DNA of 64,000 nucleotides from assembly GCA_045648785.1 (NCBI GenBank), contig JAZROP010000020.1, positions 2,968 to 66,967 of the forward strand, in the 5' to 3' direction. The stretch comes from Clostridia bacterium. GTDB taxonomy: Bacteria; Bacillota; Clostridia; RUG12999. The position numbers were made by a program, and so were the translations under genes. The notes under the pieces are model-generated. The model ran no database searches, had not been told where the DNA came from, and was given only the letters and a program-made list of their open reading frames with translations. Below are positions 1 to 64,000 of this stretch, piece by piece (positions within the stretch are counted from its first letter, which is position 1; the number at the start of each line of letters is the position of its first letter).

Positions 1-9
1 GGTCTCCAT

Positions 10-729
10 GTGGGAACTGCTCTCAAATCGGGTGAACTTGGCATTTGCTCGGGTATTTTAAGCGCCACAAGCCGCCACTTTAAAATTGAAATTGGCGGGA
101 AAAGTGTTCATGCAACGGCATACCATAAAGGCATAGATGCTCTTTCCATAGCTGTACAAATGTATTCAGGAATACAGACAATTGCAGCAACAGAGGTAAG
201 CCCTGCTGAGAATGTTGTTTGCATTGTGACAAAGCTTCATTCGGGTACTGCACAGAACATTTTGCCCGACAGTGCACTTATGCAGGGTACAATCAGAACA
301 TATAATGTACAGGTCAGTGAATTTATTCACGACAGAATACAGAGCCTTGCAAAGCGTCTTTCAGAGCACTACGGTGTAGAAATTAAAGTTCATGCACCAC
401 TTAAGTCAACCTGTGTGTATAACAATCCTTATCTGTCAGAGATTATGCTTGGCAGTATGGAGAAAGTTGTGGGAAAAGAGAATATTAAAAAGTTAAATCG
501 TGGTCTCGGATCAGAAGACTTCTCAAGATACACGGATGTAGTTCCTAGTGTATTTTTCCGTGTTGGAATAAGGAATGAAGAAAAAGGGATTATGCAGGTA
601 GCACACCAGACGGACTTTAAACTTGATGAGGATGTGCTTGATTTAGGTCCAAAGACATTTGTGCAGTTTGTTGTTGACAACCAGCATGGTGTAGATATTG
701 AAAAAGCAAAGGCGGCAGATGAACGCTAA
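10..729 (+). CDS. M20-family amidohydrolase (aminoacylase/hippurate-hydrolase-like), C-terminal part; 5' end lies outside the window
   Basis: The ORF runs off the window start. The translation carries the M20D dimerisation/catalytic C-terminal region (HAPLKSTCVYNNPYL, GSEDFSRY, HQTDFKLDEDVL), which is typical of Ama/HipO-type amidohydrolases. Confidence 0.6.
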   Translation: MGTALKSGELGICSGILSATSRHFKIEIGGKSVHATAYHKGIDALSIAVQMYSGIQTIAATEVSPAENVVCIVTKLHSGTAQNILPDSALMQGTIRTYNVQVSEFIHDRIQSLAKRLSEHYGVEIKVHAPLKSTCVYNNPYLSEIMLGSMEKVVGKENIKKLNRGLGSEDFSRYTDVVPSVFFRVGIRNEEKGIMQVAHQTDFKLDEDVLDLGPKTFVQFVVDNQHGVDIEKAKAADER

Positions 730-783
730 GAACCTTATAAAGAGTTAAATATGTGATAAAAGGAGATGTAAATGCATCTCCTT

Positions 784-1137
784 TTACTTTTCTTTGGGAT
801 TGAATAGTAGTGCAAAAATGTAACCGAACAGAACGGCTGCAGTGATACCGCCTGCCGAGGCGGCAAGTCCGCCCGTGAAAATGCCCAAAACACCCTTTTC
901 GTCAACGGCGTTTATAACACCGGTAGCGAGAGTGTAACCAAACCCGGTAAGAGGTATGGTTGCACCCGCACCTGCAAATTTCACAAGTGGCTCATATATT
1001 CCGAAAAATGTTGCAAACACACCGATGCATACAAATAAAACAAGAATTCGTGCAGGGGTAAGTTTTGTAAAATCTATCAATATCTGACCTATGATACATA
1101 TAATACCCCCAATTATAAATGCCCAGACAAAGTTCAT
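784..1137 (-). CDS. spoVAE: stage V sporulation protein AE (SpoVAEb-like small membrane protein)
   Basis: The internal Met start MNFVWAFIIGG...ATIPLTGFG...AAVLFGYIF matches the SpoVAC/SpoVAE paralogue family. It sits immediately downstream of spoVAD, after a 4-nt gap. An AAGGAGAT RBS lies 7 nt upstream of the ATG at 1137. Confidence 0.7.
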   Translation of the reverse strand: MNFVWAFIIGGIICIIGQILIDFTKLTPARILVLFVCIGVFATFFGIYEPLVKFAGAGATIPLTGFGYTLATGVINAVDEKGVLGIFTGGLAASAGGITAAVLFGYIFALLFNPKEK

Positions 1138-1141
1138 ATTT

Positions 1142-2152
1142 TTATCTCCTTTCAAATCTGACAGCGTGCGCCACACCCGGAATACTTTCTCCCTGGAAAC
1201 AGGATTCACCGTTTAAAAGAGCTCCTGTAGCAATAAAAAGCAATTTGTTTAATTTTCCGTCCTCCATATCCTTTAAAAGCTTTCCGCATAGAACAGAAGC
1301 GCTGCAACCACAACCACTTCCGCCCGCATGAACATCCTGAGATTTAATAGAATAGATCATAAGACCGCAGTCATTATAAACCCCCTTGATATCTATTTCA
1401 TCCTTTAATAAATCAAAAAGCAGGTTTTTTCCTACATTACCAAGGTCGCCTGTTACTATGAGGTCATAATCGGATGGTTTAAAGCCAGTGTCTGAAAAAT
1501 GTGTCTTAATGGTATCTGCAGCGGCAGGGGCCATTGCGGCGCCCATATTATTAGGGTCGGAAACGGCATAATCAATGACCTTGCCGGTTGTTATATGGGT
1601 TATGCAAACAGGGTGCCTTTGGTCAGAGGTTAAAATAACTGCACCACTGCCGGTTACTGTGCGCTGGGCGGTTGGTGTGCGCTGACCACCATATTCGAGT
1701 GGCATACGAAATTGTTTTTCTGATGAACAGAAATGACTTGATGTGGCAGCAAGTACATTATCGGCAAAACCGCCGTCAATTGCCATAGCTGCGAGAGACA
1801 GGCTTTCTGCCATTGTTGAGCAAGCACCATATATGCCGAAAAAGGGCGTATCAATATCGCGGGCTGCAAAATGACTGCTGAAACACTGATTAATCAGGTC
1901 GCCTGAGAAGATATAGTCTATATCTCTCTCGGTAAGACCTGCTTTTTTTATAACCTCCTGCATGGCAGTTTTTAAAAACTTGCTTTCGCCCTGCTCCCAG
2001 GATTCCTCACCAAACATAACATCTTCCTGAACATTGGTGAAATATTCACCAAGAGGACCTTCTGATTCTTTTTTTGAAACAATTGCATAATAAGATTTTA
2101 CCGATGGTGGATTCTCAAAGCAGATTGTTTGTTTTCCTATATGTTTTTTCAT
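1142..2152 (-). CDS. spoVAD: stage V sporulation protein AD (thiolase-fold)
   Basis: The product is 336 aa and has a beta-ketoacyl-synthase-like fold signature (GGSGCGCSA, AIDGGFADNVLA) characteristic of SpoVAD. Confidence 0.85.
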   Translation of the reverse strand: MKKHIGKQTICFENPPSVKSYYAIVSKKESEGPLGEYFTNVQEDVMFGEESWEQGESKFLKTAMQEVIKKAGLTERDIDYIFSGDLINQCFSSHFAARDIDTPFFGIYGACSTMAESLSLAAMAIDGGFADNVLAATSSHFCSSEKQFRMPLEYGGQRTPTAQRTVTGSGAVILTSDQRHPVCITHITTGKVIDYAVSDPNNMGAAMAPAAADTIKTHFSDTGFKPSDYDLIVTGDLGNVGKNLLFDLLKDEIDIKGVYNDCGLMIYSIKSQDVHAGGSGCGCSASVLCGKLLKDMEDGKLNKLLFIATGALLNGESCFQGESIPGVAHAVRFERR

Positions 2153-2243
2153 TTTATCACCCTCAAAATAATTTTGTTATGTATAGTATAAACATTTTTT
2201 GAAAAGAATATTTAGCGAAAACACAAAGAAAGAGGATGTAAAA

Positions 2244-3254
2244 ATGAAAAAAACTGCGTTAATTTTTATTTTGATATTATCATTTGTACTTGCGGGTTGT
2301 GGAGGAAAAAATATGGCGGAAGACCCAGCAACCGGCGGTGAGGAAAAAATCGGTGTTCTCATATATAAATATGATGACACATACATTTCAACTGTGCGTC
2401 AGGCGCTTGAAGCAAAGGCCAAGGGCAGAGCACAACTTTTCCTCAACGACGGCAAAGGAGACCAGGGAACACAGAATGACCAGGTTGATTTGCTTCTGCA
2501 AAAGGATGTTGATGTCCTGCTTGTAAATATGGTGGACATCGGGGCAGCTTCTTCTATTGTAAATAAAGCAAAATCGGCTGATGTGCCGGTGATTTTCTTT
2601 AACAGAGAGCCTGATACATCGGTAATTAAAAGTTACGACAAAGCAAGATTTGTTGGAACCAATGCAAAGGATGCTGGGATTATCCAGGGCCAAATCATTG
2701 TTGATTTATGGAAAACCGGAAAACATGACACAAACGGAGACGGAAAAATGCAATATGTTATGTTCAAGGGGGAACCGGACAACCCTGAGGCGGTTGCAAG
2801 AACGGAATACTCAGTAAACACAGTTAAAGAAAACGGGATTGAGGTTGAGGAGCTTGGACTTCAGGTTGCCAACTGGGACACTGAGCAGGCAAACCGTGCG
2901 ATGGAGGCGTGGATAACCAAATATGGCGATAAAATAGAAGTGGTCATTGCCAATAATGATGGAATGGCACAAGGAGCTATTGCCGCACTTCATGCAGCAG
3001 GATATAACAAAGGTGATGAATCTAAATTCATTCCGGTTGTGGGCGTTGATGCAACAGACGCGGCGAGAGAACTTATTTCAAAGAAATATATGTCAGGTAC
3101 GGTTCTGCAAGATGGGGAAGCAATGGCAGAGGCGCTTATAACTCTTGCTATGAACGCTGCAGAGGACAGAGATTTCCTTGCGGATAGCAACTATAAGTAT
3201 GATGACACAGGAATTGCAGTCAGAATTCCTTATCAGCCATATACCGGACAATAA
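2244..3254 (+). CDS. mglB: galactose/methyl-galactoside-type periplasmic sugar-binding lipoprotein of an ABC transporter
   Basis: The start MKKTALIFILILSFVLAGCGG is a lipobox signal peptide, and an AGAGGA RBS precedes the ATG at 2244. The body is similar to the MglB/RbsB periplasmic-binding fold, and mglA and mglC follow. Confidence 0.75.
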   Translation: MKKTALIFILILSFVLAGCGGKNMAEDPATGGEEKIGVLIYKYDDTYISTVRQALEAKAKGRAQLFLNDGKGDQGTQNDQVDLLLQKDVDVLLVNMVDIGAASSIVNKAKSADVPVIFFNREPDTSVIKSYDKARFVGTNAKDAGIIQGQIIVDLWKTGKHDTNGDGKMQYVMFKGEPDNPEAVARTEYSVNTVKENGIEVEELGLQVANWDTEQANRAMEAWITKYGDKIEVVIANNDGMAQGAIAALHAAGYNKGDESKFIPVVGVDATDAARELISKKYMSGTVLQDGEAMAEALITLAMNAAEDRDFLADSNYKYDDTGIAVRIPYQPYTGQ

Positions 3255-3279
3255 AAAAGGCGGAAAGCGGTGAGGTTAA

Positions 3280-4779
3280 ATGCAGACAGACGAATATATA
3301 TTGAAGATGGACGGCATCTGCAAACAATTTCCCGGAGTAAAAGCTCTTGATAATGCAAAACTTAGCCTGAAAAAGGGGAGCGTTCATGCACTCATGGGGG
3401 AAAATGGTGCGGGGAAATCAACGCTTATGAAGTGTCTTTTCGGAGTATATAGGGAAGACGCGGGCGAAATATATATTGATGGTGAGAAAATAAATTTTGA
3501 AAATCCGGCACAGGCACTCAAAAATGGTGTAGCAATGGTTCATCAGGAACTAAATCAGGTGTTGCAGAGAGATGTTGCGGATAATATCTGGCTTGGAAGA
3601 TATCCTAAAAAAGGGTTTAGGGTTGACAGAAAAAAGATGCTGAAGGATACTGAAAAAATTTTTAAAGAGCTTGAAATTGATGTTGACCCCAGAATAAGAA
3701 TGGGCAGACTTTCTGTATCACAGCGTCAAATGGTTGAAATTGCAAAGGCGGTTTCGTACGATGCTAAAATTCTGGTTCTTGATGAGCCCACCTCCTCGCT
3801 GAATGAAGAAGAGGTAAAACATCTGTTTAAGATAATAAAAAAGCTGAAAGAAAAAAAGTGCGGAATAATTTATATTTCTCATAAAATGGAAGAGATTCTT
3901 GAGATTTGTGATGAAGTTACTATAATGCGTGACGGTAAATGGGTTAGTACAGACCGTGCGGAAGATGTAACCACAGATAAAATTATAAGACTGATGGTAG
4001 GACGCGAATTATCAAGCCGTTTCCCGCCAAAAACCAATAATCCTTCTGATATTATGCTTGAAGTGAAAAATTTAAGCGGTATGTATCCACCGGCAATAAA
4101 TGATGTATCATTTGAGCTGAAAAAAGGTGAAATTTTAGGAGTTGCAGGGCTTGTAGGTTCAAGGCGTAGCGAACTGCTTGAAACTATATTTGGCATCGCA
4201 AAAAAGAAATCTGGAGAAATCTTTCTTCATTCTGAACTAAAAACAAACAATAATCCAGCACAAGCAATTAAAAACGGATTTGCTCTTATAACAGAGGAAC
4301 GCCGGGCAACCGGTATATTTGAAAAGCTGAGCATAGAATTTAACTCGGTTATTGCAAATATAAAAAAATATGCGGTGGCAGGTGTATTAAAAGGCAAAAA
4401 AATGCATGGCGCGACGAGGTGGGTTATAGACAGTATGAGAGTTAAAACCCCTTCTGAAAAAACGCAAATCAGAACCCTTTCGGGTGGAAATCAGCAAAAG
4501 GTTATTATTGGCAGATGGCTTTTGACAGAACCGGAGATTTTGCTTCTTGATGAACCTACAAGAGGCATAGATGTTGGTGCTAAATATGAAATATACCAAC
4601 TTATAATTGACCTTGCCAATAAAAATAAGGGTGTAATTATGGTTTCCTCAGAAATGCCTGAGTTGTTGGGAATATGCGACCGTATTCTGGTGATGTCAAA
4701 TGGTAGGGTCGCAGGAATACGCGATGCTAAGGAGATAACCCAGGAGGAAATTATAGAACTGTCTGCAAAATATCTGTAA
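3280..4779 (+). CDS. mglA: sugar ABC transporter ATP-binding protein with duplicated ABC domains
   Basis: The product is 499 aa with two Walker A motifs ([18 protein letters not shown]), two LSGG signatures ([15 protein letters not shown]) and the MglA/RbsA architecture. Confidence 0.85.
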
Positions 4780-4795
4780 GCACAGGAGAGAAATA

Positions 4796-5821
4796 TTGAT
4801 GATAGATACAAAACTTAAAAACAGAAAATTTAACGAAATATTGCTGGACTATGCACTATATATTGTTCTTGGAGCAATGATTGTGGCAGTAATTATTGCC
4901 GACCCGTCCTTTATTTCGCTGAAAAACATAACAAACATTTTAAGTCAGGCATCAACGAGGGGAATTCTTGCACTTGGGGTGGCGGGGCTTATTGTTTTGC
5001 AGGGGACAGACCTTTCGGTTGGTAGAGTGCTTGGACTTTGCGCCATTATATCTGCGTCACTCCTGCAATCTTCGACTTATGCGGCAAGAATGTACCCGGA
5101 CCTTCCTGCGCTGCCTCTTATTATTCCTCTTATTATATCTGTTATTATAGGTGGCATTTTCGGGGCTATAAATGGATTTGGTGTTGCAAAACTTAAAGTT
5201 CATGCGTTTATTATCACGCTTGGCACTCAACTTATTGCATACGGAATTTCCTGTATTTACATTGACAGACCGCCACTTGGTGCACAACCTGTCGCCAATC
5301 TTGATGAAAGATATATTGATTTTGTAACAGGCTCGATTAAATTTGGGAATGTAGAAATACCATATCTGATATTTTATCTTATAATTGTGGCACTGGTAAT
5401 GTGGTTTATCTGGAATAAAACCACGCTTGGAAAAAATATGTTTGCTATAGGCGGAAACCCGGAGGCGGCTGCAGTTTCTGGTGTAAATATAGTAAAAAAT
5501 ATAATGATAATATTTATAATTTCAGGTGTTCTATATGGACTTGCTGGCTTTTTAGAGGCGGGTAGAGTGGGGTCTGCGACAAGTAACACCGGAATTAACT
5601 ATGAGCTTGACGCAATTTCTGCCTGTGTAGTTGGTGGGGTATCCTTCTCGGGAGGCGTGGGAACAATTCCCGGGGTACTGATAGGTACGCTTATTTTGCA
5701 GTTTATCAACTATGGGCTCAACTTTATCGGTGTAAGTCCGTATTATCAGTATATAATTAAAGGACTTATAATAATATTTGCAGTATCAATAGATGTGCGA
5801 AAATATCTTGTGAAAAAATGA
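4796..5821 (+). CDS. mglC: sugar ABC transporter permease (MglC/RbsC family)
   Basis: The product is a 341-aa polytopic membrane protein with the branched-chain/monosaccharide permease signature GGNPEAAAVSGVNIV. It is the third gene of the operon. Confidence 0.8.
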   Translation: MMIDTKLKNRKFNEILLDYALYIVLGAMIVAVIIADPSFISLKNITNILSQASTRGILALGVAGLIVLQGTDLSVGRVLGLCAIISASLLQSSTYAARMYPDLPALPLIIPLIISVIIGGIFGAINGFGVAKLKVHAFIITLGTQLIAYGISCIYIDRPPLGAQPVANLDERYIDFVTGSIKFGNVEIPYLIFYLIIVALVMWFIWNKTTLGKNMFAIGGNPEAAAVSGVNIVKNIMIIFIISGVLYGLAGFLEAGRVGSATSNTGINYELDAISACVVGGVSFSGGVGTIPGVLIGTLILQFINYGLNFIGVSPYYQYIIKGLIIIFAVSIDVRKYLVKK

Positions 5822-5856
5822 AGTCAGGGCGAATTTAAAACCGCCCTGACTTTTTG
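5822..5856 (+). terminator. intrinsic terminator after mglC
   Basis: A perfect GC-rich hairpin, agtcagggcg...cgccctgact, is followed by a TTTTTG tract. Confidence 0.7.
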
Positions 5857-5864
5857 TGTTGTTA

Positions 5865-5893
5865 TTGACAAAAAAAGCTTATAATGATAGAAT
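5865..5893 (+). promoter_or_regulatory. sigma-A-like promoter for the Wzy-like gene
   Basis: TTGACA, a 17-nt spacer, then TAGAAT, about 35 nt upstream of the RBS GAAGGGGAAA and the ATG at 5926. Confidence 0.45.
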
Positions 5894-5925
5894 AAAATAA
5901 GTATAAGTTTTGAAGGGGAAACATT

Positions 5926-7188
5926 ATGGCAGAATTATACAGAGATAACAGGACTTTTTTTAGTCTTGAAGATGATACATGGATTGCACTTGCGATATGG
6001 GCGATTTTGACTCAAATCGGTATACTCAATTCAATAAACGGAATTGTCGAGGCCTTTGTGGATAATCATATCTGGTGGGATACTGCACTTGTAAGAGGTG
6101 TTTATGCAATTTTCATAGTGATTGGAACGATGGCTGCAATAAAAAGAATGGAACGCAGGGTATTTATATTAGTGGTTTTAGTGGCGTTTTTGTGGTTTAT
6201 AAGCTTTTTGACAAATGAAAATGCAAGAATGCTTCTGAAGATATATTATTTTGAGTCTGTTATGGTATATGGGCTATGTGGAATTATATGTATCGGTCAT
6301 TTCAACAACTGGGATAAATTTATTAAAGTAGGCAGGTACTTTATTCTTTTAGGCTTTCTTCTTTTTGTACCATTAACATTTTTGATTATTAACGGACAAA
6401 GTGAACAAAATTATATGTCCTTTTCTTATAATAATATCGTGTTTGTTGTTGGGGCATTCTGGCTTGGTATCCGTAGAAAAAATATACTTATGTTTATTTT
6501 TGCGGGAATTGGAACCATACTTATTGTTATAGGTGGATGCAGAGGTGCTGTGATTTGTATTCTGTCATATGTTATTATGGAATTTATTCTTAACAAAAAA
6601 ATTCATATTGCAGCTAAAATAGCATTTGTGATAGCGGTAATTGCAATTTATTTGAACTTGGAAAGGCTTATAATTGAACTTGATGCAATTCTGAAAAATT
6701 TTGATTATGATAGCAGAACAGTAGAATTATTTTTGGAAGGTAAGATTGAAAGCGATAGCGGAAGAAGTAATACATTTAATGCTGCTATACAAGTAATAAA
6801 GGATTCACCGATTATCGGTCGGGGAATGGCAGGAGGATCAAGGTTTTTGATCAAGCAGATGTATGGTGTGGAGCCTTATCTGCTACAGCATGGATACTCA
6901 CACAATCTGTTTTTGGAATTATGGATGGAGTATGGCGTTATACTCGGAACATTTTTCATTGGATGGATTATTGTAAATATAATAACCGGATTTTTGAAAA
7001 ACAGAAAAACAGGTAATGACTGTATGCTTTATTTTCTTATGGCTATTACATTGCCTAAGCTTATGGTTACGGGTACATATTTAGGAGAAACACCATTCTT
7101 TATATTGTTGGCGTTATTAGTTAACCTTAACTGTTATAACAAAGAAAATCCGTGGGAAAAGAGGGAGTCGGTGATAAATGACAAATGA
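5926..7188 (+). CDS. O-antigen ligase / Wzy-family polysaccharide polymerase-like membrane protein
   Basis: The product is 420 aa and polytopic. The C-terminal periplasmic loop carries the Wzy_C/WaaL-type motif GYSHNLFLELWMEYG (H-N-x-x-L-E). Confidence 0.6.
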   Translation: MAELYRDNRTFFSLEDDTWIALAIWAILTQIGILNSINGIVEAFVDNHIWWDTALVRGVYAIFIVIGTMAAIKRMERRVFILVVLVAFLWFISFLTNENARMLLKIYYFESVMVYGLCGIICIGHFNNWDKFIKVGRYFILLGFLLFVPLTFLIINGQSEQNYMSFSYNNIVFVVGAFWLGIRRKNILMFIFAGIGTILIVIGGCRGAVICILSYVIMEFILNKKIHIAAKIAFVIAVIAIYLNLERLIIELDAILKNFDYDSRTVELFLEGKIESDSGRSNTFNAAIQVIKDSPIIGRGMAGGSRFLIKQMYGVEPYLLQHGYSHNLFLELWMEYGVILGTFFIGWIIVNIITGFLKNRKTGNDCMLYFLMAITLPKLMVTGTYLGETPFFILLALLVNLNCYNKENPWEKRESVINDK

Positions 7189-8350
7189 ACAGATTTATCT
7201 GATTCATCTTCTGTCCTGCGCAATTAGAAATTGCGCACCTAACCCGCCCAAAGATGATATTTCGTGGCAGAAAATCAGAGAAACAGCTGAAAAACAGAAA
7301 ATTCTTCCTCTGTTGTATGAAGCAGTGAATAAACTGGATAAAGAGCACCAACCGGAAGAAAATGTAATGAAACTCTGGGAGAAGCAGACGCTTAGTTGTA
7401 CATTGTTTTATGCTTTCCAGATGCAGCATATTTCAGCGCTTTTAGAAGCAGCAGAGAAAAACGGGATTGATATGCTTGTTTTAAAAGGCATGGTTTTAAG
7501 AGAGCTTTATCCGGTTCCTGAACTCAGAACAATGAGCGATGTTGATATTTTAATAAAGCCTGAGATGGTTAATGAGGTCAAAAGTTTGTTTTTTTTAAAC
7601 GGCTATGAGATTGTCAGTGAAAATGCGGGGCCGACCATTTATTATAAAAAAGATGTTTTGAAATTTGAAGTTTTTCATGTAATTCCGTCGGGGCTTAAAT
7701 CAGCAAAAGGAACGGAAATTGATATATGGGCTAATCCACGCATTATGCGTGGGGAACATATTTTTATGCCGTCAGCAGAAAATATGTTACTTCATTCTTT
7801 TACACATCTTATGAAACATCTCAGGACCCGTGGGGCGGGAATAAGAAATCTTGCGGATATAGTTCTGCTACTGGAAAAAACAAAGATTAATATGGAATAT
7901 GTTCATAAACAGATAAAACTGCTTGAAGCAGAAAAAATCTTCAAGGGGATTCTGTTTGCGGCAAAGAAATATTTTGAATTTGATACGCAGGAGGATTTTT
8001 CTGAGATTGATGAGGAATATGTGGATAAGCTGATGGAATATATGGTCATGACCGGCGTATATGGAGAGATGGATAATGCTTATATTCTTGATGCTCGTAC
8101 GGCCGAAGGGAATAAGAGTACACGAATAAAAAATTATGTTGTTAAAATGTTTCCGTCTGCGTCAAAACTTTCTGATAAATATGAATATGCCAAAAAAAAT
8201 CACTGGTTGGTTCCGGTGGCGTGGGTTCATCGGATATATAATATTGTTTTTAAAGAAGGGCAATCGGTTGGCATAAATATAAAAAACATGAAAGAAGCAA
8301 CGAATACAGTTGATTTTCAGATGGGAATTTTAGAGTATTTTAAACTATAA
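7178..8350 (+). CDS. PF14907-like (NTP_transf_5) polymerase-beta-superfamily nucleotidyltransferase
   Basis: The motif LKGMVLRELYP...MSDVDILIKPE fits the G-[SG]...D-x-D nucleotidyltransferase active-site pattern. The product is 390 aa. The start overlaps the Wzy-like gene by 11 nt, which suggests translational coupling. Confidence 0.5.
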   Translation: MTNEQIYLIHLLSCAIRNCAPNPPKDDISWQKIRETAEKQKILPLLYEAVNKLDKEHQPEENVMKLWEKQTLSCTLFYAFQMQHISALLEAAEKNGIDMLVLKGMVLRELYPVPELRTMSDVDILIKPEMVNEVKSLFFLNGYEIVSENAGPTIYYKKDVLKFEVFHVIPSGLKSAKGTEIDIWANPRIMRGEHIFMPSAENMLLHSFTHLMKHLRTRGAGIRNLADIVLLLEKTKINMEYVHKQIKLLEAEKIFKGILFAAKKYFEFDTQEDFSEIDEEYVDKLMEYMVMTGVYGEMDNAYILDARTAEGNKSTRIKNYVVKMFPSASKLSDKYEYAKKNHWLVPVAWVHRIYNIVFKEGQSVGINIKNMKEATNTVDFQMGILEYFKL

Positions 8351-8373
8351 TTTTACAAAAGAGGAATAGTGTT

Positions 8374-9420
8374 ATGAAAAAAATCAAGGAATTTTTAAAA
8401 AGAAAAAACATAGAATTTTCAGCCAAAAGATATGGTATAGATGCTCTTTCGGCAATGGCGCAGGGACTTTTTGCGTCACTGCTTATAGGCACGATACTGT
8501 CAACGATAGGTCAGCAGTTTAATGTTTTAGTGTTGGATGAAATTGGTGCATTTGCGAAAAGTGTACAGGGAAGTGCAATGGCAATTGCTATCGGTTATGC
8601 ACTAAAATGTCCTCCGCTTGTGCTGTTTTCACTCACAGCAGTCGGTTATGCGGCAAATGCATTGGGCGGTGCCGGTGGTGCGCTGGCGGTGCTTATTATT
8701 ACAATAGTTGCGGCAGAACTTGGCAAAGCAGTAAGCAAAGAAACAAAGCTTGATATTTTGGTTACGCCTATTGTAACCATTTGCTCTGGAATATTGCTTG
8801 CGATGCTTATTGCTGAACCTATTGGAAAAGGTGCATCTGCGGTTGGTAGCTTTATAATGTGGGCAACTGAGCTTCAGCCTTTCTGGATGGGAATTATTAT
8901 TTCTGTTGTTGTTGGCATAGCACTGACACTTCCTATTTCAAGTGCAGCAATCTGCCATGCAATTGGACTTACCGGACTTGCCGGTGGGGCGGCTCTTGCA
9001 GGTTGTTGTGCACAGATGGTAGGATTTGCGGTTATGAGCTTTAGAGAAAACCGTTGGGGTGGTCTTCTGGCTCAGGGTATAGGTACAAGTATGTTGCAAA
9101 TGGGCAACATAGTAAAAAATCCCCGCATCTGGATAGCCCCCATCATTACTTCGGCTATTGTAGGACCCGTTTCTACTTGTGTATTTAAACTTGAAATGAA
9201 CGGGGCACCAATTTCGTCGGGAATGGGAACCTGCGGAATGGTTGGTCAGATAGGTATGTATACAGGATGGGTTGCAGACGGCACGGCGATTACTGCAATG
9301 CATTGGGTTGGGATGCTTTTGACACATATAATTCTTCCGGCGATTATTTGCTGGGCGCTCGGGCTTTTATGCAGAAAAATCGGCTGGATTAAAGAAAACG
9401 ATTTAAAACTTGATTTGTAG
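8374..9420 (+). CDS. Gly/Ala-rich polytopic membrane protein, possibly PTS-EIIC-2-family-like transporter
   Basis: The product is 348 aa. The N-terminus KRYGIDALSAMAQGLFASLLIGTIL and multiple Gly-rich transmembrane segments resemble EIIC-2-type membrane proteins. The family assignment rests on memory only. Confidence 0.35.
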   Translation: MKKIKEFLKRKNIEFSAKRYGIDALSAMAQGLFASLLIGTILSTIGQQFNVLVLDEIGAFAKSVQGSAMAIAIGYALKCPPLVLFSLTAVGYAANALGGAGGALAVLIITIVAAELGKAVSKETKLDILVTPIVTICSGILLAMLIAEPIGKGASAVGSFIMWATELQPFWMGIIISVVVGIALTLPISSAAICHAIGLTGLAGGAALAGCCAQMVGFAVMSFRENRWGGLLAQGIGTSMLQMGNIVKNPRIWIAPIITSAIVGPVSTCVFKLEMNGAPISSGMGTCGMVGQIGMYTGWVADGTAITAMHWVGMLLTHIILPAIICWALGLLCRKIGWIKENDLKLDL

Positions 9421-9428
9421 GAGTTTGT

Positions 9429-10535
9429 ATGAATAATCCGTTGGTTAGTGTTATTGTACCGGTATATAATGTTGAAAAATATTTGCCGAGATGTATAACA
9501 AGCATTTTATTGCAGACATATTCAAATATTGAACTTTTACTTGTAAATGACGGTTCAACAGACAGAAGTGGACGGATATGTGATGATTATGAAAAAGCGG
9601 ATAATCGCATAAAAGTTATACATAAATCTAACAGCGGGGTATCTGAGTCGCGAAATGCAGGTATAGCAGTGGCTTCAGGTGAGTTTATAGTTTTTGTTGA
9701 TTCTGATGACTGGCTGGAGAAAACAGCTATTGAACATATGGTTGTTATATCAGCGAGAGAACAAACAGAAATTGTGATGATGTGGTTCGACCACAGAAAC
9801 AATAAAATTATTAAACCTGCATTTAATATAACCAGTAATTATATGGATGTAAACACTACCAAGGCTGAATGTTGGAAAGAATTTTTTCAACTTTATATAT
9901 CTCATGTGGTTTGGGGTAAACTCTATTCTGCAGAGATTATTAAAAAGCATAATATAAGATTTGATAACAATATAGCTTATGGTGAGGATACAATATTTTT
10001 GTTTGAATATTTATGTTGTTGTGAAAAACTTTATATTTCAGAAAAGGTAGTATATCACTATAATAAACTCAATGATAATGCAGCGACAAGAAAATACCAT
10101 GAAAATTTAATTGAGGGAATATTTAAGTACCATGTTTTCATGGGGAAATTTGTAGATAAGCTTAATATTAAACAAAACGAAAAAGATGCTATTATGGGAT
10201 GGTGTGCAGTTAAACGCATACTTAATCTTATATATCCGTATGTATATTATCTTGCAAAAGAACAATCACTGGTTAATATTGAAGGTTGCCTTATACAGTT
10301 TGAAAAGTGGCTTGATACGGATGATGTGTGGAAATATAATTGGGGTAAAGAGTCAAGACTTGTAGATGCTATATGTGACAGAGATATTGAAAGGATTTAT
10401 AAAGAACAACGAAAATTGTTTGAAAAAACATCTCCTAAACAATTTGTCAGCACAATTGTCTATCAAATATTAAAACCGGTAATAGAGAGAAAACGGGACG
10501 GACTTATCACACATAAATTTAAGATGAAAACTTGA
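9429..10535 (+). CDS. family 2 glycosyltransferase
   Basis: The N-terminus VSVIVPVYNVEKYLPRCITSILLQTYSNIELLLVNDGSTD and the DSDD (DxD) motif are the canonical GT2 (GT-A) signature. Confidence 0.85.
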   Translation: MNNPLVSVIVPVYNVEKYLPRCITSILLQTYSNIELLLVNDGSTDRSGRICDDYEKADNRIKVIHKSNSGVSESRNAGIAVASGEFIVFVDSDDWLEKTAIEHMVVISAREQTEIVMMWFDHRNNKIIKPAFNITSNYMDVNTTKAECWKEFFQLYISHVVWGKLYSAEIIKKHNIRFDNNIAYGEDTIFLFEYLCCCEKLYISEKVVYHYNKLNDNAATRKYHENLIEGIFKYHVFMGKFVDKLNIKQNEKDAIMGWCAVKRILNLIYPYVYYLAKEQSLVNIEGCLIQFEKWLDTDDVWKYNWGKESRLVDAICDRDIERIYKEQRKLFEKTSPKQFVSTIVYQILKPVIERKRDGLITHKFKMKT

Positions 10536-10562
10536 TAAAATAATTAATGAATTGAATTCTGT

Positions 10563-10639
10563 GGGCGCATAGCTCAGCTGGTCAGAGTGCTTGCTTGACA
10601 TGCAAGAGGTCACAGGTTCGAGCCCTGTTGTGCCCACCA
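10563..10639 (+). tRNA. tRNA-Val (anticodon GAC), CCA encoded
   Basis: A cloverleaf folds by hand. The acceptor stem is GGGCGCA/TGTGCCC with one G-T wobble. The D-arm is AGCTCAGCTGGTCAGAGT. The anticodon stem cttgc/gcaag carries the loop ttGACat. The T-arm is GGTTCGAGCCC, the discriminator is A, and CCA follows. Confidence 0.85.
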
Positions 10640-10675
10640 CAACCTCAACTATGTGTGAACGGAGGAAAGATTGGT

Positions 10676-11635
10676 GTGAGGAAGTATTGCTTTTTGGTTT
10701 TGTCGTTGGTAATATTGATGGTTTCAATTTTTTCTTATGTAGCGTGTGCAGATGAAATTTGCGGTGATGCTCTAGTATGGTCTGTAACTGAAAATATACT
10801 TACTGTAAGCGGAACGGGTGAGATGTATGATTTTGTTTCGACATCATCCGCTCCCTGGTATAATCAGCGCGATGAGATAACGCAAGTGATTGTTAAAAAC
10901 GGAGTTGAGTCCATAGGATATGGAGCATTCAGAGGACTTTATAATCTGGAAAAAATTGATTTGCCTGAAAGTGTAGTTCAAATAGACAGATATGCGTTTG
11001 ATGGATGTAGTTTACTTGCGGAAATACATATAGATGAAAATAATGCTGTTTACTCATCTAAGGATGGGATACTTTTTAATAAAAGTATGACAAAGCTGCT
11101 TCAGTATGCAACCGGGAATAAAAGAAATGTGTATGTTATTCCAACCTCTGTTACTGAAATTGACTGGTATGCCTTTTCGGTAAGCAATAATCTGAAGAAA
11201 ATAGTTATTGGTGAAAAGGTGAAAACAATTGGATACAGAGCCTTTTACAGAATTTACAGTATAACAGATGTTTATTATACAGGTGGTTCTGCAGACTGGA
11301 AAAGTATTTCGGTAGGTTCATATAACGCAGGGATTACTAACGCTAAAAAACACTATTGCTGTGAAGCAACGACTGATTTTGATGCGGAAAAGAATGAAAT
11401 TACGGTTAGCAGTATTAACCCATATGAAAAAGCATTGGTTTGCAAGGCTTACTATAAAAGTGAAAAAATGCTGAGCAGGAAATGTACAGAAGTTAAAATT
11501 AATACCGGCACCAATACATTTGCAGTACCCCAATTTACTTGTGAAGATGCAGATAAAATGAAGCTTTTTGTGTGGGCAAGTAGTGTTACAGCAAAACCTC
11601 TGTGTGAAATAATACAAGAAGATTTAATCAATTGA
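10676..11635 (+). CDS. secreted BspA-type leucine-rich-repeat (LRR_5) surface protein
   Basis: A GTG start lies 6 nt after the GGAGGAAAG RBS. The signal peptide reads RKYCFLVLSLVILMVSIFSYVACA. Repeated SV/TxIxxxAF blocks (ESIGYGAFRGLYNLEKIDLPESVVQIDRYAFDGC, VTEIDWYAFSVSNNLKKIVIG) are typical of BspA-like LRRs. The longer ORF in the track begins inside the tRNA and is not credible. Confidence 0.65.
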   Translation: MRKYCFLVLSLVILMVSIFSYVACADEICGDALVWSVTENILTVSGTGEMYDFVSTSSAPWYNQRDEITQVIVKNGVESIGYGAFRGLYNLEKIDLPESVVQIDRYAFDGCSLLAEIHIDENNAVYSSKDGILFNKSMTKLLQYATGNKRNVYVIPTSVTEIDWYAFSVSNNLKKIVIGEKVKTIGYRAFYRIYSITDVYYTGGSADWKSISVGSYNAGITNAKKHYCCEATTDFDAEKNEITVSSINPYEKALVCKAYYKSEKMLSRKCTEVKINTGTNTFAVPQFTCEDADKMKLFVWASSVTAKPLCEIIQEDLIN

Positions 11636-11716
11636 AGCACTTTTTGACAAAAGTGCTTTTTTGTTTGACACAGGTATGTATATATTGTATAATTACTTGT
11701 GGAGGATTGATGAAAA

Positions 11717-13150
11717 ATGGTGAAACTTAAAGGATTAAAACCAGAGAAGGTTTTTGAATATTTTGAAGAAATATCTGCCGTTCCGAGAGGGTCTGGCAAT
11801 ATGAAACAAATAGCGGATTATTGTATGTCTTTTGCGAATAAAAACGCCCTAAAAGCGGTTCGGGATAATGCGGATAATGTTGTTATTTATAAGCCTGCAA
11901 CAAAAGGTTTTGAAAATGCTGATCCTGTAATTTTACAGGGGCATCTTGATATGGTCTGCCAAAAGGAAGCAGGTCGCGACATAGATTTTGAAAAAGACGG
12001 ACTTGAAATATATATCGATGGCGACTATATAAAAGCAAAAGGGACAACATTAGGTGCGGATAACGGAATTGCGGCGGCAATGATTCTTTCGATACTTGCG
12101 AGCAATGATATTAAACACCCGCCGATAGAAGCACTTTTTACAACAGATGAAGAAATCGGTATGATTGGGGCATCACAGCTTGACGGCTCTTTGTTCAGGG
12201 GTAAGCAGTTGATAAATCTTGATTCAGAGGAGCAGGATAAGTTGACCGTTTCTTGTGCAGGAGGAAGTGAATTTGAGATAAATATACCCATTGACCGAAA
12301 AAAGATAAGAGGCAGGAAAGTTACTTTCTCGCTGACGGGACTTAAAGGCGGTCATTCTGGAATAGAAATTGATAAGGGCAGAATTAATGCGGCTGTCCTT
12401 TCGGGAAGATTTTTGAATGAAATTGGGGATTGTGAGATAATTTCAATTACAGGCGGTGACAAGAGCAATGCAATAACTAACGCCTGTGAGGTTGAACTTG
12501 TGTGTTCAGACGCTGAAAAAACAGTTTCAGAAATTAAAAGTTGTTATGAAATTGTTAAAAAAGAAATTGCAGAAACAGAGCCGAATTTTGAGGTTTCGGT
12601 AATGACGGGTGAAGAATGTGAATTTGAGGTTGTTGATGGGACTGCAAAAGAAAAGCTTATATTTGCGCTTCTTTTTATGCCTAACGGTGTTCAGTCTATG
12701 AGTGCAAGTATTGCCGGGCTTGTTGAAACCTCGCTAAATCTCGGGATTTTAAAGACAGAGGCCGATAAAATTGTTATGGTTTCGGCACTCAGGAGCAATA
12801 AACAGTCTGCACTTGAATATCTTGAGAGAAAGCTGAAAACTTTTGCAAAATCGCTTGGATGCAATGTTAAAACCTATGGACATTATCCGCCGTGGGAATA
12901 TAAGGAAAATTCGGCACTTCAGGAAATTTATAAAAAATGTTTCAAAGAAAAGTTTGGTTATCTTCCGACAGTTGAAGCTATACATGCGGGACTTGAATGC
13001 GGAACTCTTTCGGCCAAAATAAAAGACCTGGACGCAATTTCAGTTGGACCTGATCTTTCTGATGTTCATACCACAAAGGAGAAACTGAAGATATCATCGG
13101 CGAGGGAAATGTATGAACTGATATGTGAACTACTTGGCAAAATGAAATAA
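11717..13150 (+). CDS. pepD: aminoacyl-histidine (Xaa-His) dipeptidase, M20C
   Basis: The product is 477 aa with the motifs HLDMV, DNGIAAAM and TTDEEIGMIGA, which match PepD-family dipeptidases. Confidence 0.85.
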   Translation: MVKLKGLKPEKVFEYFEEISAVPRGSGNMKQIADYCMSFANKNALKAVRDNADNVVIYKPATKGFENADPVILQGHLDMVCQKEAGRDIDFEKDGLEIYIDGDYIKAKGTTLGADNGIAAAMILSILASNDIKHPPIEALFTTDEEIGMIGASQLDGSLFRGKQLINLDSEEQDKLTVSCAGGSEFEINIPIDRKKIRGRKVTFSLTGLKGGHSGIEIDKGRINAAVLSGRFLNEIGDCEIISITGGDKSNAITNACEVELVCSDAEKTVSEIKSCYEIVKKEIAETEPNFEVSVMTGEECEFEVVDGTAKEKLIFALLFMPNGVQSMSASIAGLVETSLNLGILKTEADKIVMVSALRSNKQSALEYLERKLKTFAKSLGCNVKTYGHYPPWEYKENSALQEIYKKCFKEKFGYLPTVEAIHAGLECGTLSAKIKDLDAISVGPDLSDVHTTKEKLKISSAREMYELICELLGKMK

Positions 13151-13285
13151 AAAATATGAGTCTCTCTTAAATCAAGGGAGACTTTTTAAATAAAAAGCAT
13201 ATAATTGTTGATTTTTTGGACGAAATATGGTAGAATAAATAATTAGAAAAATAAAAAGTCGGGTTCACGACAGAATGGAGAATAT

Positions 13286-15196
13286 ATGAGTAATCAGAAC
13301 GACTTCAAACCGTATGTTCCGGCAGAAAAGATTACACCGGAGCTTACTATTACATCAATAGTAATGGGCGTAATCCTTGCTATTGTATTTGGTGCAGCGA
13401 ACGCATACCTCGGACTCAGAGTTGGTATGACCGTTTCTGCATCAATTCCTGCAGCGGTTATTTCTATGGGGGTTATTCGTGTTTTAATGCGTAAAAATTC
13501 TATCCTTGAAAGTAATATTGTTCAGACCGCAGGCTCTGCGGGTGAATCACTTGCGGCAGGTGCTATTTTCACTCTTCCTGCACTCTTTTTGTGGGCGGCT
13601 GAAGGTAAAATGGACAAGCCGGGCATTGTGGAAATTACACTTATCGCACTTTTAGGCGGACTTTTAGGCGTATTTTTCATGGTTCCTCTTCGTAATGCTC
13701 TTATTGTAAAAGAACATGGAATTCTTCCTTATCCGGAAGGTACAGCCTGTGCGGAAGTTCTTCTTGCAGGCGAAAAGGGCGGAGCAAACGCGTCTACTGT
13801 ATTTGCAGGTATGGGTTTTGCAGCTCTGTTTAAATTTATAATTGACGGTCTTAAACTTGTTTCTGGTGAGGTATCGCTCAGAGTAAAAGGTTTTGCCGGG
13901 GAAATCGGTACACAGATTTATCCTGCGGTAATGAGCGTTGGGTACATCTGCGGTGCAAGAATTGCATCTTATATGTTTGCAGGCGGCGTATTAAGCTGGA
14001 TGGTTATTATTCCTATTGTTGTACTTTTTGGTGCTGATATTACCCTTTATCCCGGATCGGTTCCCATAAGTCAGATGTTTGCTGAAGGCGGTGCAAGTGC
14101 TATCTGGAGCTCCTACATAAGATATATAGGGGCAGGCGCACTGGCGGCAGGGGGTATAATAAGTCTTGTTAAATCACTTCCGCTTATTGTTTCAACTTTC
14201 CGCGGAGCAATGAAAAGCATCACAGGCTCTAAAAATACAATAAGCAATCGTACAACACAGGACATGAATATGAAAGTTGTTATAGGAGCTATTGTGGTTC
14301 TTACACTTCTTGTATGGCTTGTTCCTGCAATTCCTGTTTCACTTGTCGGCGCAGTGATTGTTGTTGTGTTCGGTTTCTTCTTTGCAACCGTTTCTTCCAG
14401 AATGGTTGGTCTTGTAGGAAGTAGTAACAATCCTGTTTCGGGTATGGCTATAGCTACACTTCTTGTTACAACGCTTATTTTAAAACTTACTGGGGATAAC
14501 GGAGTTGCGGGTATGGCAAGTGCTATTGCAATCGGGTCTATTATCTGTATTGTTTCAGCTATCGCTGGAGATACATCTCAGGACCTTAAAACAGGTTACC
14601 TTTTAGGCGCAACGCCAAAAAAACAACAGTATGCTGAGGTTGTAGGTGTAGTTGCCGCGGCTCTTGCAATTGGTGGAACACTTTATCTGCTGGACAGTGC
14701 ATGGGGCTTTGGCGGCGATGAACTGGCTGCTCCCCAGGCAACTCTTATGAAGCTTATAATTGAGGGCGTTATGGAGGGTAACCTTCCCTGGACACTTGTA
14801 TTTATAGGTGTGTTTATTGCTATTGTGGTTGAACTTATCGGCATTCCGGTTCTTCCGTTTGCAATCGGTGTATATCTGCCTGTTCAGCTTAATGCATGTA
14901 TCATGGTTGGCGGTCTTGTTCGTCTTTCACTTGATAAACTCAAAAAACAAAAAGAAGAAAAAGATGCTATCGTAAACGACGGTATTCTTTTCTGCTCAGG
15001 CATGATTGCCGGAGAAGGTATTGTTGGTATTCTTCTTGCACTTCTTGCGGTGTTTGGTATTGACAAGATGCTTGACCTTTCGACAGTTCTTGGAATTTCA
15101 GCTCCGGTTGCAAATATTGGAGGAATTGTACTCTTTGCAATTACTATTCTGACAGTACTGAAATTCTCTATGTGGAAAAAACGCACACTTAAATGA
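13286..15196 (+). CDS. OPT-family oligopeptide transporter
   Basis: The product is a 636-aa polytopic membrane protein with the OPT-superfamily (bacterial clade) sequence pattern GSAGESLAAGAIFTLPAL...SQDLKTGYLLGATPKKQQ. Confidence 0.8.
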   Translation: MSNQNDFKPYVPAEKITPELTITSIVMGVILAIVFGAANAYLGLRVGMTVSASIPAAVISMGVIRVLMRKNSILESNIVQTAGSAGESLAAGAIFTLPALFLWAAEGKMDKPGIVEITLIALLGGLLGVFFMVPLRNALIVKEHGILPYPEGTACAEVLLAGEKGGANASTVFAGMGFAALFKFIIDGLKLVSGEVSLRVKGFAGEIGTQIYPAVMSVGYICGARIASYMFAGGVLSWMVIIPIVVLFGADITLYPGSVPISQMFAEGGASAIWSSYIRYIGAGALAAGGIISLVKSLPLIVSTFRGAMKSITGSKNTISNRTTQDMNMKVVIGAIVVLTLLVWLVPAIPVSLVGAVIVVVFGFFFATVSSRMVGLVGSSNNPVSGMAIATLLVTTLILKLTGDNGVAGMASAIAIGSIICIVSAIAGDTSQDLKTGYLLGATPKKQQYAEVVGVVAAALAIGGTLYLLDSAWGFGGDELAAPQATLMKLIIEGVMEGNLPWTLVFIGVFIAIVVELIGIPVLPFAIGVYLPVQLNACIMVGGLVRLSLDKLKKQKEEKDAIVNDGILFCSGMIAGEGIVGILLALLAVFGIDKMLDLSTVLGISAPVANIGGIVLFAITILTVLKFSMWKKRTLK

Positions 15197-15549
15197 TGAA
15201 AAAGAAAAATATTATATCTGAAAACTATCTTGAACGGGTGCCTGTCCGTGCAGACATTAAATGGTCGGTTGACGATACGGGTAAGGTTACTCTTGAGATG
15301 GAAAACAAAGGAGCTTTCAATCGGATTGCCCAAAAGCTTTTTAAAAAGCCAAAGATAAGCTATATTCATCTTGATGAGACCGGCAGTTTTGTGTGGCCGC
15401 TTATTGATGGTGAGAAAAGCATCTTGGAGTTGGGCAAGGGTGTGGAAACAAAGTTCGGTGAAAAGGCAAAACCTCTTTATGAACGGCTTGCCACATATTT
15501 CAGCATTCTCGAAAGCTATAATTTTATAAAGTTCAAACAGCCGTCCTGA
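15193..15549 (+). CDS. small bacterial PH-domain (bPH) protein, translationally coupled to the OPT gene
   Basis: The ATG overlaps the OPT stop in an ATGA arrangement. The product is 118 aa with a bPH-like beta-rich sequence. The family assignment is tentative. Confidence 0.5.
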   Translation: MMKKKNIISENYLERVPVRADIKWSVDDTGKVTLEMENKGAFNRIAQKLFKKPKISYIHLDETGSFVWPLIDGEKSILELGKGVETKFGEKAKPLYERLATYFSILESYNFIKFKQPS

Positions 15550-15560
15550 AGGACGGCTGA
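15538..15560 (+). terminator. terminator-like hairpin after the bPH gene
   Basis: A perfect 9-bp stem, cagccgtcc...ggacggctg, is present. The T-tract is weak. Confidence 0.45.
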
Positions 15561-15651
15561 AACTTTGAAATTAACTTTGGTTGAATGATTTCTTGTTCAT
15601 TATTTACAGTTTGAATAATTTGTGTTAAGATTTATCATGGAGGTGGAGTTT

Positions 15652-16851
15652 ATGAAATCTCTTGTTGAATTGTATAAAATTGGCAGAGGACCATCAAGTT
15701 CACATACAATTGGTCCGGAAAAAGCATGCTTGGTTTTTATGAATGAAAATCCTGAGGCGGATTCTTTTAAGGCGGTACTGTACGGGTCACTTGCAAAAAC
15801 TGGCGAGGGACATGGAACGGACAGGGTAATTAAAAAAACTTTCAGTCCAATACCTGCTGAGGTTGAATTTAATTACAGTGAGGATAATATTCCTCATCCA
15901 AACACAATGGATTTGATTGCATTTAAAGATAAAAAAGAAATAGCGTCGGAACGCGTTTTCAGTGTGGGCGGCGGAGCAGTTCGTTTTGATGGAAGAGAGG
16001 CTCTTGAAACGGAGGAAGTATATAATCTCACAAGTTTCAGCGAAATAGCCGCATATTGTAAGGAAAAAAACATCAGAATATGTCAATTTCCAGGTTGTTT
16101 TGAAAATGCGGATTTTGACGGTTATATGAAAAAAATATGGGAAACCATGAAGCAAAGTATTTCGAAAGGTTTGGAAGATGAGGGGATTTTGCCTGGAGGC
16201 CTTAATGTTCAAAAAAAAGCAAAGCAGCTTTTTGGACATGAACATATTGACGAATCTCCAGTTACCCGTGAAAACAGACTTGTGTGTGCATATGCATTTG
16301 CGGTGAGCGAACAGAATGCTGCGGGTGAAACAATTGTAACTGCTCCTACCTGTGGAGCGGCAGGGGTATTGCCGGCTGTACTCTATTATCAGCAACAGAA
16401 AAACGGATATTCGGATGAACAGATTATCCGTGCGCTGATGACGGCAGGTATTGTCGGAAATCTTATAAAAACAAATGCATCCATTTCAGGTGCGGAATGT
16501 GGATGCCAGGCAGAGGTGGGAAGTGCTTGCGCAATGGCGGCAGCTGCACTTGGAGAGCTTTTTGGACTGAGTATTGATAAAATAGAATATGCAGCAGAAA
16601 TTTCAATAGAACATCATCTTGGACTAACATGTGACCCGATATGTGGGCTTGTACAGATACCATGTATTGAGAGAAATGCCGTTGCTGCTATGAGAGCTAT
16701 AAATGCGGTGAATATCGCAAGCTTTTTGAGTGGCACAAGGAAAATATCGCTTGATAATATAATTAAAGTAATGAAAGAGACTGGACTTGATTTATCAAAT
16801 CGGTACAAAGAAACATCAGAGGCCGGAATGGCAAAAATAACAATAAATTAA
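15652..16851 (+). CDS. sdaA: L-serine dehydratase (iron-sulfur, single-chain alpha+beta)
   Basis: A GGAGGTGG RBS precedes the start. MKSLVELYKIGRGPSSSHTIGP is the hallmark SdaA N-terminus, and the C-terminal alpha domain has CGAAGVLPAVL. Confidence 0.85.
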   Translation: MKSLVELYKIGRGPSSSHTIGPEKACLVFMNENPEADSFKAVLYGSLAKTGEGHGTDRVIKKTFSPIPAEVEFNYSEDNIPHPNTMDLIAFKDKKEIASERVFSVGGGAVRFDGREALETEEVYNLTSFSEIAAYCKEKNIRICQFPGCFENADFDGYMKKIWETMKQSISKGLEDEGILPGGLNVQKKAKQLFGHEHIDESPVTRENRLVCAYAFAVSEQNAAGETIVTAPTCGAAGVLPAVLYYQQQKNGYSDEQIIRALMTAGIVGNLIKTNASISGAECGCQAEVGSACAMAAAALGELFGLSIDKIEYAAEISIEHHLGLTCDPICGLVQIPCIERNAVAAMRAINAVNIASFLSGTRKISLDNIIKVMKETGLDLSNRYKETSEAGMAKITIN

Positions 16852-16878
16852 AGGAGCTGTGAATACAGCTCCTATTTT

Positions 16879-17715
16879 TTATCTGTAAATATAAAATCCA
16901 TTACCGAAAATCTGCTGCGACTCGGCGTAGACAATAAACGCACCGGGGTCAATATCAAGAATTTTATTCTGAAATTTATGAATCTCCTTTGACTTTAAGG
17001 CGCAGAACAGAACATTTTTTTCTGTAAATGTATAAGCACCTGTTGCTTTTATAAGTGTTACTCCGCGAGGAGATGTAGAAACAAGCGTTTTTGAGATTTC
17101 TTCACCTTTGTCGGTTATTACAAAAGCCATTTTTGAAATATTAAGACTTCTTATGAGCCAGTCTATCGCAGTTGTTGAAACGAAAAGCGAAATGATGCCG
17201 AAAAGTGCAAGCTCTATGTTTTTGAAAACAAGCAGAGATATAAAAATAATGGCGCCATCAACTATAAGAAGCATTTTCCCGATGGGAAGATTGGGATTTT
17301 TGTATTGAAGCAGTCTGCCTAGAATATCTGTTCCGCCGGTAGATGCACCTGCTACAAAAGCAAGAGCTATTCCAAAGCCATATAGTGCACCGCCAAACAC
17401 TGTCGAAAGTACAGTATCGGTTATTATGTGGGGAAGATAGGAAAAGAGCTGTACAAAAACAGAAATAAGTCCTGCTCCGAAAATGGTTTTAACGGTAAAG
17501 GATTTACCGAGAACCTTGAGACCGGTCAAAAGCAGTATTGCGTTAGTTACAGCGTAACTGAGACCGGGAGCAATTCCGAATGTCTGATAAAGTATTGTCG
17601 AAACACCCGAAACACCGCCGCAGACAATCTTGTTAGGAGTTAAAAAAACAGCAACGGCAAAGCCAGTTATTGCAGTTCCGATTATTGTAAGAAGTATGGA
17701 TTTTAATTTGGTCAT
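16879..17715 (-). CDS. YitT-family (DUF161/DUF2179) membrane protein
   Basis: The N-terminus MTKLKSILLTIIGTAITGFAVAVFLTPNKIVCGGVSGVSTIL and the C-terminal DUF2179 region are typical of YitT/YqfU proteins. Confidence 0.75.
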   Translation of the reverse strand: MTKLKSILLTIIGTAITGFAVAVFLTPNKIVCGGVSGVSTILYQTFGIAPGLSYAVTNAILLLTGLKVLGKSFTVKTIFGAGLISVFVQLFSYLPHIITDTVLSTVFGGALYGFGIALAFVAGASTGGTDILGRLLQYKNPNLPIGKMLLIVDGAIIFISLLVFKNIELALFGIISLFVSTTAIDWLIRSLNISKMAFVITDKGEEISKTLVSTSPRGVTLIKATGAYTFTEKNVLFCALKSKEIHKFQNKILDIDPGAFIVYAESQQIFGNGFYIYR

Positions 17716-17806
17716 TTAAAATTCTCCGTTTCAATTAATCTTACAAAAATATTATAGGACAGAAAAAGGGTGGTGTCAACATAAAAAAGTAAATTAAGTT
17801 TTTATA

Positions 17807-17835
17807 TTGACAACCGACAATATTGACGGTATAAT
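17807..17835 (+). promoter_or_regulatory. sigma-A promoter of the polY-yolD operon
   Basis: TTGACA, a 17-nt spacer, then TATAAT. Confidence 0.5.
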
Positions 17836-17840
17836 TAAAA

Positions 17841-17854
17841 AGAACAAATGTTCG
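17841..17854 (+). promoter_or_regulatory. LexA (Cheo/SOS) box
   Basis: aGAACAAATGTTCG matches the Firmicutes consensus CGAAC-N4-GTTCG. It lies 5 nt downstream of the -10 element. Confidence 0.6.
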
Positions 17855-17870
17855 ATTAAGAACAGGGGGC

Positions 17871-19133
17871 TTGAAAGTGTATAAAATATATTTGTGTATA
17901 GATTTAAAAAGCTTTTATGCTTCTGTTGAAGCAGTGGAACGAGGACTTGACCCATTTAAAGCAAATCTTGTGGTGGCGGATTCTACAAGAGGCAGAGGGG
18001 CAATCTGCCTGGCAGTTACACCGGCACTTAAAAATGTTGGCGTAAAAAATCGATGCCGGCTTTTCGAGATTCCGGAAAACATTAAATATATAACAGCGAA
18101 GCCTCGTATGAAATATTATATGGATTATTCTGCACATATTTACTCGATTTATCTGCGGTATATCAGTAAAGATGATATTTATGTATATTCAATTGATGAG
18201 TGTTTTTTTGATGTTACCTCTTATCTTGACTTATATGACAAAACTCCGCGTGAGATGGCAAAGATGCTGATGGATGCGGTTTATACTGAAACGGGAATTT
18301 CTGCAAGTGCAGGAATAGGGACCAATTTATTTCTCGCAAAAGTGGCGCTGGATGTTACGGCAAAACATTCGCGCGACAGAATAGGATTTTTAAATGAAGA
18401 GGAATTTCAAAAGAAACTATGGCACCACAGACCTATAACCGATATATGGAACATAGGAAAGGGGATTGCAACAAGACTCGAAAAATATGGAATTTATGAT
18501 TTGTACGGAGTGGCACACGCAGATGAAAAAAAGCTGTATAAGGAATTTGGAGAGAATGCGGAATTTATTATAGACCATTCCAAAGGATATGAGCCTTGCA
18601 CAATAGCGGAAATAAAAAGTTATGTACCTCAATCGGAATCCTTTTCAAACAGTCAGATTTTATTTGAGGATTATGAATTTGAGGATGCGCTTTTAGCTTT
18701 AAAGGAAATGGTGGACCTGCTTGTGCTTGAGCTGGTTGATAAGGGGATGTTTACAAATTCAATTTCTCTTATGATAGGCTATTCGGGTAAAACAGGTAAG
18801 CGTTCAGGCGGTACGAGAAAGTTGAATAATTTTACAAATTCAGCGGAAAAGCTAATGGCGGAATTTGAGAGGTTCTTCAAAGAAAAGGCAGATAAAACCA
18901 TGCTTATCCGTAAACTTACAGTGGGGTTTAATAATCTGAGTAAAAGTGAGTATGTAAATTTAGATTTCTTTTCGGATTATGAGGCTGAAGAAAAGGAGCT
19001 TAAAAAGCAACAGGCGATTTTGAATATTAAAAAGAAATATGGTAAAAATGCTGTTTTAAAAGGAATGAATTTACAGAAAAAAGCAACCACGCCAATACGA
19101 AACAGACTAATAGGGGGGCATAACGGTGAGTGA
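17871..19133 (+). CDS. Y-family translesion DNA polymerase (UvrX/PolY-like)
   Basis: The start is a TTG after the RBS ACAGGGGGC. The N-terminus CIDLKSFYASVEAVERG...FEIPENIKY is the ImpB/MucB/UmuC family motif. Confidence 0.8.
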   Translation: MKVYKIYLCIDLKSFYASVEAVERGLDPFKANLVVADSTRGRGAICLAVTPALKNVGVKNRCRLFEIPENIKYITAKPRMKYYMDYSAHIYSIYLRYISKDDIYVYSIDECFFDVTSYLDLYDKTPREMAKMLMDAVYTETGISASAGIGTNLFLAKVALDVTAKHSRDRIGFLNEEEFQKKLWHHRPITDIWNIGKGIATRLEKYGIYDLYGVAHADEKKLYKEFGENAEFIIDHSKGYEPCTIAEIKSYVPQSESFSNSQILFEDYEFEDALLALKEMVDLLVLELVDKGMFTNSISLMIGYSGKTGKRSGGTRKLNNFTNSAEKLMAEFERFFKEKADKTMLIRKLTVGFNNLSKSEYVNLDFFSDYEAEEKELKKQQAILNIKKKYGKNAVLKGMNLQKKATTPIRNRLIGGHNGE

Positions 19134-19425
19134 CAGAGCAAGACAGTTTATGCCTTTTTCGGCGCTTAAAGGATTTCATGAGATGCTTCGGGAAAAAGAG
19201 CGAGTAATTACAGCTAAAAAGGTATTGTCTGAGGATGACTTAAATGAACTTTCGAGCAAGCTTGTACTTGTAAGAAAAGGCATGCTTATAAAAGTGGTAT
19301 ATTTTTATGAGGGGGAATATATTAAGGCGGAAGGAATGGTTGCAAATGTGGATTTTACATTCCGAACACTAACGGTTGTCAAAACAAAGATAAAATTCGA
19401 CGATATTCTTGAAATTTCTTTTTAA
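19126..19425 (+). CDS. YolD-like protein (UmuD-like accessory of Y-family polymerases)
   Basis: The product is 99 aa. It overlaps the polymerase stop by 8 nt, and its sequence fits the PF08863 YolD family. Confidence 0.7.
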   Translation: MSDRARQFMPFSALKGFHEMLREKERVITAKKVLSEDDLNELSSKLVLVRKGMLIKVVYFYEGEYIKAEGMVANVDFTFRTLTVVKTKIKFDDILEISF

Positions 19426-19430
19426 ATGTA

Positions 19431-19459
19431 TTGACAAAATTTGAAAGGGGGAGTATAAT
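19431..19459 (+). promoter_or_regulatory. sigma-A promoter of the metal-resistance operon
   Basis: TTGACA, a 17-nt spacer, then TATAAT. Confidence 0.55.
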
Positions 19460-19497
19460 AGTATTAATATATGAGCAAATGTTCATATATTAATACT
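19460..19497 (+). promoter_or_regulatory. ArsR/SmtB-type operator (18-2-18 imperfect palindrome)
   Basis: AGTATTAATATATGAGCA-AA-TGTTCATATATTAATACT has one mismatch. The core ATATGAGCAAATGTTCATAT resembles CzrA/SmtB/CadC 12-2-12 operators. It starts immediately after the -10 element. Confidence 0.55.
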
Positions 19498-19515
19498 AAA
19501 AGGGGAGAGACAGAT

Positions 19516-19734
19516 ATGAAAAAAACATATAAAATTGAGGTTGATTGTGCTAATTGTGCAAATAAAATGGAGCAGGCGGCGAGTAAAACAGAAGGCGTAT
19601 TAAGTGCTGTTGTAAATTTTATGGCACTTAAAATGACAGTTGAATTTGTGGACGGAGCGGATGCGGATTCTGTTATGAAAAATGTAATAAAAGCTTGTAA
19701 AAAAGTGGAATCTGACTGCGAGATTTATATATAG
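19516..19734 (+). CDS. heavy-metal-associated (HMA) domain metallochaperone, CopZ-like
   Basis: An AAAAGGGGAGAGA RBS precedes the start. The CANC metal-binding motif is present (MKKTYKIEVDCANCANKMEQ). The product is 73 aa from this ATG. The longer start in the track lies inside the operator. Confidence 0.75.
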   Translation: MKKTYKIEVDCANCANKMEQAASKTEGVLSAVVNFMALKMTVEFVDGADADSVMKNVIKACKKVESDCEIYI

Positions 19735-19738
19735 TACT

Positions 19739-21604
19739 ATGAGTAAAAAACAGAAAAAGATGCTAGCGAGGATAATTGCTTCAGCGACAGTTATTCTTAT
19801 TGTTAATATTTTAAAACCGCCGAAACTGCTGAATTTTGCTCTTTTTATGCTGGCTTATTTTATAATTGGTTATGATGTTCTTAAAAAAGGGATAAAGGGC
19901 ATTATAAACAGGCAGGCGTTTGATGAAAATTTTCTTATGGCAATTGCGACGGTTGGTGCGATCATTCTCGGTGAATATACTGAGGCGTCAGCAGTTATGC
20001 TGTTTTATCAGACGGGTGAGCTTTTCCAAAGCTATGCTGTTGGGAAAAGCAGGCGGGCTGTAAGTGAACTGATGGACATCAGACCTGATTATGCAAATAT
20101 CCTAAATGAAAGTGGCGAACTTACAAAAGTGGACCCGGAAGAAGTTGAAACAGGAAGTTATATTGTGGTTTTGCCAGGAGAGAAAATACCCATTGATGGA
20201 ACTGTCGTGGAAGGGAACTCATCCCTTGGCACTGCTGCTTTGACGGGAGAAAGTATCCCGCGAGAGGTGTCTGCGGGCGATGAAGTTTTAAGCGGATTTA
20301 TAAACCTTTCGGGTGTACTTAAAATAAAAACTGTTAAGCAATTTTCGGAATCAACGGTGGCAAAAATACTTGAGCTTGTTGAAAATGCAAGTGCAAGAAA
20401 ATCAAAATCGGAAAAATTTATATCAAAATTTGCTGCAGTTTATACACCGGCAGTGTGTATTGCTGCTTTGGCGATTGCACTTGTTCCGCCTGTGTTTGGT
20501 CAGATTTTCAGCGGTAATGCCATGCTGTCTGTGTGGATATACCGAGCACTCACATTCCTTGTGGTAAGCTGTCCGTGTGCTCTTGTAATAAGCATACCGC
20601 TTACATTTTTTGCGGGGATTGGCGGAGCTGGTAACGCTGGAATACTCATTAAAGGTTCAAATTATATTGAAACGCTTGCAAATGTTAAATATGTGGTTTT
20701 TGACAAAACCGGTACTATGACAAAGGGCGTTTTTAAAGTTAATGCTGTACACCATAATAAGATGTCGGAGGAAAAACTGATTGAGTATGCAGCGCATGCG
20801 GAATGTTTTTCACACCATCCAATAGCAGCTAGCTTAAAAGGTGCTTGCATATCGGAGATTGATGAAAAGCGAGTTGAAAAGGTCCGGGAAATAAGTGGCT
20901 TGGGAATTTCGGCTGAGGTGGACGGAGAAGTAGTTCTTGTCGGAAACAGCAAGCTTATGGAGAAGATGGGAATAACATATAAACCATGTCATCACTATGG
21001 CAGTATAGTCCATGTTGCTATTGACGGGGAATATGCAGGGCATATCGTTATTATTGATGAAATAAAACCTGAATCGGTACAGGCAGTGAAAAACCTTAAA
21101 ACAACAGGAATTTTGAAAACTATAATGCTTACGGGAGATATAAAAGCCACGGGAGAAAAGGTGGCGGAACTTGTTGGAATAGACGAGGTACATGCCGAAC
21201 TTTTGCCGCAGGATAAGGTTGAAAAGCTGGAAAATATAATTTCCCTGACGAAAACCGGAAAGGTTGCATTTGTGGGTGATGGAATAAATGATGCACCGGT
21301 ACTTGCAAGGGCGGACATTGGAATTGCTATGGGGGCGATTGGCTCGGATGCCGCGGTTGAGGCGGCTGATGTGGTCCTCATGGATGATAATCCGCTAAAA
21401 ATTACCAAAGCAGTAAAGGTTGCAAAAAAATGTATTTCCATAGTTCATCAAAATATTGTTTTTGCAATAGGAATTAAGCTGATTTGTCTTGTTTTAAGTG
21501 CTGTTGGTGTTGCAAATATGTGGTTTGCTATTTTTGCAGATGTGGGCGTTATGATAATAGCTGTTTTAAATGCAATCCGTGCGCTAAATGTGAAGAAACT
21601 TTAG
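19739..21604 (+). CDS. cadA: P1B-type heavy-metal-translocating ATPase (Cd/Zn/Pb CadA/ZntA-like)
   Basis: The product is 621 aa. It has the CPC motif in TM6 (VVSCPCALVIS), the DKTGT phosphorylation site, GDGINDAP and TGES. It has no N-terminal HMA domain; a separate chaperone gene lies upstream. Confidence 0.85.
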   Translation: MSKKQKKMLARIIASATVILIVNILKPPKLLNFALFMLAYFIIGYDVLKKGIKGIINRQAFDENFLMAIATVGAIILGEYTEASAVMLFYQTGELFQSYAVGKSRRAVSELMDIRPDYANILNESGELTKVDPEEVETGSYIVVLPGEKIPIDGTVVEGNSSLGTAALTGESIPREVSAGDEVLSGFINLSGVLKIKTVKQFSESTVAKILELVENASARKSKSEKFISKFAAVYTPAVCIAALAIALVPPVFGQIFSGNAMLSVWIYRALTFLVVSCPCALVISIPLTFFAGIGGAGNAGILIKGSNYIETLANVKYVVFDKTGTMTKGVFKVNAVHHNKMSEEKLIEYAAHAECFSHHPIAASLKGACISEIDEKRVEKVREISGLGISAEVDGEVVLVGNSKLMEKMGITYKPCHHYGSIVHVAIDGEYAGHIVIIDEIKPESVQAVKNLKTTGILKTIMLTGDIKATGEKVAELVGIDEVHAELLPQDKVEKLENIISLTKTGKVAFVGDGINDAPVLARADIGIAMGAIGSDAAVEAADVVLMDDNPLKITKAVKVAKKCISIVHQNIVFAIGIKLICLVLSAVGVANMWFAIFADVGVMIIAVLNAIRALNVKKL

Positions 21605-21616
21605 GAGGAAAAGAGA

Positions 21617-21970
21617 ATGAATTACGATGTGTGTGATTCGGTTGAAATACATTCAGAACTTATAAAAATTGTAAATGAGCAGCTTCCTGATGAGGAAAAA
21701 CTTTATGACCTTGCAGAGCTTTTTAAAGTTTTTGGTGACTCCACCAGGATACGGATACTTTTTGTGCTTTCCAGCGCAGAGGTTTGCGTATGTGACCTTG
21801 CAGAGGCACTCCATATGACACAGTCAGCTATTTCACATCAGCTGAAAATTTTAAAGAGTAGTAAGCTTGTGAAGTGTCGAAGAGAAGGAAAATCGGTGTT
21901 TTATTCACTTGCTGACGGGCATGTAGGGACAATAATCAAACAAGGTATGGAACATATTGAAGAAAGTTGA
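21617..21970 (+). CDS. ArsR/SmtB-family metalloregulator (CadC-like)
   Basis: The winged-HTH region has the ELCVCDLA metal-sensing motif plus HQLKILKSSKLV. Confidence 0.8.
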   Translation: MNYDVCDSVEIHSELIKIVNEQLPDEEKLYDLAELFKVFGDSTRIRILFVLSSAEVCVCDLAEALHMTQSAISHQLKILKSSKLVKCRREGKSVFYSLADGHVGTIIKQGMEHIEES

Positions 21971-21979
21971 GGAGAAAAA

Positions 21980-22231
21980 ATGAAATATACTTATAAAACA
22001 AAAGGAACCTGCAGTGCACAGATAAATTTCAATATCGAAGGAGATATTGTGACCGATGTCACATTTATGGGTGGATGTAACGGAAATCTTAAGGCTATTG
22101 CAAAGCTTGTTGACGGCATGACTGTGGCTGAAATTGAAGAAAAACTGCTTGGAAATACTTGTGGATTTAAAAATACATCGTGTGCAGACCAGTTGGCACG
22201 GGCGGTAAGAGAAGCAAAAGAGTCGAAATAA
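21980..22231 (+). CDS. TSCPD-domain small protein (TIGR03905-like)
   Basis: The product is 83 aa with conserved Cys residues (GTCSAQ, GGCNGNL, NTCGF, TSCADQ), typical of the uncharacterised 4-TSCPD family. Confidence 0.7.
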   Translation: MKYTYKTKGTCSAQINFNIEGDIVTDVTFMGGCNGNLKAIAKLVDGMTVAEIEEKLLGNTCGFKNTSCADQLARAVREAKESK

Positions 22232-22264
22232 AAAAGGGGCAAAAAATGCCCCTTTTTATTTTAA
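22232..22264. terminator. bidirectional intrinsic terminator (metal operon / lysR)
   Basis: aaaaaggggc-aaaaaat-gcccctttttatttt has an A-tract upstream and a T-tract downstream. Confidence 0.7.
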
Positions 22265-23143
22265 TGATATTTTGGACAAAAAATCAATAATTGCCTGCAT
22301 CTGGATGGAAAGCCATTTGTCACGATGATACAGAATCTGTTTCCATAACTCAATTTTGAAATCTTCAACAGACAGACGCACCAATTTGCCCGCCTTAACA
22401 GACGGCTCTGTTACATAATCAGGCAGAAAAGATATTCCGGCATTATCTTCTACAAGTTTACAGATTATATCGGCGCTTCCCATTTCAAGTACAGGTGTTA
22501 TTTCAATTGAACGACTAGCAAGCTTTTCATCAAGCAATCGCCGGTAGCTCATACCCTTTTCTGTAAGGAGAAAATTTTCTTTAAGCAAGTGATTTATTGT
22601 AAGGTTTTTCTCAGATGACAGCGGATTTTCAGAGGAACACACAAAATGTACCCCTACAGTTTCCTCGTTTGAGATAACATAGGTAGCATTGTAAATATGA
22701 TTATCCAAAGTACAAACAATGTCTGCTTCATTATGTTCAAGCAGGCGGAACATTTCATTTGTTCCGGCGGTTGTTATTTTAACGGAAATGTGTGGATATA
22801 ACTCGCGGAACTGTGCAAATTTCTGAAGTATGAGCGGGGCGCAAAGGGAGTCTGCCATAGCAAGCCTGATAATGCCAGACGGCTCGGTTACAATATTTTT
22901 AACAGAGGACATCTCCTGTGCCGTACGGCAAATTTTCTGCGCGTAGGCAAGGGTTTTTCGACCGCCGTCCGTCAGTGTTACGGTGTGACCGATACGGTCA
23001 AAAAGCTGAATTCCCAGTTCTGCTTCAAGCTGCTTTATTTGAAATGAAACGGTAGGCTGGGAATAACCAAGCTTATCTGCCGCACGGGTGAAGCTGCTGA
23101 GTTCAGCAACCTGAATAAATGTACTGAGATTGCGCAAATCCAT
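22256..23143 (-). CDS. LysR-family transcriptional regulator
   Basis: The internal ATG at 23143 follows a GGAGGAG RBS. MDLRNLSTFIQVAELSSFTRAADKLGYSQPTVSFQIKQLE is the LysR HTH, and a substrate-binding domain follows. Confidence 0.8.
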   Translation of the reverse strand: MDLRNLSTFIQVAELSSFTRAADKLGYSQPTVSFQIKQLEAELGIQLFDRIGHTVTLTDGGRKTLAYAQKICRTAQEMSSVKNIVTEPSGIIRLAMADSLCAPLILQKFAQFRELYPHISVKITTAGTNEMFRLLEHNEADIVCTLDNHIYNATYVISNEETVGVHFVCSSENPLSSEKNLTINHLLKENFLLTEKGMSYRRLLDEKLASRSIEITPVLEMGSADIICKLVEDNAGISFLPDYVTEPSVKAGKLVRLSVEDFKIELWKQILYHRDKWLSIQMQAIIDFLSKISLK

Positions 23144-23265
23144 ATTAACTCCTCCAGGATAAATAAAATTTATCAAAATTATCGGTTTTATTTGTTTGAC
23201 AAATGTATAGGTGTATTATATAATGAAATTGACAAGAAATCAAGTATTATTTTAGGAGTGGTTGC

Positions 23266-24708
23266 ATGAAATTTTTAACTCAGGTATGGGACACAGTTTT
23301 AGATGCAATAATAACAACTATTAAATTTGTATATGGGCTTATGTGGGGAGACCTTTTTACAATTCCGCTTCCGGGCGGGTCTTCTGTAGGAATATCCCTT
23401 TTGGTGCTTATTCTCATTCCGGCGGGCATTTATTTTACAATTCGTACAAAGGTGCTGCCCATTCGACTTTTTCCGGAAATGCTTCGCATTTCAACGGAAA
23501 AACAGACTAAAAATAAAAAAGGTGCTCTTTCAGGTATGCAGACACTTATTGTTTCTACCGCAACAAGAGTTGGTATGGGAAATATGGTAGGCGTTGTTGC
23601 GGCGGTTTCGGCAGGAGGTGCCGGTGCGGTTTTCTGGATGTGGATTACGGCACTTATAGGGGCGTCAACTGCTTATGTTGAAGCCACTCTTGCGCAGCTA
23701 CACAAGGAGCCAGACCCGCTTTATGGTGGATATCGAGGTGGTCCGGCACATTACATACATGCGTTTTTTGCAAAGAAAAATAATAAACGCAAATCTGTGA
23801 TAGCAATACTCTTTGCACTTTCAGGGCTTCTTTGCTGGTGTGGAGTGAGTCAGGTTATCAGCAACTCTGTTTCGTCAGCTTTTGATAATGCTTTTGGTAT
23901 AGAGCCAATAATTTCAACAGTTATTCTTGTTGCTCTTGCAGCAGTGATTGTACTGAGAAAAAATGCAACAGTTAAGGTGCTTGATATAATGGTGCCGATT
24001 ATGGCGACTCTTTATTTCTTCCTGGCTATAATAATTATCATTAACAATGCCAACCATCTTCCCGCTGTGTTTAAACGAATTTTTGAAGAAGCTTTCGGAC
24101 TCAGACAAATGGTGGCTGGTGGATTTGGTGCTGCGCTGATGAACGGAGTTAAACGAGGCCTTTTCTCAAATGAAGCGGGCTCGGGCTCGGCGCCCTGTGC
24201 GGCTGCAGCGGCAGATGTAAGCCATCCGGCAAAATCGGGACTATTCCAGGCGTTTGGCGTAATAATTGATACAATTGTCATCTGCACATGTACTGCAATG
24301 ATTATGCTTCTTGCTCCGCAGGATTTACTAAGTGGACATGAGGGAATGTCACTGTTGCAGACTGCAATGCATCATCATTTTGGACAGGCGGGTGTAATCT
24401 TTACGGCGATTACCCTGTGGCTCTTCTGTTTTTCTACCTTTATTGGAATACTTTATTATGCACGCTCCAATGTGGCATATATATTCGGTGACACATGGAA
24501 AGCTCAGACCATTTACAAAATTGTAGCGCTTGTGATGCTCTTTATAGGCGGACTTGCGACATATACATTTGTGTGGGATTTGGGAGATATAGGTATAGGT
24601 CTTATGACTGTATTTAACATGATTGTACTTATACCCATGTCGGGAGAGGCTATAAAAGCACTCAATGAATATACTAAACTTATAAAAGAAGAAAAGAAAA
24701 AGAAATAA
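23266..24708 (+). CDS. sodium:alanine (amino acid) symporter, AgcS family
   Basis: The product is 480 aa with the AGCS signature FSNEAGSGSAPCAAAAADVSHPAKSGLFQAFGVIIDT. Confidence 0.85.
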   Translation: MKFLTQVWDTVLDAIITTIKFVYGLMWGDLFTIPLPGGSSVGISLLVLILIPAGIYFTIRTKVLPIRLFPEMLRISTEKQTKNKKGALSGMQTLIVSTATRVGMGNMVGVVAAVSAGGAGAVFWMWITALIGASTAYVEATLAQLHKEPDPLYGGYRGGPAHYIHAFFAKKNNKRKSVIAILFALSGLLCWCGVSQVISNSVSSAFDNAFGIEPIISTVILVALAAVIVLRKNATVKVLDIMVPIMATLYFFLAIIIIINNANHLPAVFKRIFEEAFGLRQMVAGGFGAALMNGVKRGLFSNEAGSGSAPCAAAAADVSHPAKSGLFQAFGVIIDTIVICTCTAMIMLLAPQDLLSGHEGMSLLQTAMHHHFGQAGVIFTAITLWLFCFSTFIGILYYARSNVAYIFGDTWKAQTIYKIVALVMLFIGGLATYTFVWDLGDIGIGLMTVFNMIVLIPMSGEAIKALNEYTKLIKEEKKKK

Positions 24709-24737
24709 AAAAATGACCGCATCTGCGGTCATTTTTT
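24708..24737. terminator. bidirectional intrinsic terminator
   Basis: aaaatgaccgca-tc-tgcggtcatttttt. Confidence 0.7.
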
Positions 24738-25485
24738 ATTGAACATTTTCGTTTAAATATATTTTTGTTGCAATTCTGATGTAGGGGTTTATCCATATAA
24801 AACCAATTCCCAAGGATAATATTCCCAAAACATACCAGCCTGCAAAGCTTAAATAAAGCAGAAGAAGGTCGGATTTTACGCCTTTTGAACACCTGAGGGT
24901 TTTTGCGACAAAGGGCAGGGCATTGGTTACGCTGAATTTATGGTAAACAACAGGAAGAAGAGAATATTTCAGCCGGGTTACGACGATTGACAGGGCATAA
25001 AGAACAATGATTGTCGCACAGAAAAGGAAGTTTATAAATGAAAACCAGTTTGTGCTGAAAAGCGCGAAAACCCTGAAATATACAGTTGTAATTGCCGCAA
25101 AAAAGACGGTATAAAATATAATGGCGAGTGCTATTCTGAAATAAGCAAAAACAGCCGGTTTTATATTTTTATAAAAATGAAACATTTCGTCTGTCTGTGG
25201 TTGAGTTTTTGCCGCCACTCTCATAAAGTAGTAATTTCGCCCCAGGTTTATGGGAGCAATAACAAATAGATATATTAAAATATATGCGGCGGTAAAAATA
25301 AGCATTACAGGTGCAGAAACTGTAGCGGAGCCCGCCTTTGCAAGACAAATGATATAAACCGTTACAAGTGCAAAAATAAGTGCAAATTTTACTATGAAAG
25401 CAATAAATTCAACGCCTGCATTTCTGGCAACATCAAATTTATATGCGGAAAGGGCCCGTTTTTTAATTTCATTAATGTTAACCAC
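24736..25485 (-). CDS. DUF975-family integral membrane protein
   Basis: The product is 249 aa and polytopic. The N-terminal pattern (IKKRALSAYKFDVARNAGVEFI) and the YFMRVA...Q..DEMF region resemble DUF975 proteins. The stop is 3 nt before the rnj start. Confidence 0.45.
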   Translation of the reverse strand: MVNINEIKKRALSAYKFDVARNAGVEFIAFIVKFALIFALVTVYIICLAKAGSATVSAPVMLIFTAAYILIYLFVIAPINLGRNYYFMRVAAKTQPQTDEMFHFYKNIKPAVFAYFRIALAIIFYTVFFAAITTVYFRVFALFSTNWFSFINFLFCATIIVLYALSIVVTRLKYSLLPVVYHKFSVTNALPFVAKTLRCSKGVKSDLLLLYLSFAGWYVLGILSLGIGFIWINPYIRIATKIYLNENVQ

Positions 25486-25487
25486 GG

Positions 25488-27155
25488 TTAAACCTCCACG
25501 ATAACCGGCAAAAGCATAGGACTGCGTTTTGTTCGGGTATAAAGGAAAGATGTGAGTGAATGTTTTACTTTAAGTTTTAGTGTTGACCAATCGTTTATTC
25601 CTGCTGCCTTTGCATCGTTAAAGGCTTTTGTAACCACTTCGCGGATTTCGTCCATAAGCTCTTCTGATTCGCGGACATATACAAATCCGCGAGAAATTAT
25701 ATCTGGTGAAGCAGCAAGGGTTCCGGTTTCGCCGGATATTGAAATTACAATTACAATAAGTCCGTCCTGAGCAAGATGCTGTCTGTCACGGAGCACAATG
25801 TTTCCTACATCACCGACACCAAGCCCGTCAACTAAAATTCTGCCTGAGGGAACGGTACTGACCAGTTTGGCTGAATCGCTGGTGAATTCAAGCATCTGAC
25901 CAATTCCCATAACAAAAATATTTTCAGGATTAACACCCATCTGTTCTCCGAGTCTTGCGTGCTGGATAAGATGACGATATTCGCCGTGCATTGGAATAAA
26001 AAATTTCGGTTTTGTTATTCCAAGAATAATTTTCAGTTCCTCCTGGCAAGCGTGACCGGACACATGAATGGCATTTGAGGATTCATAAATAACCTCAGCG
26101 CCGCGCTTGAAGAGGTCATCCACAACCTTGGAAACGGATGTCTCATTTCCCGGAATGGGGTTTGCGCTGATTACTATCAGGTCACCCTTTACAATTTCAA
26201 CCTTTCTGTGTTCGGAAGTTGACATTCTGGAAAGAGCGCTCATGGGCTCGCCCTGGCTGCCTGTAGTACATATCACAAGTTGATGAGGCTGATATTTTTT
26301 TATATCATCAATTGAGATAAGAGTTCCTTTGGGCATATGAATATATCCTAAAAGGGAAGCTACCTCGACTATATTTTCCATACTGCGGCCGGACAGGGCA
26401 AGCTTCCTGCCGTATTTTACCGCGGAGTTTATAAGCTGCTGAATTCTATGAACATTGGATGCAAAAGTTGCAACAATAATCCTGTTTTTTTTGTAGTTGG
26501 AAAAAATTTCATCAAATGTAATTCCAACCTTGCTTTCGGACAATGTATATCCGGGGTTTTCTACATTTGTACTGTCAGACAAAAGTGCCAGAACACCCTT
26601 TTTACCCAGTTCGCCCAACCGCCCAAGGTCAATCATTGACCCAGATATGGGTGTAGGGTCAATTTTAAAGTCACCGGTGTGAATAACCGTACCGGTTGAG
26701 GTTGTGATTGCAAGCATAACTGCATCGGGAATGCTGTGATTTGAATGAATAAACTCAACAGAGAAGTTACCAATTTTTACCTTATCACCCTGATGAACAC
26801 AGATAAGCTGCGATGTTGATAAGAGCCCGTGTTCTTTGAGTTTGCACTCTACTAGACCTAAAGTCAGTCTTGTGCCGTAAACGGGAACATTTAGCTCTTT
26901 GAGAAGATAGGGCAGGCCGCCGATGTGGTCCTCGTGACCGTGGGTTAAAAGAACCGCACGGACTTTTTGTTTGTTTTTTATAAGATAAGTTATATCAGGG
27001 ATTACGAGGTCAATTCCAAGCATATCATCATCGGGAAAAGCCATACCGCTGTCAACAACCAAAATATCGTTGCCGCATTCGTAAATATACATATTTTTGC
27101 CGATTTCGTTAAGTCCGCCCAATGCAACAACTCTAAGTTTTTGTTTTCGTGCCAA
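25488..27155 (-). CDS. rnj: ribonuclease J
   Basis: The likely start is a TTG at 27155 after GGAGGTG (LARKQKLRVVALGGLNEIGKNMY). It has the metallo-beta-lactamase HGHEDHIGG motif and the beta-CASP and C-terminal domains. Confidence 0.85.
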   Translation of the reverse strand: MARKQKLRVVALGGLNEIGKNMYIYECGNDILVVDSGMAFPDDDMLGIDLVIPDITYLIKNKQKVRAVLLTHGHEDHIGGLPYLLKELNVPVYGTRLTLGLVECKLKEHGLLSTSQLICVHQGDKVKIGNFSVEFIHSNHSIPDAVMLAITTSTGTVIHTGDFKIDPTPISGSMIDLGRLGELGKKGVLALLSDSTNVENPGYTLSESKVGITFDEIFSNYKKNRIIVATFASNVHRIQQLINSAVKYGRKLALSGRSMENIVEVASLLGYIHMPKGTLISIDDIKKYQPHQLVICTTGSQGEPMSALSRMSTSEHRKVEIVKGDLIVISANPIPGNETSVSKVVDDLFKRGAEVIYESSNAIHVSGHACQEELKIILGITKPKFFIPMHGEYRHLIQHARLGEQMGVNPENIFVMGIGQMLEFTSDSAKLVSTVPSGRILVDGLGVGDVGNIVLRDRQHLAQDGLIVIVISISGETGTLAASPDIISRGFVYVRESEELMDEIREVVTKAFNDAKAAGINDWSTLKLKVKHSLTSFLYTRTKRSPMLLPVIVEV

Positions 27156-27402
27156 AAAAAACACCTCCGTTTTCTTTTTGATTATATGATTTACATGGAA
27201 AAATCCATAACAGCTTCTAAGCACATCTAAAATATATTATACCACAAAATATGGAAATAATAAAGCCTTTTTTAAAAAATATTTTAAGACTATATTTTTG
27301 CGAAAAACTCTTGTTTTTTATTGTATTTGTGTTATAATATAATGTAAAAGGGATATTTTGCCTTGTCGCAAAATATCAGGTTATGACGAAAGGTTGTTAC
27401 AG

Positions 27403-29457
27403 ATGAAACCGGAACTGCTTGCCCCTGTAAATTTAAATACTTTATCGGCTGCAGTTCAGGCGGGAGCCGATGCGGTTTATCTTGGTGGAACCAGCTTTGG
27501 TGCAAGGAAATTTGCAGAAAATTTTTCTATTTCTGATATGGAAAAGGCCGTGGACTACTGTCATATGCGCGGAGTTAAGGTTTATGTTACGGCAAATATT
27601 CTTACCGCAGACAGTGAAACGGGCGATTTTTTGTCATTTATCAGAGATGCTCATAATATAGGCGTTGACGCTTTTATTCTTCAGGACCTTGGTATGGCAA
27701 GCCTTGTGAAAAAGCATTTACCTGAGGTAAGGATTCATGCGAGTACGCAGTTGACTGTTCACAACACCGATGGTGCACTTTTGATGAAAGAGCTTGGCTT
27801 TGAACGCGTTGTTACTGCAAGGGAGCTTAGTAAAAAGGATGTTTGCGATATTGTCGGCAGTGGCATCGAAACGGAAATTTTTGTTCATGGAGCTCTGTGT
27901 ATGTCCTATTCTGGACAATGCCTTATGAGTAGTATGATAGGTGGCAGAAGTGGTAACAGAGGAAGCTGTGCACAACCTTGCAGATTGCCGTACGAGCTTT
28001 GCCGGAACGGCAAAAAAATTGGTAAAGGGTATTATCTTAGCCCGAGAGATTTAAGTCTTGCCGGAAATATGACAGATATATTTGAGTCGGGAGTAACTTC
28101 TCTTAAAATAGAGGGAAGGATGAAAGGTCCGGAATATGTTGCTGCGGCAGTAAGCGTGTTCAGACGTCTTATTGATGAACAGAGAAACTGTACGCTCGGT
28201 GAGTTTGAAATGCTTGAAAATGCATTCAGCCGTAACGGATTTACTTCTGGTCTTTTTACCGGTGAAATTTCTGACTATATCAATTCCGCAAGAGGAAATG
28301 ATGATATATATAAAAACCGCGACATCCAGCTTTTAAAAGGACTGAAACAATATACCTCTGAAAACGCAAATGTTAAAAAAATTCCCGTTTCATTTGATGT
28401 GCAAGCGGTGCATGGCGAAAGCTTTAAAATTACAGCAGCGGCAGCGGGTAAAAGTGTGATGGTTTGCGGTAATATAGTGCAGGAGGCACAAAATAAACCG
28501 CTGGACGAAGAAACTATAAAAAAACAGATTGTAAAAACAGGTGATTATCCGTTTGAAGCAAGTGGAATAAATGTTATAACCGATGGGAAAGCTTTCCTGT
28601 CCCTGTCAGAAATAAATGCTCTAAGGCGTGAAAGTCTTGAAAAACTGAGTGAAAAAATAACGGGTTCATTTAAAAGAAATGAGCCGCAGATAGAGTATAA
28701 TAAAAATAAATCTGTTAAAGATGAAGTCAAACTTGAAATTGCGGTGGCTGTTTCAAATGCAGAGCAGCTTGACGCAGTAAGAGAACGGGGAATGAAAAGA
28801 ATTTTTGCACCCTGTGAAATAGCAGGTGCAGACGAGGTTGCTCTTTTTCCGGACATTATTCATAACGACTATGTAAATAAATATATTTCCATTCTTGAAA
28901 ATACAAAATCAACTGAAATTTGCACGGCAAATTATGCAATTTTAAAATATGCAAAAAAACTTGGAAAGAAAATAATTGCGTCATCTTCACTTAATGTATT
29001 TAACAGCGAAAGTATAAAATTTTGGGATGAGTTTGGTGTAAGTGAAATAATTCTTTCGCAGGAGCTTAACTTAAAGCAGATTGAAAAGCTTAGTGCAGAT
29101 ATTCCCCTAGGGGTGACTGCTTACGGGAAAACAGTTATGATGAAAACTGCCGTATGCTCAGTTAAAGCCACAACGAAAAAATGTAGTGGCAGCACATGTA
29201 AGGCATATCTAAAAGACAGAAAAAATGAAGATTTTCCGGTTCTATGTAACGGGATGACATCCTTTATATTAAACTCCAAACCGATATATATGGCGGACAA
29301 ACTGTCTGCCATAGAAAAGGCCGGTATATCAACAGCTCTCATCAGCTTTACCAACGAAAGTCCGGTTGAATGCAGGGAAATAATAAATGCTTTTTTAACG
29401 GGCAGAGAGCCAAAAGAAGAGTTTACAAGAGGACATTTTTTCCGCGGAGTGATGTAA
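27403..29457 (+). CDS. U32-family peptidase (collagenase-like) with long C-terminal extension
   Basis: MKPELLAPVNLNTLSAAVQAGADAVYLGG...E..IFVHGALCMSYSGQCLMS is the PrtC/U32 signature. The product is 684 aa from the ATG at 27403. Confidence 0.8.
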   Translation: MKPELLAPVNLNTLSAAVQAGADAVYLGGTSFGARKFAENFSISDMEKAVDYCHMRGVKVYVTANILTADSETGDFLSFIRDAHNIGVDAFILQDLGMASLVKKHLPEVRIHASTQLTVHNTDGALLMKELGFERVVTARELSKKDVCDIVGSGIETEIFVHGALCMSYSGQCLMSSMIGGRSGNRGSCAQPCRLPYELCRNGKKIGKGYYLSPRDLSLAGNMTDIFESGVTSLKIEGRMKGPEYVAAAVSVFRRLIDEQRNCTLGEFEMLENAFSRNGFTSGLFTGEISDYINSARGNDDIYKNRDIQLLKGLKQYTSENANVKKIPVSFDVQAVHGESFKITAAAAGKSVMVCGNIVQEAQNKPLDEETIKKQIVKTGDYPFEASGINVITDGKAFLSLSEINALRRESLEKLSEKITGSFKRNEPQIEYNKNKSVKDEVKLEIAVAVSNAEQLDAVRERGMKRIFAPCEIAGADEVALFPDIIHNDYVNKYISILENTKSTEICTANYAILKYAKKLGKKIIASSSLNVFNSESIKFWDEFGVSEIILSQELNLKQIEKLSADIPLGVTAYGKTVMMKTAVCSVKATTKKCSGSTCKAYLKDRKNEDFPVLCNGMTSFILNSKPIYMADKLSAIEKAGISTALISFTNESPVECREIINAFLTGREPKEEFTRGHFFRGVM

Positions 29458-29459
29458 AC

Positions 29460-29813
29460 ATGGTAAAAAAAGCAGATGTTTTTATTGCGGTTGTGGTGCT
29501 TATAATATCACTGGTGGGTTATGTTGTTACGGGCTTTGCCGCTTTCGAAGAAACAAAAAAGGTAATTATAGAGTCGGAGGGCGAAATTTTTGCAGAATAT
29601 CCGATGACAGAAAATATAACGGTTGATGTTAAGGGCCATAACACAGTTGAGATTACACCTGATTATGTGAGGGTTATACATGCAGACTGTCCGGACAAGA
29701 TTGATGTCCGTCAGGGTAAAATATCATTGCCCGGCAGCGTTATAGTGTGTATGCCTAACAAAATGACGGTGAGAATAACGGGGGAAACGGAAATTGACGC
29801 AGTCAGCTACTAA
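29460..29813 (+). CDS. NusG-domain-II-containing membrane-anchored protein
   Basis: The product is 117 aa with an N-terminal TM segment and a beta-rich domain. It is conserved as a partner of Gx transporter genes. Confidence 0.6.
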   Translation: MVKKADVFIAVVVLIISLVGYVVTGFAAFEETKKVIIESEGEIFAEYPMTENITVDVKGHNTVEITPDYVRVIHADCPDKIDVRQGKISLPGSVIVCMPNKMTVRITGETEIDAVSY

Positions 29814-30306
29814 AATAAAACCCCTTGTAATGTCGGCTCTGTTTGCCGCACTTGGCGCATGTGTCCAGATAATTGAAGGATATATTCCGTCACCATTTCC
29901 TCTTCCGGGAGGAAGGCTTGGACTTTCAAATGTTGTCAATATGGTTGTTCTAAAAAGCTTTGGCGTAAAGAGTGCGTTGGTGACCACAGCTATAAAAAGT
30001 CTTCTTGCTATGTTTCTGTCTGGCAGAGTATCGGCGCTTCCGTACTCTCTTGCCGGAGGAGTTTTTTCTGTAATAGCAATGAGATTGGCTGAAAAATACA
30101 TAAAAAATTCAGGCGGAATGGGAGTTGGAATAATCGGCGCATGGAGCAATAATATAATGCAGACGGCGGTGGGTGCTGCTGTTATGTCGGATATACATAT
30201 TCTTTCGTATATATGGATTCTGGGGCCGGTATCGGTTGTTACCGGTGCATTTACAGGACTTTTGTCAGAATTTACTGTGAGGAAAATAACATGGATGAAA
30301 AAATAA
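29794..30306 (+). CDS. Gx transporter family protein (so-called heptaprenyl diphosphate synthase component I-like)
   Basis: It is a small polytopic protein with a Gly-x motif (ALGACVQIIEGYIPSPFPLPGGRLGLSNVV). It overlaps the upstream gene by 20 nt. Confidence 0.65.
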   Translation: MTQSATKIKPLVMSALFAALGACVQIIEGYIPSPFPLPGGRLGLSNVVNMVVLKSFGVKSALVTTAIKSLLAMFLSGRVSALPYSLAGGVFSVIAMRLAEKYIKNSGGMGVGIIGAWSNNIMQTAVGAAVMSDIHILSYIWILGPVSVVTGAFTGLLSEFTVRKITWMKK

Positions 30307-30872
30307 TTCTTGCATCGGCATCACCGAGGAGAAAAGAAATATTGCAAAATCTCGGACTAGATTTTGAGATTGTAACCTCATTGGCAGAGGAAAAAGTTGA
30401 AGAAGGTCTGCCGCCACATATGATAGTTCAGGAGCTTGCCATGCTTAAAGGAGCAGAGGTTGCGGCAAGGTCAGAAAAGGCGCTTGTAGTTTCAGCAGAC
30501 ACTATTGTCTGGCTTGACGGACATATGCTTGGCAAACCAAAAGATTCCGAAGGTGCAAAAAAGATGCTTAGAAGTCTTTCGGGGAAAATTCATGAGGTTT
30601 ATACGGGAGTGTGTGTTACTCATTCGGGTAGTGGAAAGTCTGTTTCCGATTATGAGGTGACAAAAGTTCATTTTAAAAATATTTCAGATGATGAAATAGA
30701 TAGATATGTCAGCACTATGGAGCCGCTTGATAAAGCAGGAGCATACGGAATACAGGGCAAGGGTTGCCTGTTTGTTGAGAAAATAGATGGCGATTATCTT
30801 AATGTTGTTGGGCTGCCTGCAGCTCTGCTGGCAAAAATACTTAAAGATGAATTTAAATTTAACATAATGTAA
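30291..30872 (+). CDS. maf: Maf nucleoside-triphosphate pyrophosphatase (septum formation protein)
   Basis: The internal start MDEKIILASASPRRKEILQNLGL is the canonical Maf N-terminus, and the gene lies upstream of mreB. Confidence 0.85.
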   Translation: MDEKIILASASPRRKEILQNLGLDFEIVTSLAEEKVEEGLPPHMIVQELAMLKGAEVAARSEKALVVSADTIVWLDGHMLGKPKDSEGAKKMLRSLSGKIHEVYTGVCVTHSGSGKSVSDYEVTKVHFKNISDDEIDRYVSTMEPLDKAGAYGIQGKGCLFVEKIDGDYLNVVGLPAALLAKILKDEFKFNIM

Positions 30873-30884
30873 GGAGATATAATA

Positions 30885-31907
30885 ATGTTTGCAAAAGAGA
30901 TTGGAATTGACCTTGGTACAGCGAATTCGCTGGTGTATGTAAAAGGAAAGGGTATTGTCACAAATGAGCCGTCCGTTGTTGCAGTAAATATGGTGACAAA
31001 TGAAGTTATGGCGGTTGGCAGTGAAGCAAAAGAAATGCTTGGCAGAACCCCCGGAAGCATTGCGGCTGTTCGTCCTATGCAGGATGGCGTAATTGCTGAT
31101 TTTGAAGTTACTCAGGCTATGATGAAAAAGCTTATAACAAAAGCGGCAGGTCAGGGACAGCTTTTTAAACCAACAGTTGTTATCTGCATACCTTATGGTG
31201 TAACCGAAGTTGAGAAAAGAGCGGTTGAGGAAGTGGGTATCCAGGCAGGAGCCAAAGAAGTTTTTATGGTTTATGAACCAATGGCAGCTGCAATCGGTGC
31301 AGGACTTCCGGTTGGAGAACCTGTTGGAAGTATGATAGTTGATATTGGCGGAGGAACAAGTGAAATTGCGGTTATTTCCCTGAATGGAATCGTAATGTGC
31401 AATTCCATAAGAGTTGCCGGTGATGCCTTTGATACAGCAATTGTTAATTATATTAAGCGTGAACACTCTGTTCAGATTGGTGAACGCACAGCAGAAGAAA
31501 TAAAAATTTCAATCGGCTCGGCATATCCTTATGAGGAAGAGACCATGATGGAAGTTAAAGGCAGAGATATGGTAACAGGACTTCCGAAAGTGGCAAGGGT
31601 AAGAGCAGATGAAATAAGAAATGCCCTATATGAGCAGATTGGTGCCATAATTGAAGGGATAAAAAATACACTTGAAAACACACCGCCCGAGCTTGCGGCA
31701 GACATTATGGACAGAGGTATTATGCTTGCCGGTGGTGGCGCAATGCTTCGCGGGCTTGACAGAATAATTGAAATAGAAACAAAAATCAAGGTTCATATTG
31801 CGGACCAGCCGCTCAACGGCGTTATACGCGGCATAGGCAAAATTCTGGAAGGCTCTGACAAAACAGGACTTAAACGCGTACTCGAACATTCTAAAAAAGC
31901 TAAATAA
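30885..31907 (+). CDS. mreB: rod shape-determining protein MreB
   Basis: FAKEIGIDLGTANSLVYVKGKGIV...DIGGGTSEIAVISL is the actin-fold MreB signature. Confidence 0.9.
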   Translation: MFAKEIGIDLGTANSLVYVKGKGIVTNEPSVVAVNMVTNEVMAVGSEAKEMLGRTPGSIAAVRPMQDGVIADFEVTQAMMKKLITKAAGQGQLFKPTVVICIPYGVTEVEKRAVEEVGIQAGAKEVFMVYEPMAAAIGAGLPVGEPVGSMIVDIGGGTSEIAVISLNGIVMCNSIRVAGDAFDTAIVNYIKREHSVQIGERTAEEIKISIGSAYPYEEETMMEVKGRDMVTGLPKVARVRADEIRNALYEQIGAIIEGIKNTLENTPPELAADIMDRGIMLAGGGAMLRGLDRIIEIETKIKVHIADQPLNGVIRGIGKILEGSDKTGLKRVLEHSKKAK

Positions 31908-31925
31908 TTTCCGGAGTGATGTAAA

Positions 31926-32765
31926 GTGATATACGAGCTGCTTAAAAAGAAATTTTTTACAGTTCTTATTATAGTGCTTGTAATTATTGCACTTATTGCC
32001 GGTATAGGGAAAATATTGCCGGGAGAAAGTAAAAGGGCTAATATTTTTGCTGATGCTGTTGGTATAGTTATAAGCCCGTTTCAAGGCTCTTTCGGTTGGG
32101 CAATAGGTAATATTAAGGATACGGCAGACTATTTTATGAGCAATAAAAAAACAAGCGAAGAAAATAAAAAACTTAAAGAAAAAATTACCGTACTTGAGGC
32201 AAAAATTGATAAGGTTGACGAGTACAGAGAAGAAAATATAAGACTTAAAGAGATGCTGGAACTGAGCAAACAGAATGCGCAGTATAATCCGGTATGTGCT
32301 GAAGTCATAGGCCGTGAGGCTGAAAACTGGTCGGGGATCATTAAGCTGAATAAAGGGACTCTCAGCGGAGTTTCAAAAAATGATATTGTTGTTGAAACAG
32401 CAGGTCTTGTCGGATATGTCAGTGAAGTGGGAACAAACTGGTGCACGGTTACAACAATAGTATCTCCTGATTCGGGAATAAGCTGTATTGTGCCTAGAAC
32501 AGGCGAAATTGTTATGCTTGAGGGAAGTATGAATGGCACAGCAGATGGGAAATATACGCTTTCTTACATTCCTGAAGGAAGTACTATAACTCAGGGAGAA
32601 GCAATAGAAACCAGTGGTGAAGGCGGAATATATCCCAAGGGCTTTCTTGTTGGGCGTGTGGAAAATATCCACATCGGTCCTGATGGAATTTCAAAGGAGG
32701 CAGACGGAAAAGCTGCTGTGGACTTTAAAAAACTCAGAGAAGTGTTGGTATTAAAAATTAACTGA
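31926..32765 (+). CDS. mreC: rod shape-determining protein MreC
   Basis: It has an N-terminal TM segment, a coiled coil and a C-terminal beta domain, in the mreBCD gene order. Confidence 0.8.
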   Translation: MIYELLKKKFFTVLIIVLVIIALIAGIGKILPGESKRANIFADAVGIVISPFQGSFGWAIGNIKDTADYFMSNKKTSEENKKLKEKITVLEAKIDKVDEYREENIRLKEMLELSKQNAQYNPVCAEVIGREAENWSGIIKLNKGTLSGVSKNDIVVETAGLVGYVSEVGTNWCTVTTIVSPDSGISCIVPRTGEIVMLEGSMNGTADGKYTLSYIPEGSTITQGEAIETSGEGGIYPKGFLVGRVENIHIGPDGISKEADGKAAVDFKKLREVLVLKIN

Positions 32766-32791
32766 ATTTTTCAGAAAGGCTTTGACATAAA

Positions 32792-33283
32792 ATGACGGGT
32801 TGGATTTTTGCCGCAATAACATGCTTTGTTTATATAATGCAGACGACTCTTTTTGGTAACCTTGCTGTATTTGGGGTTTCTCCGGACGCAGTATTAGTGT
32901 GTGTTATTTGTTACAGTATGATTTTCGGCAGAGAAAAGGGATTTATAGCTGCATTTGTGGTTGGTATATTAATGGATTTTTTAACCGGTTTGGGATTTGG
33001 AAGAAATCTGACGGTATATCTATTATCATCAGCGCTTGCAAGTGTGCTGGCTGAAAATACTTTTGGAAAAAATTTTCTGACAGCGGCACTGATTACCTTT
33101 ATTGTCAGCGTTGCTGGCGGAGTGGGCATGTCTGCCTATATGTATATTGCAAAGCTTAACAGGGATATAATTTATTCCATTTTTATAACAACGCCGTTGT
33201 ATGCACTCTGTAATATGATTGTCGGGGTGTTTATTTTCATACTTATTGAAAACCTTAAAAAGTTTTCCTACAGAATGGAGTGA
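32792..33283 (+). CDS. mreD: rod shape-determining protein MreD
   Basis: It is a 163-aa polytopic protein following mreC. Confidence 0.7.
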   Translation: MTGWIFAAITCFVYIMQTTLFGNLAVFGVSPDAVLVCVICYSMIFGREKGFIAAFVVGILMDFLTGLGFGRNLTVYLLSSALASVLAENTFGKNFLTAALITFIVSVAGGVGMSAYMYIAKLNRDIIYSIFITTPLYALCNMIVGVFIFILIENLKKFSYRME

Positions 33284-33290
33284 GGCCTGA

Positions 33291-35348
33291 TTGAATCCGA
33301 TAAAACGATTTTTTGAAAACAGATTTTATGTGCTTTTTACAGTGACTGTTATAATGGTACTTATACTTATCTGTGCAACGGTCAATCTCCAGATAGTCAA
33401 AGGAGAATATTATAAACAGATAGCTGCTACAAGAACTTATAAATCGACAGTAATCAGAGCGCCGAGAGGGGAAATTACCGACCGTTACGGCAGGACACTT
33501 GCCGGGAACAAATCGGCGTCAGGAATAATAATAGATTATGATTTTGAATCTACAGAAGAACTTAATAATACAATCAAAACGCTGATAGAAATTATTGAAC
33601 AATGCGGAGAAAAATATGAAGATACCTTTCCGGTTTCTCTTTCAACGCCATACAAATTCAGGATAGATGAGGTGTCCGGCTTTAATCTGACTGAGGAAGA
33701 ATGGAAGAAAAAATATGATATAAATAAAAAAGCGACCGCGCAGCAGGTTATAGATTTTTTTGTTGAAGAATTTGAACTGACCGGTATTTCAGATGAAAGA
33801 GTTAAAAGAAAAATAATGGGTGTTCGCTATGATATGCGGCAGCGTGATTTCAGCGGAGCAAATCCTTTTTCTTTTTATACCGATGCGGACATCGGTATGG
33901 TGTCTAAAATTAAAGAAAACTCACAGATGCTCAAAGCGGTTGAAATTATTTCCGAGCCCATACGAACATATAGCGAAAATGGCATCGCGGCACATCTCTT
34001 AGGTCAGGTTGACAGGATATACCGTGAGGAGTATGAAAAGCTCAGAGATAAAAATTATGGAATGAATGACAAGATTGGTAAGGATGGTCTTGAAAAATAT
34101 CTGGAGGATTATCTGAGGGGCACAGATGGCAGAGAGGGCAGAAATGTCAGCCTTAAAGGAGAAAATGTTACTTTGTCCGAGGATATTCCCGCTAAACCGG
34201 GAAATAAAGCAGTGCTGAGCATTGATGCTGATGTTCAGCTTGCTGCAGAAAAAATGCTCAATGAATCAGTACATGCACTTTATAATGAAGGTGCTGTTAA
34301 TGTGGGTGGCGGTGCAGCTGTTGCAATTGATGTTCACACCGGTGAGGTTATTGCAATGGCAAGTAACCCCACATATAATCCGCTTACTTTTAAAGAAAAC
34401 TATAACGCGCTTTTGCACAACCCCAAAAATCCCATGTTCAACAGAGCGATGGCGGGAGCATATCCGCCCGGTTCTACTTTTAAAGCACTTACAGCAATTG
34501 CGGGGCTTGAAGAAGGCAAAATTTCGGGAAATGAAGCCATAAACTGTAATGGCCCGTATCAGGCATACGCACCGTCATATACTCCTGCTTGCTGGATTCA
34601 TAATGATTACGGCGGCAGTCATAATTATATTAATGTTACAAAGGCACTTGAGGTTTCGTGTAATATATTCTTCTACGAAACAGGGAGACGACTTGGAATA
34701 GAAACCCTTAATGATTATGCAAAAAAATTCGGACTTGGACAGAAAACGGGGATAGAGCTCAGCGGAGAAGCCGAGGGCGTTCTTGCGGGACCTGAATACA
34801 GAAAGTCTATTGATGCAACATGGTATCCTGGAGATACAATTCAGGCGGCAATCGGACAGTCGGATAATATGTTTACGCCGCTTCAGATGGCGAATTATAC
34901 CGCAACAATTGCAAACGGTGGCACTAGATATAAACCGCATCTGGTAAAAAGTATACTTTCTTATGATGGAACAAAGACCGTAAAAGAATTTGCTCCCGAG
35001 GTGGTTGATAAGATAGATATATCTGCTGAAAACCTCAAACTTGTTCATGCAGGAATGAGAGCGGTTGCGGCAGAGGGAAGTGCCAAGATTATTTTTGGTG
35101 ACTATGAAATTGAAGTTGCAGGAAAAACAGGGACCGCTCAATCGGGTGGCAACAGGACTCCCCATAGCTGGTTTATTTCGTTTGCACCTTATGATGACCC
35201 GCAGATTGCTGTTGCTGTTGTTATTGAGCACGCGGGAATAAATGGACTCGGTAAACACACATATAGTGTTGCAAAAGCCATATATGATGCTTATTTTAAA
35301 AGTAATGAGCCGGCAGAAATAATAAAAAGCAATACCATTTTGAATTGA
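33291..35348 (+). CDS. mrdA: penicillin-binding protein 2 (peptidoglycan D,D-transpeptidase)
   Basis: The product is 685 aa with the transpeptidase motifs STFK, SCN and KTGT. The gene follows mreD. Confidence 0.85.
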   Translation: MNPIKRFFENRFYVLFTVTVIMVLILICATVNLQIVKGEYYKQIAATRTYKSTVIRAPRGEITDRYGRTLAGNKSASGIIIDYDFESTEELNNTIKTLIEIIEQCGEKYEDTFPVSLSTPYKFRIDEVSGFNLTEEEWKKKYDINKKATAQQVIDFFVEEFELTGISDERVKRKIMGVRYDMRQRDFSGANPFSFYTDADIGMVSKIKENSQMLKAVEIISEPIRTYSENGIAAHLLGQVDRIYREEYEKLRDKNYGMNDKIGKDGLEKYLEDYLRGTDGREGRNVSLKGENVTLSEDIPAKPGNKAVLSIDADVQLAAEKMLNESVHALYNEGAVNVGGGAAVAIDVHTGEVIAMASNPTYNPLTFKENYNALLHNPKNPMFNRAMAGAYPPGSTFKALTAIAGLEEGKISGNEAINCNGPYQAYAPSYTPACWIHNDYGGSHNYINVTKALEVSCNIFFYETGRRLGIETLNDYAKKFGLGQKTGIELSGEAEGVLAGPEYRKSIDATWYPGDTIQAAIGQSDNMFTPLQMANYTATIANGGTRYKPHLVKSILSYDGTKTVKEFAPEVVDKIDISAENLKLVHAGMRAVAAEGSAKIIFGDYEIEVAGKTGTAQSGGNRTPHSWFISFAPYDDPQIAVAVVIEHAGINGLGKHTYSVAKAIYDAYFKSNEPAEIIKSNTILN

Positions 35349-35361
35349 CAGGAGAAAGTTA

Positions 35362-35949
35362 ATGATAGTACAGGTTAAAGGTGTGATGGGAGGAATTAAG
35401 CTTAAGGTTGCAGGTGCAAATAATTCCGAAACCGTTATGCTTGAAATAAAAGAAAAGCTTGTTCAGGTGAAAGAACTTTTAAAAAATCAGACAGAAACGA
35501 CCATCTGGATTGAAAGTACAACACTTACACATGAACAAAAACTTGAGCTCAGAGAATATATTCTCGCACTGCTCGGGAAAGATACACTTGTGAATTTTGA
35601 TATACCCAGGGAAGAGACCCCCGTTTGTGTATTCCATTCGGGAACACTACGCTCAGGGCAGAAGATTTCATCCGAAGGACATCTTATTGTTCAGGGAGAT
35701 GTTAATCCGGGTGCTGAACTTAAGGCTGCAGGAAATATTGTGGTTTTAGGTGCGTTAAAAGGAACTGTTCATGCAGGGGCAACCGGTGACAGGTCGGCAA
35801 GCGTAAGTGCACTCGTGCTTTCCCCTACACAAATAAGAATTGCAGATGTTATTACAAGAGCTCCCGATGAGCAACCTCTGCCCACATCGCCGGAAACGGC
35901 TTACATAATGGAAGACAGAATTTATATAGAATCTTTGCTCAAAAAATAA
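35362..35949 (+). CDS. minC: septum site-determining protein MinC
   Basis: It has the C-terminal beta-helical repeat region (GDVNPGAELKAAGNIVVLGALKGTVHAGATGD), and minD and minE follow. Confidence 0.75.
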   Translation: MIVQVKGVMGGIKLKVAGANNSETVMLEIKEKLVQVKELLKNQTETTIWIESTTLTHEQKLELREYILALLGKDTLVNFDIPREETPVCVFHSGTLRSGQKISSEGHLIVQGDVNPGAELKAAGNIVVLGALKGTVHAGATGDRSASVSALVLSPTQIRIADVITRAPDEQPLPTSPETAYIMEDRIYIESLLKK

Positions 35950-36075
35950 AAATATTTGACAGATAGGGTAGTTTTATAGTAGAATTTATCTAACGATTGA
36001 TTGCTGCGGTTTATAGACTTTACTGGTAAAATATGGTATAATTACTCCGAAAATATATTAATTTCGGAGGTAGTT

Positions 36076-36876
36076 ATGGGTAAGGTATATGTTATAACAT
36101 CCGGTAAAGGCGGAGTGGGGAAAACCACCACAACTGCAAACATCGGTACGGCACTTGCAGTAAAAGGCTATAAGGTAGCGCTTGTGGATGCAGACATAGG
36201 TCTGCGAAATCTTGACCTTATTATGGGTCTTGAAAACAGGGTTGTTTATGACCTTGTAAATGTAATTGAAAAAAAGTGCAAGCTTAAGCAGGCGCTGATA
36301 AAGGACAAGCGTCAAAAAGAGCTTTATATGCTTCCGGCGGCTCAGACAAGAGATAAGGATTGTGTGAGTGCGGAGCAGATGAAAGAGCTTTGTGACCAGC
36401 TTAAAAAAGAATTTGATTACATATTGATTGATTGCCCGGCGGGGATAGAGCAAGGATTTAAAAATGCGATAGCCGGAGCAGACGGGGCAATAGTTGTTAC
36501 AACACCAGAAGTTTCCGCTGTTCGAGATGCGGACAGAATTATTGGATTGCTTGAGGCAAATGGGCTTAAAAAGCCAAAGCTTATTGTCAACCGGATTCGC
36601 GTTGATATGGTAAAACGCGGTAATATGATGAGCGTTGAGGACATTCAGGATTTGCTTGCCATAGATGTTATGGGAATTGTCCCGGATGATGAAAATATTA
36701 TAATTACTTCCAACAGGGGCGAACCTGCCGCCATGAATGATAAAACGCTGATTGGTGAGGCATATCGCAATATTGCGGGGCGTATCTGCGGTGAGGAAAT
36801 CCCTTATATAAAATTTGACACAGAAAGTTTTATTTCTAGAGTCAGAAAAATGTTTGGAGGTCGTCAATATGCTTAA
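36076..36876 (+). CDS. minD: septum site-determining ATPase MinD
   Basis: The internal start MGKVYVITSGKGGVGKTT carries the deviant Walker A motif. Confidence 0.9.
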   Translation: MGKVYVITSGKGGVGKTTTTANIGTALAVKGYKVALVDADIGLRNLDLIMGLENRVVYDLVNVIEKKCKLKQALIKDKRQKELYMLPAAQTRDKDCVSAEQMKELCDQLKKEFDYILIDCPAGIEQGFKNAIAGADGAIVVTTPEVSAVRDADRIIGLLEANGLKKPKLIVNRIRVDMVKRGNMMSVEDIQDLLAIDVMGIVPDDENIIITSNRGEPAAMNDKTLIGEAYRNIAGRICGEEIPYIKFDTESFISRVRKMFGGRQYA

Positions 36877-37138
36877 TCTTGTGTCAAGAGTATTCGGCAG
36901 ACAGAAATCGGGAAATGTGGCGAAAAACAGAATGCAGGTACTGCTTGCGGTTGACAGACAGAAAACTTCGTTTATTACCGAAGAAATGGTAAACAACATT
37001 AAAGAGGAAATCATGGCGGTTATCAGCAAATATTTAAAACTTGACCTGCAGTCATTTGATGTGAAAATTGAAAGAAGTACAGACGACAGCGGTCGTGTAT
37101 TATCGACTGTTGTTGCAAATATTCCAATAGACATTTAA
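36869..37138 (+). CDS. minE: cell division topological specificity factor MinE
   Basis: [26 protein letters not shown] is the MinE N-terminus. The gene overlaps the minD stop by 8 nt. Confidence 0.8.
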
Positions 37139-37170
37139 AACACAAATATAATCAGAAAGGAACTTACCAG

Positions 37171-37593
37171 ATGAACATTGCACTCATAGCGCACGACAAG
37201 AAGAAAGAACTTATGGTACAGTTTTGTATTGCCTATAAAGGTATTCTCGAAAAGCATAATTTGTGTGCAACAGGCACAACAGGCGGGCTTGTTGCTGAAA
37301 CCACAGGACTTACCGTTCACAGGTTTTTATCAGGCCCCCAAGGTGGAGACCAGCAGATAGGGGCTAGAATGGCGTATGATGAAATTGACCTTGTGCTTTT
37401 CTTTCGCGACCCGCTTACTGCGCAGACACATGAGCCTGATGTTCTGTCAATCTTAAAGCTTGCGGATATGCACAACATCCCACTGGCAACAAATGTTGCA
37501 ACGGCAGAAGTTTTGATTATGGGAGTTGAAAGAGGCGACCTCGCGTGGCGTGAGATTGTTAATCCTAAAGCAAATACAGGAATTGACAAGTAA
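37171..37593 (+). CDS. mgsA: methylglyoxal synthase
   Basis: [16 protein letters not shown]...ATGTTGG is the MGS signature. Confidence 0.85.
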
Positions 37594-37599
37594 GGAGAG

Positions 37600-38892
37600 A
37601 TGATGGAAAATTTAACAGTTGCCCAGCTTAAAGAAAAGGCAAAGGAGCTTGGGATAAAAGGTGTTTCTGCAATGAAAAAAGACCAGCTTGCAGAGCTTGT
37701 TAGTCAGGCAGAAAAACCGGAGGAAGAACCTAAAAAACAACAGCTTTTTGATATTAATAAAAGCAAGAAAAATGTTGACGGAATCTTAGAGGTTCTGGCA
37801 GACGGATACGGTTTTGCACGCGGTGCAAACTGTCTTGACGGAAACAGCGATATATATGTTTCACCAGCGCTTATTAGAAAATATTATCTTAAAACGGGTG
37901 ATAAAATAGAGGGCTTTGCAGTTCGCCGTGAGGGTGAAAAATTTGAAGCGCTTATTTATATTACTGCGGTAAACGGAGAAAAACCTGAGGTTATAAGAAA
38001 CAGAACCCCTTTTGAAAATCTTGTTCCGGTATATCCTGACAGCCGTCTTAAAATGGAAGTAGCTCAGAATGAATATGCAACAAGACTCATTGATCTAATT
38101 GCACCTGTCGGAAAAGGGCAAAGAGGACTTATTGTTGCTCCGCCAAAAGCGGGCAAAACAACCATTTTAAAACAGATTGCAAAAAGTATTCAGAAAAACA
38201 ACAAAGATGTGCACCTTATGGTGCTGCTTATAGATGAGCGTCCCGAAGAAGTAACCGATATGATTTATTCTATTCAGGGCGCCGAGGTGGTTTATTCCAC
38301 ATTTGATATGCCGCCGGAAAACCATACCAAAGTTGCGGAAATGGTGTTGGAGAGAGCACAGAGACTTGTTGAGCAGAAAAAGGATGTTGTTCTTCTTTTG
38401 GACAGTATTACAAGACTTGCCCGGGCATACAATCTTGTCGGTCAACCGACGGGCAGAATACTGTCAGGCGGTATTGACGCCGGTGCACTCTATAAACCAA
38501 AGAAGTTTTTTGGCGCAGCAAGAAATATTAAAAATGGCGGCAGCCTGACAATTCTTGCTACTGCTCTTATTGAAACGGGCAGCAAAATGGACGATGTCAT
38601 TTTTGAGGAATTCAAAGGAACAGGTAATATGGAACTTCATCTGGACAGACGAATGTCCGAGAGAAGAATATTCCCTGCTATTGATATTTATAAATCGGGA
38701 ACAAGAAAAGAAAATCTCCTCATGCCCTATGAAGAACTTAATGCTGTCTGGAATATCAGACATGCTTTTGGTGATTCACCAAGTGCAGAGGTAACTGAAT
38801 TTGTGCTGAAAAAACTTGTATCAACAAAGAAAAACACGGAATTTGTAGATATTATAAACAAGGAAATTAAAGACCAGTTTTCCGGGAGGTAG
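37600..38892 (+). CDS. rho: transcription termination factor Rho
   Basis: It has the N-terminal Rho_N region, the Walker A motif [10 protein letters not shown], and the Q-loop and R-loop regions. Confidence 0.9.
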
Positions 38893-38895
38893 GCT

Positions 38896-40038
38896 TTGAA
38901 AAAGATTATCACATTTATTATCCTGACATCTTTGGTGTTTTGCTTGATTCCTGCCCAGGTATTTGCATTTGATGAAAATGAAATTACCTGTAATTCTGCA
39001 ATTTTAGTTGAGGCAGAAACAGGAAAAGTGCTCTTTGAAAAAAATAGCAATCAGAAAGTTGCGATAGCAAGTATAACAAAACTGATGGTACTTCTTATTG
39101 CCATGGAGGAAATAAAAGCAGGTAATCTGACTCTTGATACGATAATAACAGGAACTCAGGAGGCAAAGGATATTGGCGGTTCAACCATGTTTCTTGATGT
39201 GGGGGAACAGTTTCCGCTTGAAACGATACTTAAAGCTATGTGTATCGCCAGTGCGAATGATGGTACTGTCGCACTGGCGATACACATTGCCGGCTCCACG
39301 GAAGCGTTTGTAAACCGTATGAATAAGCGTGCGGACGAGCTTGGCATGAAAAATACTAATTTTAAAAATGTTGTTGGTTTTGATGATTTTGAGCATTATT
39401 CAACCGCCCATGATGTTGCAACCCTATCCAGGGAGATTTTGGCTAAATATCCCAAAATTCTTGAGTATTCAAAAATTAAAGAGGAATGGATAAGAGAGGG
39501 AAAAACCCAGCTTTTAAACACAAACCGCTTACTCAGCAGATACGAATATGCTACAGGACTCAAGACAGGAACGGAAACGAGTGCGAAATACTGCCTTTCC
39601 GCAACTTCCGAAAAGGATGGAACAAAGCTTATAGCGGTTGTTTTGGGAGCAGCAGATAATGATGCGCGTTTTAAGCAGGCGGAGATACTTCTCAAACACG
39701 GGTATAACGATTTTGACCTTGTAACAGCGGCACCTGCCAGTAAAAATCTTGGGATGGTTAAGGTTGCTAAAGGTAGGTATGACGAGGTTGCAGCCGTTCC
39801 GGCATATGATGTGAAAGTCGTTGTTAAAAAAGGGGAAGAAGGTAAAATAAAACAAGAGGTAGTGCTTGCAAACGAGATTGAAGCTCCTGTTGCAAAAGGG
39901 ACAGAAATAGGACAGCTTACAATTCGTGTTGATGGTGATATTGCCGTAACCACTCCACTTGTAGCTGATGCAGACATTCCCAGAGTGACATTTTTTGGTG
40001 CAATTTTAAAGCTTATAAGAGCAATGTTTTCATTTTAA
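38896..40038 (+). CDS. dacB: D-alanyl-D-alanine carboxypeptidase (S11, PBP5-like)
   Basis: A TTG start follows the GGGAGG RBS, and a signal peptide is present. It has the SITK (SxxK) active site, an SGN motif (LSATSEKDG region) and KTG. Confidence 0.8.
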   Translation: MKKIITFIILTSLVFCLIPAQVFAFDENEITCNSAILVEAETGKVLFEKNSNQKVAIASITKLMVLLIAMEEIKAGNLTLDTIITGTQEAKDIGGSTMFLDVGEQFPLETILKAMCIASANDGTVALAIHIAGSTEAFVNRMNKRADELGMKNTNFKNVVGFDDFEHYSTAHDVATLSREILAKYPKILEYSKIKEEWIREGKTQLLNTNRLLSRYEYATGLKTGTETSAKYCLSATSEKDGTKLIAVVLGAADNDARFKQAEILLKHGYNDFDLVTAAPASKNLGMVKVAKGRYDEVAAVPAYDVKVVVKKGEEGKIKQEVVLANEIEAPVAKGTEIGQLTIRVDGDIAVTTPLVADADIPRVTFFGAILKLIRAMFSF

Positions 40039-40040
40039 TA

Positions 40041-40070
40041 AAAGCTCTCTGCGTGGCAGAGAGTTTTTTT
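40041..40070 (+). terminator. intrinsic terminator ending the maf-to-dacB transcription unit
   Basis: aaagctctctgc-gtg-gcagagagttttttt. Confidence 0.7.
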
Positions 40071-40092
40071 ATAATATTTTTGTTTAAAGTTG

Positions 40093-40121
40093 TTGAAATT
40101 TGTTCAAAAAAGTGATACAAT
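40093..40121 (+). promoter_or_regulatory. sigma-A promoter of xpt (extended -10)
   Basis: TTGAAA, a 17-nt spacer, then TGaTACAAT. Confidence 0.55.
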
Positions 40122-40148
40122 ATAAAAAATGCTTTTGGAGGTATTGCC

Positions 40149-40721
40149 GTGCAAAGCTTGAAAGAAAAAATTCTCAGCGATGGTAAGGTTAAACCGGGTA
40201 ATGTTTTAAAAGTGGACAGCTTTTTAAATCATCAGATGGACATACATATGCTGGAGGAAATAGGAAAAGAATTCAAAAAGAGATTTTCTGATGTAAAAAT
40301 CAATAAGATTCTTACTATTGAAGCATCAGGTATTGCCATCGCGTGTATGGCGGCAAAGGCGTTTAATGTACCACTTGTTTTTGCAAAAAAAAATCAAACA
40401 AAAAATATTGCGGGAGAGGTTTATTCTTCGAGAGTTCAATCTTATACCCACGGCAGAATATATGATGTTATTGTATCAAAAGAGTTTCTGACGGCTGATG
40501 ACAAAGTACTTGTTATAGATGATTTCCTTGCAAACGGATGTGCTCTTGACGGACTAACTGACATTGTAAAACAGTCGGGAGCTACGTTAGAGGGTATAGG
40601 AATTGTAATAGAAAAGTACTTTCAGGGTGGCGGAGACAGAATCCGTAAGCAGGGAATAAGGGTAGAGTCCCTTGCAATGATTGAGTCCATGACCGATGAT
40701 TCACTTACATTTGTTAAATAG
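40149..40721 (+). CDS. xpt: xanthine phosphoribosyltransferase
   Basis: The start MQSLKEKILSDGKV...LKVDSFLNHQMD and the PRPP-binding motif VLVIDDFLANG identify it. Confidence 0.85.
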   Translation: MQSLKEKILSDGKVKPGNVLKVDSFLNHQMDIHMLEEIGKEFKKRFSDVKINKILTIEASGIAIACMAAKAFNVPLVFAKKNQTKNIAGEVYSSRVQSYTHGRIYDVIVSKEFLTADDKVLVIDDFLANGCALDGLTDIVKQSGATLEGIGIVIEKYFQGGGDRIRKQGIRVESLAMIESMTDDSLTFVK

Positions 40722-40735
40722 AACGGAGGATTTTT

Positions 40736-40975
40736 TTGTACCCTATATATACATACCCTATACTTACAATATTTTTGCCGGTCTGTTTCAGATTAATAAA
40801 TCGAAAATTAACGTGGTTAAGCATTATTTGTGCAGTGATAATTGAAATTATAATGTATTGGGACGAATTCTGCTACTATGAAGCGAGAGGACTCATGATA
40901 TATCTTACATTGATTCAAGTGATTGTTATGAGTGTGATTTGCATTTTGCTTAATTTAATCAAAAAGAATAAATAG
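40736..40975 (+). CDS. small hydrophobic hypothetical protein (79 aa, two predicted TM segments)
   Basis: The ORF is followed by a perfect stem-loop terminator (gcttttcctt/aaggaaaagc plus a T6 tract at 40976-41003). No homolog was recognised. Confidence 0.3.
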   Translation: MYPIYTYPILTIFLPVCFRLINRKLTWLSIICAVIIEIIMYWDEFCYYEARGLMIYLTLIQVIVMSVICILLNLIKKNK

Positions 40976-41089
40976 GCTTTTCCTTAAAGGAAAAGCTTTT
41001 TTGTTAAACAAAATATTAAAAAACTATTGACAAATCATCCTACATTTGATATACTATGTAAAGTGATTTGCTTTACAGGTGATAAAAGT

Positions 41090-41416
41090 ATGGCGAAAGA
41101 TTATCAAATTGGTTTACTGATAGACTTTTACGGAAGCCTTCTTTCGGACAGGCAGAGGGATATAATAAGCCTTTATTATGAAGAGGATTTGTCCTTATCT
41201 GAGATTGCTCAGGACGTGGGAATAACCCGTCAGGGAGTAAGAGATTGTGTGAAAAAAGCCGAGGCAATTCTTATAGAGGCAGAAGAAAAACTCGGACTTG
41301 CACAGAGATTTAAAGAGCTTTCGGAAAAAATGGATATAATAAAAGATAAGCTTGCTGGAATGGAAGATGAAAAGCTTTCACCGGTAATTGAAATGATAGA
41401 TAGCCTAGAGATTTGA
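41090..41416 (+). CDS. ylxM: YlxM/UPF0122 putative DNA-binding protein (sigma-70 region-4-like), SRP-operon leader gene
   Basis: The start MAKDYQIGLLIDFYGSLLSDRQRDIISLYYEEDLSLSEIAQ is the conserved YlxM sequence. The gene lies directly upstream of ffh. Confidence 0.7.
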   Translation: MAKDYQIGLLIDFYGSLLSDRQRDIISLYYEEDLSLSEIAQDVGITRQGVRDCVKKAEAILIEAEEKLGLAQRFKELSEKMDIIKDKLAGMEDEKLSPVIEMIDSLEI

Positions 41417-41427
41417 GGTGAGATGAC

Positions 41428-42771
41428 ATGGCATTTGATAGCTTGATGGAGAGACTTCAGGATACCTTCAGAAAAATGAAAAATCACGGCAAGGTAACTG
41501 AGCTTGATGTTAAAAATGCCATGAGGGAAATTCGTCTTGCCCTTCTTGAAGCCGATGTAAACTATAAAGTAGTAAAAGATTTTATTGCAAAAACATCTGA
41601 GCGTGCAGTCGGAGCGGAAATACTTCAAAGTTTGACGCCCGCTCAGCATATTATAAAAATTGTTAAAGAGGAACTTGTTGCTCTACTAGGTACAGAGGAA
41701 GCAAAAATCAACTTTTCCTCCAAACCGCCGACAGTTATAATGATGGTGGGATTACAGGGTGCAGGTAAAACTACGACTTCAGCAAAAATTGCATCACTTC
41801 TGAGAAAACAAAAATCAAAAAGACCTCTTCTGGTAGCCTGTGATGTGTATCGTCCGGCGGCTATTAAGCAACTTCAGGTTGTAGGTGCACAACTTGACAT
41901 ACCGGTATTTTCGGTTGAGGGAGAACAAAATCCCGTTACAATTGCTGAAAAAGCGCTTGAAAATGCAATCAGAAACGGCAATGACCTTGTTATTATAGAT
42001 ACTGCGGGACGACTTCATGTTAATGAGGAGCTCATGCAGGAACTTGAAGATATAAAATCAGTTACAAATCCGGCTGAAATTCTGCTTGTTGTTGACTCCA
42101 TGACAGGTCAGGACGCGGTAAATGTGGCAGAATCTTTTAATGAGCAACTTGATATTACAGGCGTGGTTTTAACCAAGCTTGACGGTGATACCAGAGGCGG
42201 TGCGGCGATAAGTGTCCGCGCAGTTACAGGCAAACCGGTTAAATTTGCCGGCATGGGTGAGAAACTTTCTGACCTTGAGGTGTTCTATCCTGAGAGGATG
42301 GCATCAAGAATTCTTGGTATGGGCGATGTACTCACATTAATTGATAAGGCACAGGAAGCCTTTGACGAAAAGCAAGCTAAAGAGCTTGAAGCGAAGCTTA
42401 TGAAAAATAAGTTTGACCTTGAGGATTTTCTGCAGCAGCTTCGTCAAATGAAAAATATGGGGCCGCTTTCACAAATTGTCGGTATGATACCGGGCATAGA
42501 TTCAAAAGCTCTTAAAAATGCAAATATTGATGATAATCAGATGAATCGGACGGAGGCAATAATCCTTTCGATGACCCCAGCTGAAAGACATAATCCGTCA
42601 ATAATTAATGCAAGCCGTAAACAGCGTATTGCAAATGGTTGTGGTATGAGAGTGCAGGAGGTAAATGCACTTTTAAAGCAATTTGATGCAATGCAAAAAA
42701 TGATAAAGCAGTTTACGGGCAATAAAAATATGAAAAGACAAATGAAAAAAATGGGTAAGTTCCCGTTTTAA
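41428..42771 (+). CDS. ffh: signal recognition particle protein Ffh
   Basis: It has the N domain, the G domain (GLQGAGKTT, DTAGR) and the Met-rich M domain. Confidence 0.9.
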   Translation: MAFDSLMERLQDTFRKMKNHGKVTELDVKNAMREIRLALLEADVNYKVVKDFIAKTSERAVGAEILQSLTPAQHIIKIVKEELVALLGTEEAKINFSSKPPTVIMMVGLQGAGKTTTSAKIASLLRKQKSKRPLLVACDVYRPAAIKQLQVVGAQLDIPVFSVEGEQNPVTIAEKALENAIRNGNDLVIIDTAGRLHVNEELMQELEDIKSVTNPAEILLVVDSMTGQDAVNVAESFNEQLDITGVVLTKLDGDTRGGAAISVRAVTGKPVKFAGMGEKLSDLEVFYPERMASRILGMGDVLTLIDKAQEAFDEKQAKELEAKLMKNKFDLEDFLQQLRQMKNMGPLSQIVGMIPGIDSKALKNANIDDNQMNRTEAIILSMTPAERHNPSIINASRKQRIANGCGMRVQEVNALLKQFDAMQKMIKQFTGNKNMKRQMKKMGKFPF

Positions 42772-42800
42772 TATTAAATATTTTATGGAGGTGAATATAA

Positions 42801-43046
42801 ATGGCAGTTAAAATTCGTCTGCGCAGAATGGGCGCAAAGAAAAGTCCTTATTACAGAATTGTGGTAGCTGATTCAAGATACCCCAGAAACGGTCGTTTTA
42901 TTGAGGAGATTGGAACATATAATCCTCTCACAGAGCCTGCAACTGTAACAGTTGACGCTGAAGCAGCTAAAAAATGGATTGCTAACGGTGCTCAGCCTAC
43001 AGATACTGTTAAAGCTCTTTTCAAGAAAAACGGTATTGAAAAATAA
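42801..43046 (+). CDS. rpsP: 30S ribosomal protein S16
   Basis: [26 protein letters not shown] is the S16 sequence. Confidence 0.9.
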
Positions 43047-43064
43047 TTCGCTTTGGAGAAAGTT

Positions 43065-43295
43065 ATGAAAGAATTATTAGAAAACATAGCGCAATCGCTT
43101 GTTGACAATCCGGACGGCGTTGTTGTTGACGAAACTGTTAATGATAACGGCACTCTGCTTGAACTGAAGGTTGACCCGTCAGATATGGGTAAAATCATTG
43201 GTAAACAGGGCAGAATTGCAAAAGCCATCAGAACTGTTGTCAAAGCAGTTGCAAGCAAAGAGGACAAAAAAGTCAGAGTTGATATTATAGACTGA
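43065..43295 (+). CDS. KH-domain RNA-binding protein (YlqC-like)
   Basis: It has the KH GxxG motif (IIGKQGRIAKAIR). The ATG at 43065 follows a GGAGAAAG RBS. The track ORF starts 12 nt earlier at a TTG. Confidence 0.75.
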   Translation: MKELLENIAQSLVDNPDGVVVDETVNDNGTLLELKVDPSDMGKIIGKQGRIAKAIRTVVKAVASKEDKKVRVDIID

Positions 43296-43343
43296 TTTTA
43301 TCGCCGGGTATTTATACTCGGCGATACTCTTAGGGAGAAAAAT

Positions 43344-43832
43344 ATGAAAAAAATTAATATAGGTAAAGTTGTAACAACTCACGGTGTCCGTGGCGATATA
43401 AAGGTTTATCCTCACACGAATGTAGAAGGAATGTTCGGAAAACTAAAAAAAATATATATAAGTGATGAGGAATATAAAATTTCTTCGGTGAAGTATGTAA
43501 AAGGTTGCCCCGTACTTAACATTGATGGTTTAAATACTGTTGAGGAGGCACAAAAACTTATTGGAAAACAGGTACTTGCAGATGAAAACAATTTACCGAA
43601 GCTTGAGGAGAACAGCTTTTATTTAAAGGATATAATTGGCTGCACTGCCATAGATGAGCAGGGAACAGAAATCGGGGCTATCACAGATGTGATTTTTACC
43701 GGTGCAAATGATGTTTATCAGATAACAACAGCAGAAAAAAGAGATATTCTTGTTCCAGCAGTTAAAGAATTTATTCGCAGTGTAAATATTAAAGATAAAA
43801 AAATAACGGTGAAATTAATAGAAGGGATGTAA
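43344..43832 (+). CDS. rimM: ribosome maturation factor RimM
   Basis: IGKVVTTHGVRGDIKV is the RimM N-terminal beta-barrel, and a C-terminal PRC barrel follows. Confidence 0.85.
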   Translation: MKKINIGKVVTTHGVRGDIKVYPHTNVEGMFGKLKKIYISDEEYKISSVKYVKGCPVLNIDGLNTVEEAQKLIGKQVLADENNLPKLEENSFYLKDIIGCTAIDEQGTEIGAITDVIFTGANDVYQITTAEKRDILVPAVKEFIRSVNIKDKKITVKLIEGM

Positions 43833-43855
43833 CTATGTTACATCCCTTAGTTTTT
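43824..43855 (+). terminator. intrinsic terminator overlapping the rimM stop codon
   Basis: gggatgtaac-tat-gttacatccc is followed by TTTTT. Confidence 0.6.
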
Positions 43856-43861
43856 AAATAA

Positions 43862-45691
43862 CTATATTGCGAGTCCCGAACGGAACTGGCTATTATAAAG
43901 ATTGGCATAAAAGCCGTCTTTTGCAATAAGCTCATCATGACTGCCACGCTCCACAATTTCGCCTTTATCTATTACCAGGATAATATCGGCGTTGCGAATG
44001 GTACTGAGACGATGAGCGATGACAAAGTTTGTTCTGCCCTCCATCAAAGTAGTAAGAGCTTGCTGAATTTTAAGCTCTGTTCGTGTATCAATTGACGAAG
44101 TTGCTTCGTCAAGAATTAATACGGGTGGTTTTGCAAGCATTGCCCGGGCAATTGCCAAAAGCTGACGTTGTCCCTGTGACAAATCCTGACCATTATCTGC
44201 AAGAATTGTTTCATATCCGTTTTCAAGCTGTGAGATAAATGAATGTGCTCCGGCTTTTTTTGCGGCATCAACCACTTCCTCATCGGTGGCGGACGGTCTG
44301 CCGTATTTTATATTGTCCATAACACTTTCGGAAAACAAATATGTGTCCTGAAGAACCATGCCTATTGAGTTTCTGAGACTGTCGCGAGTTAGGTCATAAA
44401 TATTTTTACCATCTATTGTGATGGTACCGCTGTCAATGTCATAAAATCTGCTGAGCAAACTTATGATTGTTGTTTTGCCTGCACCGGTTGGTCCTACAAT
44501 AGCAATGGTCTGTCCCGGTGAAGCATCAAAAGTGGCATTTTTCAGAACCGGTTTACCGGAGGTATAGGAGAAGGTAACATCTTTAAGGGATATGTTGCCC
44601 TCTGGAGCATTAAGCGATATTGCGTTTTCAGAATCTGTTTCCTGAGCCTCATCAATTACTTCAAACACGCGCTCCGCACCGGCAAGTGCCGATTGCATGG
44701 TGTTTAAGAGATTTGCAATTTCGTTTATGGGGCGGGAGAAGTTTTTTGTATAAAGCAGGAAAGAGAAAATTATTCCAGTAGTTATATCCGAACCTGAAAG
44801 AATCATATATCCGCCAACAACCGCAACTATCAAATAGGTTATGTTATTGATAAGATTCATAACAGGACCCATAACACCAGACAAAGATTGTGCAACCTGA
44901 CCGCTTAACCTAAGGCGCTTGTTTATGCCACTAAAATGTTTTTTGACATACTCCTCCTGACGGAACAGGATAACGGCTTTTTGACCGGAAACCATTTCTT
45001 CTACATAACCATTTATTTCGCCGAGCTCTTTTTGCTGCTTGCGGAAGTATTTTGAGGTAAACCTCATAATGCTTCGTGTAACTATAAGCATAACAGGAAC
45101 AGTTACGAGTGAGACAAGAGTTAATGATGGGCTGAGAATAAGCATTGCAATAAGAGTACCTACAATATTAATTACGCCGGATAAAAGTTGTGCAACACTT
45201 TGTGAAAGGGTCTGATTAATGTTGTCAACATCATTGGTCAGACGGCTCATTATGTCACCGCTTGATGTATTGTCAAAATATTTCAGCGGAAGCTTCTGCA
45301 AAACAGCAAATAAATCCCGACGCAGGGTTGCAGAAGTGTTTTGCGACACCTTTATCATATTTGAATGAATAAAATAAGTGCTGAGTGCCGACAAAAGATG
45401 CATTGACAGGATAAGGATACACAGTTTGCCGAGAGATGTAAGGTCAAAAAAGGCGATACATTCATCAATTGCAATGCCGTTGAGTCTTGTTGTGAGAATA
45501 CTTATAATTGAAACAATGGCAGACAGAATAAAAGTTGCCAAAATGTGTAATTTATAAGATTTCATATAGCTGACAAGACGCTTTAATGTGCCTTTGGCAT
45601 TTTTAAGTTTAACCTTTTCGCGGGGCATTCCCGGACCGCCGGGTCGTCCACCCGGTCTGCCGCCGGGCATTGGTCCTCTCATATTACCCAT
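43862..45691 (-). CDS. ABC exporter, fused permease/ATPase (heterodimer subunit) with Gly/Pro-rich N-terminal tail
   Basis: The product is 609 aa with six TM helices plus an NBD (GPTGAGKTT, LSQGQRQLLAIARAM, ILDEATSSID). The N-terminus reads GPMPGGRPGGRPGGPGMP. Confidence 0.8.
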   Translation of the reverse strand: MGNMRGPMPGGRPGGRPGGPGMPREKVKLKNAKGTLKRLVSYMKSYKLHILATFILSAIVSIISILTTRLNGIAIDECIAFFDLTSLGKLCILILSMHLLSALSTYFIHSNMIKVSQNTSATLRRDLFAVLQKLPLKYFDNTSSGDIMSRLTNDVDNINQTLSQSVAQLLSGVINIVGTLIAMLILSPSLTLVSLVTVPVMLIVTRSIMRFTSKYFRKQQKELGEINGYVEEMVSGQKAVILFRQEEYVKKHFSGINKRLRLSGQVAQSLSGVMGPVMNLINNITYLIVAVVGGYMILSGSDITTGIIFSFLLYTKNFSRPINEIANLLNTMQSALAGAERVFEVIDEAQETDSENAISLNAPEGNISLKDVTFSYTSGKPVLKNATFDASPGQTIAIVGPTGAGKTTIISLLSRFYDIDSGTITIDGKNIYDLTRDSLRNSIGMVLQDTYLFSESVMDNIKYGRPSATDEEVVDAAKKAGAHSFISQLENGYETILADNGQDLSQGQRQLLAIARAMLAKPPVLILDEATSSIDTRTELKIQQALTTLMEGRTNFVIAHRLSTIRNADIILVIDKGEIVERGSHDELIAKDGFYANLYNSQFRSGLAI

Positions 45692-47411
45692 TAGCTACCG
45701 CCTCCTCTCCAAGCTGAGAAACTACAATGCTTCTGTAAATTTCATTTGATTTTAAAAGCTCCAAGTGTGTTCCAATACCGGAAATTTTTCCGTCATCCAG
45801 AACAATTATTTTGTCGCAATACATTACGCCGGAAATTCTCTGTGCGATAATAAATGTAGTGCAGTCTGTTATGTTTTCTTTAAGTGCAGTCTGCAATCTT
45901 GCTTCTGTTGCCATGTCGAGCGCACTTGAAGCATCGTCAAGAATAAGGATTTTTGGGGTTCGTACAAGTGAACGGGCTATTGAAAGTCGTTGCTTTTGTC
46001 CGCCCGAAAAATTCTTGCCGCGCTGTTCAACAGGGGATAAAATTCCGTCAGGAAGAGCGTTAACAAATTCCGACGCTTGTGCAATATCAAGAGCAGTGTG
46101 AAAATCTTCGTCTGAGGCACTTTGTTTGCCCTGGAGCAGATTTTCTTTTATAGTTCCTGAAAAGAGAATACTTTCCTGTAAGACAACGCTTGTATTATCA
46201 CGCAGAGCATCAGTTTTGAGATTGCGCACATCTCTGCCGCCGATAAGTATTTCTCCGCGGGAAACATCATAAAGACGGGGGATAAGCATAGCAAGAGTAC
46301 TCTTGCCCGAACCGGTTGAACCAATTATACCAACTGTTTCCCCGGCTTTTATTTTAAAAGAAATATCCTCAAGAACCCATTGTCCTGAATTGTGATATCT
46401 GAAATATACATTTTTAAATTCAACATCGTGATTGCCAAAATCTAAAGCGTTAGATGAATCGATAATAGAGGGAGAGGTTTCAAAAACCTCGTTGATGCGG
46501 TCTGCTGAAACCTTTGCACGGGAGAAGTTTATAAACAACATAACAGACATGGTAAGAGAAAACATTATCTGAGTAAGATAATTTATAAACGCCATAATTT
46601 CACCCGTCTGTATGTCACCGACGGTGAACATTCTGCCGCCAAACCATAAAACAGCAACAACGGAAAATTGCATGATGATATTTACTATAGGCCACATTAG
46701 AATGGTTATCATCTGCGATTTTATACTTATGGATTTGAGGTTTTCGTTGGCATTTTTGAAGCGGTTTGTTTCCTGGTGGTGTCCCACAAATGCTTTAACA
46801 ACCTTTACGCCCAAAAGATTTTCGCGCATTACAGTGTTAACCCTGTCTATACTTTTCTGCAAAACGGAAAAAAGAGGGAAAGAACGGGAAATAACAAAGA
46901 AAACGGTTACAACAATCATCGGCACCATAAAAATAAAAAGTGTAGAAAGCCGCGGACTTAGCCTTATTGCCATAATAACACCGCCTACAAACAAAAGAGG
47001 TGAGCGCACCATTATGCGGAGTGACATGAGTACCATATGCTGCATCTGTGTAACATCGTTGGTCACTCTTGTAATAAGCGATGATGTTTTGAGTTTATCT
47101 ATTTCCGCAAAGGAAAATTTTTGTATTTTTGCAAAAAGACTTGCTCTTAGCTCGGCAGCAAACCTTGTTGAAGCAATGGAAGAAAAAACGGTACATAAAA
47201 TTCCTCCAATCATACCAAAGAATGAATAGAGGAGCATTTTTCCGCCAGTGGATAAAACATAGTTTAAATCGCCATTTGCAATTCCAACATCTATAATATC
47301 TGCCATAAGTGTAGGTTGCTGAAGATCCATTGTTGCCTCAAGCATCATACAAAGTGGTGCAAGAAGTGCAAAGATCCAACATTTTTTTAAATATTTAAGT
47401 AGCTTTATCAA
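45684..47411 (-). CDS. ABC exporter, fused permease/ATPase (heterodimer partner)
   Basis: The product is 575 aa with a TMD plus an NBD (GSTGSGKST, FSGGQKQRLSIARSL, ILDDASSALD). It overlaps the downstream partner by 8 nt. Confidence 0.8.
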   Translation of the reverse strand: MIKLLKYLKKCWIFALLAPLCMMLEATMDLQQPTLMADIIDVGIANGDLNYVLSTGGKMLLYSFFGMIGGILCTVFSSIASTRFAAELRASLFAKIQKFSFAEIDKLKTSSLITRVTNDVTQMQHMVLMSLRIMVRSPLLFVGGVIMAIRLSPRLSTLFIFMVPMIVVTVFFVISRSFPLFSVLQKSIDRVNTVMRENLLGVKVVKAFVGHHQETNRFKNANENLKSISIKSQMITILMWPIVNIIMQFSVVAVLWFGGRMFTVGDIQTGEIMAFINYLTQIMFSLTMSVMLFINFSRAKVSADRINEVFETSPSIIDSSNALDFGNHDVEFKNVYFRYHNSGQWVLEDISFKIKAGETVGIIGSTGSGKSTLAMLIPRLYDVSRGEILIGGRDVRNLKTDALRDNTSVVLQESILFSGTIKENLLQGKQSASDEDFHTALDIAQASEFVNALPDGILSPVEQRGKNFSGGQKQRLSIARSLVRTPKILILDDASSALDMATEARLQTALKENITDCTTFIIAQRISGVMYCDKIIVLDDGKISGIGTHLELLKSNEIYRSIVVSQLGEEAVANG

Positions 47412-47412
47412 T

Positions 47413-47865
47413 TTATATTTCCCCCCTTATAATATCAATATCGTCTGAAATATGTTCTAGACATTTAATAAAATTTTCTTTTTCTTCAGGCGGGAGCTTT
47501 GATAAAAGAAAATCTATGCGGCAAACTGTTGCCCCATGAATTTTCATAGCAGCTTCTTTACCTTTATCAGTTGTTTCAAGGTAAATAATGCGCCTGTCTG
47601 TGTTGCATCGCTTACGCTCTATAAGCCCAAGTTCTTCAAGTCCGTCGGCAACCTGAGTAAAGGAGCCTTTTGCCAGTGCAAATTTTTCGCTGACATGGTT
47701 CATGGGTACGGGACCTTCAAAGGCGATGTACATAAGTACACCTCTTTGAGTTTTTCCCAGTTCATACTCAAGCTCAACATCAACACCGGAAAAAATAAGC
47801 TTTCTGAAAGCTTGAATTTTACGGAGCAGAACAAGAATCTGATTATCTCTCATATTACACCTCAT
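47413..47865 (-). CDS. MarR-family transcriptional regulator, first gene of the ABC exporter operon
   Basis: It has a winged-HTH region (QRGVLMYIAFEGPVPMNHVSEKFALAKGSFTQVADGLEELGLIERKR). The stop is 2 nt from the ABC gene start. Confidence 0.75.
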   Translation of the reverse strand: MRCNMRDNQILVLLRKIQAFRKLIFSGVDVELEYELGKTQRGVLMYIAFEGPVPMNHVSEKFALAKGSFTQVADGLEELGLIERKRCNTDRRIIYLETTDKGKEAAMKIHGATVCRIDFLLSKLPPEEKENFIKCLEHISDDIDIIRGEI

Positions 47866-48000
47866 ATAAAAGTTCGTTTGCTAACTATTATAAACCGAAT
47901 TATATTGCGTGTCAACAGATTTCACAAAATATTCATAAAAAAAGTGTGCGGGACATAGACTTTACAAAGTACAAGTTTACAGGGGGAAGGGATGGAGTAA

Positions 48001-49470
48001 ATGGATAATATTTATAAGGATATTGCACAAAGGACGCAAGGAGATATATACATAGGTGTAGTAGGGCCTGTAAGAACAGGAAAATCAACATTTATAAAAA
48101 GGTTTATGGATACAAAGGTGCTACCTAATATTGACAATAGCTACAAGCGTGACAGGGCAAGGGATGAACTGCCACAAAGTGCTTCTGGAAGAACAATTAT
48201 GACCACAGAGCCAAAGTTTGTTCCAAACGAGGCGGTAAACATCAAAATTAACGACGCAGATTGCAATGTGAGAATGGTGGACTGTGTTGGATATATGGTG
48301 AGAGGTGCACTGGGCTCTGAGGAGGAAGGAGCTGCCCGTATGGTACAGACCCCTTGGGGGGATGAGCCAATGCCTTTTGATGAGGCAGCAGAAATCGGGA
48401 CTGAAAAGGTTATAAATGACCATTCCACAATAGGTATTGTTGTTACAACCGATGGAAGTATAACGGAAATTCCGAGGGAAAATTATGTTGAGGCAGAGGA
48501 AAGAGTTATAGAGGAACTGAAAAAAATAAATAAACCATTTGCAGTGCTTTTAAACTCAGTTAATCCTGACGGAACACAGGCAAAACAACTGCAGAAAAGT
48601 CTGGAGGAGAAGTATCAGGTTCCTGTTATATGTGTCTCCTGTGCACAGCTTGATGAGAATGATATTGAGTCAATTTTAACTACAGTGCTTTATGAATTTC
48701 CTCTTACTGAAATAGGAATAAATCTGCCAGGTTGGCTGGATGCACTTGAATGGTCTCATCCGCTGAAAAATAACATTTTCACCTCTGTGAGAGATACACT
48801 TACTGATGTGAGAAAAATAAGTGATGCAAAAAAGAAAATATGTCAGCTTAAAGAACTTGAGTATGCTGACGATGTAAAGACACTTAAAACCGACCTTGGC
48901 AGAGGGGTAATTAATATTGAAATATCAACTCCTGAGCCACTGTTTTATGAGGTTTTAAGTAAGACAACCGGTCTTGATATAGCGGATGATGAAAAGCTTA
49001 TGAAACTGCTTATAGAACTTAAGGAAATAAAGAAAAAATATGATAAAATTGAGTATGCATTAAAGGAAGTTGATGCAAAAGGTTACGGAATTGTCTATCC
49101 GTCGATAGACGAGCTAAGACTTGAAGAGCCGGAAATTGTAAAGCAGGGAAGCAGATATGGTGTGCGCCTCCGGGCGGCAGCTCCGTCGCTGCACCTTATA
49201 AAAGCTGAAATAGAAACAGAAGTAAGTCCCATTGTTGGTACAGAAAAACAAAGTGAGGAACTTGTCCATTCACTTGTGGATGAGTTTGAAAATGAACCAC
49301 AGAAGATATGGGAGTCAAATATTTTTGGAAAATCATTGCATGAACTTGTAAATGACGGGCTTCATACTAAGCTTTCGCGTATGCCCGACGAATCCAGGTT
49401 CAAAATTCAGGAAACCTTACAGAAGATTATAAATGAGGGCAGCGGAGGACTTATCTGCATTATATTATAA
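48001..49470 (+). CDS. spoIVA: stage IV sporulation protein A (spore coat morphogenetic ATPase)
   Basis: IYIGVVGPVRTGKSTFIKRFMD is the SpoIVA Walker A N-terminus. The product is 489 aa. Confidence 0.9.
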   Translation: MDNIYKDIAQRTQGDIYIGVVGPVRTGKSTFIKRFMDTKVLPNIDNSYKRDRARDELPQSASGRTIMTTEPKFVPNEAVNIKINDADCNVRMVDCVGYMVRGALGSEEEGAARMVQTPWGDEPMPFDEAAEIGTEKVINDHSTIGIVVTTDGSITEIPRENYVEAEERVIEELKKINKPFAVLLNSVNPDGTQAKQLQKSLEEKYQVPVICVSCAQLDENDIESILTTVLYEFPLTEIGINLPGWLDALEWSHPLKNNIFTSVRDTLTDVRKISDAKKKICQLKELEYADDVKTLKTDLGRGVINIEISTPEPLFYEVLSKTTGLDIADDEKLMKLLIELKEIKKKYDKIEYALKEVDAKGYGIVYPSIDELRLEEPEIVKQGSRYGVRLRAAAPSLHLIKAEIETEVSPIVGTEKQSEELVHSLVDEFENEPQKIWESNIFGKSLHELVNDGLHTKLSRMPDESRFKIQETLQKIINEGSGGLICIIL

Positions 49471-49473
49471 ATT

Positions 49474-49509
49474 AAAAACCCGCAGAAAAACAATTTTCTG
49501 CGGGTTTTT
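49474..49509. terminator. bidirectional intrinsic terminator (spoIVA / pur operon end)
   Basis: aaaaacccgcagaaaa-caa-ttttctgcgggttttt. Confidence 0.75.
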
Positions 49510-49512
49510 AAT

Positions 49513-52500
49513 TTATTTATAATATTTTACTGCCGAGGTGAAGATATTCATTTCATATTCGCCCTCAACATTCTTGTAAAGACCTGAGCCAATACGCTCT
49601 GAATGTCCCATTTTACCAAATACTCTGCCGTCGGGTGAAGTGATGCCTTCGATAGCATAGTCTGAGCCGTTGGGGTTAAAGCGAATATCGGATGTGGGGT
49701 TGCCGTCAAGGTCAACATACTGAGTAGCAACCTGACCATTTTCCGCTAACTTCTTAATGAGTTCTTCCGAAGCAATAAATCTGCCCTCCCCGTGAGAAAT
49801 GGGCACAGTGTAGATTTCGCCAGGCTGAGTCATAGAAAGCCAGGGAGATTTGTTTGATACAACTTTTGTGCGAACAAGTCTTGATTGGTGTCGCCCAATT
49901 ACATTATATGTAAGAGTCGGACAGTTTTCGTCAGTGTCAATGATTTCGCCAAAAGGAACAAGACCAAGCTTTATAAGTGCCTGGAAACCATTACAGATTC
50001 CACACATTAAACCGTCACGGTTTTTGAGAAGGTTGTGAACTTCTTCTTTAACGATAGCGTTGCGGAAGAAAGCTGTGATAAATTTGCCCGAACCATCAGG
50101 CTCGTCACCACCCGAGAAACCTCCCGGAATGAATATCATTTGTGCCTGCTTAACTCTTTCAGCAAAGTATTTTACAGAATTGTCAATACCTGCTGCAGAA
50201 AGGTTGTTGATAACAATAATTTCAGCTTCACCGCCAGCTCTTTCAACTGCCTTTGCCGAATCGTATTCGCAGTTTGTACCCGGGAATACAGGGATAAGTA
50301 CTTTAGGTGTAGCCACTTTTATGGTTGAAACTTGTTTTCCATACGCAGGCTTTGTTAGGTCAGGGATATTTTCCTTGCCGCCCGCTACATTATTGCAGGT
50401 GAAGACTGGTTCAAGCTTGTCTTCATAAATTTTGAGAAGTTCAGCAAGACAGAGGTTTTCTCCGCCCAGGCTAATAGCCGCTTTTTCGGTTGTTTTACCG
50501 AGCAGTGTGCCAACATTTGCATCGCCTGAAAGTTCAAGGATGAACGCGCCGTAGTTATAACCGAAGATTTCTTCTTTTGTAACATCAGCAAATTCAAAAC
50601 CGATGTTGTTACCGAATGCCATCTTCATTACAGCTTCAGCTACGCCGCCAATTCCGGGGGTGTAAGCCGATTTAACCTTGCCTTCGCGAACAAGTTTTGC
50701 AACTGTGTCATAAAGTGCCATTTCCGAATCTGCCACTGGCAGACCGTTTTTGTCATATTCGGGTTTAAGTAAAACTACATTATTTCCTGCCGACTTAAAT
50801 TCTGGGGAGATAATGTTCTTTGTTTTATCTGTTGTAACTGCAAAGGAAACGAGTGTGGGGGGAACATCAATGTTCTCAAAAGAGCCACTCATGGAGTCTT
50901 TGCCGCCGATTGCTGCGATAGAGTAATCCATTTGTGCACAAAAAGCACCAAGGAGAGCTGAAAGCGGTTTACCCCAGCGTTTGCCGTCTTTAAGCGGTTT
51001 TTCAAAATATTCCTGGAAAGTCAGGTAAACATCATTAAAATCCGCACCGGTTGCAATCAGCTTGGAAACAGATTCAACAACTGCAAGATATGCACTGTGA
51101 TAAGGGCTTTTTTCAGCAATAAACGGGTTATAACCCCAAGCCATAAGTGAACAGGTATCTGTGTCACCTTTTTCAAGGGAAACCTTGTTAACCATTGCCT
51201 GAGAGGGGGTAAGCTGATATTTACCACCGAAAGGCATGAGCACAGAGCCTGCTCCGATTGTGGAGTCAAAACGCTCGGAAAGTCCGCGTTTTGAACAGAT
51301 GTTAAGGTCGGATGCAAGTGCTTTCATTCCGTCTGTGAATGAATCAGGGATTTCCTTTGCAAATGACTCAGGAACAGCAGGAGCAATGTCAATATGCTTT
51401 TCAGCACCATTGGAATTTAAAAATTCTCTTGAAATGTTACAGATAGCCTTGCCGTTCCAGTTCATAACAAGACGAGGCTCTGCAGTAACTTTTGCAACGA
51501 TTGTTGCTTCAAGGTTTTCACTGTTTGCAAGCTCTATAAATCTTTCGGCATCCTCGGGAGCAACGGCAACAGCCATTCTTTCCTGAGATTCACTTATAGC
51601 AAGTTCTGTGCCGTCAAGACCGTCATATTTTTTGGGAACTGCATTAAGGTTTATTTCAAGACCGTCAGCAAGCTCGCCGATAGCAACGGACACACCGCCG
51701 GCACCGAAGTCGTTACAGCGTTTTATAAGCTGAGAAGCTTCTTTGTTGCGGAAAAGTCTCTGGAGCTTTCTTTCTTCGGGAGCATTACCTTTTTGAACTT
51801 CTGCACCGCAGGACTCAAGAGATTCGAGTGTGTGGGATTTTGAAGAACCTGTTGCACCGCCGCAGCCGTCACGGCCTGTTCTGCCGCCAAGGAGAATAAT
51901 AACATCTCCGGGAGCAGGTCTTTCTCTGCGAACATTTTCTTGAGGAGCTGCACCTACAACCGCACCAATTTCCATTCTCTTTGCAACATATCCGTCGTGG
52001 TAAATTTCATCTACCTGACCGGTTGCAAGACCAATCTGGTTACCATAAGAACTGTAGCCTGCCGCCGCAGTTGTAACAATTTTTCTCTGGGGAAGTTTAC
52101 CGGGGATTGTTTCTTCAAGCGGCTTTAAGGGGTCTGCCGCGCCCGTTACACGCATAGCACCATATACATAGCTTCTGCCTGAAAGCGGGTCACGGATTGC
52201 ACCGCCGATACAAGTAGCCGCACCACCAAAAGGCTCAATTTCTGTGGGGTGGTTATGAGTTTCGTTTTTGAAAAGCAGCAGCCAATCCTGATCATCGCCA
52301 TCTACATTGACGGTCATTTTAACTGTGCAGGCATTGATTTCTTCAGATTCGTCAAGCTTATCAAGCTTGCCTGTTTTTTTCAGATATTTTGCGGCAATTG
52401 TACCAATATCCATAAGATTTATGGGTTTTGTTCTGCCAATATCCTGACGGGTTTTAATATATCTGTCATATGCGTTTTGAAGAAGCTTATCTTCAAATTT

Positions 52501-53205
52501 AACGCTGTCGATGGTTGTTAAAAATGTTGTGTGACGGCAATGATCCGACCAGTATGTATCAATCATACGAATTTCAGTGATTGTGGGATTACGGTTTTCA
52601 GAAATAAAATACTGCTGGCAGAATTTTATATCGTCAAGATCCATTGCAAGTCCTAAAGTTTTAACAAAATCTGCAAGCTCCTTTTCGTCAAGAGAGGTAA
52701 AGCCGTCAAGTGTTTCAACTGATTCGGGAATTTCATAGCTTGCTTTAAGTGTTGAGAAAGTTTCGAGGGTTGCTTCTCTGCTTTCCACAGGGTTAATAAC
52801 ATATTTTTTTATAGCATCAACATCTTTGGAGGAGAGATTTCCGCTTAAAACAAAAACCTTTGCGGTGCGAACAGTAGGTCTGTCACCACAGGAAATAATC
52901 TGAATACACTGCGAAGCAGAGTCTGCTCTCTGGTCAAACTGACCGGGGAGATATTCTGTTGCAAACACCACTGCTCCGTCCACACTGGGCATTTCTGTTG
53001 AAATAATGTCAAGCTGAGGCTCAGAGAAAACAGCTGTGCAAGCATAATCAAACAAATCTTTTTCAATGTTTTCAACATCATATCTGTTAATTATGCGCAA
53101 GTCGGTCAGTTCTTTTATTCCAAGCAGGGACACAATATCATTTTTTAAAGCTCTTGCTTCGTGAGCAAGCTCTTTTTTCTTTTCTACATAAATTCTATAT
53201 ACCAT
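49513..53205 (-). CDS. purL: phosphoribosylformylglycinamidine synthase, large single-chain form (PurL with fused PurS-like and glutaminase domains)
   Basis: The likely start is MVYRIYVEKKKELA (a PurS-like N-terminus) at 53205. The product is about 1230 aa, with the FGAM synthetase core and a C-terminal class-I GATase (GICNGFQAL, SHGEGR). Confidence 0.9.
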   Translation of the reverse strand: MVYRIYVEKKKELAHEARALKNDIVSLLGIKELTDLRIINRYDVENIEKDLFDYACTAVFSEPQLDIISTEMPSVDGAVVFATEYLPGQFDQRADSASQCIQIISCGDRPTVRTAKVFVLSGNLSSKDVDAIKKYVINPVESREATLETFSTLKASYEIPESVETLDGFTSLDEKELADFVKTLGLAMDLDDIKFCQQYFISENRNPTITEIRMIDTYWSDHCRHTTFLTTIDSVKFEDKLLQNAYDRYIKTRQDIGRTKPINLMDIGTIAAKYLKKTGKLDKLDESEEINACTVKMTVNVDGDDQDWLLLFKNETHNHPTEIEPFGGAATCIGGAIRDPLSGRSYVYGAMRVTGAADPLKPLEETIPGKLPQRKIVTTAAAGYSSYGNQIGLATGQVDEIYHDGYVAKRMEIGAVVGAAPQENVRRERPAPGDVIILLGGRTGRDGCGGATGSSKSHTLESLESCGAEVQKGNAPEERKLQRLFRNKEASQLIKRCNDFGAGGVSVAIGELADGLEINLNAVPKKYDGLDGTELAISESQERMAVAVAPEDAERFIELANSENLEATIVAKVTAEPRLVMNWNGKAICNISREFLNSNGAEKHIDIAPAVPESFAKEIPDSFTDGMKALASDLNICSKRGLSERFDSTIGAGSVLMPFGGKYQLTPSQAMVNKVSLEKGDTDTCSLMAWGYNPFIAEKSPYHSAYLAVVESVSKLIATGADFNDVYLTFQEYFEKPLKDGKRWGKPLSALLGAFCAQMDYSIAAIGGKDSMSGSFENIDVPPTLVSFAVTTDKTKNIISPEFKSAGNNVVLLKPEYDKNGLPVADSEMALYDTVAKLVREGKVKSAYTPGIGGVAEAVMKMAFGNNIGFEFADVTKEEIFGYNYGAFILELSGDANVGTLLGKTTEKAAISLGGENLCLAELLKIYEDKLEPVFTCNNVAGGKENIPDLTKPAYGKQVSTIKVATPKVLIPVFPGTNCEYDSAKAVERAGGEAEIIVINNLSAAGIDNSVKYFAERVKQAQMIFIPGGFSGGDEPDGSGKFITAFFRNAIVKEEVHNLLKNRDGLMCGICNGFQALIKLGLVPFGEIIDTDENCPTLTYNVIGRHQSRLVRTKVVSNKSPWLSMTQPGEIYTVPISHGEGRFIASEELIKKLAENGQVATQYVDLDGNPTSDIRFNPNGSDYAIEGITSPDGRVFGKMGHSERIGSGLYKNVEGEYEMNIFTSAVKYYK

Positions 53206-53209
53206 AATC

Positions 53210-54475
53210 TTATCCTTTCGCCTTAAGCGCTTTTTGACCAATGTCTTTCCGATAGAATGCATTTTCAAAGGAAACTTTTTTTACTTCGTCATAAGCCTTT
53301 TCTATAGCTTTTTCAAGGCTTTCGGCAGTAGCTGTTACACCTAAAACTCTGCCGCCGCCCGAAAGTAGCTTTTCGCCATCAAGCTTTGCGCCTGCAACAT
53401 AAATTTCCGCCTCTGTTTCGGTGGGGAGAGTAATTTCGTAGCCTGTTTCGTACTTTCCGGGATAGCCGTTTGATGCCATGATGACACAACAAGCAGCACC
53501 GGATGAAAACTCAACCTTTGTATCTGCAAGGGTTTCGTTTTCAACTGCTTTCATAACCTCAAACAGGTCGGACTTTAAGAGTGGGAGAACAACCTGAGTT
53601 TCAGGGTCACCAAAACGACAGTTGTATTCAATAACCTTAGGACCGTTTGGGGTGAGCATAAGTCCGAAGTAGAGGCAGCCTTTAAAGGTTCTGCCCTCGG
53701 CGTTCATTGCGTTGATTGTAGGAAGAAAAATCTTTTCCATACATTCATTTGCAATAGCGTCGGTGTAATAGGGGTTGGGAGCAACCGTTCCCATGCCACC
53801 AGTGTTGAGTCCTTCGTCATTATCAAGTGCGCGTTTGTGGTCCATTGAGGAAATCATAGGAACAACAGTTTTACCGTCAGTAAACGATAAAACAGAAACC
53901 TCGGGACCTGTCAAAAATTCTTCTATAACGATTCTCGAACCGCTTTCACCAAAAACCTTGTCCTCCATCATGGATATAACCGCTGATTTGGCATCTTCTC
54001 TTGTTTCGGCAATGATAACGCCTTTGCCCAGCGCAAGTCCATCAGCTTTGATGACTGTGGGGATGGGTGCTGTTTCTAGATAAGAAAGAGCTTCGTTTTT
54101 ATCAGTAAAAATCTGATACTCTGCGGTAGGAATACCATATTTTTTCATAAGATTTTTTGAAAAAACCTTACTGCCTTCAATCTCAGCTGCCGCTTTTGAT
54201 GGACCAAAACAGGGGATACCTATTTCGCGTAGCCTGTCTGTTGCACCAAGAACAAGCGGGTCATCGGGAGCAACAACCGCAAATTTAATATCATTGTTTT
54301 TCGCAAAATCTACAATTCCGTCAATATCTTTTGCACCGATGCCGGTACAAATGGCGTCGGCGGCTATACCGCCGTTGCCAGGAAGAGCGTAAATTTCTGT
54401 AATTTCAGAACTTTTTTTAAGTGATTTTATAATAGCATGCTCGCGACCGCCGCCGCCCACAACCATTATTTTCAT
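53210..54475 (-). CDS. purD: phosphoribosylamine-glycine ligase
   Basis: The internal start MKIMVVGGGGREHAI follows a GGAGGAAT RBS. The ATP-grasp fold is present. Confidence 0.9.
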   Translation of the reverse strand: MKIMVVGGGGREHAIIKSLKKSSEITEIYALPGNGGIAADAICTGIGAKDIDGIVDFAKNNDIKFAVVAPDDPLVLGATDRLREIGIPCFGPSKAAAEIEGSKVFSKNLMKKYGIPTAEYQIFTDKNEALSYLETAPIPTVIKADGLALGKGVIIAETREDAKSAVISMMEDKVFGESGSRIVIEEFLTGPEVSVLSFTDGKTVVPMISSMDHKRALDNDEGLNTGGMGTVAPNPYYTDAIANECMEKIFLPTINAMNAEGRTFKGCLYFGLMLTPNGPKVIEYNCRFGDPETQVVLPLLKSDLFEVMKAVENETLADTKVEFSSGAACCVIMASNGYPGKYETGYEITLPTETEAEIYVAGAKLDGEKLLSGGGRVLGVTATAESLEKAIEKAYDEVKKVSFENAFYRKDIGQKALKAKG

Positions 54476-54491
54476 AGGTAATTCCTCCTGA

Positions 54492-55733
54492 TTATTCGTA
54501 GATGGGGAACTTTTCGCAAAGCTCAATTACTTCTTTTGTAACCTGGTCTTTTGTAGCTTCAAAATCGGAAGCAACCAGCTTAATCCAATGAGCAATTTTC
54601 TTCATTTCTTCTTCCTTGAAACCACGGGAAGTAACCGCAGGAGTACCTATACGGACACCACTTGTTACGAATGGGCTTTCGGGGTCATTGGGAATTGTAT
54701 TTTTGTTTGCTGTAATATGAACTTCATCAAGACGATGTTCCATTTCTTTGCCTGTGATGCCAAAAGGACGAAGGTCAAGAAGCATCAGATGATTGTCTGT
54801 GCCACCGGATACAATATCGAATCCTTCTCTAATAAATTCCTCGGATAAAACTTTAGCATTTTTAATAATCTGTTTCTGATATTCTTTGAATTCGTCAGTT
54901 AATGCTTCGCCGAAAGCAACTGCTTTAGCGGCAATAATATGCATAAGAGGTCCGCCTTGAATTCCGGGGAATATAGCTTTGTCAATCTGTTTTGCATATT
55001 CTTCTTTACAAAGGATAAGACCACCTCTGGGACCGCGCAGAGTTTTATGAGTTGTTGTTGTTACAACATCTGCATAGGGAACAGGAGATGGATGGAGTCC
55101 TGCGGCAACAAGACCGGCAATGTGAGCAATGTCAACCATCATGATTGCGCCAACTTCGTCACAGATTTCACGAATTTTTGCAAAGTCAATAGTTCTTGCA
55201 TAAGCACTTGCGCCCGAGACAATCATTTTGGGTTTACATTCAAGTGCGATTTCACGCATTTTATCATAGTCAATTCTGCCTGTTTCATCATCAACGCCGT
55301 AAGGAACGATGTTGAAATATTTACCTGAAATATTGACAGGGCTGCCGTGAGAAAGGTGACCACCGTGAGCGAGATTCATACCCATAACGGTATCGCCCGG
55401 CTGAAGGAAAGCAAAGAATACTGCAAGGTTAGCATTAGCACCGCTGTGAGGCTGAACATTCGCATGTTCAGCACCGAACAGCTTTTTAGCTCTTTCTCTT
55501 GCAATTTCTTCAACTTCATCAACATGGATACAACCGCCGTAATAGCGTTTGCCCGGATAGCCTTCTGCATATTTGTTTGTCAGAACACCGCCGGCAGCAA
55601 GAAGTACTGCTTCTGATACAATGTTTTCGGAAGCTATAAGTTCAATGTTATGTTTCTGACGGGAAAGTTCTCTGTCGCAAGCAGCAAAAACTTCACTGTC
55701 ATAATTTTTAAGCTGGTCAAAAAATTTACTCAT
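54492..55733 (-). CDS. glyA: serine hydroxymethyltransferase
   Basis: It has LIASENIVS and [14 protein letters not shown], the PLP-lysine region. The product is 413 aa. Confidence 0.9.
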
Positions 55734-55752
55734 TTTCTAATCTCCTTATATA

Positions 55753-56940
55753 TTAATGATGAAACAATCTCATGTGTGTGAATGCCATTGATATGCCAAG
55801 CTTGTTGCAAGCGTCAATTACAAGCTGGTCACGAATGGAGCCACCCGGCTGTGCGATGTATGTTACGCCACTTTTTGCAGCTCGTTCAATATTATCACTG
55901 AATGGGAAGAAAGCATCTGAACCTAATGCAACATCCTTAATGCTATTAAGGTAAGCATCCTTTTCTTCTTTAGTGAAAGGCTCAGGCTGAACCTTAAAGA
56001 ACTGCTGCCAGTTGCCGTCTGCCAGTACATGGTCCGCATCAAAATCGGAAATGTAAAGGTCAATACAGTTATCTCTGTCAGGTCTGCCAATTTCATCAAG
56101 GAAAGGTAGATTTAAAACTTTGTCGTGCTGACGGAGATGCCAGTTATCAGCTTTCTGTCCGGCAAGTCTTGTACAGTGAATTCGTGACTGCTGACCTGCA
56201 CCTACGCCGATTGCCTGACCGTCTGCAGCAAAGCATACAGAGTTAGACTGAGTATATTTAAGTGTGATAAGTGCAACTATAAGGTTTCTGATTGCACTTT
56301 CGGGGAGTTCTTTATTTTCTGTAACAATTTCTGTAAGCAGTTCGCGGTTTATTTCAAAATCGTTTCTGCCCTGTTCAAATGTGATTCCGAAAACCTGTTT
56401 GCGTTCAATGGGATCAGGAATATAATTTTCGTCTATTTTTACAATGTTGTATGTGCCTTTTCTTTTGCTTTTTAAAATTTCAAGAGCCTCATCTGTATAT
56501 CCGGGAGCGATAACACCATCGGAAACCTCTCTTGCAATAAGAGAAGCGGTTACCTTGTCACACTCGTCAGATAAAGCAATCCAGTCACCGAAAGAACTCA
56601 TTCTGTCAGTACCCCTTGCACGGGCATAGGCCAGAGCGAGAGGAGAAGAATCAAGGTCTGCAATATCATCAACAAAGCAGGCTTTCTTGAGTTTATCGCT
56701 CATTGGCAGGCCGAGTGCCGCGGAAGTAGGACTTACATGTTTAAATGATGTAGCACATGGAATACCGAGCGCTGCTTTTAAATCACGAACGAGTAGCCAG
56801 CTGTTAAATGCATCAAGAAAGTTGATGTATCCGGGTTTGCCATTTAAGATTTCAACCGGCAGGTCGCTTCCGTCGTGCATATAAATTCTTGAGGGTTTCT
56901 GATTGGGATTACAACCGTATTTAAGTTCAAAAGAGTTCAT
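55753..56940 (-). CDS. purH: AICAR transformylase-only PurH (no MGS-like IMP cyclohydrolase domain)
   Basis: The product is 395 aa and corresponds only to the AICARFT domain of bifunctional PurH (FKHVSPTSAALG, DAFFPFSD, IAQPGGSIRD). The N-terminal ~200-aa IMPCH/MGS domain is absent. Confidence 0.8.
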   Translation of the reverse strand: MNSFELKYGCNPNQKPSRIYMHDGSDLPVEILNGKPGYINFLDAFNSWLLVRDLKAALGIPCATSFKHVSPTSAALGLPMSDKLKKACFVDDIADLDSSPLALAYARARGTDRMSSFGDWIALSDECDKVTASLIAREVSDGVIAPGYTDEALEILKSKRKGTYNIVKIDENYIPDPIERKQVFGITFEQGRNDFEINRELLTEIVTENKELPESAIRNLIVALITLKYTQSNSVCFAADGQAIGVGAGQQSRIHCTRLAGQKADNWHLRQHDKVLNLPFLDEIGRPDRDNCIDLYISDFDADHVLADGNWQQFFKVQPEPFTKEEKDAYLNSIKDVALGSDAFFPFSDNIERAAKSGVTYIAQPGGSIRDQLVIDACNKLGISMAFTHMRLFHH

Positions 56941-57671
56941 TATCGAAGTCCTCCTTCATGTTTATTTACTATTCTTGTGTCAATTTTACCTGTTTTAAGG
57001 TTTGTGAAACGGACAAACATAGAAATTTTATTGTTTTCATCAAGAGCTTCCCAAACTTTTTTTGTAAGCTCATCAATATCGTTTGGAAGAGAAATTCTCT
57101 CGGGTTCGCCTGTGAAGGTGGGAAGAGGATTTCCATCACAGTTATAAGTATGAATAAAATGACCTACTCCTGCGATTGCTGGATAAGTAAAGGTGTATCT
57201 GCTGCAAGCTGTGCCCTCAGCGTCTGCACTTTTTAAAATATTCATTTTATAAGTAAAATCATTATTTACAAACTCAAGCATACCGCTGATTCTGGGTGTG
57301 AAGTTGGGCGCATCAGGCTCAAATTCGCGAGTATCAAGTGCCGCCTCAAAGCTTTCACCTTTAGCAAGATGGTCATAAACTGTATCAGTTTGGTCGCCGT
57401 TTGTTACGATTAGTTTGTTTTCAAATTTTCTCACAGGAGAATAAATGATAAGCGAAGGGTCAGAAACCTTGCTTTCATCAAAAGGATAAATGGTGATATC
57501 TTCACCGTTTACTTTAAAAACTCTGTTCCTTGAGTTTTCGCTTCTGCCCATGATAAAGTAGATAGCAACTGCATTTTCACCGTCGGCAGTTTTGCCAATT
57601 GCAATACCTCTGCCTGGATATGTATTGTCTTTTAACAAGTCTAAAAGACAATATGTCTGATATACATTCAT
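56940..57671 (-). CDS. purO: PurO-type (archaeal-like, PF07826) IMP cyclohydrolase
   Basis: From the internal Met (MNVYQTY...), the motifs YPGRGIAIGKT...IVTNGDQTD parallel PurO YLGRILAVGRN...VVSNGSHTD. The ATG overlaps the purN stop in an ATGA arrangement, and the stop overlaps the purH ATG. Confidence 0.7.
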   Translation of the reverse strand: MNVYQTYCLLDLLKDNTYPGRGIAIGKTADGENAVAIYFIMGRSENSRNRVFKVNGEDITIYPFDESKVSDPSLIIYSPVRKFENKLIVTNGDQTDTVYDHLAKGESFEAALDTREFEPDAPNFTPRISGMLEFVNNDFTYKMNILKSADAEGTACSRYTFTYPAIAGVGHFIHTYNCDGNPLPTFTGEPERISLPNDIDELTKKVWEALDENNKISMFVRFTNLKTGKIDTRIVNKHEGGLR

Positions 57672-58270
57672 TTTTTCTTCTCCTTTACAATCTGTTTTGA
57701 TACAAGCTCGCATGCTTTGGGTAGTATAATCCATTCAGCCTGCTGCATAACGCGTTTCTGCAAGGTTTCAGGAGTATCTTTTGGACGGATTTTAACAGCT
57801 TTTTGTGCAATGATTTTTCCTCCGTCAGGAATTTCGTTTACAAAATGAACGGTTGCACCCGTAACCTTAACGCCGTATTTAAGTGCTTCTTCATGAACTT
57901 TAAGTCCATAATACCCTTTTCCGCAGAAAGAGGGGATAAGTGCCGGATGAACATTAATGATACGATTTGCAAAACGGGAGGTAAATTTCTTGGAGAGAAT
58001 TTTCATAAATCCCGCAAGAACAATCAAATCAATTTTTTCATCTTCTAATTTTTTTATAAGTTTATCCTCAAAATCAGGAGCCTTGGACGGAATAACCGCG
58101 GTGGCAATGTCGGCATTTTTTGCACGGGTGAGAGCATAGGCTTCCGGATTGCCCGAAAGGACAAGGGAAATTTCACCGCTTTTTATAACGCCGCTTTTTT
58201 GAGCATCTATCATTGCCTGCAGATTAGTTCCTCCACCCGAAACGAGGACTGCAATTTTTGCTTTCATCAT
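57668..58270 (-). CDS. purN: phosphoribosylglycinamide formyltransferase
   Basis: [15 protein letters not shown] is the GART N-terminus, and a formyl-transferase fold follows. Confidence 0.85.
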
Positions 58271-59301
58271 ATAATAACTCCTGCATCGCCTTTAACGATT
58301 TCTCCAATGATGTAAGCGTCTTCACCTGCAGATTTAAGAATTTCGAGAGATTTTGCCGCATCCTCTGCCGAAACAACAATGCTCATGCCAACGCCCATAT
58401 TAAAGGTGTTGAACATATCGCGCTCAGGAATGTTTCCACGCTTTGCAATAAGGTCGAAAATGGGAAGGATTTTAAGGGCAGATTTATCAATCTTAGCGGA
58501 ATAGCCGTCCGGCAGACTGCGCGGAATATTTTCGTAAAAGCCTCCGCCAGTGATGTGAGAAATTGCCTTAACTCTAACTTCGTCTAAAAGTGCAAGTACA
58601 GGTTTTACATAAATTTTTGTAGGAGTGAGAAGTGTTTCTCCAATGGATTTGCCGCCAAGCTCAGCGAGAGGACTGGTGATGTCGCCATTTTCAACATCAA
58701 GCACTTTTCTTACAAGAGAAAAACCATTTGAGTGAACACCGGACGAGGGAAGTGCAATTATAACATCACCCTCTGTTACAGTGGAGTTATCTAAAATTTT
58801 ATCTTTGTCAACCACGCCCGTGGAATAACCTGCAAGGTCATATTCGTTTTCAGGATAAAATCCGGGCATTTCAGCAGTTTCACCACCGATTAAAGCTGCA
58901 CCTGCCTGAACACAGCCCTCAGCTACACCAGATACGATTGCAGCAACTCTTTCGGGACAGTTTTTACCCACTGCTATGTAGTCAAGGAAAAAGAGAGGTT
59001 TTGCACCGCTGCAGATAATATCGTTAACGCACATTGCAACGCAGTCGATACCTACGGTATCATGCTTGTCCATTTTAAATGCTATTTTAAGTTTTGTACC
59101 AACGCCGTCAGTACCGCTTACAAGAACAGGTTTATTTATTCCTTCAAGGTCAAGCTCAAACAGACCGCCAAAACCGCCTATTCCGCTTAAAACCCCGGGA
59201 GTAACAGTTCTTGCAATATGGGTTTTCATAAGCTCAACTGCTTTGTAGCCGGCAGTAATGTCAACCCCGGCATTTTTATAACTTTCGCTAAAACTTTTCA
59301 T
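58267..59301 (-). CDS. purM: phosphoribosylformylglycinamidine cyclo-ligase (AIR synthetase)
   Basis: SYKNAGVDI...GIGGFGG is the PurM signature. Confidence 0.9.
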
Positions 59302-59331
59302 GATAGATACCTTAGCCTTTCTATATTAATC

Positions 59332-60777
59332 TTATTCTTTACCATTCCAACAATAAGTGCAAAGCTGACTTTCGTCAAGACCTATTGACTTTATAATGCC
59401 TTCCAATGATTGGAATTCCAATGATGCAAATTTGAGTTTTTCGCAAATTCTTTTTCTTAAGTTTTTTCCACGCTCTGTTGCAGAGTCGCTGTATTCGCTG
59501 ATGTAATTTAGTCCATCTTCACCCTCAAGCTCTACGATAATTTGGCGAGCGATAAGCTCCATTTCGCTTGTGGCACGAGAAAAATTGAGATATTTGCAAG
59601 CATACATTATGGGAGGACATGCAGAACGCATGTGCACCGATTTTGCTCCGTTTTCATAAAGAAAATCAACAGTTCCTTTAAGTTGGGTTCCCCGAACAAT
59701 GGAATCATCAACGAAAAGAAGATTTTTATCCTGAATAAGCTCGTGTACAGGGATTTGTTTCATTCTTGCAACCTTTGTTCTTTCCTTCTGACTTGCAGGA
59801 GTAAAGCTTCTCATCCAGGTTGGAGTATATTTGATGAAAGGTCTTGCAAAAGGAATTTTGCTTTCGTTAGCATATCCGATTGCGTGGGGGGTTCCCGAAT
59901 CGGGTACGCCACCGACATAATCAACATTTTCTGCGTTGCCTACCTTTTTATCGTGCTCTGCCATAATCTGACCGTTGCGGTATCTCATTGCCTCAACATT
60001 AATGCCTTCATAACAGGAAGTGGGATAACCATAGTAGCTCCACAAAAAAGCACATATTTTCATTTTATCTCCCGGAGGATTAAGTTGAGTAACGCCATCA
60101 AGAGTTATTTCAACAATTTCACCCGGGCCGAGTTCTTTTTCTAATTCATAACCAAGCTTCTGATACGCAAACGACTCAAAAGAAACGCAGTAGCCGCTTT
60201 CTTTTTTGCCGATTAAAATAGGAAGTCTGCCAAGACGGTCTCTTGCAGCAATAAGGGTTCCGTCGTTTTTTAGTATCAGGATTGAGGCAGATCCGTCAAT
60301 AACGCTCTGTGCAAATTTAATTCCATCAACGAAGCTCGATTTCTGGTTAATAAGTGCGGCAACAAGGTCGGTGGAATTTATTTTGCCACCTGTCATTGTG
60401 CCAAAATGACCGCCGGATGAAATATATTTTTCAATCAGTTCTTCGGCATTGTTGATCATGCCGATGGTTGTAATGGCATAAATGCCAACATTTGAACGGA
60501 TTAAAAGAGGTTGCGGGTCAGTATCGCTTATACAGCCGATAGCTGATTTGCCGCGCATTTCCTCGAAAATGTGTTCAAACTTAGTTCTGAAAGGAGAGTT
60601 TTCGATGTTGTGTATATCTCTTTGCAGACCAATTTCAGGGTCATAAGCTGCCATACCGCCCCTGCGTGTACCCAGGTGAGAATGATAGTCTGTACCAAAA
60701 AAAACATCTGAAATTGCATCCTCTTTACATATTGCTCCAAAAAAGCCGCCCATAAATTTCTGTACCTTTCTGCCCAC
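59332..60777 (-). CDS. purF: amidophosphoribosyltransferase-like protein (PRTase domain intact; N-terminal glutaminase domain atypical)
   Basis: The C-terminal PRTase motifs are present (GVPDSG, LLFVDDSIVRGTQ). The N-terminal region aligns to the PurF Ntn domain (FFGTDYHSHLGTRRGGMA vs YYGLHSLQHRGQEGAGIV), but the residue aligned to the Cys1 nucleophile is Gly (MGGFFGAI vs CGVFGIWG). The alternative internal start is at 60753. Confidence 0.8.
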   Translation of the reverse strand: MGRKVQKFMGGFFGAICKEDAISDVFFGTDYHSHLGTRRGGMAAYDPEIGLQRDIHNIENSPFRTKFEHIFEEMRGKSAIGCISDTDPQPLLIRSNVGIYAITTIGMINNAEELIEKYISSGGHFGTMTGGKINSTDLVAALINQKSSFVDGIKFAQSVIDGSASILILKNDGTLIAARDRLGRLPILIGKKESGYCVSFESFAYQKLGYELEKELGPGEIVEITLDGVTQLNPPGDKMKICAFLWSYYGYPTSCYEGINVEAMRYRNGQIMAEHDKKVGNAENVDYVGGVPDSGTPHAIGYANESKIPFARPFIKYTPTWMRSFTPASQKERTKVARMKQIPVHELIQDKNLLFVDDSIVRGTQLKGTVDFLYENGAKSVHMRSACPPIMYACKYLNFSRATSEMELIARQIIVELEGEDGLNYISEYSDSATERGKNLRKRICEKLKFASLEFQSLEGIIKSIGLDESQLCTYCWNGKE

Positions 60778-60842
60778 GGTAGATTGTTTTATTAAACGAA
60801 CATACGCCTCTTGCCGCGGGCGGGCAGGGGCGTATGGTAATA

Positions 60843-61337
60843 TTAATTGTTGTATTTTTGCGAAACAGTTGAGTCTGCATCAAGAACTTTTGAAGCTGCC
60901 AATTTTCTTTGAGCATCAAGCTTTGCAGCCAGAGCTGAATCGGAAACTGAAAGAATTTGCATTGCGAGAAGTGCTGCGTTTACAGCACCATCAATTGCAA
61001 CTGTGGCAACAGGAATTCCTGATGGCATCTGAACAGTTGATAAAAGAGCATCCAGTCCGTCAAGAGTAGATGATTTAACAGGCAAACCTATAACAGGCAG
61101 CGTTGTACAAGCCGCTACCGCACCTGCAAGATGAGCCGCCTTACCTGCGGCAGCTATGATAACACCAAAATCGTTTGCTCTGGCGTTTTCTGTAAATTCG
61201 CGAACCTGCTGCGGAGTACGATGAGCCGAATATACATGAACCTCACAGGGAACTGAAAAATCTTTTAAAGTATTAATAGCTTTTTCAACAATGGGTAAGT
61301 CGCTGTCGCTACCCATGAGAATACCAACTTTTTTCAT
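60843..61337 (-). CDS. purE: phosphoribosylaminoimidazole carboxylase catalytic subunit / class-II PurE type (no purK present)
   Basis: The internal start MKKVGILMGSDSDLPIVEKA is the PurE signature. It is the first gene after the leader. Confidence 0.85.
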   Translation of the reverse strand: MKKVGILMGSDSDLPIVEKAINTLKDFSVPCEVHVYSAHRTPQQVREFTENARANDFGVIIAAAGKAAHLAGAVAACTTLPVIGLPVKSSTLDGLDALLSTVQMPSGIPVATVAIDGAVNAALLAMQILSVSDSALAAKLDAQRKLAASKVLDADSTVSQKYNN

Positions 61338-61364
61338 TTGTAAACACAACCTTTCTGAAAGATT

Positions 61365-61400
61365 AAAAAGGGCAGACCTATACTGCTATAGATCTGCCCA
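61365..61400 (-). terminator. leader intrinsic terminator (riboswitch expression platform) upstream of purE
   Basis: On the minus strand, gggcagatctatag-cag-tataggtctgccc is followed by UUUUU. The 5' arm overlaps the 3' pseudoknot strand of the aptamer. Confidence 0.6.
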
Positions 61401-61466
61401 GACGGTCGACATTTTTATATTTTTTGCTCCCCGGCAGTTACAATCTGCCAAATCCGTCAGTTGCAA
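61394..61466 (-). promoter_or_regulatory. ZTP (pfl-motif) riboswitch aptamer in the pur operon leader
   Basis: The minus-strand RNA reads uugcaa-CUGACGG-[P2 hairpin ggcag-auuguaa-cugcc]-GGGGAGCaa-(19-nt linker)-CCGUCUGGGCAG. Against the pfl consensus GACUGGCG...P2...GGGGAGCG...CCGCCUGGGCA, the pseudoknot pair GACGG/CCGUC covaries with consensus GGCG/CGCC. Confidence 0.65.
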
Positions 61467-61493
61467 AAAACAGTAAAATATTATTATAAGTAT

Positions 61494-61522
61494 AGTATAT
61501 AAGAAAAAGAGAATAATGTCAA
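61494..61522 (-). promoter_or_regulatory. sigma-A promoter of the pur operon
   Basis: On the minus strand, TTGACA, a 17-nt spacer, then TATACT, about 30 nt upstream of the aptamer. Confidence 0.5.
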
Positions 61523-61586
61523 TGTTATTTTTTCATAAAAATAGACAATATTTTATTAAATTTTACCCTAAAATTTGCTTAAAACA

Positions 61587-61615
61587 AAAAGAACCCCTGA
61601 TGAGGGGGTTCTTTT
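61587..61615 (-). terminator. intrinsic terminator after the amine-oxidase-N-domain gene
   Basis: aaaagaacccc-tgatga-ggggttctttt, read on the minus strand with the T-tract downstream. Confidence 0.65.
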
Positions 61616-61626
61616 AGGAGTCTGTT

Positions 61627-62547
61627 TTAGTCTGCATTAATGGAAAGCAGGTCGAAAATTTCTGCTGTTACATAAGTTTTGGAATCAACAATTACAGGGA
61701 AGTTTTCTTCTTTCTGACCTTCGAACATTGCTTCACCAATTTTTATTCTTACAATGTTTTTTGTTTTGCCCGCAATATCAATGCTCCAGTCAGCATCGTT
61801 CCAGTTTACTGTGTAACCGAGAGTTTCCAGAACATGTCGGAGAGGAAGTCTACGAGCGGAAGCATCGTCAAAAAGTGCAGAGTCAGCATATTCAAAGGTG
61901 TGCTCACCAACTACAACTTCATTTTCGTTTTTTACTTCTTCTGCAAGAGAAAGAACTGCAATTTTTTCAGCAGGAACATGAGCAGGGAGGCTCATACCTA
62001 CAACTGATGAAAATGCAACAATTTCAGAACCGGGAGTAATATCTGAAGCTTTCAGTGCAATTCTGATTTTGTGTGCGATTACAGGAGTTTCGTCTGTGTA
62101 AACGATTTTGTTATTACCATCTTTTGAGAAAATCTCGCCCTTTTCATTTGTATCCACAACTGCATAAATGGGAGCAGAAGAGGATTTTTCTGTATTTACA
62201 AACACATAATATGCATATGCCTGAGGGGGAAGACTTCTTGTTGTCATAGAACTTGCTACAACTGTTACAGCATCGTCTTTTTTAATTGTTTCAACAGGGT
62301 TTAAGTCGTAATCGCAGATGTAAGTATTCTCGTCCATATTGAACTGAAATTCTTTTTCGCCGATAACAATGGAGCCTTCATTTACTTCAGTTACAACACC
62401 GTTGTAAGAAATTTTTGTGTCTGCTACTTCAACTTTTTCTTCTGCTTCAGAAATGAGCATGATGTCATTTTTTACAGTTTCAGTTGCATAAGCAGCTGGG
62501 ATGAGTGCGAGCATAGCCGCGAGTGATAAAGAAATAAATTTTTTCAT
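61627..62547 (-). CDS. secreted protein with C-terminal copper-amine-oxidase-like N-terminal domain (Cu_amine_oxidN1)
   Basis: The internal start MKKFISLSLAAMLALIPAAYA is a signal peptide after a GGAGAAT RBS. The C-terminal VLETLGYTVNWNDADWSIDIAG...KTYVTAEIFDLL matches the PF07833 stalk domain common in Clostridia. Confidence 0.55.
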   Translation of the reverse strand: MKKFISLSLAAMLALIPAAYATETVKNDIMLISEAEEKVEVADTKISYNGVVTEVNEGSIVIGEKEFQFNMDENTYICDYDLNPVETIKKDDAVTVVASSMTTRSLPPQAYAYYVFVNTEKSSSAPIYAVVDTNEKGEIFSKDGNNKIVYTDETPVIAHKIRIALKASDITPGSEIVAFSSVVGMSLPAHVPAEKIAVLSLAEEVKNENEVVVGEHTFEYADSALFDDASARRLPLRHVLETLGYTVNWNDADWSIDIAGKTKNIVRIKIGEAMFEGQKEENFPVIVDSKTYVTAEIFDLLSINAD

Positions 62548-62737
62548 TTTTCTATTCTCCTTTTTTGTTTTTCTGTATGTAATACTTGCCGGAATGGCAA
62601 AAGGTTGCATGGAGTTAAAAAATTTTTTAAGTTTGACAAAGAATTTACTGTATGCTATAATTAAAAACTGGAATTACATATATTATTGTATATTTTTTGT
62701 CCGGATAAATCAAGTACTAAAAACGGAGAGTTGAGCC

Positions 62738-63343
62738 ATGTATAGAAAGTACATTAAACGCTTGTTTGATATAATATGTGCTGTTGCTGCGCTTATAGTT
62801 TTTTTGTGGCTTTATATAATTATTGCCCTGATTGTGAGAGCTTGCCTTGGGGGACCGGTAATTTTCAAACAGAAGCGTACAGGGTATAAAGGGAAAACAT
62901 TTACACTTTATAAATTCAGGACAATGACAGATAAAAGAGATGCTTCCGGGAATCTGTTGCCTGACAGCAAACGGTTGACGGGACTAGGTAAATTTTTGAG
63001 AAAGGCAAGCCTTGACGAGCTCCCGCAGGTATTTAATATTTTAAAGGGTGATATGAGCGTTATAGGACCAAGGCCGTTTATAGCGGAGCTTGCACCATAT
63101 TATACAAAAGAAGAAATGCGAAGATATGATGTAAGACCAGGACTTTCCGGACTGGCACAGGTAAGCGGTAGAAACAACCTTTCGTGGGAAGAAAAATTTA
63201 AATTTGACCTTATATATGTTGACAACATTACTTTTAGTACAGATTTAAAAATAATATTGAAAACGATAGGGGAAATATTTAAAAATAATGATAATGAACC
63301 CGGGGATGAAAGTGTGCTGGAAAGCTTTTTGAATAGTAGATAA
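62738..63343 (+). CDS. undecaprenyl-phosphate sugar phosphotransferase (small bacterial sugar transferase, WbaP C-terminal / PglC-like)
   Basis: It has RLFDIICAVAALIVFLWLYII...GGPVIFKQKRTG..G..F.LYKFRTM...DELPQ..NILKGDMSVIGPRP, the PF02397 signature. Confidence 0.85.
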   Translation: MYRKYIKRLFDIICAVAALIVFLWLYIIIALIVRACLGGPVIFKQKRTGYKGKTFTLYKFRTMTDKRDASGNLLPDSKRLTGLGKFLRKASLDELPQVFNILKGDMSVIGPRPFIAELAPYYTKEEMRRYDVRPGLSGLAQVSGRNNLSWEEKFKFDLIYVDNITFSTDLKIILKTIGEIFKNNDNEPGDESVLESFLNSR

Positions 63344-63362
63344 GTGTTGGAAATTGAGGTGC

Positions 63363-64000
63363 ATGTGGTTGAATATTTTGTTTTTGACAATAGCAAGAAT
63401 GCACAATCTGGAGGAAAGGGGTATTTACCCTGATTTGTTCAGAAAATTTGTGGAAAAAGGGCATAATGTTTATATTGCCTCTCCTGCTGAACGAATGACA
63501 AAAGAAAAAACAAATCTGAAAAAATATGACGGGTACAGTGTTTTGCGCGTTAAAGTGGGTAATTTTCAGAAAACAAATATGATTGAAAAGGGAATTTCCA
63601 CACTTTTTATAGAAACACATTTTCTTTCAGCAATAAAAAGATATTATAACGATGTAAAGTTTGATGCGGTTGTCTATGCAACGCCCCCCATGACCTACCC
63701 CAATGTAGTAGACTACATAAAAAAACGTGACGGTGCAAAAATTTATCTTCTTCTTAAAGATATTTTTCCGCAGAATGCAGTTGACATCGGGTTGTTTAGT
63801 GAAAAAAGTCTTATATATAAATACTTTAGAAAAAAGGAAATAAGGATATATAAGCAGAGTGACAGAATAGGATGCATGTCACAGGCAAATGTGGACTTTT
63901 TACTTAAGCATAATAATTTCATTGATGAAAATATAGTTCACATTTCTCCCAACTGTATTGAATACACACAGCCGGAAAAAGTTGACAGGTCCCAAATAAG
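63363..64000 (+). CDS. GT4-family glycosyltransferase, N-terminal part (runs off the window end)
   Basis: The ATG at 63363 opens an uninterrupted reading frame to the window end. MWLNILFLTIARMHNLEERGIYPDLFRKFVEKGHNVYIASP...KKRDGAKIYLLLKDIFPQNAVDIG matches the GT4 N-terminal domain of capsule/EPS glycosyltransferases. It is absent from the ORF track because no stop falls in the window. Confidence 0.7.
   Translation, partial: MWLNILFLTIARMHNLEERGIYPDLFRKFVEKGHNVYIASPAERMTKEKTNLKKYDGYSVLRVKVGNFQKTNMIEKGISTLFIETHFLSAIKRYYNDVKFDAVVYATPPMTYPNVVDYIKKRDGAKIYLLLKDIFPQNAVDIGLFSEKSLIYKYFRKKEIRIYKQSDRIGCMSQANVDFLLKHNNFIDENIVHISPNCIEYTQPEKVDRSQI

Follow-up and report, generated by a model that had tools for sequence, protein, structure and literature searches.

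Organization of the locus

The window studied here is a 64-kb stretch of DNA from a Clostridia bacterium, a host organism known from metagenomes only, and four tightly spaced genes lie in it on the plus strand downstream of mglC. The first (5926-7188) encodes a 420-aa protein of the Wzy_C family, a predicted membrane glycan ligase or polymerase with 12 TM segments and a WaaL fold; the second (7178-8350) encodes a soluble 390-aa nucleotidyltransferase-like protein of PF14907 (NTase below) with a Pol-beta fold, translationally coupled to the first; the third (8374-9420) a polytopic membrane protein and conserved transporter of PF13303, 'PTS_EIIC_2' (EIIC_2 below); and the fourth (9429-10535) a GT2 glycosyltransferase of GT-A fold, a variable add-on of atypical composition. 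All four proteins gave Pfam calls above gathering score with the profiles that the preliminary description of this DNA had suggested (PF04932, PF14907, PF13303 and PF00535). The first two reading frames overlap by 11 nt, the following gaps measure 23 nt and 8 nt, and GT2 ends 27 nt before a tRNA-Val(GAC) (10563-10639, plus strand; ARAGORN; Rfam 68.3 bits), which marks the 3' end of the locus; this arrangement agrees with that description throughout. Beyond the tRNA, and outside the glycan unit, lies a gene for a secreted BspA-type LRR protein (10676-11635, plus strand; PF13306 LRR_5, E 1.3e-21). The region is closed by an intrinsic terminator (11634-11659, plus strand) found by the terminator scan, which on sequence comparison with positions 12390-12430 of the related locus L001 is homologous to the terminator directly 3' of GT2 there.

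The upstream limit of the locus is the intrinsic terminator hairpin of mglC (5821-5852, no strand assigned), identified by the terminator scan and by sequence; a hairpin is kept at this site in each syntenic genome, with a different stem sequence each time. It is followed by a sigma-A-type promoter (5865-5893, plus strand) that reads TTGACA, 17 nt, TG-n-TAGAAT, matches the consensus at 11 of 12 positions and has an extended -10 TG, so that the promoter expected after the mglBAC terminator is indeed there. Since the window and the relatives L001, L002, L004 and L017 agree fully in the -35 and extended -10 boxes, within a surrounding spacer that has diverged, the match to the consensus is not a matter of chance. 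The unit of Wzy_C and NTase genes is predicted to be transcribed from this conserved strong promoter.

Profile searches of the locus detected neither a priming transferase nor a flippase, and no gene for a chain-length regulator or for nucleotide-sugar synthesis; the first two were also missing from the ORFs scanned elsewhere in the 64-kb window (all but about 25 ORFs beyond 16 kb), so that the glycan donor is hypothetical. As to the genes of a Wzx/Wzy cassette, the mglC-pepD interval holds only Wzy_C and one GT2; it is thus not a self-contained Wzx/Wzy-dependent cassette, which had also been the initial judgement.

The putative ligase and the nucleotidyltransferase

The Wzy_C domain (PF04932, residues 194-345) scored 47.3 bits (cut-off 31.7), and the HN..LE motif noticed earlier is present as YSHNLFLEL. 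The predicted topology is that of WaaL-type enzymes, with about 12 TM segments, the last bundle of which is preceded by a large loop facing outward; the lipid-A-core ligase WaaL is the best fold match, and no PDB match was found at the sequence level. R206, R264, R280 and H326, all placed in predicted outer loops, are invariant in 15-17 homologues. We regard the product as a putative ligase or polymerase of a cell-surface glycan.

The second protein matches NTP_transf_5 (PF14907) with 164.7 bits (cut-off 31.2) and has the motif KGMVLRELYP...MSDVDIL, both as previously assigned. Across 42 NTase sequences, which reach down to 19% identity, there is no variation at K103-G104 (G-[GS] motif), at D121-x-D123 or at the third carboxylate, E164, the Pol-beta catalytic residues thus being intact, and an HxxxH (H210/H214) is conserved as well. 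The structural match is to the ANT(2'')/LnuA-type nucleotidyltransferase fold, with 4xje as the top template. The family is uncharacterised, as had been said: the protein has no NCBIfam match and no PDB sequence match, and the literature on its family amounts to one passing mention. PF14907 proteins are known by the thousands, none of them characterised in a glycan context.

Homologues distantly related to the NTase (22-32% identity) occur within polysaccharide or teichoic-acid-type loci. Wzy_C, NTase and GT2 are all genes of the cell-surface-glycan type. The neighbours of 29 such homologues are mostly GT4, GT2, Bac_transf, Wzx, nucleotide-sugar enzymes and TagF-like and LtaS-like proteins, and phosphodiesterase genes are also found beside them. 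Wzy_C adjoins the NTase in one of these 29 loci outside the close clade (L008), so the pairing is not a general property of PF14907; the NTase/Wzy neighbourhood is conserved in the close clade and not in the distant loci.

Synteny and divergence among relatives

The order spoVAD-mglBAC-Wzy_C-NTase-EIIC_2 is syntenic in five flank-bearing lineages (L001/L016, L002, L004, L017 and L019), and three shorter contigs (L003, L005 and L018) carry some or all of the last three genes but not the spoVAD-mglBAC flanks; every related genome recovered has Wzy_C-NTase-EIIC_2 in this position. The suggestion that this is strain-specific accessory DNA therefore fails for these three genes, which behave largely as core genes in a conserved context, and survives for GT2 only.

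The sequence of the pair, however, is far less constant than its position. L002 and L001 are about equally close to the window in the flanks (SpoVAD 93% and 93%, MglC 94% and 95%, respectively), whereas in the pair L002 is much more distant (Wzy_C 48% versus 74%, NTase 50% versus 74%), and nucleotide identity between the window and L002, ~0.79 up to the mglC/Wzy_C boundary, drops there to 0.55-0.63. The pairwise identities of Wzy_C and NTase are correlated (r = 0.94, Mantel 2/720; 0.83 once the closest pair is left out). Each family reduces to one narrow clade, the same for both, and wherever both ends were called or matched, which holds for six loci, the two ORFs overlap; these comparisons point to one common evolutionary history of the two genes. 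The pair diverges much faster than its flanks, hypervariable in content and constant in presence. Accessory GTs and sugar-nucleotide genes also vary between lineages, and EIIC_2 is flanked by variable glyco genes, a GT4 upstream in L019 and GT2, epimerases or phosphodiesterase downstream. The rapid divergence of the pair could come from relaxed constraint instead of diversifying selection; synonymous sites are saturated, and pepD too is merely 57-75% identical among relatives.

The EIIC_2 gene

The third protein, formerly left in an unclear family, matches PTS_EIIC_2 (PF13303) end to end (306.5 bits, profile positions 2-327 of 327) and has more than 8000 homologues, hundreds of them at 75-95% identity. 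It is a single-domain protein, and no EIIA, EIIB, HPr or EI partner was found among the scanned ORFs of the window; nor is there a PTS family in the 25 most frequent families listed (of 128) for the 90 genes next to orthologues that are 66-76% identical. In view of the missing PTS partners and fused EIIB, EIIC_2 is not to be counted among functional PTS proteins.

One explanation takes the whole operon including EIIC_2 as a single pathway, in which EIIC_2 would import a sugar or precursor, or would export or flip a lipid-linked intermediate and so fill the missing flippase or transporter role. In fact, EIIC_2 follows the NTase by 3-33 nt in every syntenic genome with a terminator after EIIC_2 only, and it is retained in every locus variant without an obvious promoter of its own; such retention and tight spacing are also the picture expected of a functional partner. 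The variable glyco genes on either side of it fit this explanation, as do its position after an MGDG-synthase-type glycolipid synthase in L012 and L014 and next to an envelope polysaccharide/SLH cluster in L011, L130 and L131. However, housekeeping genes predominate in the neighbour census of EIIC_2 and no glyco family recurs: Wzy_C, NTase or MGDG synthase was near it in 0 of 80 metagenome loci, and in 85 of 85 other loci fetched it stood in unrelated contexts without Wzy_C or NTase. The sole recurrent functional neighbour is the gene of a NiaR-family regulator (15 of the 80 metagenome loci, and L011, L130 and L131), and TGT-N4-ACA palindromes, for example the NiaR-type CACAGGTGTCATGACACCTGTG, were found upstream of EIIC_2 orthologues in 16 of 72 regions versus 6.8% of shuffles; the window itself has neither a niaR gene nor a NiaR operator for EIIC_2. 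Moreover, the pairwise identities of EIIC_2 are uncorrelated with those of the pair (r = 0.36; -0.11 without the closest pair), which together with its unrelated contexts speaks against the four-gene module initially described; its history is uncorrelated with the flanks too, and it is 72-92% conserved where Wzy_C and NTase are 36-74%. We consider a single pathway unlikely, and EIIC_2 is probably a vitamin-type transporter merely co-transcribed with the pair and outside the glycan pathway.

The LRR gene, GT2 and the tRNA

A second explanation sees in Wzy_C a protein O-oligosaccharyltransferase of the PglL or WsaB type, which would act on a secreted or S-layer protein such as the product of the LRR neighbour, with the NTase and GT2 as tailoring enzymes for the glycan. 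PglL-type and WsaB-type enzymes have the same Wzy_C domain; the LRR gene lies just downstream, before the common terminator, with a GGAGG-GTG start and a signal-peptide-like N terminus; and L008 pairs its NTase with a Wzy_C+TPR protein beside a sortase. However, L001 lacks any counterpart of the segment 10523-11634, and no LRR homologue was found in any fetched locus, so that the gene is window-specific; since it is absent from every other syntenic genome, the LRR protein is not the conserved acceptor. No target protein was identified in this analysis, the best fold match of Wzy_C is WaaL, and with 420 aa and no extra periplasmic domain the window protein is presumably nearer in size to WaaL and TacL than to PglL and WsaB. 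We find such a role rather improbable.

The GT2 protein (PF00535, 127.8 bits; best PDB match GalT1 5hea, E 1.5e-40; DxD-type motif D-S-D-D at residues 91-94) is encoded by a gene wedged between EIIC_2 and tRNA-Val, which is present in the window and L001 only (65% identity) and has a GC of 0.314 (z -3.15) and a GC3 of 0.242 (z -2.83), the lowest GC3 in the window. This composition and narrow occurrence, the placement of GT2 and the window-only LRR gene on the two sides of the tRNA, and the discordance of the pair sequence with the flanks would all fit a horizontally acquired strain-specific islet integrated beside tRNA-Val. For Wzy_C-NTase-EIIC_2 this is largely refuted, since every related genome found carries these genes in the one position. 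The NTase is native in GC3 (z +0.19) and Wzy_C is no outlier (z -0.84), so atypical composition holds for GT2 and not for the pair; neither an integrase between mglC and pepD nor flanking direct repeats were found. In addition, a tRNA lies directly 3' of EIIC_2 in L017, as an orthologous tRNA-Val(GAC) with 2 differences, and in L018 and L019 as tRNA-Val(TAC), and no tRNA-Val is at this site in L001, L002 and L004; the tRNA gene is an ancestral landmark of the locus, and not an island boundary for the module. Among the four genes only GT2 seems acquired, and an islet is very unlikely as an account of the locus.

Hardly credible is the idea that the NTase belongs with the MenT/AbiEii-like toxins or defence nucleotidyltransferases, has nothing to do with glycans and adjoins Wzy_C by coincidence, given that no PADLOC model matched any of the four proteins, that no antitoxin-like small ORF lies near the NTase, that the NTase co-evolves with and overlaps Wzy_C and has homologues in polysaccharide loci, and that its large helical N- and C-terminal domains are absent from MenT, 154-175 of 390 residues aligning over the core fold only.

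Discussion

With some reserve, we favour the reading that an uncultured gut Clostridia lineage (Monoglobales-like) has here a surface-glycan locus that is hypervariable and fixed in position, not a mobile island, with the Wzy_C/NTase pair as its core and EIIC_2 as a passenger. We predict that Wzy_C and the PF14907 gene, translationally coupled as they are, form the functional unit. In the mechanism that we propose, a lipid-linked glycan would be supplied from elsewhere in the genome, and the cytoplasmic PF14907 transferase would decorate this glycan or the acceptor before export, on a sugar hydroxyl or phosphate, with a nucleotide-derived group, which may be NMP or a phospho-sugar or phospho-alcohol from an NDP donor. 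Wzy_C, with its invariant Arg/Arg/His residues predicted on the outer membrane face, would ligate or polymerise the undecaprenyl-pyrophosphate-linked glycan onto a lipid, glycan or protein acceptor. As the ligase would have to recognise the decorated glycan, Wzy_C and NTase would diversify together, in the manner of wzy and waaL alleles at serotype loci. The acquired GT2 would add one more sugar in the window genome and L001, and EIIC_2 would be a conserved transporter for small molecules, of the kind that belongs to the NiaR (niacin) regulon, which uses the operon promoter and is dispensable for glycan chemistry.

A broader and much more tentative idea is that PF14907 might be a widespread unrecognised class of glycopolymer-tailoring transferases, which would place nucleotide-derived or phosphodiester-linked substituents on lipid-linked glycans and which here would be locked in co-evolution with a WaaL-like ligase as a minimal two-gene 'serotype switch'. 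If true, such a switch would diversify the surface glycoconjugate between otherwise near-identical genomes.

Comparison with known systems

ANT(2'')-Ia and LnuA are single-domain antibiotic resistance enzymes of 160-180 aa, whereas the window NTase has 390 aa, added helical domains and the HxxxH, is 13-15% identical to them and has no resistance context. PsmN of the pseudomycoidin lasso-peptide cluster was described as a member of an uncharacterized nucleotidyltransferases family and modelled on ANT(2'') (4xje, 5cfs); its DxD pair D134/D136 is essential, and it is required for adding a hexose to a phosphate (PMC6993621). The window NTase is likened to it by description, through the top template 4xje and the invariant D121-x-D123, and a common Pfam membership is presumed. 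However, PsmN acts on a phosphorylated peptide in a RiPP cluster with an HPr-kinase and PqqD, while the window context is a glycan ligase and a GT2. LicD, fukutin and FKRP, which are NTase-fold phosphotransferases decorating glycans from CDP-choline or CDP-ribitol, offer a functional analogy: a cytoplasmic NTase-fold enzyme would add a phosphodiester-linked substituent to a glycopolymer, later attached by a Wzy_C-type ligase as in pneumococcal teichoic acid.

Both TacL, the pneumococcal lipoteichoic-acid ligase, and WaaL, the O-antigen ligase, are Wzy_C-domain proteins. The structural alignment of WaaL with the window protein has about 13% identity, and the window Wzy_C differs from the two in being uniquely coupled to a PF14907 gene and hypervariable between otherwise close species. 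For EIIC_2, the likeness is to NiaY (BH3254), a predicted niacin transporter of the NiaR regulon in Bacilli and Clostridia with roughly 9 TMS and no similarity to known proteins, whose gene adjoins niaR or sits behind NiaR operators (PMC2330245). This likeness is one of gene context, EIIC_2 orthologues lying near NiaR-family genes or palindromes; unlike NiaY, the window EIIC_2 is driven from the glycan-operon promoter.

Compared with serotype-determining glycan loci such as cps (dexB-aliA) and O-antigen (galF-gnd), the present locus is far smaller (2-4 genes) and, being without an initiating transferase, a flippase and a chain-length regulator, is not self-sufficient. Nevertheless, it resembles them in its fixed chromosomal position between conserved flanks, in the abrupt identity drop at its boundary, in having the ligase/polymerase gene as the most divergent one, and in its lineage-specific accessory GTs and sugar-nucleotide genes.

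Results

Gene organization and signals of the operon

Four same-direction ORFs make up the locus, encoding a Wzy_C-domain protein (5926-7188), an NTase of PF14907 (7178-8350), an EIIC_2 protein of PF13303 (8374-9420) and a GT2 (9429-10535). The first two overlap by 11 nt, gaps of 23 nt and 8 nt follow, and a tRNA-Val(GAC) (10563-10639) lies 27 nt 3' of the last ORF. This layout agrees with the preliminary description, whose family guesses were also right for all four proteins, with scores far over threshold (Wzy_C 47.3, PF14907 164.7, PF13303 306.5 and GT2 127.8 bits); the NTase and the EIIC_2 protein are without any NCBIfam model. The mglC terminator (5821-5852) precedes the promoter TTGACA-17-TGaTAGAAT (5865-5893), which is credible as the operon promoter because five genomes share an unchanged -35 box and extended -10 box while the spacer around them has diverged. 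The terminator hairpin is likewise kept in each genome compared, with a stem sequence that differs every time.

The locus is preceded by spoVAD (minus strand) and mglBAC, and beyond it come a secreted LRR gene, pepD and an OPT transporter gene with an overlapping PqqD-like ORF, with an ordinary purine-biosynthesis operon (purD, glyA, purH, purF-like; 53210-60777, minus strand) farther off. No polysaccharide-biosynthesis genes were found among the ORFs scanned in the remainder of the window, and an Rfam search of 1-16 kb returned the tRNA as its sole match, with no riboswitch or other element. The OPT oligopeptide transporter gene and the 118-aa PqqD-like ORF (PF05402, E 1.6e-7) overlap by 4 nt (13286-15549), an arrangement also present in two of the related loci fetched for comparison, L001 and L005. 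A PqqD domain usually serves as the recognition element of a RiPP system; there are no RiPP maturation genes near this ORF, and synteny with L001 marks the gene that follows as a serine dehydratase.

A fixed position with variable content

The genomes nearest to the window are MAGs of uncultured Clostridia from gut or rumen, one of which carries a Monoglobales label. The order spoVAD-mglBAC-Wzy_C-NTase-EIIC_2 is found in L001/L016, L017, L002, L004 and L019, with NTase identities to the window of 74, 52, 50, 43 and 42%, respectively, and the shorter contigs L003, L005 and L018 hold the last three genes, complete or in part, without the upstream flanks. L001 is collinear with the window at about 79% nucleotide identity. 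As judged by gene order, the locus is thus core by position, with no integrase or flanking repeats present at it. The idea that it is strain-specific accessory DNA therefore fails for the first three genes, which occupy the same site in relatives, and stands for GT2, which occurs in the window and L001 only and is atypical in composition.

It is indeed the fourth position that changes in gene content. The window and L001 have GT2 there (65% identity), L002 has no gene, L004 (12370-16551) and L005 have sugar epimerase/dehydratase (Polysacc_synt_2/epimerase) genes together with a patatin and an S9-like protein, and L017 has an alkaline-phosphatase-superfamily phosphodiesterase (12549-13313); L019 has an additional GT4 5' of Wzy_C (7548-8783). 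GT2 is the clear compositional outlier of the window, with GC 0.314 (z -3.15) and GC3 0.242 (z -2.83). The synonymous sites of the NTase are native (GC3 z +0.19), and the Wzy_C gene is not a GC3 outlier (z -0.84), its low overall GC being due to a membrane protein's amino-acid usage.

The tRNA-Val is absent from L001, L002 and L004, and the segment 10523-11634, which covers the tRNA and the LRR gene, is missing entirely from L001. We considered that both were a window-specific insertion, and this was rejected for the tRNA: an orthologous tRNA-Val(GAC) with two differences lies directly 3' of EIIC_2 in L017, and in L018 and L019 EIIC_2 is followed by a tRNA-Val(TAC) that has a promoter and a terminator of its own in both. 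The ancestral order is therefore EIIC_2 then tRNA-Val, and GT2 is, on these comparisons, a gene interposed in the lineage of the window and L001, which agrees with its composition. The insertion reading holds for the secreted BspA-type LRR gene (10676-11635), which is bounded by the tRNA-Val on one side and, on the other, by the terminator found directly after GT2 in L001; none of the related loci contains a homologue.

Joint divergence of Wzy_C and NTase

Judged by the flanking genes, L001 and L002 are equally near to the window (SpoVAD 93% for both, MglC 95 and 94%, respectively), whereas inside the locus L002 is far less similar than L001 (48 vs 74% for Wzy_C, 50 vs 74% for the NTase). The nucleotide identity between the window and L002 is about 0.79 up to the mglC/Wzy_C boundary, drops exactly there to 0.55-0.63, stays low across the NTase and recovers partially in EIIC_2. 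In sequence, the locus is thus hypervariable by content. Divergence is given here as identity in place of dN/dS, synonymous sites being saturated once nucleotide identity is down to about 79%.

The identities of Wzy_C and NTase follow each other closely over all 15 genome pairs (r = 0.94, reached by 2 of 720 permutations), and still do so with the window-L001 pair left out (r = 0.83). The correlation of Wzy_C is 0.70 with the flanks and 0.36 with EIIC_2, the latter falling to -0.11 when the same pair is left out. Moreover, the Wzy_C and NTase ORFs overlap by 4-11 nt in six loci (those with both ends called or matched). Relatives above 40% identity are scarce (NTase, 18; Wzy_C, 11), and the next ones are at 36% or less. 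From these sequence comparisons we conclude that the two genes behave as a single unit in inheritance, exchange and diversification.

The NTase and the Wzy_C protein

The AF2 model of the NTase is confident (pLDDT 88.6). K103-G104, D121-x-D123 and E164, and in the helical domain H210, H214 and D227, are invariant among homologues as low as 19% identity, and because of this invariance the protein is probably an active transferase. Signal peptide and TM segment are both absent, so it should work in the cytoplasm. An exhaustive search gave 8,154 cluster representatives at E <= 1e-3. We looked among the longer matches for informative domain fusions and rejected these, for the long proteins are only tandem duplications of the whole domain (e.g., the records P0217, P0284 and P0300, about 800 aa), which suggests that the family may act as dimers. 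A defence or toxin role was also rejected, as no PADLOC defence model matches the NTase.

Homologues at 22-32% identity sit within complete polysaccharide loci, next to Bac_transf, Wzx, Wzy, GT4, GT2, pyruvyl transferases and RmlD-type and epimerase enzymes, as well as proteins resembling TagF and LtaS and, in a single case, a Wzy_C+TPR protein; among 29 distant loci, a Wzy-like (Wzy_C) protein adjoins the homologue in L008 only. Together with the variable genes of the close relatives, the TagF-like and LtaS-like neighbours hint at phosphodiester-containing glycopolymers.

The model of the Wzy_C protein is confident as well (pLDDT 83.9, pTM 0.84). From its helices, combined with K/R-rich loops (73-78, 183-186, 223-227 and 360-364), we infer 12 TM segments with both termini inside, a topology in which every invariant charged residue would lie on the outer side of the membrane. 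The invariant residues are G204-x-R206-G207-A208, R264, R280 (in DSGR), Y324-x-H326-N, G337 and G341. Its activity may be that of a ligase, a polymerase or a protein O-oligosaccharyltransferase, which computation cannot separate.

The EIIC_2 protein

More than 8,000 homologues of EIIC_2 exist, hundreds of them with 75-95% identity, and orthologues of 78-89% identity occur in unrelated contexts. The EIIC_2 alleles form two classes. Class A, comprising the window, L001 and the NiaR-linked genomes L011, L130 and L131, shows 85-92% identity among its members; class B (L002, L004, L017 and L019) shows 84-86%, and 70-77% to class A. This split matches neither the flank phylogeny nor the Wzy_C-NTase pair, and allelic replacement or old paralogy is possible.

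In L011, L130 and L131 a divergently transcribed regulator (HTH_11+3H, NiaR-family) adjoins EIIC_2, and a long conserved inverted repeat, TTTACACAAAA...TTTTGTGTAAA (about 7900-7945), immediately borders the -35 box in the EIIC_2 promoter; unlike the published type I NiaR operator, it may be a variant operator. An inositol-monophosphatase-family gene lies 10 nt 3' of EIIC_2 in the same three genomes. In a metagenome census of 80 EIIC_2 loci at 66-76% identity, a NiaR-like gene is found in 15, located about 90-120 nt upstream in 12 of them and, in 11 of these 12, on the same strand (L115 was called on the opposite strand). TGT-N4-ACA, the published NiaR type I core (PMC2330245), occurs in 16 of 72 EIIC_2 upstream regions vs 6.8% of shuffles, and many matches are extended palindromes, e.g., CACAGGTGTCATGACACCTGTG, 50 nt upstream in L114. 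Neither a NiaR operator nor a niaR gene was found in the window. This pattern of genes and operators, seen over L050-L129, L011, L130 and L131, fits NiaY, a predicted niacin transporter with about 9 TMS (PMC2330245), the likeness being one of description and context, and PF13303 may correspond to the niacin transporters of the NiaY family. The neighbour families listed for EIIC_2 orthologues include no PTS partner, and the Pfam name "PTS_EIIC_2" and the NCBI product name "PTS sugar transporter subunit IIC" probably mislead. Literature naming PF13303 by accession amounts to a single incidental mention, with nothing relevant linking NiaY with PTS.

An MGDG-synthase gene 5' of EIIC_2 in L012 and L014 gave the idea of an LtaA-like glycolipid flippase; it was rejected as the main reading, as none of the 80 further loci has Wzy_C, NTase or MGDG synthase near EIIC_2. 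On this genomic context we treat EIIC_2 as a conserved transporter sharing the operon promoter. A real role in the glycan pathway seems unlikely, and is granted some small weight because the gene is kept with 3-33 nt spacing in every locus variant.

Discussion

Surface glycans govern the interactions of gut Clostridia with phages and host immunity, and to our knowledge they are almost unstudied in uncultured lineages. In the mechanism we propose, the NTase-fold enzyme would tailor, on the cytoplasmic side, a lipid-linked glycan made elsewhere, on which GT2 would also act in the window and L001; a putative transporter would flip the tailored glycan, and the WaaL-like protein would transfer or polymerise it on the outer face. 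Such a ligase would have to recognise the tailored glycan, and hence the ligase and NTase genes would co-diversify.

If true, this would give PF14907, a large uncharacterised family, its first functional context, namely glycopolymer tailoring partnered with a WaaL-like ligase, and the two genes would serve as a compact marker of glycan-type variation in these MAGs. It would also correct the "PTS EIIC" name of PF13303, whose proteins, without PTS partners, look like vitamin transporters of the NiaR regulon, a renaming relevant to metabolism prediction in gut microbiomes. Current understanding is not overturned, and the result is a useful lead rather than a surprise.

With regard to known systems, literature naming PF14907 by accession is limited to one incidental mention, and PsmN appears to be the only experimental lead for the NTase. 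It was described as an "uncharacterized nucleotidyltransferase" modelled on ANT(2''), and its DxD pair is needed for hexose attachment to phosphoserine (PMC6993621; PMC11912497); the window NTase has the same ANT(2'') templates, the two being likened by templates and description, with PF14907 membership of PsmN assumed. For the Wzy_C protein, TacL of S. pneumoniae, a Wzy_C-domain protein of similar size which ligates teichoic-acid chains to glycolipid (PMC5727136), is an example of what such an enzyme is capable of in Gram-positives. The component superfamilies are known, and so are small fixed-site variable glycan loci as a type of system; what appears new, from comparing about seven lineages, all of them MAGs, is the co-evolving pairing of a WaaL-like protein with PF14907 and the consistent glycan context of this family.

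Follow-up and report, generated by a model that had tools for sequence, protein, structure and literature searches.

The window, by which we mean the whole 64-kb stretch of DNA that was analysed, carries on its minus strand a nine-gene purine operon spanning 12 kb, with the gene order purE-purF'-purM-purN-purO-purV-glyA-purD-purL. A candidate promoter and a candidate riboswitch leader lie ahead of purE, and a palindromic hairpin closes the operon after purL (Table 1).

Table 1. Features of the purine operon and its flanks, in the direction of transcription of the operon, with the matches on which each assignment is based.
Feature	Position	Strand	Basis
Promoter-like site, TTGACA-17-TATACT	61494..61522	-	consensus match, 11/12 positions
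Candidate ZMP/ZTP riboswitch aptamer (pfl motif, RF01750), operon leader	61389..61474	-	Rfam 62.4 bits
Predicted intrinsic terminator hairpin and T-run, riboswitch expression platform	61370..61399	-	13-bp stem
purE (N5-CAIR mutase)	60843..61337	-	PF00731 208 bits
purF-like amidophosphoribosyltransferase paralogue (purF'), without N-terminal Cys nucleophile	59332..60753	-	TIGR01134 171.7 bits
purM (AIR synthetase)	58267..59301	-	PF00586 and PF02769 matches
purN (GAR formyltransferase)	57668..58270	-	TIGR00639 197.1 bits, cutoff 150.1
purO-like IMP cyclohydrolase, bacterial clade of PF07826, 243 aa	56940..57671	-	PF07826 211.7 bits
purV, AICAR formyltransferase-only PurH, 395 aa	55753..56940	-	NF005492 664.9 bits, cutoff 415
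glyA (serine hydroxymethyltransferase)	54492..55733	-	PF00464 594 bits; NF000586 660 bits
purD (GAR synthetase)	53210..54526	-	GARS_N, GARS_A and GARS_C matches
purL, large single-chain FGAM synthase	49513..53268	-	TIGR01857 1864.5 bits, cutoff 1057
Palindromic bidirectional terminator hairpin, operon end	49468..49515	.	20-bp stem, T-runs on both sides

The PurE protein also exceeded the TIGR01162 cutoff (194.7 bits against 149.6), and its start codon reads as the ATG at 61337. The GARS_N match opens at residue 18 of the purD ORF and the true start of this gene is likely to be the ATG at 54475; that of purL is likely to lie near 53205. The gene in the purF position falls short of the TIGR01134 cutoff of 350 bits and its alignment to that model starts only at residue 81; from there on its identity with E. 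coli PurF is 29%; comparison of the N-termini shows that it reads MGGFFG and that the catalytic Cys1 is absent. This Cys1-less paralogue in the purF slot, and the eukaryote-like AICAR formyltransferase (AICARFT) domain described below, are perhaps better leads for future work than the purO-purV pair itself. Of the 80 related loci (approximately 1.2 Mb in total) that made up our synteny sample, just 6 have glyA in the slot after purV; the glyA product would act in the operon as a source of one-carbon units. Queries for purC, purB, fhs and a formate-transporter-like gene, taken from the related loci, found no match in the 64-kb window, so these genes must be located elsewhere in the genome; with purC and purB at a distance, the pur genes are not all within the operon.

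The terminator hairpin of the upstream gene (61615-61587) stands just ahead of the promoter-like site, which is the top-scoring site of its kind in the region and, from its match to the consensus, is likely to be the operon promoter. The leader matches the RF01750 model along its full length (E 9.7e-08; gathering score 39). Its terminator has the 13-bp stem GGGCAGATCTATAGCAGTATAGGTCTGCCC, followed by TTTTT, and the hairpin shares its 5' arm (61399-61389) with the conserved 3' end of the aptamer; in pfl RNAs this overlap of aptamer and terminator is the design of an ON switch (PMC2864571). Such a riboswitch would turn the operon on when ZMP builds up, that is, when 10-formyl-tetrahydrofolate (10-formyl-THF) is limiting. 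The same RNA was detected upstream of purO-containing operons in 6 of the 7 related loci scanned with Rfam and is also kept in the relatives' loci where purO is paired with fhs and purC, not with purV. At the other end of the operon the terminator hairpin overlaps the stop codon of purL and lies 3' of a convergent ORF (48001-49470) as well.

The purO gene had been described in the original prediction as encoding a 244-residue protein joined to both of its neighbours by overlapping codons. The ORF and the overlaps are as described but the product has 243 residues, codon 244 being the stop; the two segments quoted as its core, YPGRGIAIGKT and IVTNGDQTD, are both present in the translation. The TGA of purN (57670-57668) and the ATG of purO (57671-57669) overlap as ATGA, while the TAA of purO (56942-56940) and the ATG of purV (56940-56938) have one base in common, in the sequence TAATG. 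Shine-Dalgarno-like sequences, AAGGAG and AGGAGG, are found 8-9 nt before the purO and purV ATGs, within the preceding genes. A longer purO ORF from 57734 (264 aa) was rejected, as 67 nt of it would lie within purN; we prefer the start at 57671 because the homologues are 238-244 aa in length and because a Shine-Dalgarno site is present there. The purV gene cannot be extended in frame at its N-terminal end, since its ATG is the first start after an in-frame stop. With stop and start codons that overlap and Shine-Dalgarno sites inside the preceding genes, translation of purN, purO and purV is probably coupled in the window, to judge from this geometry; most relatives are without the overlaps. 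Overlap or a zero gap was seen in 6 of the 72 relatives in which the junction could be measured, and most had a spacer of 10-14 nt. The start/stop overlap is a trait of the window's lineage only.

Domain searches bore out the proposal that purV encodes the AICARFT part of PurH alone. The 395-residue protein matched PF01808 (E 2.2e-54) over model positions 77-311 only and gave no match to PF02142, the MGS domain; the NCBIfam equivalog NF005492, 'phosphoribosylaminoimidazolecarboxamide formyltransferase', matched it from residue 1 to residue 395. Its affinities are with the eukaryotic enzyme: eukaryotic ATIC structures align with it over their residues ~204-605 and score 451-462 bits, far above the 80-89 bits obtained with solved bacterial PurH structures, and it is 53% identical to Cryptococcus ATIC. 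No residue differs between PurV and ATIC in the segment SFKHVSP or in the C-terminal MRLFHH, and PurV carries the catalytic Lys-His pair and the C-terminal Arg of AICARFT (K267/H268 and R589 in the human protein, as listed in PMC3261824). The equivalent of human R208 is a Lys, within the motif LKYG.

The partner of PurV had been called an archaeal-type PurO, and of this description the family assignment stands while the archaeal link is overstated. PF07826 was matched across positions 1-189 of its 192 (E 9.4e-63; cutoff 28.1 bits), and a phmmer search of the PDB with the purO product returned 2ntk and 1kuu at E 1e-5. The scores of the two proteins with PF07826, PF01808 and NF005492 far exceed what chance would give. 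The AlphaFold (AF2) model of the protein has a pLDDT of 96.8 and a pTM of 0.93, and its top three Foldseek matches are all entries for the PurO of Methanothermobacter thermautotrophicus (2ntm, 2ntk and 1kuu), at E 3-5e-13, probability 1.00 and TM 0.63-0.77 over ~230 aligned columns; the next-best match was a proteasome subunit at 6.7e-3. The model thus predicts the four-layer alpha-beta-beta-alpha Ntn-hydrolase-like fold of MTH1020. Against the archaeal equivalogs TIGR01922 and NF003167, the protein scored 49.5 and 59 bits, in alignments confined to residues 18-133, when the cutoffs are 158.35 and 150. We have filed it with the bacterial clade and not with the archaeal equivalog because these cutoffs were not reached; judged from its sequence it belongs to a separate bacterial clade, in agreement with Cruz et al. 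(PMC6486802).

Recent horizontal acquisition of purO from Archaea is scarcely credible on these data. Besides the missed equivalog cutoffs, identity to M. thermautotrophicus PurO is just 19-21%, and the GC content of the operon (0.405-0.448) is near that of the remaining window (0.35-0.43). Relatives of the gene are carried by at least 562 species-level genomes, nearly all of them Clostridia, and in the representative library they form 2753 clusters at 50% identity (E <= 1e-3), of which the best 150 are mostly of bacterial length (~230-250 aa). The tree of Cruz et al. also parts the archaeal PurOs cleanly from the bacterial ones (PMC6486802).

The window PurO is identical to its archaeal counterpart at the positions aligned to Y2/G4/R5, R25/S26, N29/R30, Y59 and N73/G74 of the M. 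thermautotrophicus (Mth) protein, and likewise at the equivalents of T77/D78, E104, D106 and T110/P111/R112. Across 55 members of the family, with 36-59% identity to the window protein, most of the aligned residues are at least 90% conserved, N49/R50 and E118 among them; D96 is present in 44 of the 55. The equivalent of the catalytic Arg is R50 in the HMMER alignment and R48 in that made with MAFFT, and the equivalent of the Glu is E118. Kang et al. (2007) reportedly mutated R31 and E102 as catalytic residues of M. jannaschii PurO, which we take to correspond to R50 and E118 here (Mth R30 and E104 by alignment). The tyrosines Y18 and Y77, equivalent to Mth Y2 and Y59, are conserved. Mth Tyr56 is replaced, its place being taken by Ser73 or Leu74, and Mth Ser24 and Asn54 are replaced too. 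Tyr56, which does not vary in Archaea, belongs to a set of 14 active-site residues (PMC6486802), and a tyrosine is among the three side chains proposed to be catalytic in PurO (PMC6797443). Divergent archaeal PurOs (32-35% identity) can still complement an E. coli strain that is without the IMP cyclohydrolase (IMPCH) domain (PMC6797443).

Gene order ties PurO to PurV well beyond the window. Of the 80 related loci, 69 have purV after purO, and 9 of the remaining 11 lie on contigs that break off before a full-length purV; purB stands between the two genes in 10 loci. The dominant order is purE-F-M-N-O-V-D-L, and adjacent purO and purV in operons of the form purE-F-M-N-O-V-(glyA)-D-L were found in dozens of Clostridia genomes. 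PurN-PurO fusion proteins occur in the representative library (P0145, P0206 and P0181). One 666-residue protein (P0141) that had been considered a PurO-PurV fusion was rejected as such, being a fusion of PurO to PurD. For each of PurO and PurV we counted at least 8000 clusters at 90% identity.

Given the domain, fold, residue, synteny and fusion evidence, the proposal that purO and purV together replace bifunctional PurH, with steps 9 and 10 of the pathway split between them, is well supported and very probably correct. PurV would pass the formyl group of 10-formyl-THF onto AICAR (ZMP) to give FAICAR, and the PurO-family protein would cyclise FAICAR to IMP; these activities are predicted for both proteins. 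The Ntn-hydrolase-like fold of PurO and the MGS-like IMPCH domain of PurH are not related to each other. The IMPCH domain of E. coli PurH, used as a query, found nothing in the window (tblastn, E <= 10) and nothing in the 80 related loci (E <= 1e-3), and we expect purH to be absent from the rest of the genome also.

Were a full-length purH or a stand-alone IMPCH (purJ) at work elsewhere in the genome, the pair would be redundant, and PurO and PurV would be back-up or condition-specific isozymes. There are rare bacterial genomes in which purH accompanies purO (3 OTUs) or both purV and purO (1 OTU, compared with 19 that have purV and purO; PMC6486802), and the distant location of purC and purB shows that pur genes can lie outside this operon. 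We nevertheless regard redundancy as highly improbable: in dozens of genomes the pair occupies the position of purH in the main pur operon, after purN and before purD; the IMPCH domain was not found in the window or in the ~1.2 Mb of related loci; and purV and purO are anticorrelated with purH over 1266 bacterial genomes (PMC6486802).

It is also very unlikely that the bacterial PF07826 protein has some other role in the ZMP/one-carbon regulon, for example as a different amide or imidazole-ribotide hydrolase or as a non-catalytic partner of PurV, with FAICAR being cyclised by an unidentified enzyme or non-enzymatically. Such a role would fit the replacement of the archaeal invariant Tyr56, the ~40 residues by which the protein exceeds archaeal PurO in length, and its scores below the archaeal equivalog cutoffs. 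In two of the related loci (L010 and L018) the genes linked with purO are fhs, purC and one resembling a formate transporter, in place of purV, and our search of the literature found no report of an assayed bacterial PurO and no biochemical data on any bacterial member. Yet throughout the bacterial clade there is hardly any variation in the proposed catalytic Arg and Glu or in the motifs that bind phosphate and ribose, and the PurO fold is matched along the whole length of the predicted structure. A place next to purV and the fusion proteins with PurN or PurD suit an enzyme of the purine pathway, and even the company of fhs, purC and the ZTP riboswitch is that of purine and formyl-THF metabolism. 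Step 10 requires some enzyme, and no alternative candidate was seen in either the window or the 80 loci.

If PurO is the cyclohydrolase, as we believe, it may work in a somewhat different way from its archaeal relatives. The absence of Tyr56, the ~40 additional residues, the eukaryote-like PurV that is almost always encoded directly downstream and the ZTP regulon leave room for a modified catalytic mechanism, or for a complex in which PurO, bound to PurV, draws the unfavourable AICARFT equilibrium towards product. We put this forward tentatively and think it rather unlikely; such a complex, if real, would mean that bifunctional PurH had been re-created convergently with an unrelated fold.

The original prediction was right to see a non-canonical split pair in a bacterial pur operon but the arrangement is neither rare nor new. 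It is already known, common and routinely annotated: Cruz et al. described it in 2019 (Genome Biol Evol 11:1235; PMC6486802), in bacterial purV/purO pairs that replace purH, and the relatives of the window proteins number thousands of clusters. The names used by NCBI for the pair are 'IMP cyclohydrolase' and 'phosphoribosylaminoimidazolecarboxamide formyltransferase', and most sources apply the former to PurO relatives. The purO-purV pair is the normal finish to IMP synthesis in a large part of the gut and rumen Clostridia. In metabolic reconstructions of uncultured gut Clostridia, a missing IMPCH half of PurH should not be equated with incomplete purine synthesis. PurO is unrelated to the cyclohydrolase domain of human ATIC and is therefore in principle a taxon-selective target, a point already noted by Cruz et al. 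(PMC6486802).

The closest known systems are the purV/purO pairs of that survey, which included 22 bacterial purO genes and found 10 of the 14 active-site positions to be identical (PMC6486802). Those pairs also combine an AICARFT-only PurV with a PurO homologue, in Firmicutes/Clostridia and in a purN/purD context, and their active sites are conserved in the same way, Tyr56 being replaced there too. Nothing essential separates the window from them; it adds the overlapping stop and start codons, glyA after purV and the ZTP riboswitch leader. The pfl regulon, for its part, is known for an aptamer with an overlapping terminator before purine and formyl-THF genes such as purH, glyA, fhs and folD (PMC2864571), whereas here the element stands at the head of an operon of nine genes for de novo purine synthesis, where the function of purH is divided between purO and purV.

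Archaeal PurO, as in M. jannaschii (MJ0626), M. thermautotrophicus (MTH1020; PDB 1KUU/2NTK) and Thermococcus kodakarensis (TK0430), shares with the window protein its Pfam family, the Ntn-hydrolase-like fold (TM up to 0.77), the predicted conversion of FAICAR to IMP and the motifs YxGR, RS, NR, NG..TD, E.D and TPR. It differs in being shorter, in retaining Ser24, Asn54 and Tyr56 and in its low sequence identity, and the partner of the window protein is a folate-dependent PurV in a bacterial operon, not PurP. In Halobacteria a folate-dependent AICARFT-only domain is likewise paired with PurO, in close association with purN (Brown et al. 2011; PMC3261824). There a fusion joins purN and purH1, and purO usually lies apart from them, whereas the window has three separate, adjacent genes; some of its bacterial relatives do have PurN-PurO fusions. 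The bifunctional PurH/ATIC of E. coli, humans and fungi carries out the same two reactions, and PurV is homologous to its C-terminal AICARFT domain, but in the window the N-terminal MGS-like IMPCH domain is replaced by an unrelated fold from a separate gene.

The compact purine operon on the minus strand of the window (49.5-61.5 kb) contains the two genes, purO and purV, that the original prediction took for an archaeal-type IMP cyclohydrolase gene and a purH reduced to its formyltransferase (AICARFT) portion. Both open reading frames were confirmed, purV at the 395 aa proposed and purO at 243 aa, the earlier figure of 244 having included the stop codon. The proposed overlaps can be read in the sequence: the purN stop overlaps the purO start and one base is common to the purO stop and the purV start. 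AAGGAG and AGGAGG precede the purO and purV start codons by 8-9 nt. The hairpin at the far end of the operon separates purL from a convergent open reading frame. The gene upstream of the operon, which is followed by a terminator of its own, encodes a protein that has a signal-peptide-like N-terminus and found no match in an NCBIfam search.

Features of the purine operon and its surroundings (window positions)
Feature	Position	Strand	Remarks
Gene upstream of operon	61627-62610	-	327 aa
Terminator of that gene	61615-61587		
Promoter-like site	61522-61494	-	11/12 positions match; precedes riboswitch
ZMP/ZTP riboswitch (RF01750)	61389-61474	-	Rfam, full-length, 62.4 bits (gathering score 39)
Terminator hairpin	61399-61370	-	13 bp + T-run; 5' arm overlaps conserved 3' end of aptamer
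purF slot	59332-60753	-	PurF paralogue
ATGA junction	57671-57669; 57670-57668	-	purO ATG; purN stop TGA
purO	56940-57671	-	PurO-like protein
TAATG junction	56940	-	base common to purO TAA and purV ATG
purV	55753-56940	-	AICARFT-only PurH
glyA	54492-55733	-	serine hydroxymethyltransferase; between purV and purD
Likely bidirectional terminator	49468-49515		perfect 20-bp palindromic hairpin, T-runs on both sides
ORF convergent with purL	48001-49470		
tRNA gene	10563-10636	+	RF00005, 68.3 bits; unrelated to purO/purV

Profile searches bore out the domain reading of both proteins. The PurO-like protein matched nearly the whole of PF07826 (IMP_cyclohyd; 211.7 bits, E 9.4e-63), but it scored below the cutoffs of the archaeal equivalogs TIGR01922 (49.5 bits vs 158) and NF003167 (59 vs 150), aligning to them only over residues 18-133, and so it is assigned by these scores to the PurO superfamily and not to the archaeal equivalog. 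PurV matched PF01808 at model positions 77-311 only, gave no MGS match, and matched over residues 1-395 the dedicated NCBIfam equivalog for the short PurH form, NF005492 'phosphoribosylaminoimidazolecarboxamide formyltransferase' (664.9 bits vs a cutoff of 415). A rival cyclohydrolase was sought by tblastn with residues 1-200 of E. coli PurH, the IMPCH domain: there was no match in the 64-kb window at E <= 10 or across 80 related loci from other genomes at E <= 1e-3, while the AICARFT half matched purV everywhere. Cruz et al. found purH, purV and purO together in only one bacterial genome, compared with 19 that have purV/purO (PMC6486802).

Among PDB sequences phmmer found only Methanothermobacter thermautotrophicus (Mth) PurO (2NTK, 1KUU; E about 1e-5), through the N-terminal half. 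An alignment of 55 family members sharing 36-59% identity with the window protein gave an AlphaFold model with a mean pLDDT of 96.8 and a pTM of 0.93. The model's only strong Foldseek matches in the PDB were the three PurO entries (E 3-5e-13, probability 1.00, TM 0.63-0.77, about 230 aligned columns, 19-21% identity); the next was a proteasome subunit of the same Ntn fold class (6.7e-3). HMMER and MAFFT alignments to the solved enzyme map Mth Y2/G4/R5 to window Y18/G20/R21, R25/S26 to R43/S44, N29/R30 to N49/R50 (HMMER; MAFFT shifts this pair by two residues), Y59 to Y77, N73/G74 to N91/G92, T77/D78 to T95/D96, E104 to E118, D106 to D120 and T110/P111/R112 to T125/P126/R127. Most mapped positions are at least 90% conserved across the bacterial family alignment (n=55), with D96 present in 44/55. 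Work by Kang et al. in 2007 reportedly saw activity lost in MjR31K and MjE102Q, variants of the M. jannaschii enzyme. The catalytic side chains proposed for PurO are one arginine, one glutamate and one tyrosine (PMC6797443). Three Mth residues are replaced in the window protein (S24 by Gly42, N54 by Asp71, and Y56 by Ser73 or Leu74), the same pattern that Cruz et al. describe for bacterial PurOs (PMC6486802).

PurO-like relatives are widespread: a protein search returned at least 8000 clusters, many of which carry the NCBI or JGI name 'IMP cyclohydrolase', an exhaustive search of a representative library gave 2753 clusters (50% identity, E <= 1e-3), and at least 562 species among reference genomes carry one. 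The best 80 of these come almost entirely from uncultured gut or rumen Clostridia (Acutalibacteraceae, Ruminococcus, Lachnospiraceae, Oscillospiraceae, Anaerotignum, Borkfalkia, Christensenellaceae). When their loci were compared by tblastn with the nine operon proteins of the window, purO was followed by purV in 69, most commonly in the order purE-purF-purM-purN-purO-purV-purD-purL; of the 11 exceptions, 9 lie on contigs that stop short of a full-length purV. The other two exceptions, L010 (9131-13235) and L018 (450-4498), have in this order a formate/nitrite-transporter-like gene, purO, formate-tetrahydrofolate ligase (fhs) and purC, with no purV there. Ten (L020, L027, L028, L032, L034, L055, L065, L073, L075, L076) carry between purO and purV, at about 10720-12200, a gene of ~480 aa that is purB, adenylosuccinate lyase, by sequence. 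PurV is 393-395 aa long wherever its frame is complete, except in L034 (287 aa, cut), and no locus leaves room for an MGS domain. The genes overlap or abut in only 6 loci and are separated by a 10-14 nt spacer in 40; thus the tight operon linkage of purO and purV is general, but the start/stop overlap is not. The representative library also holds predicted PurN-PurO fusions (P0145, P0206, P0181; 434-478 aa) and a predicted PurO-PurD fusion (P0141, 666 aa), and their occurrence in several independent clusters argues that such fusions are real and tie PurO to the purine pathway. In another library protein, P0180 (388 aa), a predicted P-loop kinase-like domain is fused to PurO.

The AICARFT step, a reversible one with unfavourable thermodynamics, is driven forward by the irreversible cyclisation. 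Because of this pull, selection would favour co-expression of the two activities, which may be achieved by fusion in PurH and by adjacent, sometimes overlapping, genes in purO/purV. PurV itself shows 53% identity to Cryptococcus ATIC in the AICARFT domain, against only some 26% to E. coli PurH along most of the PurV chain; it scores 451-462 bits against eukaryotic ATIC and 80-89 bits against solved bacterial PurH structures. Since PurV is far closer to the eukaryotic proteins, clostridial PurV and the C-terminal domain of eukaryotic ATIC fall into one subfamily.

The purF slot of the window is occupied by a paralogue that begins MGGFFG..DYHSHLGT, whereas the canonical form is (propeptide)-CG[VI]FG..LQHRGQ, so glycine stands where class-II glutamine amidotransferases have their Ntn cysteine nucleophile. 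It scores 171.7 bits against TIGR01134 (cutoff 350), aligning only from residue 81. The MGGFFG type fills the slot in 18/42 comparable loci and the canonical '...EECGVFG' cysteine form in 24/42, with both side by side in L036 (4552-6000 and 6028-7452). The family numbers at least 8000 clusters, plainly named 'amidophosphoribosyltransferase', and the window paralogue may be a PurF that naturally lacks glutaminase activity and depends on NH3.

The nine-gene purE..purL operon as a whole is headed by a promoter-like site, a ZMP/ZTP riboswitch and an overlapping terminator (61370-61522). The riboswitch lies upstream of the purO-containing operon in six of seven related loci tested (L001, L005, L019, L020, L036, L010), being kept in L010 despite its alternative gene set. 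ZMP is the substrate of PurV, and the operon would therefore be predicted to be induced when AICAR ribotide accumulates from a shortage of 10-formyl-THF. Insertion of glyA after purV, seen in the window and only 6/80 related loci (L001, L019, L049, L065, L073, L078), fits the logic of a ZTP/one-carbon regulon.

Our findings uphold the outline of the split pathway as originally predicted, but the arrangement was already known. It is the 'purV/purO' combination described in 2019 by Cruz et al., who reported it from Clostridia and other bacterial phyla in the context of purN and purD, anticorrelated with purH, with 10/14 PurO active-site positions identical to those of Archaea (PMC6486802). Hoffman and co-workers cite the combination in characterising divergent archaeal PurOs (PMC6797443); our literature search found no experimental work on any bacterial PurO. 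The aptamer and its overlapping terminator share the ON-switch design known from pfl RNAs, a class linked to purH, glyA, fhs and folD (PMC2864571).

Follow-up and report, generated by a model that had tools for sequence, protein, structure and literature searches.

Among Ntn amidotransferases with an ammonia channel, PurF is the textbook case; the step it catalyses commits the cell to de novo purine synthesis and is subject to feedback regulation. The locus described here encodes a PurF homologue with glycine at the position of the nucleophile Cys1, which raises the question of whether such a protein still makes phosphoribosylamine (PRA) and, if so, from which nitrogen donor. We analysed this gene (Cys-less purF hereafter) in the window, i.e. 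the whole 64-kb stretch of Clostridia bacterium DNA, together with its homologues and their operons.

Gene model and the Cys1 position

The open reading frame spanning 59332..60777 on the minus strand opens at GTG, and the preliminary description had let the gene begin at 60777. MGGFFG forms the N-terminus of 118/120 close homologues, which places the real start at the ATG 60753-60751, with GAAAGG ~12 nt 5' of it; the upstream in-frame GTG has no homologue support, and the earlier start is therefore replaced.

59332..60753, minus strand: Cys-less purF, 473 aa plus stop, starting at ATG 60753-60751 (homologue N-termini)
60748..60750, minus strand: Gly2 codon GGC at the Cys1 nucleophile position (phmmer, MAFFT, codon survey)

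A phmmer search against the PDB paired G11 of the query (481-aa numbering) with Gly2 of mature B. subtilis PurF (1ao0/1gph, E 2.5e-40). The preceding Gly therefore falls on Cys1, and a MAFFT alignment of the product with E. coli and B. subtilis PurF gave the same Gly/Cys1 register, so that the Gly first proposed for this position is borne out by both methods. The preliminary description had also suggested surveying the position in homologues and re-checking the base call. The residue is Gly in 217/217 close homologues, and its codon in 79 species-representative genomes is GGA (33), GGT (23), GGC (22) or GGG (1); this uniformity of the residue across all four Gly codons excludes a base-call error. 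The same residue is found in 119/121 members of the Muribaculaceae branch. The Cys of the nearby ICKED motif (Cys9), already described as out of register, was rejected as a nucleophile, as it is Ser in 163/217 homologues.

An upstream start exposing a propeptide-Cys was likewise rejected: the in-frame sequence 5' of the ATG runs into purE and contains no Cys that follows a usable start codon. The long N-terminal extension of one homologue (P0001) is a gene-calling artefact, since the matching window sequence sits in another frame. The product of Cys-less purF has no propeptide.

We regard it as virtually impossible that the missing Cys is an artefact, whether through a base error at its codon, a propeptide-Cys hidden by a wrong start or decay into a pseudogene. 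One base separates GGC from TGC, and the reading frame can be extended to the upstream GTG. However, the Gly survey, the codon survey and the inspection of the upstream extension refute this reading, and the frame is intact, with both domains under purifying selection (see below).

The former glutamine site and the N-terminal domain

From structural work on PurF of E. coli and B. subtilis, we take Arg26, Arg73, Asn101-Gly102 and Asp127 to be the glutamine-binding and oxyanion residues of canonical PurF, and Tyr74 to be its coupling residue. The N-domain of the Cys-less product and the counterparts of these segments are as follows.

60064..60753, minus strand: Ntn-amidotransferase-like N-domain, residues ~1-230 (GATase_7, AF2, Foldseek, conservation)
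60652..60702, minus strand: FFGTDYHSHLGTRRGGM, residues 18-34, in place of YYGLHSLQHRGQEGAGI; Arg26 is replaced by Leu27
60505..60543, minus strand: AIGCISDTDPQPL, residues 71-83, glutamine-loop remnant with an 8-residue deletion
60448..60471, minus strand: TTIGMINN, residues 95-102, for AHNGNLVN; oxyanion Asn101 is replaced by Ile97, Gly98 is kept

The oxyanion region had been called divergent. This stands for the change of Asn to Ile, with T95-T96-I97-G98-M99-I100 as the MAFFT counterpart of AHNGNL, but the description fell short of the full extent of the loss, which also reaches Arg26, Arg73/Tyr74 and Asp127. The 8-residue deletion takes out Arg73, Tyr74 and Thr76 of canonical PurF, and across the clade of Cys-less proteins the Asp127 equivalent is variable, as is the Asn101 position. 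By alignment, the whole glutamine site is lost, well beyond Cys1. Other residues of the same region, D22, Y23, H26 and Ser76, are near-invariant in the clade.

The domain itself persists. Pfam GATase_7 passed its gathering score (32.6 bits against 25) and GATase_6 stayed below its own (18.1 against 27). An AF2 model reached a pLDDT of 92.8 and a pTM of 0.91, and its top Foldseek matches were all PurF (1ao0_A, 6lbp_A, 1ecb; TM 0.81-0.86, full length). The predicted structure is thus the two-domain PurF fold, Ntn plus type-I phosphoribosyltransferase (PRTase). Among close homologues, conservation is 0.825 in the N-domain versus 0.855 in the C-domain; with the frame intact, these values indicate that both domains are under purifying selection and that the N-domain is not decaying. 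Within the N-domain, the five former glutamine-site segments have a conservation of 0.62 versus 0.47 in the remainder, a value reached by none of 5000 random segment sets (0/5000). Going by these alignments, no part of the N-domain is better conserved in the clade than the remodelled pocket. Such conservation exceeds the need of a purely structural relic, and the pocket could serve a function other than ammonia entry.

One such function would be amide hydrolysis at a newly evolved site, possibly a Ser76-His26-Asp22 triad, with glutamine, asparagine or a different amide as the source of NH3; the enzyme would then still be an amidotransferase. In 24 diverse clade members, which are 32-63% identical, D22 is retained in 21/24, H26 in 22/24 and S76 in 22/24; S76 directly follows the strand that once held Arg73, and the pocket segments are, as described, the best conserved of the domain. 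Nevertheless, we consider this quite unlikely: the binders of the glutamine carboxylate and amino groups, Arg73 and Asp127, are deleted and variable, respectively, the oxyanion Asn varies too, H26 is the ancestral His25 of the HRG motif, and we know of no precedent among Ntn amidotransferases for a reinvented site of the Ser-His-Asp type.

The preliminary description had offered a distinct PurF-like clade as one explanation, to be examined with the GATase_6, GATase_7 and TIGR01134 models. The product scores 171.7 bits against TIGR01134, under the cutoff of 350, and this remains by far its best NCBIfam match (E 3.4e-50). Clustering at 50% left many representatives with G/S/T/A at the Cys1 position; in the 24 diverse members the residue is G/S/T/A/D/K, and Ser is the commonest in the wider clade. 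The sub-cutoff score, common indels, the conserved remodelled pocket and the many representatives establish that explanation, and the proteins form a large PurF branch across gut Clostridia, Muribaculaceae and some archaea; genera with cultured carriers include Muribaculum, Paramuribaculum, Christensenella, Congzhengia and Monoglobus. A further PurF-like type, P0269, contains Cys together with the loop deletion. A profile search for taxonomic breadth returned the same Clostridia branch only. We found no description of a Cys-less PurF clade in the full-text literature searched or in curated models, the nearest being a remark on Mlab_0150 (PMC3261824), and the clade is apparently new to the literature.

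The phosphoribosyltransferase domain and the pur operon

The C-terminal domain had been described as canonical. Its PRPP motifs are indeed kept; the alignment additionally revealed a clade-specific insertion of ~30 residues, and to that extent the domain departs from the canonical form.

59335..60063, minus strand: type-I phosphoribosyltransferase C-domain, residues 231-473 (profile match, alignments, Foldseek)
60052-60054 and 59596-59598, minus strand: C234 and C386, equivalents of two Fe-S ligands (alignment)
59683..59715, minus strand: FVDDSIVRGTQ, PRPP-binding loop, residues 347-357 (alignment)
59458..59553, minus strand: insertion of ~30 residues (~401-432) with two predicted helices, without counterpart in E. 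coli or B. subtilis PurF
59350..59361, minus strand: C465-x-x-C468 (CTYC), aligned to B. subtilis Fe-S ligands Cys437 and Cys440

All 24/24 diverse members share K308, R315, D350 and S351, with D or E at position 349, and equivalents of the flexible-loop Lys326/Arg332 of canonical PurF are present. We take the [4Fe-4S] ligands of B. subtilis PurF to be Cys236, Cys382, Cys437 and Cys440; of their putative equivalents, C234, C386 and C468 occur in 24/24 members and C465 in 23/24. From this pattern we infer that the domain is still a working phosphoribosyltransferase that binds PRPP and carries a [4Fe-4S] site.

The gene lies in an operon with the order purE, Cys-less purF, purM, purN, purO, purH, glyA, purD, purL, all on the minus strand.

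61522-61494, minus strand: promoter-like TTGACA-17-TATACT (sequence inspection of the operon leader)
61389..61474, minus strand: ZMP/ZTP riboswitch aptamer of the operon leader, matched by RF01750 at 62.4 bits (gathering score 39)
61370..61399, minus strand: terminator-like hairpin and T-run over the 3' end of the aptamer, a likely expression platform
60843..61349, minus strand: purE, directly 5' of Cys-less purF, probable ATG at 61337
58267-59301, minus strand: purM, first gene of the downstream operon block (49513..59301)
57668-58270, minus strand: purN, downstream block
56940-57734, minus strand: purO-like gene, downstream block
55753-56940, minus strand: purH, AICARFT-only, downstream block
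54492-55733, minus strand: glyA, downstream block
53210-54526, minus strand: purD, downstream block
49513-53268, minus strand: purL, fused; the only glutaminase domain in the operon sits inside PurL

A GC-rich hairpin between purE and Cys-less purF was rejected as a regulatory RNA (z = -0.96, no Rfam match). The arrangement purE-(purC)-purF-purM-purN-purO-purH-purD, with the Cys-less form as purF, recurs at 80/80 species loci as far as the contigs extend, and distant members adjoin pur genes too (purL followed by Cys-less purF in Muribaculaceae; Cys-less purF, purN and purD elsewhere).

This context bears on the suggestion of a partner glutaminase, which would supply NH3 in trans as PurQ does for PurL. 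Split amidotransferases exist in the purine pathway (PurL/PurQ/PurS), and the conserved remodelled pocket and the 30-aa insertion could serve docking. However, neither the window nor the 80 Clostridia loci nor those of Muribaculaceae and archaea have a conserved stand-alone glutaminase gene beside Cys-less purF. The partner is thus not found as an extra conserved gene in the operons of the window and the 80 species, and we hold this explanation to be very improbable.

The gene had also been described as the only purF in its operon, which proved correct for the entire 64-kb window: tblastn with E. coli, B. subtilis and Clostridial canonical PurF detected no second copy. The Cys-less form is likewise the only purF in the pur operon at 78/80 species loci. 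At the other 2/80 (L005, L023) and on a metagenome contig (L133), a canonical Cys1 purF stands in tandem with it; these loci are intermediates between the two operon types and show that the two forms can coexist. Given such relatives, a second purF elsewhere in the source genome is possible.

It is accordingly conceivable that Cys-less purF encodes a pseudoenzyme, a regulatory paralogue or a catalyst of another PRPP reaction, while PRA comes from a canonical PurF with its gene at another locus, the two proteins perhaps forming a hetero-oligomer. The tandem pairs and the TIGR01134 score under cutoff favour this reading, which we nevertheless judge unlikely. Neither the PRPP-site residues nor the Fe-S ligands vary, 78/80 species loci carry Cys-less purF alone in an operon with other pur genes, and the ZTP riboswitch co-regulates it with the whole pathway. 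Moreover, in related gut Clostridia this slot of the operon is filled by a canonical Cys1 purF alone. The Pur proteins encoded around it resemble those of the window to a similar degree (PurM median 73% vs 76%), and mapping the purF type of 118 operons onto a PurM tree gave at least 14 switches. Canonical-only relatives in the same slot and repeated switches point to replacement rather than partnership.

Nitrogen donor and comparison with known systems

That the gene is functional had been presumed, and the conservation of both domains, the invariant PRPP and Fe-S residues and the retained slot in 80/80 species support it. Free ammonia, one of the options put forward in the preliminary description, is the most likely donor, because the residues for drawing nitrogen from glutamine are absent. 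It is reasonably probable that the product is a functional PurF isozyme making PRA from PRPP and free NH3. The reaction would be PRPP + NH3 -> 5-phosphoribosylamine + PPi. The Ntn domain would survive, folded and conserved, without glutaminase machinery, and NH3 would enter through the remodelled former glutamine pocket, in which the near-invariant D22/Y23/H26/S76/N126 may, speculatively, act as a port where ammonium is bound or deprotonated. The Km of canonical PurF for NH3 is high, and efficient ammonia use by the Cys-less product would need adaptation. Ammonia is plentiful in the gut and rumen habitats of the clade, and its direct use would spare the ATP of glutamine synthesis.

Published work offers precedents for both the reaction and the route. 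According to the account of Mei & Zalkin 1989 in PMC3261824, E. coli PurF with a replaced Cys1 lost glutamine use and kept ammonia use. Ambient NH3 is used by PRPP amidotransferase, with entry through the glutamine site proposed (PMC12017579). More tentatively, the clade may represent a dedicated ammonia PurF class that is the sole or main PRA route in many gut and rumen Clostridia, Muribaculaceae and several archaea, with the D22/Y23/H26/S76/N126 pocket as an ammonium capture and entry site feeding the ancestral channel.

If this is true, the committed purine step would be uncoupled from glutamine in these organisms, and models of nitrogen flow in dominant gut anaerobes would change: purines would draw on ammonia rather than glutamine, at a saving of one ATP per PRA. 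That curated models such as TIGR01134 miss these proteins would also be explained, which would argue for a family model and EC treatment of their own. The clade would be a natural experiment on the roles of the Ntn domain and the channel after catalysis is lost, as well as a selective target separating its organisms from their hosts and from canonical-PurF bacteria. Since the two purF forms have replaced each other repeatedly in one slot, the question is open to complementation tests.

The closest known system is the B. subtilis-type PurF (1AO0/1GPH; TIGR01134), with which the Cys-less product shares the Ntn plus type-I PRTase architecture (TM 0.82-0.85; 30% identity, full length), the DDSIVRGT loop, the flexible-loop Lys/Arg and four Fe-S cysteines, as well as the Firmicute-style pur operon position between purE/purC and purM. 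Unlike it, the product has no propeptide and no Cys1, Arg26, Arg73, Tyr74, Asn101 and Asp127 are replaced or deleted, and it carries the 8-aa glutamine-loop deletion and the ~30-aa C-domain insertion.

Amidotransferase relatives have parted with glutamine elsewhere in metabolism. Beta-lactam synthetase and carbapenam synthetase (AsnB family) keep the Ntn fold without Cys1 or glutamine use, and NadE without a glutaminase domain and AsnA are ammonia-dependent isozymes replacing glutamine-dependent ones; these cases involve other synthase domains and chemistry, and none is known to act at the committed purine step. Among PurF homologues, Mlab_0150, with Ser for Cys1, was suspected from comparative genomics not to act as a glutamine amidotransferase (PMC3261824). 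In contrast to the sole operon copies described here, it is described as a recent duplicate that coexists with the canonical purF of its own organism, a comparison made by description only.

The E. coli Cys1 mutants, as reported in that account, are the laboratory equivalent of what the clade appears to be naturally. E. coli PurF has no Fe-S cluster, whereas the Cys-less product has four putative ligand cysteines. The mutants keep the remaining glutamine site and the coupling loop, whereas the clade has rebuilt the whole pocket, and its conservation of this remodelled pocket suggests adaptation rather than simple loss.

Gene start and the Cys1 position

The preliminary description began the Cys-less purF of the window at a GTG, a start contradicted by its relatives: MGGFFG forms the N-terminus in 118 of 120 close homologues and an ATG stands at that point in 77 of 79 species-representative loci, so that the real start is the ATG at 60753-60751, with GAAAGG ~12 nt upstream.

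59332..60777, minus strand: purF open reading frame as first read, from GTG at 60777
60753-60751, minus strand: ATG, true start; product of 473 aa beginning M-G-G-F-F-G
60748-60750, minus strand: Gly2 codon GGC, at the position of the Cys1 nucleophile

Searched against all PDB sequences with phmmer, the protein matched PurF as its sole family, with B. subtilis PurF (1ao0/1gph) as top hit (E 2.5e-40, nearly full length); no solved structure of any clade member was found there. The first pair in this alignment is the second Gly of MGGFFG with Gly2 of mature B. subtilis PurF, which places our Gly2 on Cys1, as initially proposed, and the register is unchanged when the protein is aligned by MAFFT with 24 diverse relatives and the PurF enzymes of E. 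coli and B. subtilis.

Surveying this position across homologues, as had been suggested, we found Gly in 217 of 217 close homologues and in 119 of 121 members of a Muribaculaceae branch. Its codon, read in 79 genomes each from a different species, is GGA (33), GGT (23), GGC (22) or GGG (1); four Gly codons across 79 species indicate that the amino acid is under selection rather than reflecting a common base-call error. A base-call error at the Gly2 codon is thereby ruled out, and we regard an artefactual loss of Cys1 as excluded for practical purposes. The Cys of ICKED, considered as a substitute nucleophile, is Ser in 163 of the 217 homologues, and the in-frame sequence upstream contains no Cys behind a start codon.

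A PurF clade with a remodelled glutamine site

An AlphaFold2 model built from a 24-sequence alignment (pLDDT 92.8, pTM 0.91) finds its best structural matches exclusively in PurF (TM 0.81-0.86, full length), with GlmS and GFAT far weaker; the protein is thus predicted to have the PurF fold. In the profile searches recommended earlier, TIGR01134 scored 171.7 bits, under its cutoff of 350, no other NCBIfam model fits, and Pfam returned only GATase_7 (32.6 bits).

When 1.84 billion cluster representatives were searched exhaustively, 649 proteins matched at E <= 1e-30. The N-terminus was recognisable in 84 of the best 150 of these matches, with Gly (48), Ser (19), Thr (5), Ala (3), Asp (3), other residues (4) or Cys (2) at the Cys1 position; the two Cys-bearing proteins are a chimera and P0269, a separate loop-deleted type. 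All clade members carry GTDYHSHLG where canonical PurF has LQHRGQ, as well as a C-terminal C-x-x-C-W-x-G. Together with the TIGR01134 score, this bears out the earlier suggestion of a distinct PurF-like group: judged from sequence, the Cys-less PurF is a clade, not an isolated oddity. It occurs in gut and rumen Clostridia MAGs (Monoglobales, Acutalibacteraceae, Oscillospiraceae, Congzhengia, Christensenella), in Muribaculaceae, including cultured isolates, and on archaeal contigs, where the gene adjoins PolD, Cdc6 or ribosomal protein S8e genes. On two of the latter (L085 1299-6297; L169 3429-8386), it is flanked by the gene for the large subunit of DNA polymerase D, directly upstream, and by a TctA-family gene downstream, a conserved synteny with no relation to purine genes. 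P0269 keeps a propeptide-Cys and LQHRGQ, shares the 8-residue glutamine-loop deletion (no Arg73/Tyr74), has Ser at Asn101, and is without the C-domain insertion of 30 aa; it is possibly intermediate in evolution, or else represents a third type of PurF.

The residues of the canonical site, whose roles (Cys1, Arg26, Arg73 and others) are known from structural work on the E. coli and B. subtilis enzymes, have the following counterparts:

Cys1: Gly2
Arg26: Leu27 (Leu in 19/24 clade members)
Arg73, Tyr74, Thr76: lost through an 8-residue deletion in 24/24 clade members
Asn101 (oxyanion): Ile97, variable across the clade
Gly102: Gly98, retained
Asp127 equivalent: variable

The loss first described, of Cys1 and the oxyanion region, is therefore real but too narrow, as Arg26, Arg73/Tyr74/Thr76 and Asp127 are also affected. 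The phosphoribosyltransferase (PRTase) domain, in turn, had been called canonical. This is true of its PRPP-site and Fe-S residues: K308 and R315 (equivalents of Lys326/Arg332), D350 and S351 of the PRPP loop, and C234, C386 and C468 of the B. subtilis Fe-S ligand equivalents are found in 24 of 24 diverse members, C465 in 23, and position 349 has Asp or Glu. The alignment, however, reveals a clade-specific insertion of ~30 residues within this C-domain.

Across the 217 close homologues, the N-domain equals the C-domain in conservation (0.825 versus 0.855), a sign that it is under selection. For 24 diverse members (32-63% identity), the five segments forming the glutamine site in canonical PurF average 0.62, compared to 0.47 for the remaining N-domain and 0.55 for the C-domain; 0 of 5000 random segment sets matched this value, and D22, Y23, H26, S76 and N126 are nearly invariant. 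The rebuilt pocket has since stayed constant, which speaks for a role that persists. A reinvented hydrolytic site, Ser76-His26-Asp22, would be compatible with these data, but the glutamine-binding apparatus is absent and we consider it quite improbable.

Operon context and probable exchange with canonical purF

The gene belongs to a single operon in the order purE, Cys-less purF, purM, purN, purO-like, AICARFT-only purH, glyA, purD and fused purL. Given its leader, the entire unit, glyA included, appears to be under ZTP/folate-status control.

61627-62610, minus strand: 327-aa ORF upstream of the operon, no NCBIfam match at E <= 1e-5
61615-61587, minus strand: terminator-like hairpin after this ORF
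61522-61494, minus strand: promoter-like TTGACA-17-TATACT of the operon leader
61474-61389, minus strand: ZMP/ZTP riboswitch aptamer (62.4 bits)
61399-61370, minus strand: terminator hairpin and T-run overlapping the aptamer
60778-60842, minus strand: GC-rich hairpin (ACGCC...GGCGT) in the purE-purF spacer
55753-57734, minus strand: last two purine steps, split between two ORFs
54492-55733, minus strand: glyA (serine hydroxymethyltransferase), between purH and purD

The spacer hairpin has a folding energy like that of shuffled sequences (z = -0.96) and no Rfam match; on a close relative's contig, the corresponding spacer was wrongly translated by gene callers, giving protein P0001 a spurious extension at its N-terminus. 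PurH is AICARFT-only (395 aa; NF005492, 664.9 bits), and the 264-aa PurO-like ORF scores 58.9 bits against the archaeal IMP cyclohydrolase cutoff of 150, which makes it a divergent PurO-type cyclohydrolase of bacteria; both genes recur together in the 160 related operons. The glyA placement is a minority one (4/80 Cys-less and 2/80 canonical-purF loci).

As stated in the preliminary description, the operon has no other purF, and the 64-kb window holds no second PurF homologue. The order purE-(purC)-purF-purM-purN-purO-purH-purD, with Cys-less purF, recurs in 80 of 80 species loci from GTDB genomes, as far as contigs reach. In two of these (L005, L023), a canonical purF with propeptide-Cys-GVFG N-terminus, LQHRGQ, GHVRYGT, AHNGNL and TADTEV directly follows. 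A metagenome scan with that protein gave 80 loci, in which the canonical gene occupies the same slot of the same operon (where contigs reach flanking genes); on one contig (L133) it precedes the Cys-less gene.

L005 6001-8941, L023 4645-6767 and L133: tandem Cys-less and canonical propeptide-Cys purF, in either order

These pairs are likely gene-replacement intermediates or true two-isozyme genomes. Similarity to the window's proteins differs little between canonical and Cys-less operons (PurM, median 73% vs 76%; PurH, 73% vs 75%), and on a PurM neighbour-joining tree, a rough single-gene estimate, the 118 operons imply no fewer than 14 switches of purF type (shuffled mean 38). Close relatives thus have canonical purF only, both, or Cys-less purF only, which is what one expects if an isofunctional enzyme has repeatedly taken over the same slot. 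A pseudoenzyme or auxiliary function alongside a canonical PurF from another locus would accommodate the tandem cases, and our purF survey covers operon loci; but the invariance of the catalytic residues and the pattern of replacement weaken this reading, and we judge it unlikely.

Proposed reaction and relation to known PurF

The product is almost certainly that of PurF, but the enzyme is missing the trait by which PurF counts as a glutamine amidotransferase. In the proposed reaction, the conserved PRTase site would convert PRPP and NH3 to PRA and PPi, and the NH3 would enter via the remodelled, loop-shortened former glutamine pocket, whose Asp/Tyr/Ser/His set presumably resembles ammonium-binding sites of other proteins. 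A glutaminase supplying the NH3 in trans is very improbable, as no candidate gene is conserved near the Cys-less purF. The sampled habitats are human, ruminant, rabbit and chicken gut. Such environments are ammonia-rich and energy-limited, and skipping glutamine synthesis would be advantageous there.

Clade proteins are publicly annotated as plain amidophosphoribosyltransferase, the Fibro-purF riboswitch paper nowhere mentions cysteine, and our full-text literature search, in an incomplete library such that mention elsewhere is possible, found no description of the clade. The nearest published statement comes from PMC3261824 and concerns a single PurF paralogue, of an archaeon, that has Ser at the active-site position. 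The same paper, citing Mei & Zalkin 1989, states that Cys1-replaced PurF no longer uses glutamine but still uses ammonia, and it is this ammonia use despite a lost Cys1 that we invoke for the Cys-less enzyme.

Follow-up and report, generated by a model that had tools for sequence, protein, structure and literature searches.

The leader of purE in this Clostridia genome is very probably a canonical ZMP/ZTP riboswitch that acts as a transcriptional ON switch for a nine-gene operon of de novo purine and one-carbon genes. The ligand and the direction of control are assigned by analogy with the characterised family. We compared the window, a stretch of 64,000 nucleotides, with 4227 Rfam families. 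Only two matches exceeded their gathering scores, one to RF01750 and one to a tRNA family. The RF01750 match scored 62.4 bits, with the gathering score at 39 (E = 9.7e-8 for the whole window; E = 6.1e-10 in a local scan of 61250-61650). It covers model positions 1-86 of 86 and is not truncated. An earlier reading of the sequence, here called the original prediction, had proposed a ZTP (pfl) riboswitch, and the end-to-end match bears this out. Each feature of RF01750 that can be tested computationally was found, namely score, 5' subdomain, pseudoknot, P3, linker, overlapping terminator and gene association. Sequence comparison thus supports membership of the purE leader in the ZMP/ZTP riboswitch family. 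A 2010 description of the pfl motif noted overlapping terminators and links to purH, fhs, pfl, glyA, folD and further steps of purine synthesis (PMC2864571). ZMP/ZTP was established as its ligand in 2015 (summarised in PMC7266159, PMC10912719). The parts of the leader are as follows.

61587..61615, minus strand, terminator of the upstream gene (61627-62610, minus strand), from a consensus scan
61517..61522, minus strand, -35 hexamer TTGACA, from a consensus scan
61494..61499, minus strand, -10 hexamer TATACT, from a consensus scan
61389..61474, minus strand, ZMP/ZTP riboswitch aptamer (pfl motif), full-length RF01750 match
61463..61472, minus strand, P1 5' strand UGUUUUUUGC, pairs with 61418-61427 through 10 standard pairs
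61454..61458, minus strand, J1/2 pseudoknot 5' strand GACGG, pairs with 61401-61405
61433..61449, minus strand, P2 hairpin GGCAG-AUUGUAA-CUGCC, 61449-61445 pairs with 61437-61433
61428..61432, minus strand, conserved GGGGA of the CGGGGAGC segment, aligns to consensus cGgGgAgC
61418..61427, minus strand, P1 3' strand GCAAAAAAUA, from Rfam alignment and structure evaluation
61412..61417, minus strand, variable linker UAAAAA between the 5' and 3' subdomains, about 6 nt, from Rfam alignment
61395..61411, minus strand, P3 stem-loop UGUC-GACCGUCUG-GGCA, 61411-61408 pairs with 61398-61395
61370..61399, minus strand, intrinsic terminator hairpin of 13 bp with a 4-nt loop, from consensus scan and folding
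61365..61369, minus strand, U5 tract of the terminator, read from the sequence
61350..61356, minus strand, ribosome-binding site AGAAAGG, 12 nt before the purE ATG, read from the sequence

The promoter (61522..61494, minus strand) matches the consensus at 11 of 12 positions with a 17-nt spacer and lies ahead of the aptamer, where it had been predicted as TTGACA-17-TATACT. It is visible at the equivalent relative position in six relatives (L001, L002, L004, L015, L016 and L019). Promoter spacing would place the transcription start near 61487, about 13 nt 5' of P1. Between the -10 hexamer and P1 lies a short AU-rich stretch. The upstream gene has its own terminator at 61615..61587. Hence, the pur leader starts a separate transcription unit.

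Read on the minus strand, the leader runs UGUUUUUUGC, AA, CUGACGG, AUUU, GGCAG, AUUGUAA, CUGCC, GGGGA, GCAAAAAAUA, UAAAAA, UGUC, GACCGUCUG and GGCAG. It continues with AUCUAUA, GCAG, UAUAGGUCUGCCC and UUUUU. The elements of the 5' subdomain (CUGACGG, the P2 hairpin, GGGGAGC and CCGUCUGGGCAG) were read from the sequence and placed by the Rfam alignment; CUGACGG, a GGCAG/CUGCC P2 and GGGGAGC had all been recognised in the original prediction. As in the family, P1 encloses P2, the conserved ACUGRCG is in J1/2 and CGGGGAGC is on the return strand. P1 is extended by two pairs, C61460-G61430 and U61459-G61431, in which the GG at 61430-61431 of GGGGA takes part. The UUGC/GCAA pairing first put forward as P1 is present, but it is only the inner end of the 10-bp helix UGUUUUUUGC/GCAAAAAAUA. 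The linker of about 19 nt proposed with it has to be withdrawn. Most of it belongs to the 3' strand of the longer P1, and the true linker between P1 and P3 measures about 6 nt (61417-61412). The 3' subdomain has the short P3 of the family, and its loop and 3' strand keep the conserved CCGYCUGGGCA. P3 contains four standard pairs only, one of them U-G, and its loop holds the pseudoknot 3' strand CCGUC (61401-61405). The consensus nucleotides of RF01750 are kept except at one pseudoknot pair, where both sides have changed, and at one P3 position, where a C-to-U change gives the U-G wobble.

The same arrangement recurs in related genomes. In the first 20 related purE loci scanned with Rfam, RF01750 ends 50-85 nt before purE in 10 and a purine riboswitch occurs in none. 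We built a covariance model, R1, from the window and these ten purE-linked leaders; the window aptamer scores 88.5 bits against it. R1 gave 44 matches in the window and 42 of 80 related Clostridia purE loci, all of them on the purE strand and just upstream of purE. A ZTP aptamer therefore precedes purE in about half of these loci. In the alignment of the 44 leaders, which was fitted to the model and so favours the structure, 89.9% of cells were standard pairs once the pseudoknot was added, compared with 80.0% in shuffles. None of 500 shuffles reached the observed pairing values, and only 33-49% of cells were paired in slid controls. Both sides had changed at 18 of 26 pairs. Covariation in the Rfam family itself makes the same point independently.

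Individual helices followed this pattern among the 44 leaders. At helices 1 and 2, which cover P1, both partners had changed in 10 of 12 pairs. Helix 4, equivalent to P2, was 97.5% paired with changes on both sides at 3 of 4 pairs. For helix 5, equivalent to P3, the pair counts were G-C 40, C-G/U-G 21/19 and C-G 41. The C-G pair of the GGGGA segment was invariant in 44 of 44. For the pseudoknot, GACGG (61458-61454) with CCGUC (61405-61401), all 5 pairs were formed in 100% of cells. The length of the linker varies widely among relatives, up to tens of nt with hairpin inserts included. Between the window and its closest relative, L001, the differences fall in J1/2, the P2 loop and the linker, with no paired or conserved position affected.

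Some relatives depart from the compact form. In five loci (L014:2820-2924, L020:2833-2940, L036:2832-2944, L044:2849-2955 and L052:2831-2934) an insertion of 25-45 nt replaces the short P2 hairpin. Two of these, L014 and L020, are not reported by Rfam at gathering and were found by the local model at 38 and 33 bits. Such extended-P2 variants of the ZTP riboswitch are probably under-annotated. An extra GC-rich hairpin is present in the linker between the two subdomains at L033:1056-1155. L023:2823-2901 and L024:2824-2902 appear to have such a linker hairpin as well; their matches end inside it and the 3' subdomain was not located. The match at L040:2803-2931 is split in two, one for each subdomain.

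The aptamer overlaps an intrinsic terminator, GGGCAGAUCUAUA-GCAG-UAUAGGUCUGCCC followed by UUUUU (61399..61365). Folded alone, the hairpin has an energy of -22 kcal/mol (z = -5.98), and none of 200 shuffles folded as well. Its 5' arm (GGGCAG...) starts at G61399 and takes in the whole P3 3' strand (61398-61394). The pseudoknot strand is not reached. This overlap, in which the GGGCAG of the 3' strand doubles as the 5' arm of a strong terminator with a U5 tract, had been noted originally. An equivalent hairpin, starting from GGGCA and followed by a T-run, was found with a simple detector in at least 31 of the 44 relatives. For the full leader, folding favours the terminator state, with a minimum energy of -42.3 kcal/mol. 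The nested aptamer structure has -17.3 kcal/mol, to which the pseudoknot adds about -6.2. Hence, the ligand-bound state could prevail only kinetically, while the RNA is being transcribed. In neither fold is the ribosome-binding site (61356-61350) paired or sequestered, which argues that control is transcriptional. In the minimum-energy fold, P1 is lengthened by a 7-bp AU-rich helix (about 61475-61482 with about 61410-61417) in which bases of the 5' leader pair with the linker and with the first part of the P3 5' strand. The modelled helix would reinforce the OFF state, and may be a by-product of AU richness.

The strength of the terminator bears on whether the leader still functions. It could be a decayed or non-functional ZTP relic whose hairpin either attenuates constitutively or answers to a protein or other factor. 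The stem is nearly perfect, 13 bp with one wobble, and its stability far exceeds that of the aptamer. In Clostridium beijerinckii, the ON state was reduced by an invader of perfect complementarity (PMC10085676), and the pseudoknot and P3 are weaker here than in the consensus. We consider decay very unlikely. The score is well over the gathering threshold with no truncation, the changes relative to L001 spare paired and conserved positions, and the shared arrangement with compensatory changes across distant Clostridia points to selection on the fold.

The pseudoknot carries the one conspicuous change from the consensus. As an isolated duplex it has about -6.2 kcal/mol compared with -8.3 for consensus GGCGG/CCGCC, and is predicted to be weaker. 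In the purE leaders of the genome set, the second pair of the pseudoknot is A-U in 37, G-C in 3 and G-U in 1. We also scanned metagenome contigs with the pattern ACTGRCGG-N(35-65)-CGACCGYCTGGGC, in which both pseudoknot positions were left free. Among the 80 loci sampled (L081-L160; 72 distinct core sequences), there were 56 A..U, 23 G..C, 1 G..U and 0 A..C. The A-U/G-C covariation is strong (Fisher p = 3.5e-19, uncorrected for relatedness; both comparison sets consist of phylogenetically related sequences, and p-values overstate their independence). With the 100% pairing in the 44 leaders, this covariation answers the question, raised with the original prediction, of whether homologous leaders can form the P3/pseudoknot pairing. 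The GACGG/CCGUC change had been described as compensatory. It is true covariation (A-U 56, G-C 23, A-C 0), but it is the majority form and not special to this locus. In the metagenome sample the A-U form precedes purE (15), a PurO-type cyclohydrolase gene (10), an AICAR formyltransferase gene (4) and glyA (1), and also pfl and fhs genes. We therefore rejected the A-U pair as a peculiarity of the window locus, since it is the majority in the 44 purE leaders. As a peculiarity of purE leaders it is ruled out by the pfl, fhs, PurO, AICAR formyltransferase and glyA leaders with the same pair.

The A-U pair might instead mark a ZTP fold with shifted ligand specificity or sensitivity, a subtype tuned to another Z-nucleotide threshold or to a related metabolite for control of the whole pathway. 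It replaces G-C at the second position from the pocket end of the pseudoknot, as read by analogy with G14/G15 of Thermosinus carboxydivorans (PMC7337938) and not from a structural alignment. Furthermore, purE-linked metagenome leaders are A-U in 15 of 15 cases and PurO-linked leaders are 10 A-U and 15 G-C (Fisher p = 1e-4, phylogeny uncontrolled). However, the A-U form also stands before pfl, fhs, PurO, AICAR formyltransferase and glyA genes, the classic ZTP regulon, and the conserved consensus nucleotides of loop and junction are otherwise unchanged. A shift in ligand specificity or sensitivity is, in our judgement, highly unlikely.

A purine (guanine or adenine) riboswitch like the one in front of Bacillus subtilis purE would turn the operon OFF at high levels of purine bases. 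The location would suit the purE leader of a Firmicute (PMC10912719), and one relative, L047, has RF00167 before purE; we regard this identity as scarcely credible and ruled it out for the window, since the three-way-junction covariance model of RF00167, a search suggested with the original prediction, found no match in 61250-61650 with permissive filters at E<=10, and the leader matches RF01750 end to end instead. Rfam scans of 40 related loci gave no purine riboswitch before purE other than the L047 match (L047:409-508, 51.5 bits). A guanine riboswitch in this position is a trait of B. subtilis, and other Gram-positives have the same operon without it (PMC10912719). The original prediction had contrasted this leader with the guanine riboswitch taken to be typical of Firmicutes pur operons. 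The contrast holds against Bacillus; among Clostridia relatives, the ZTP form is usual (about 42 of 80) and the purine form is found in 1 of 40. Judged by these loci, purE in this part of the Clostridia usually has a ZTP and not a guanine riboswitch. The two leaders share a position between promoter and purE, and an intrinsic terminator as output. Their fold and ligand are unrelated, with no sequence or structure match here. In B. subtilis an end product switches expression OFF, whereas here a pathway intermediate would switch it ON.

The canonical ZMP/ZTP riboswitch reading also accords with the genes downstream, which gene annotation places in one operon.

49513..61337, minus strand, regulated nine-gene operon purE to purL, with tight spacing or overlaps
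60843-61337, minus strand, purE
59332-60777, minus strand, purF, divergent
58267-59301, minus strand, purM
57668-58270, minus strand, purN
56940-57734, minus strand, PurO-type IMP cyclohydrolase (PF07826, 264 aa)
55753-56940, minus strand, stand-alone AICAR formyltransferase (PRK07106, 395 aa)
54492-55733, minus strand, glyA
53210-54526, minus strand, purD
49513-53268, minus strand, purL, single-chain FGAM synthase

The association of RF01750 with purine and formyl-THF genes is seen here in an operon that includes AICAR formyltransferase, purN and glyA, all members of the pfl/ZTP regulon (PMC2864571, PMC7266159). An operon with purH, purN and glyA had been predicted; purN and glyA were found, and the purH functions are present as two genes. 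That division, at 55753-57734, is into a PurO-type IMP cyclohydrolase and an AICAR formyltransferase. In the metagenome sample, 25 of 80 ZTP riboswitches lie directly upstream of a PurO-type gene. The glyA gene is embedded between AICAR formyltransferase and purD. The operon has no purC, purB, purK or folD, which must be encoded elsewhere. The PurF homologue scores 171.7 against an NCBIfam purF cut-off of 350, and Pfam sees a GATase_7 domain only. Its residues 11-429 align with B. subtilis PurF (1ao0; E = 2.5e-40). Given this near-full-length alignment to a solved structure, we did not treat the low score as an anomaly, and the product of 59332-60777 is a divergent PurF lineage. Counts of internal promoters and terminators that might split the operon were not above shuffled expectation, with no convincing minus-strand site. 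Between the convergent spoIVA and purL genes is a long, perfectly palindromic, AT-flanked hairpin (49468-49515; we counted up to 20 pairs). It resembles a bidirectional terminator that both genes share and that closes the operon against spoIVA.

The closest PurE relatives are from metagenome-assembled genomes labelled Clostridia (92%) and Monoglobales (88%). Together with spoIVA and spoVAD, they indicate a spore-forming, Monoglobales-like member of the Clostridia. An identical PurE sequence turned up on just one Logan contig, of 1.1 kb. Two further loci in the window were noted. A lone tRNA-Val (GAC; 10563-10639, plus strand) lies between a glycosyltransferase gene and a gene for a BspA-type leucine-rich-repeat protein. 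The program-made reading frame of the latter (10595-11635) begins inside the tRNA. Hence, its true start must be later. At 15193-15549 (plus strand), a small reading frame, whose 118-aa product has a PqqD-like domain, begins across the stop codon of an OPT-family oligopeptide transporter gene (13286-15196), an unusual pairing.

We propose the following mechanism, in which ligand identity, ON direction and kinetic control are those of the characterised ZTP family. In the established model, P3 is displaced by an invader strand unless a ligand-stabilised pseudoknot blocks it, and the riboswitches of T. carboxydivorans and C. beijerinckii have been described as kinetically controlled (PMC7337938, PMC10085676). 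Here, the nascent RNA would fold P1 and P2, after which GACGG of J1/2 would form the pseudoknot with CCGUC in the P3 loop. With ZMP/ZTP bound, pseudoknot and P3 would be held, UAUAGGUCUGCCC could not displace P3 and no terminator would form. RNA polymerase would then read into purE and on through purL. Without ligand, UAUAGGUCUGCCC would invade the GGCAG of P3, complete the 13-bp terminator and stop transcription at the U5 tract.

ZMP is the substrate of AICAR formyltransferase and accumulates when 10-formyl-THF is short. ZMP/ZTP would thus build up when 10-formyl-THF limits this enzyme, or when flux through the pathway is high. Induced AICAR formyltransferase, cyclohydrolase, purN and glyA would relieve the shortage of 10-formyl-THF. 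The same transcript would raise purF, purD, purL, purM and purE, which act upstream of ZMP, making ZMP a feed-forward signal of flux. Most genes of the operon act upstream of ZMP in this way, so that activation by ZMP would be a positive loop; its physiological logic is presumed, which tells to some degree against the ON-switch reading. Allosteric feedback on PurF is a compatible candidate for the negative arm. A bolder extension is that, in these Clostridia, the whole purine pathway, including the committed purF step, is run mainly by a ZMP-activated positive loop and not by end-product repression, with the A-U pseudoknot subtype as a weaker version that sets a higher ZMP threshold for whole-pathway control. 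We think this extension unlikely.

Set beside the C. beijerinckii pfl and T. carboxydivorans ZTP riboswitches, the leader shares P1, P2, the pseudoknot from J1/2 to the P3 loop, the short P3, the variable linker and the conserved nucleotides. As in known ZTP riboswitches, the terminator 5' arm is the P3 3' strand, an arrangement that gives an ON switch by blocked strand displacement (PMC2864571, PMC7337938, PMC10085676), and the regulon comprises purine synthesis and 10-formyl-THF supply. It differs from known representatives in that the second pseudoknot pair is A-U and not G-C, which is a common variant, and in that one P3 pair is U-G. In addition, the terminator invades only P3 and one loop base, not the pseudoknot strand. 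Finally, the riboswitch would govern the whole purE-to-purL operon and not just purH, folD, pfl or fhs.

Class, context and architecture of the leader are all known, which makes it an ordinary example, and standard Rfam annotation would find it. For the organism, it would place nine genes of purine and one-carbon metabolism under the Z-nucleotide alarmone; beyond correct annotation this matters little. For the family, the leader could serve tuning studies as a natural expression-platform variant that combines a near-perfect invader with an A-U pseudoknot pair.
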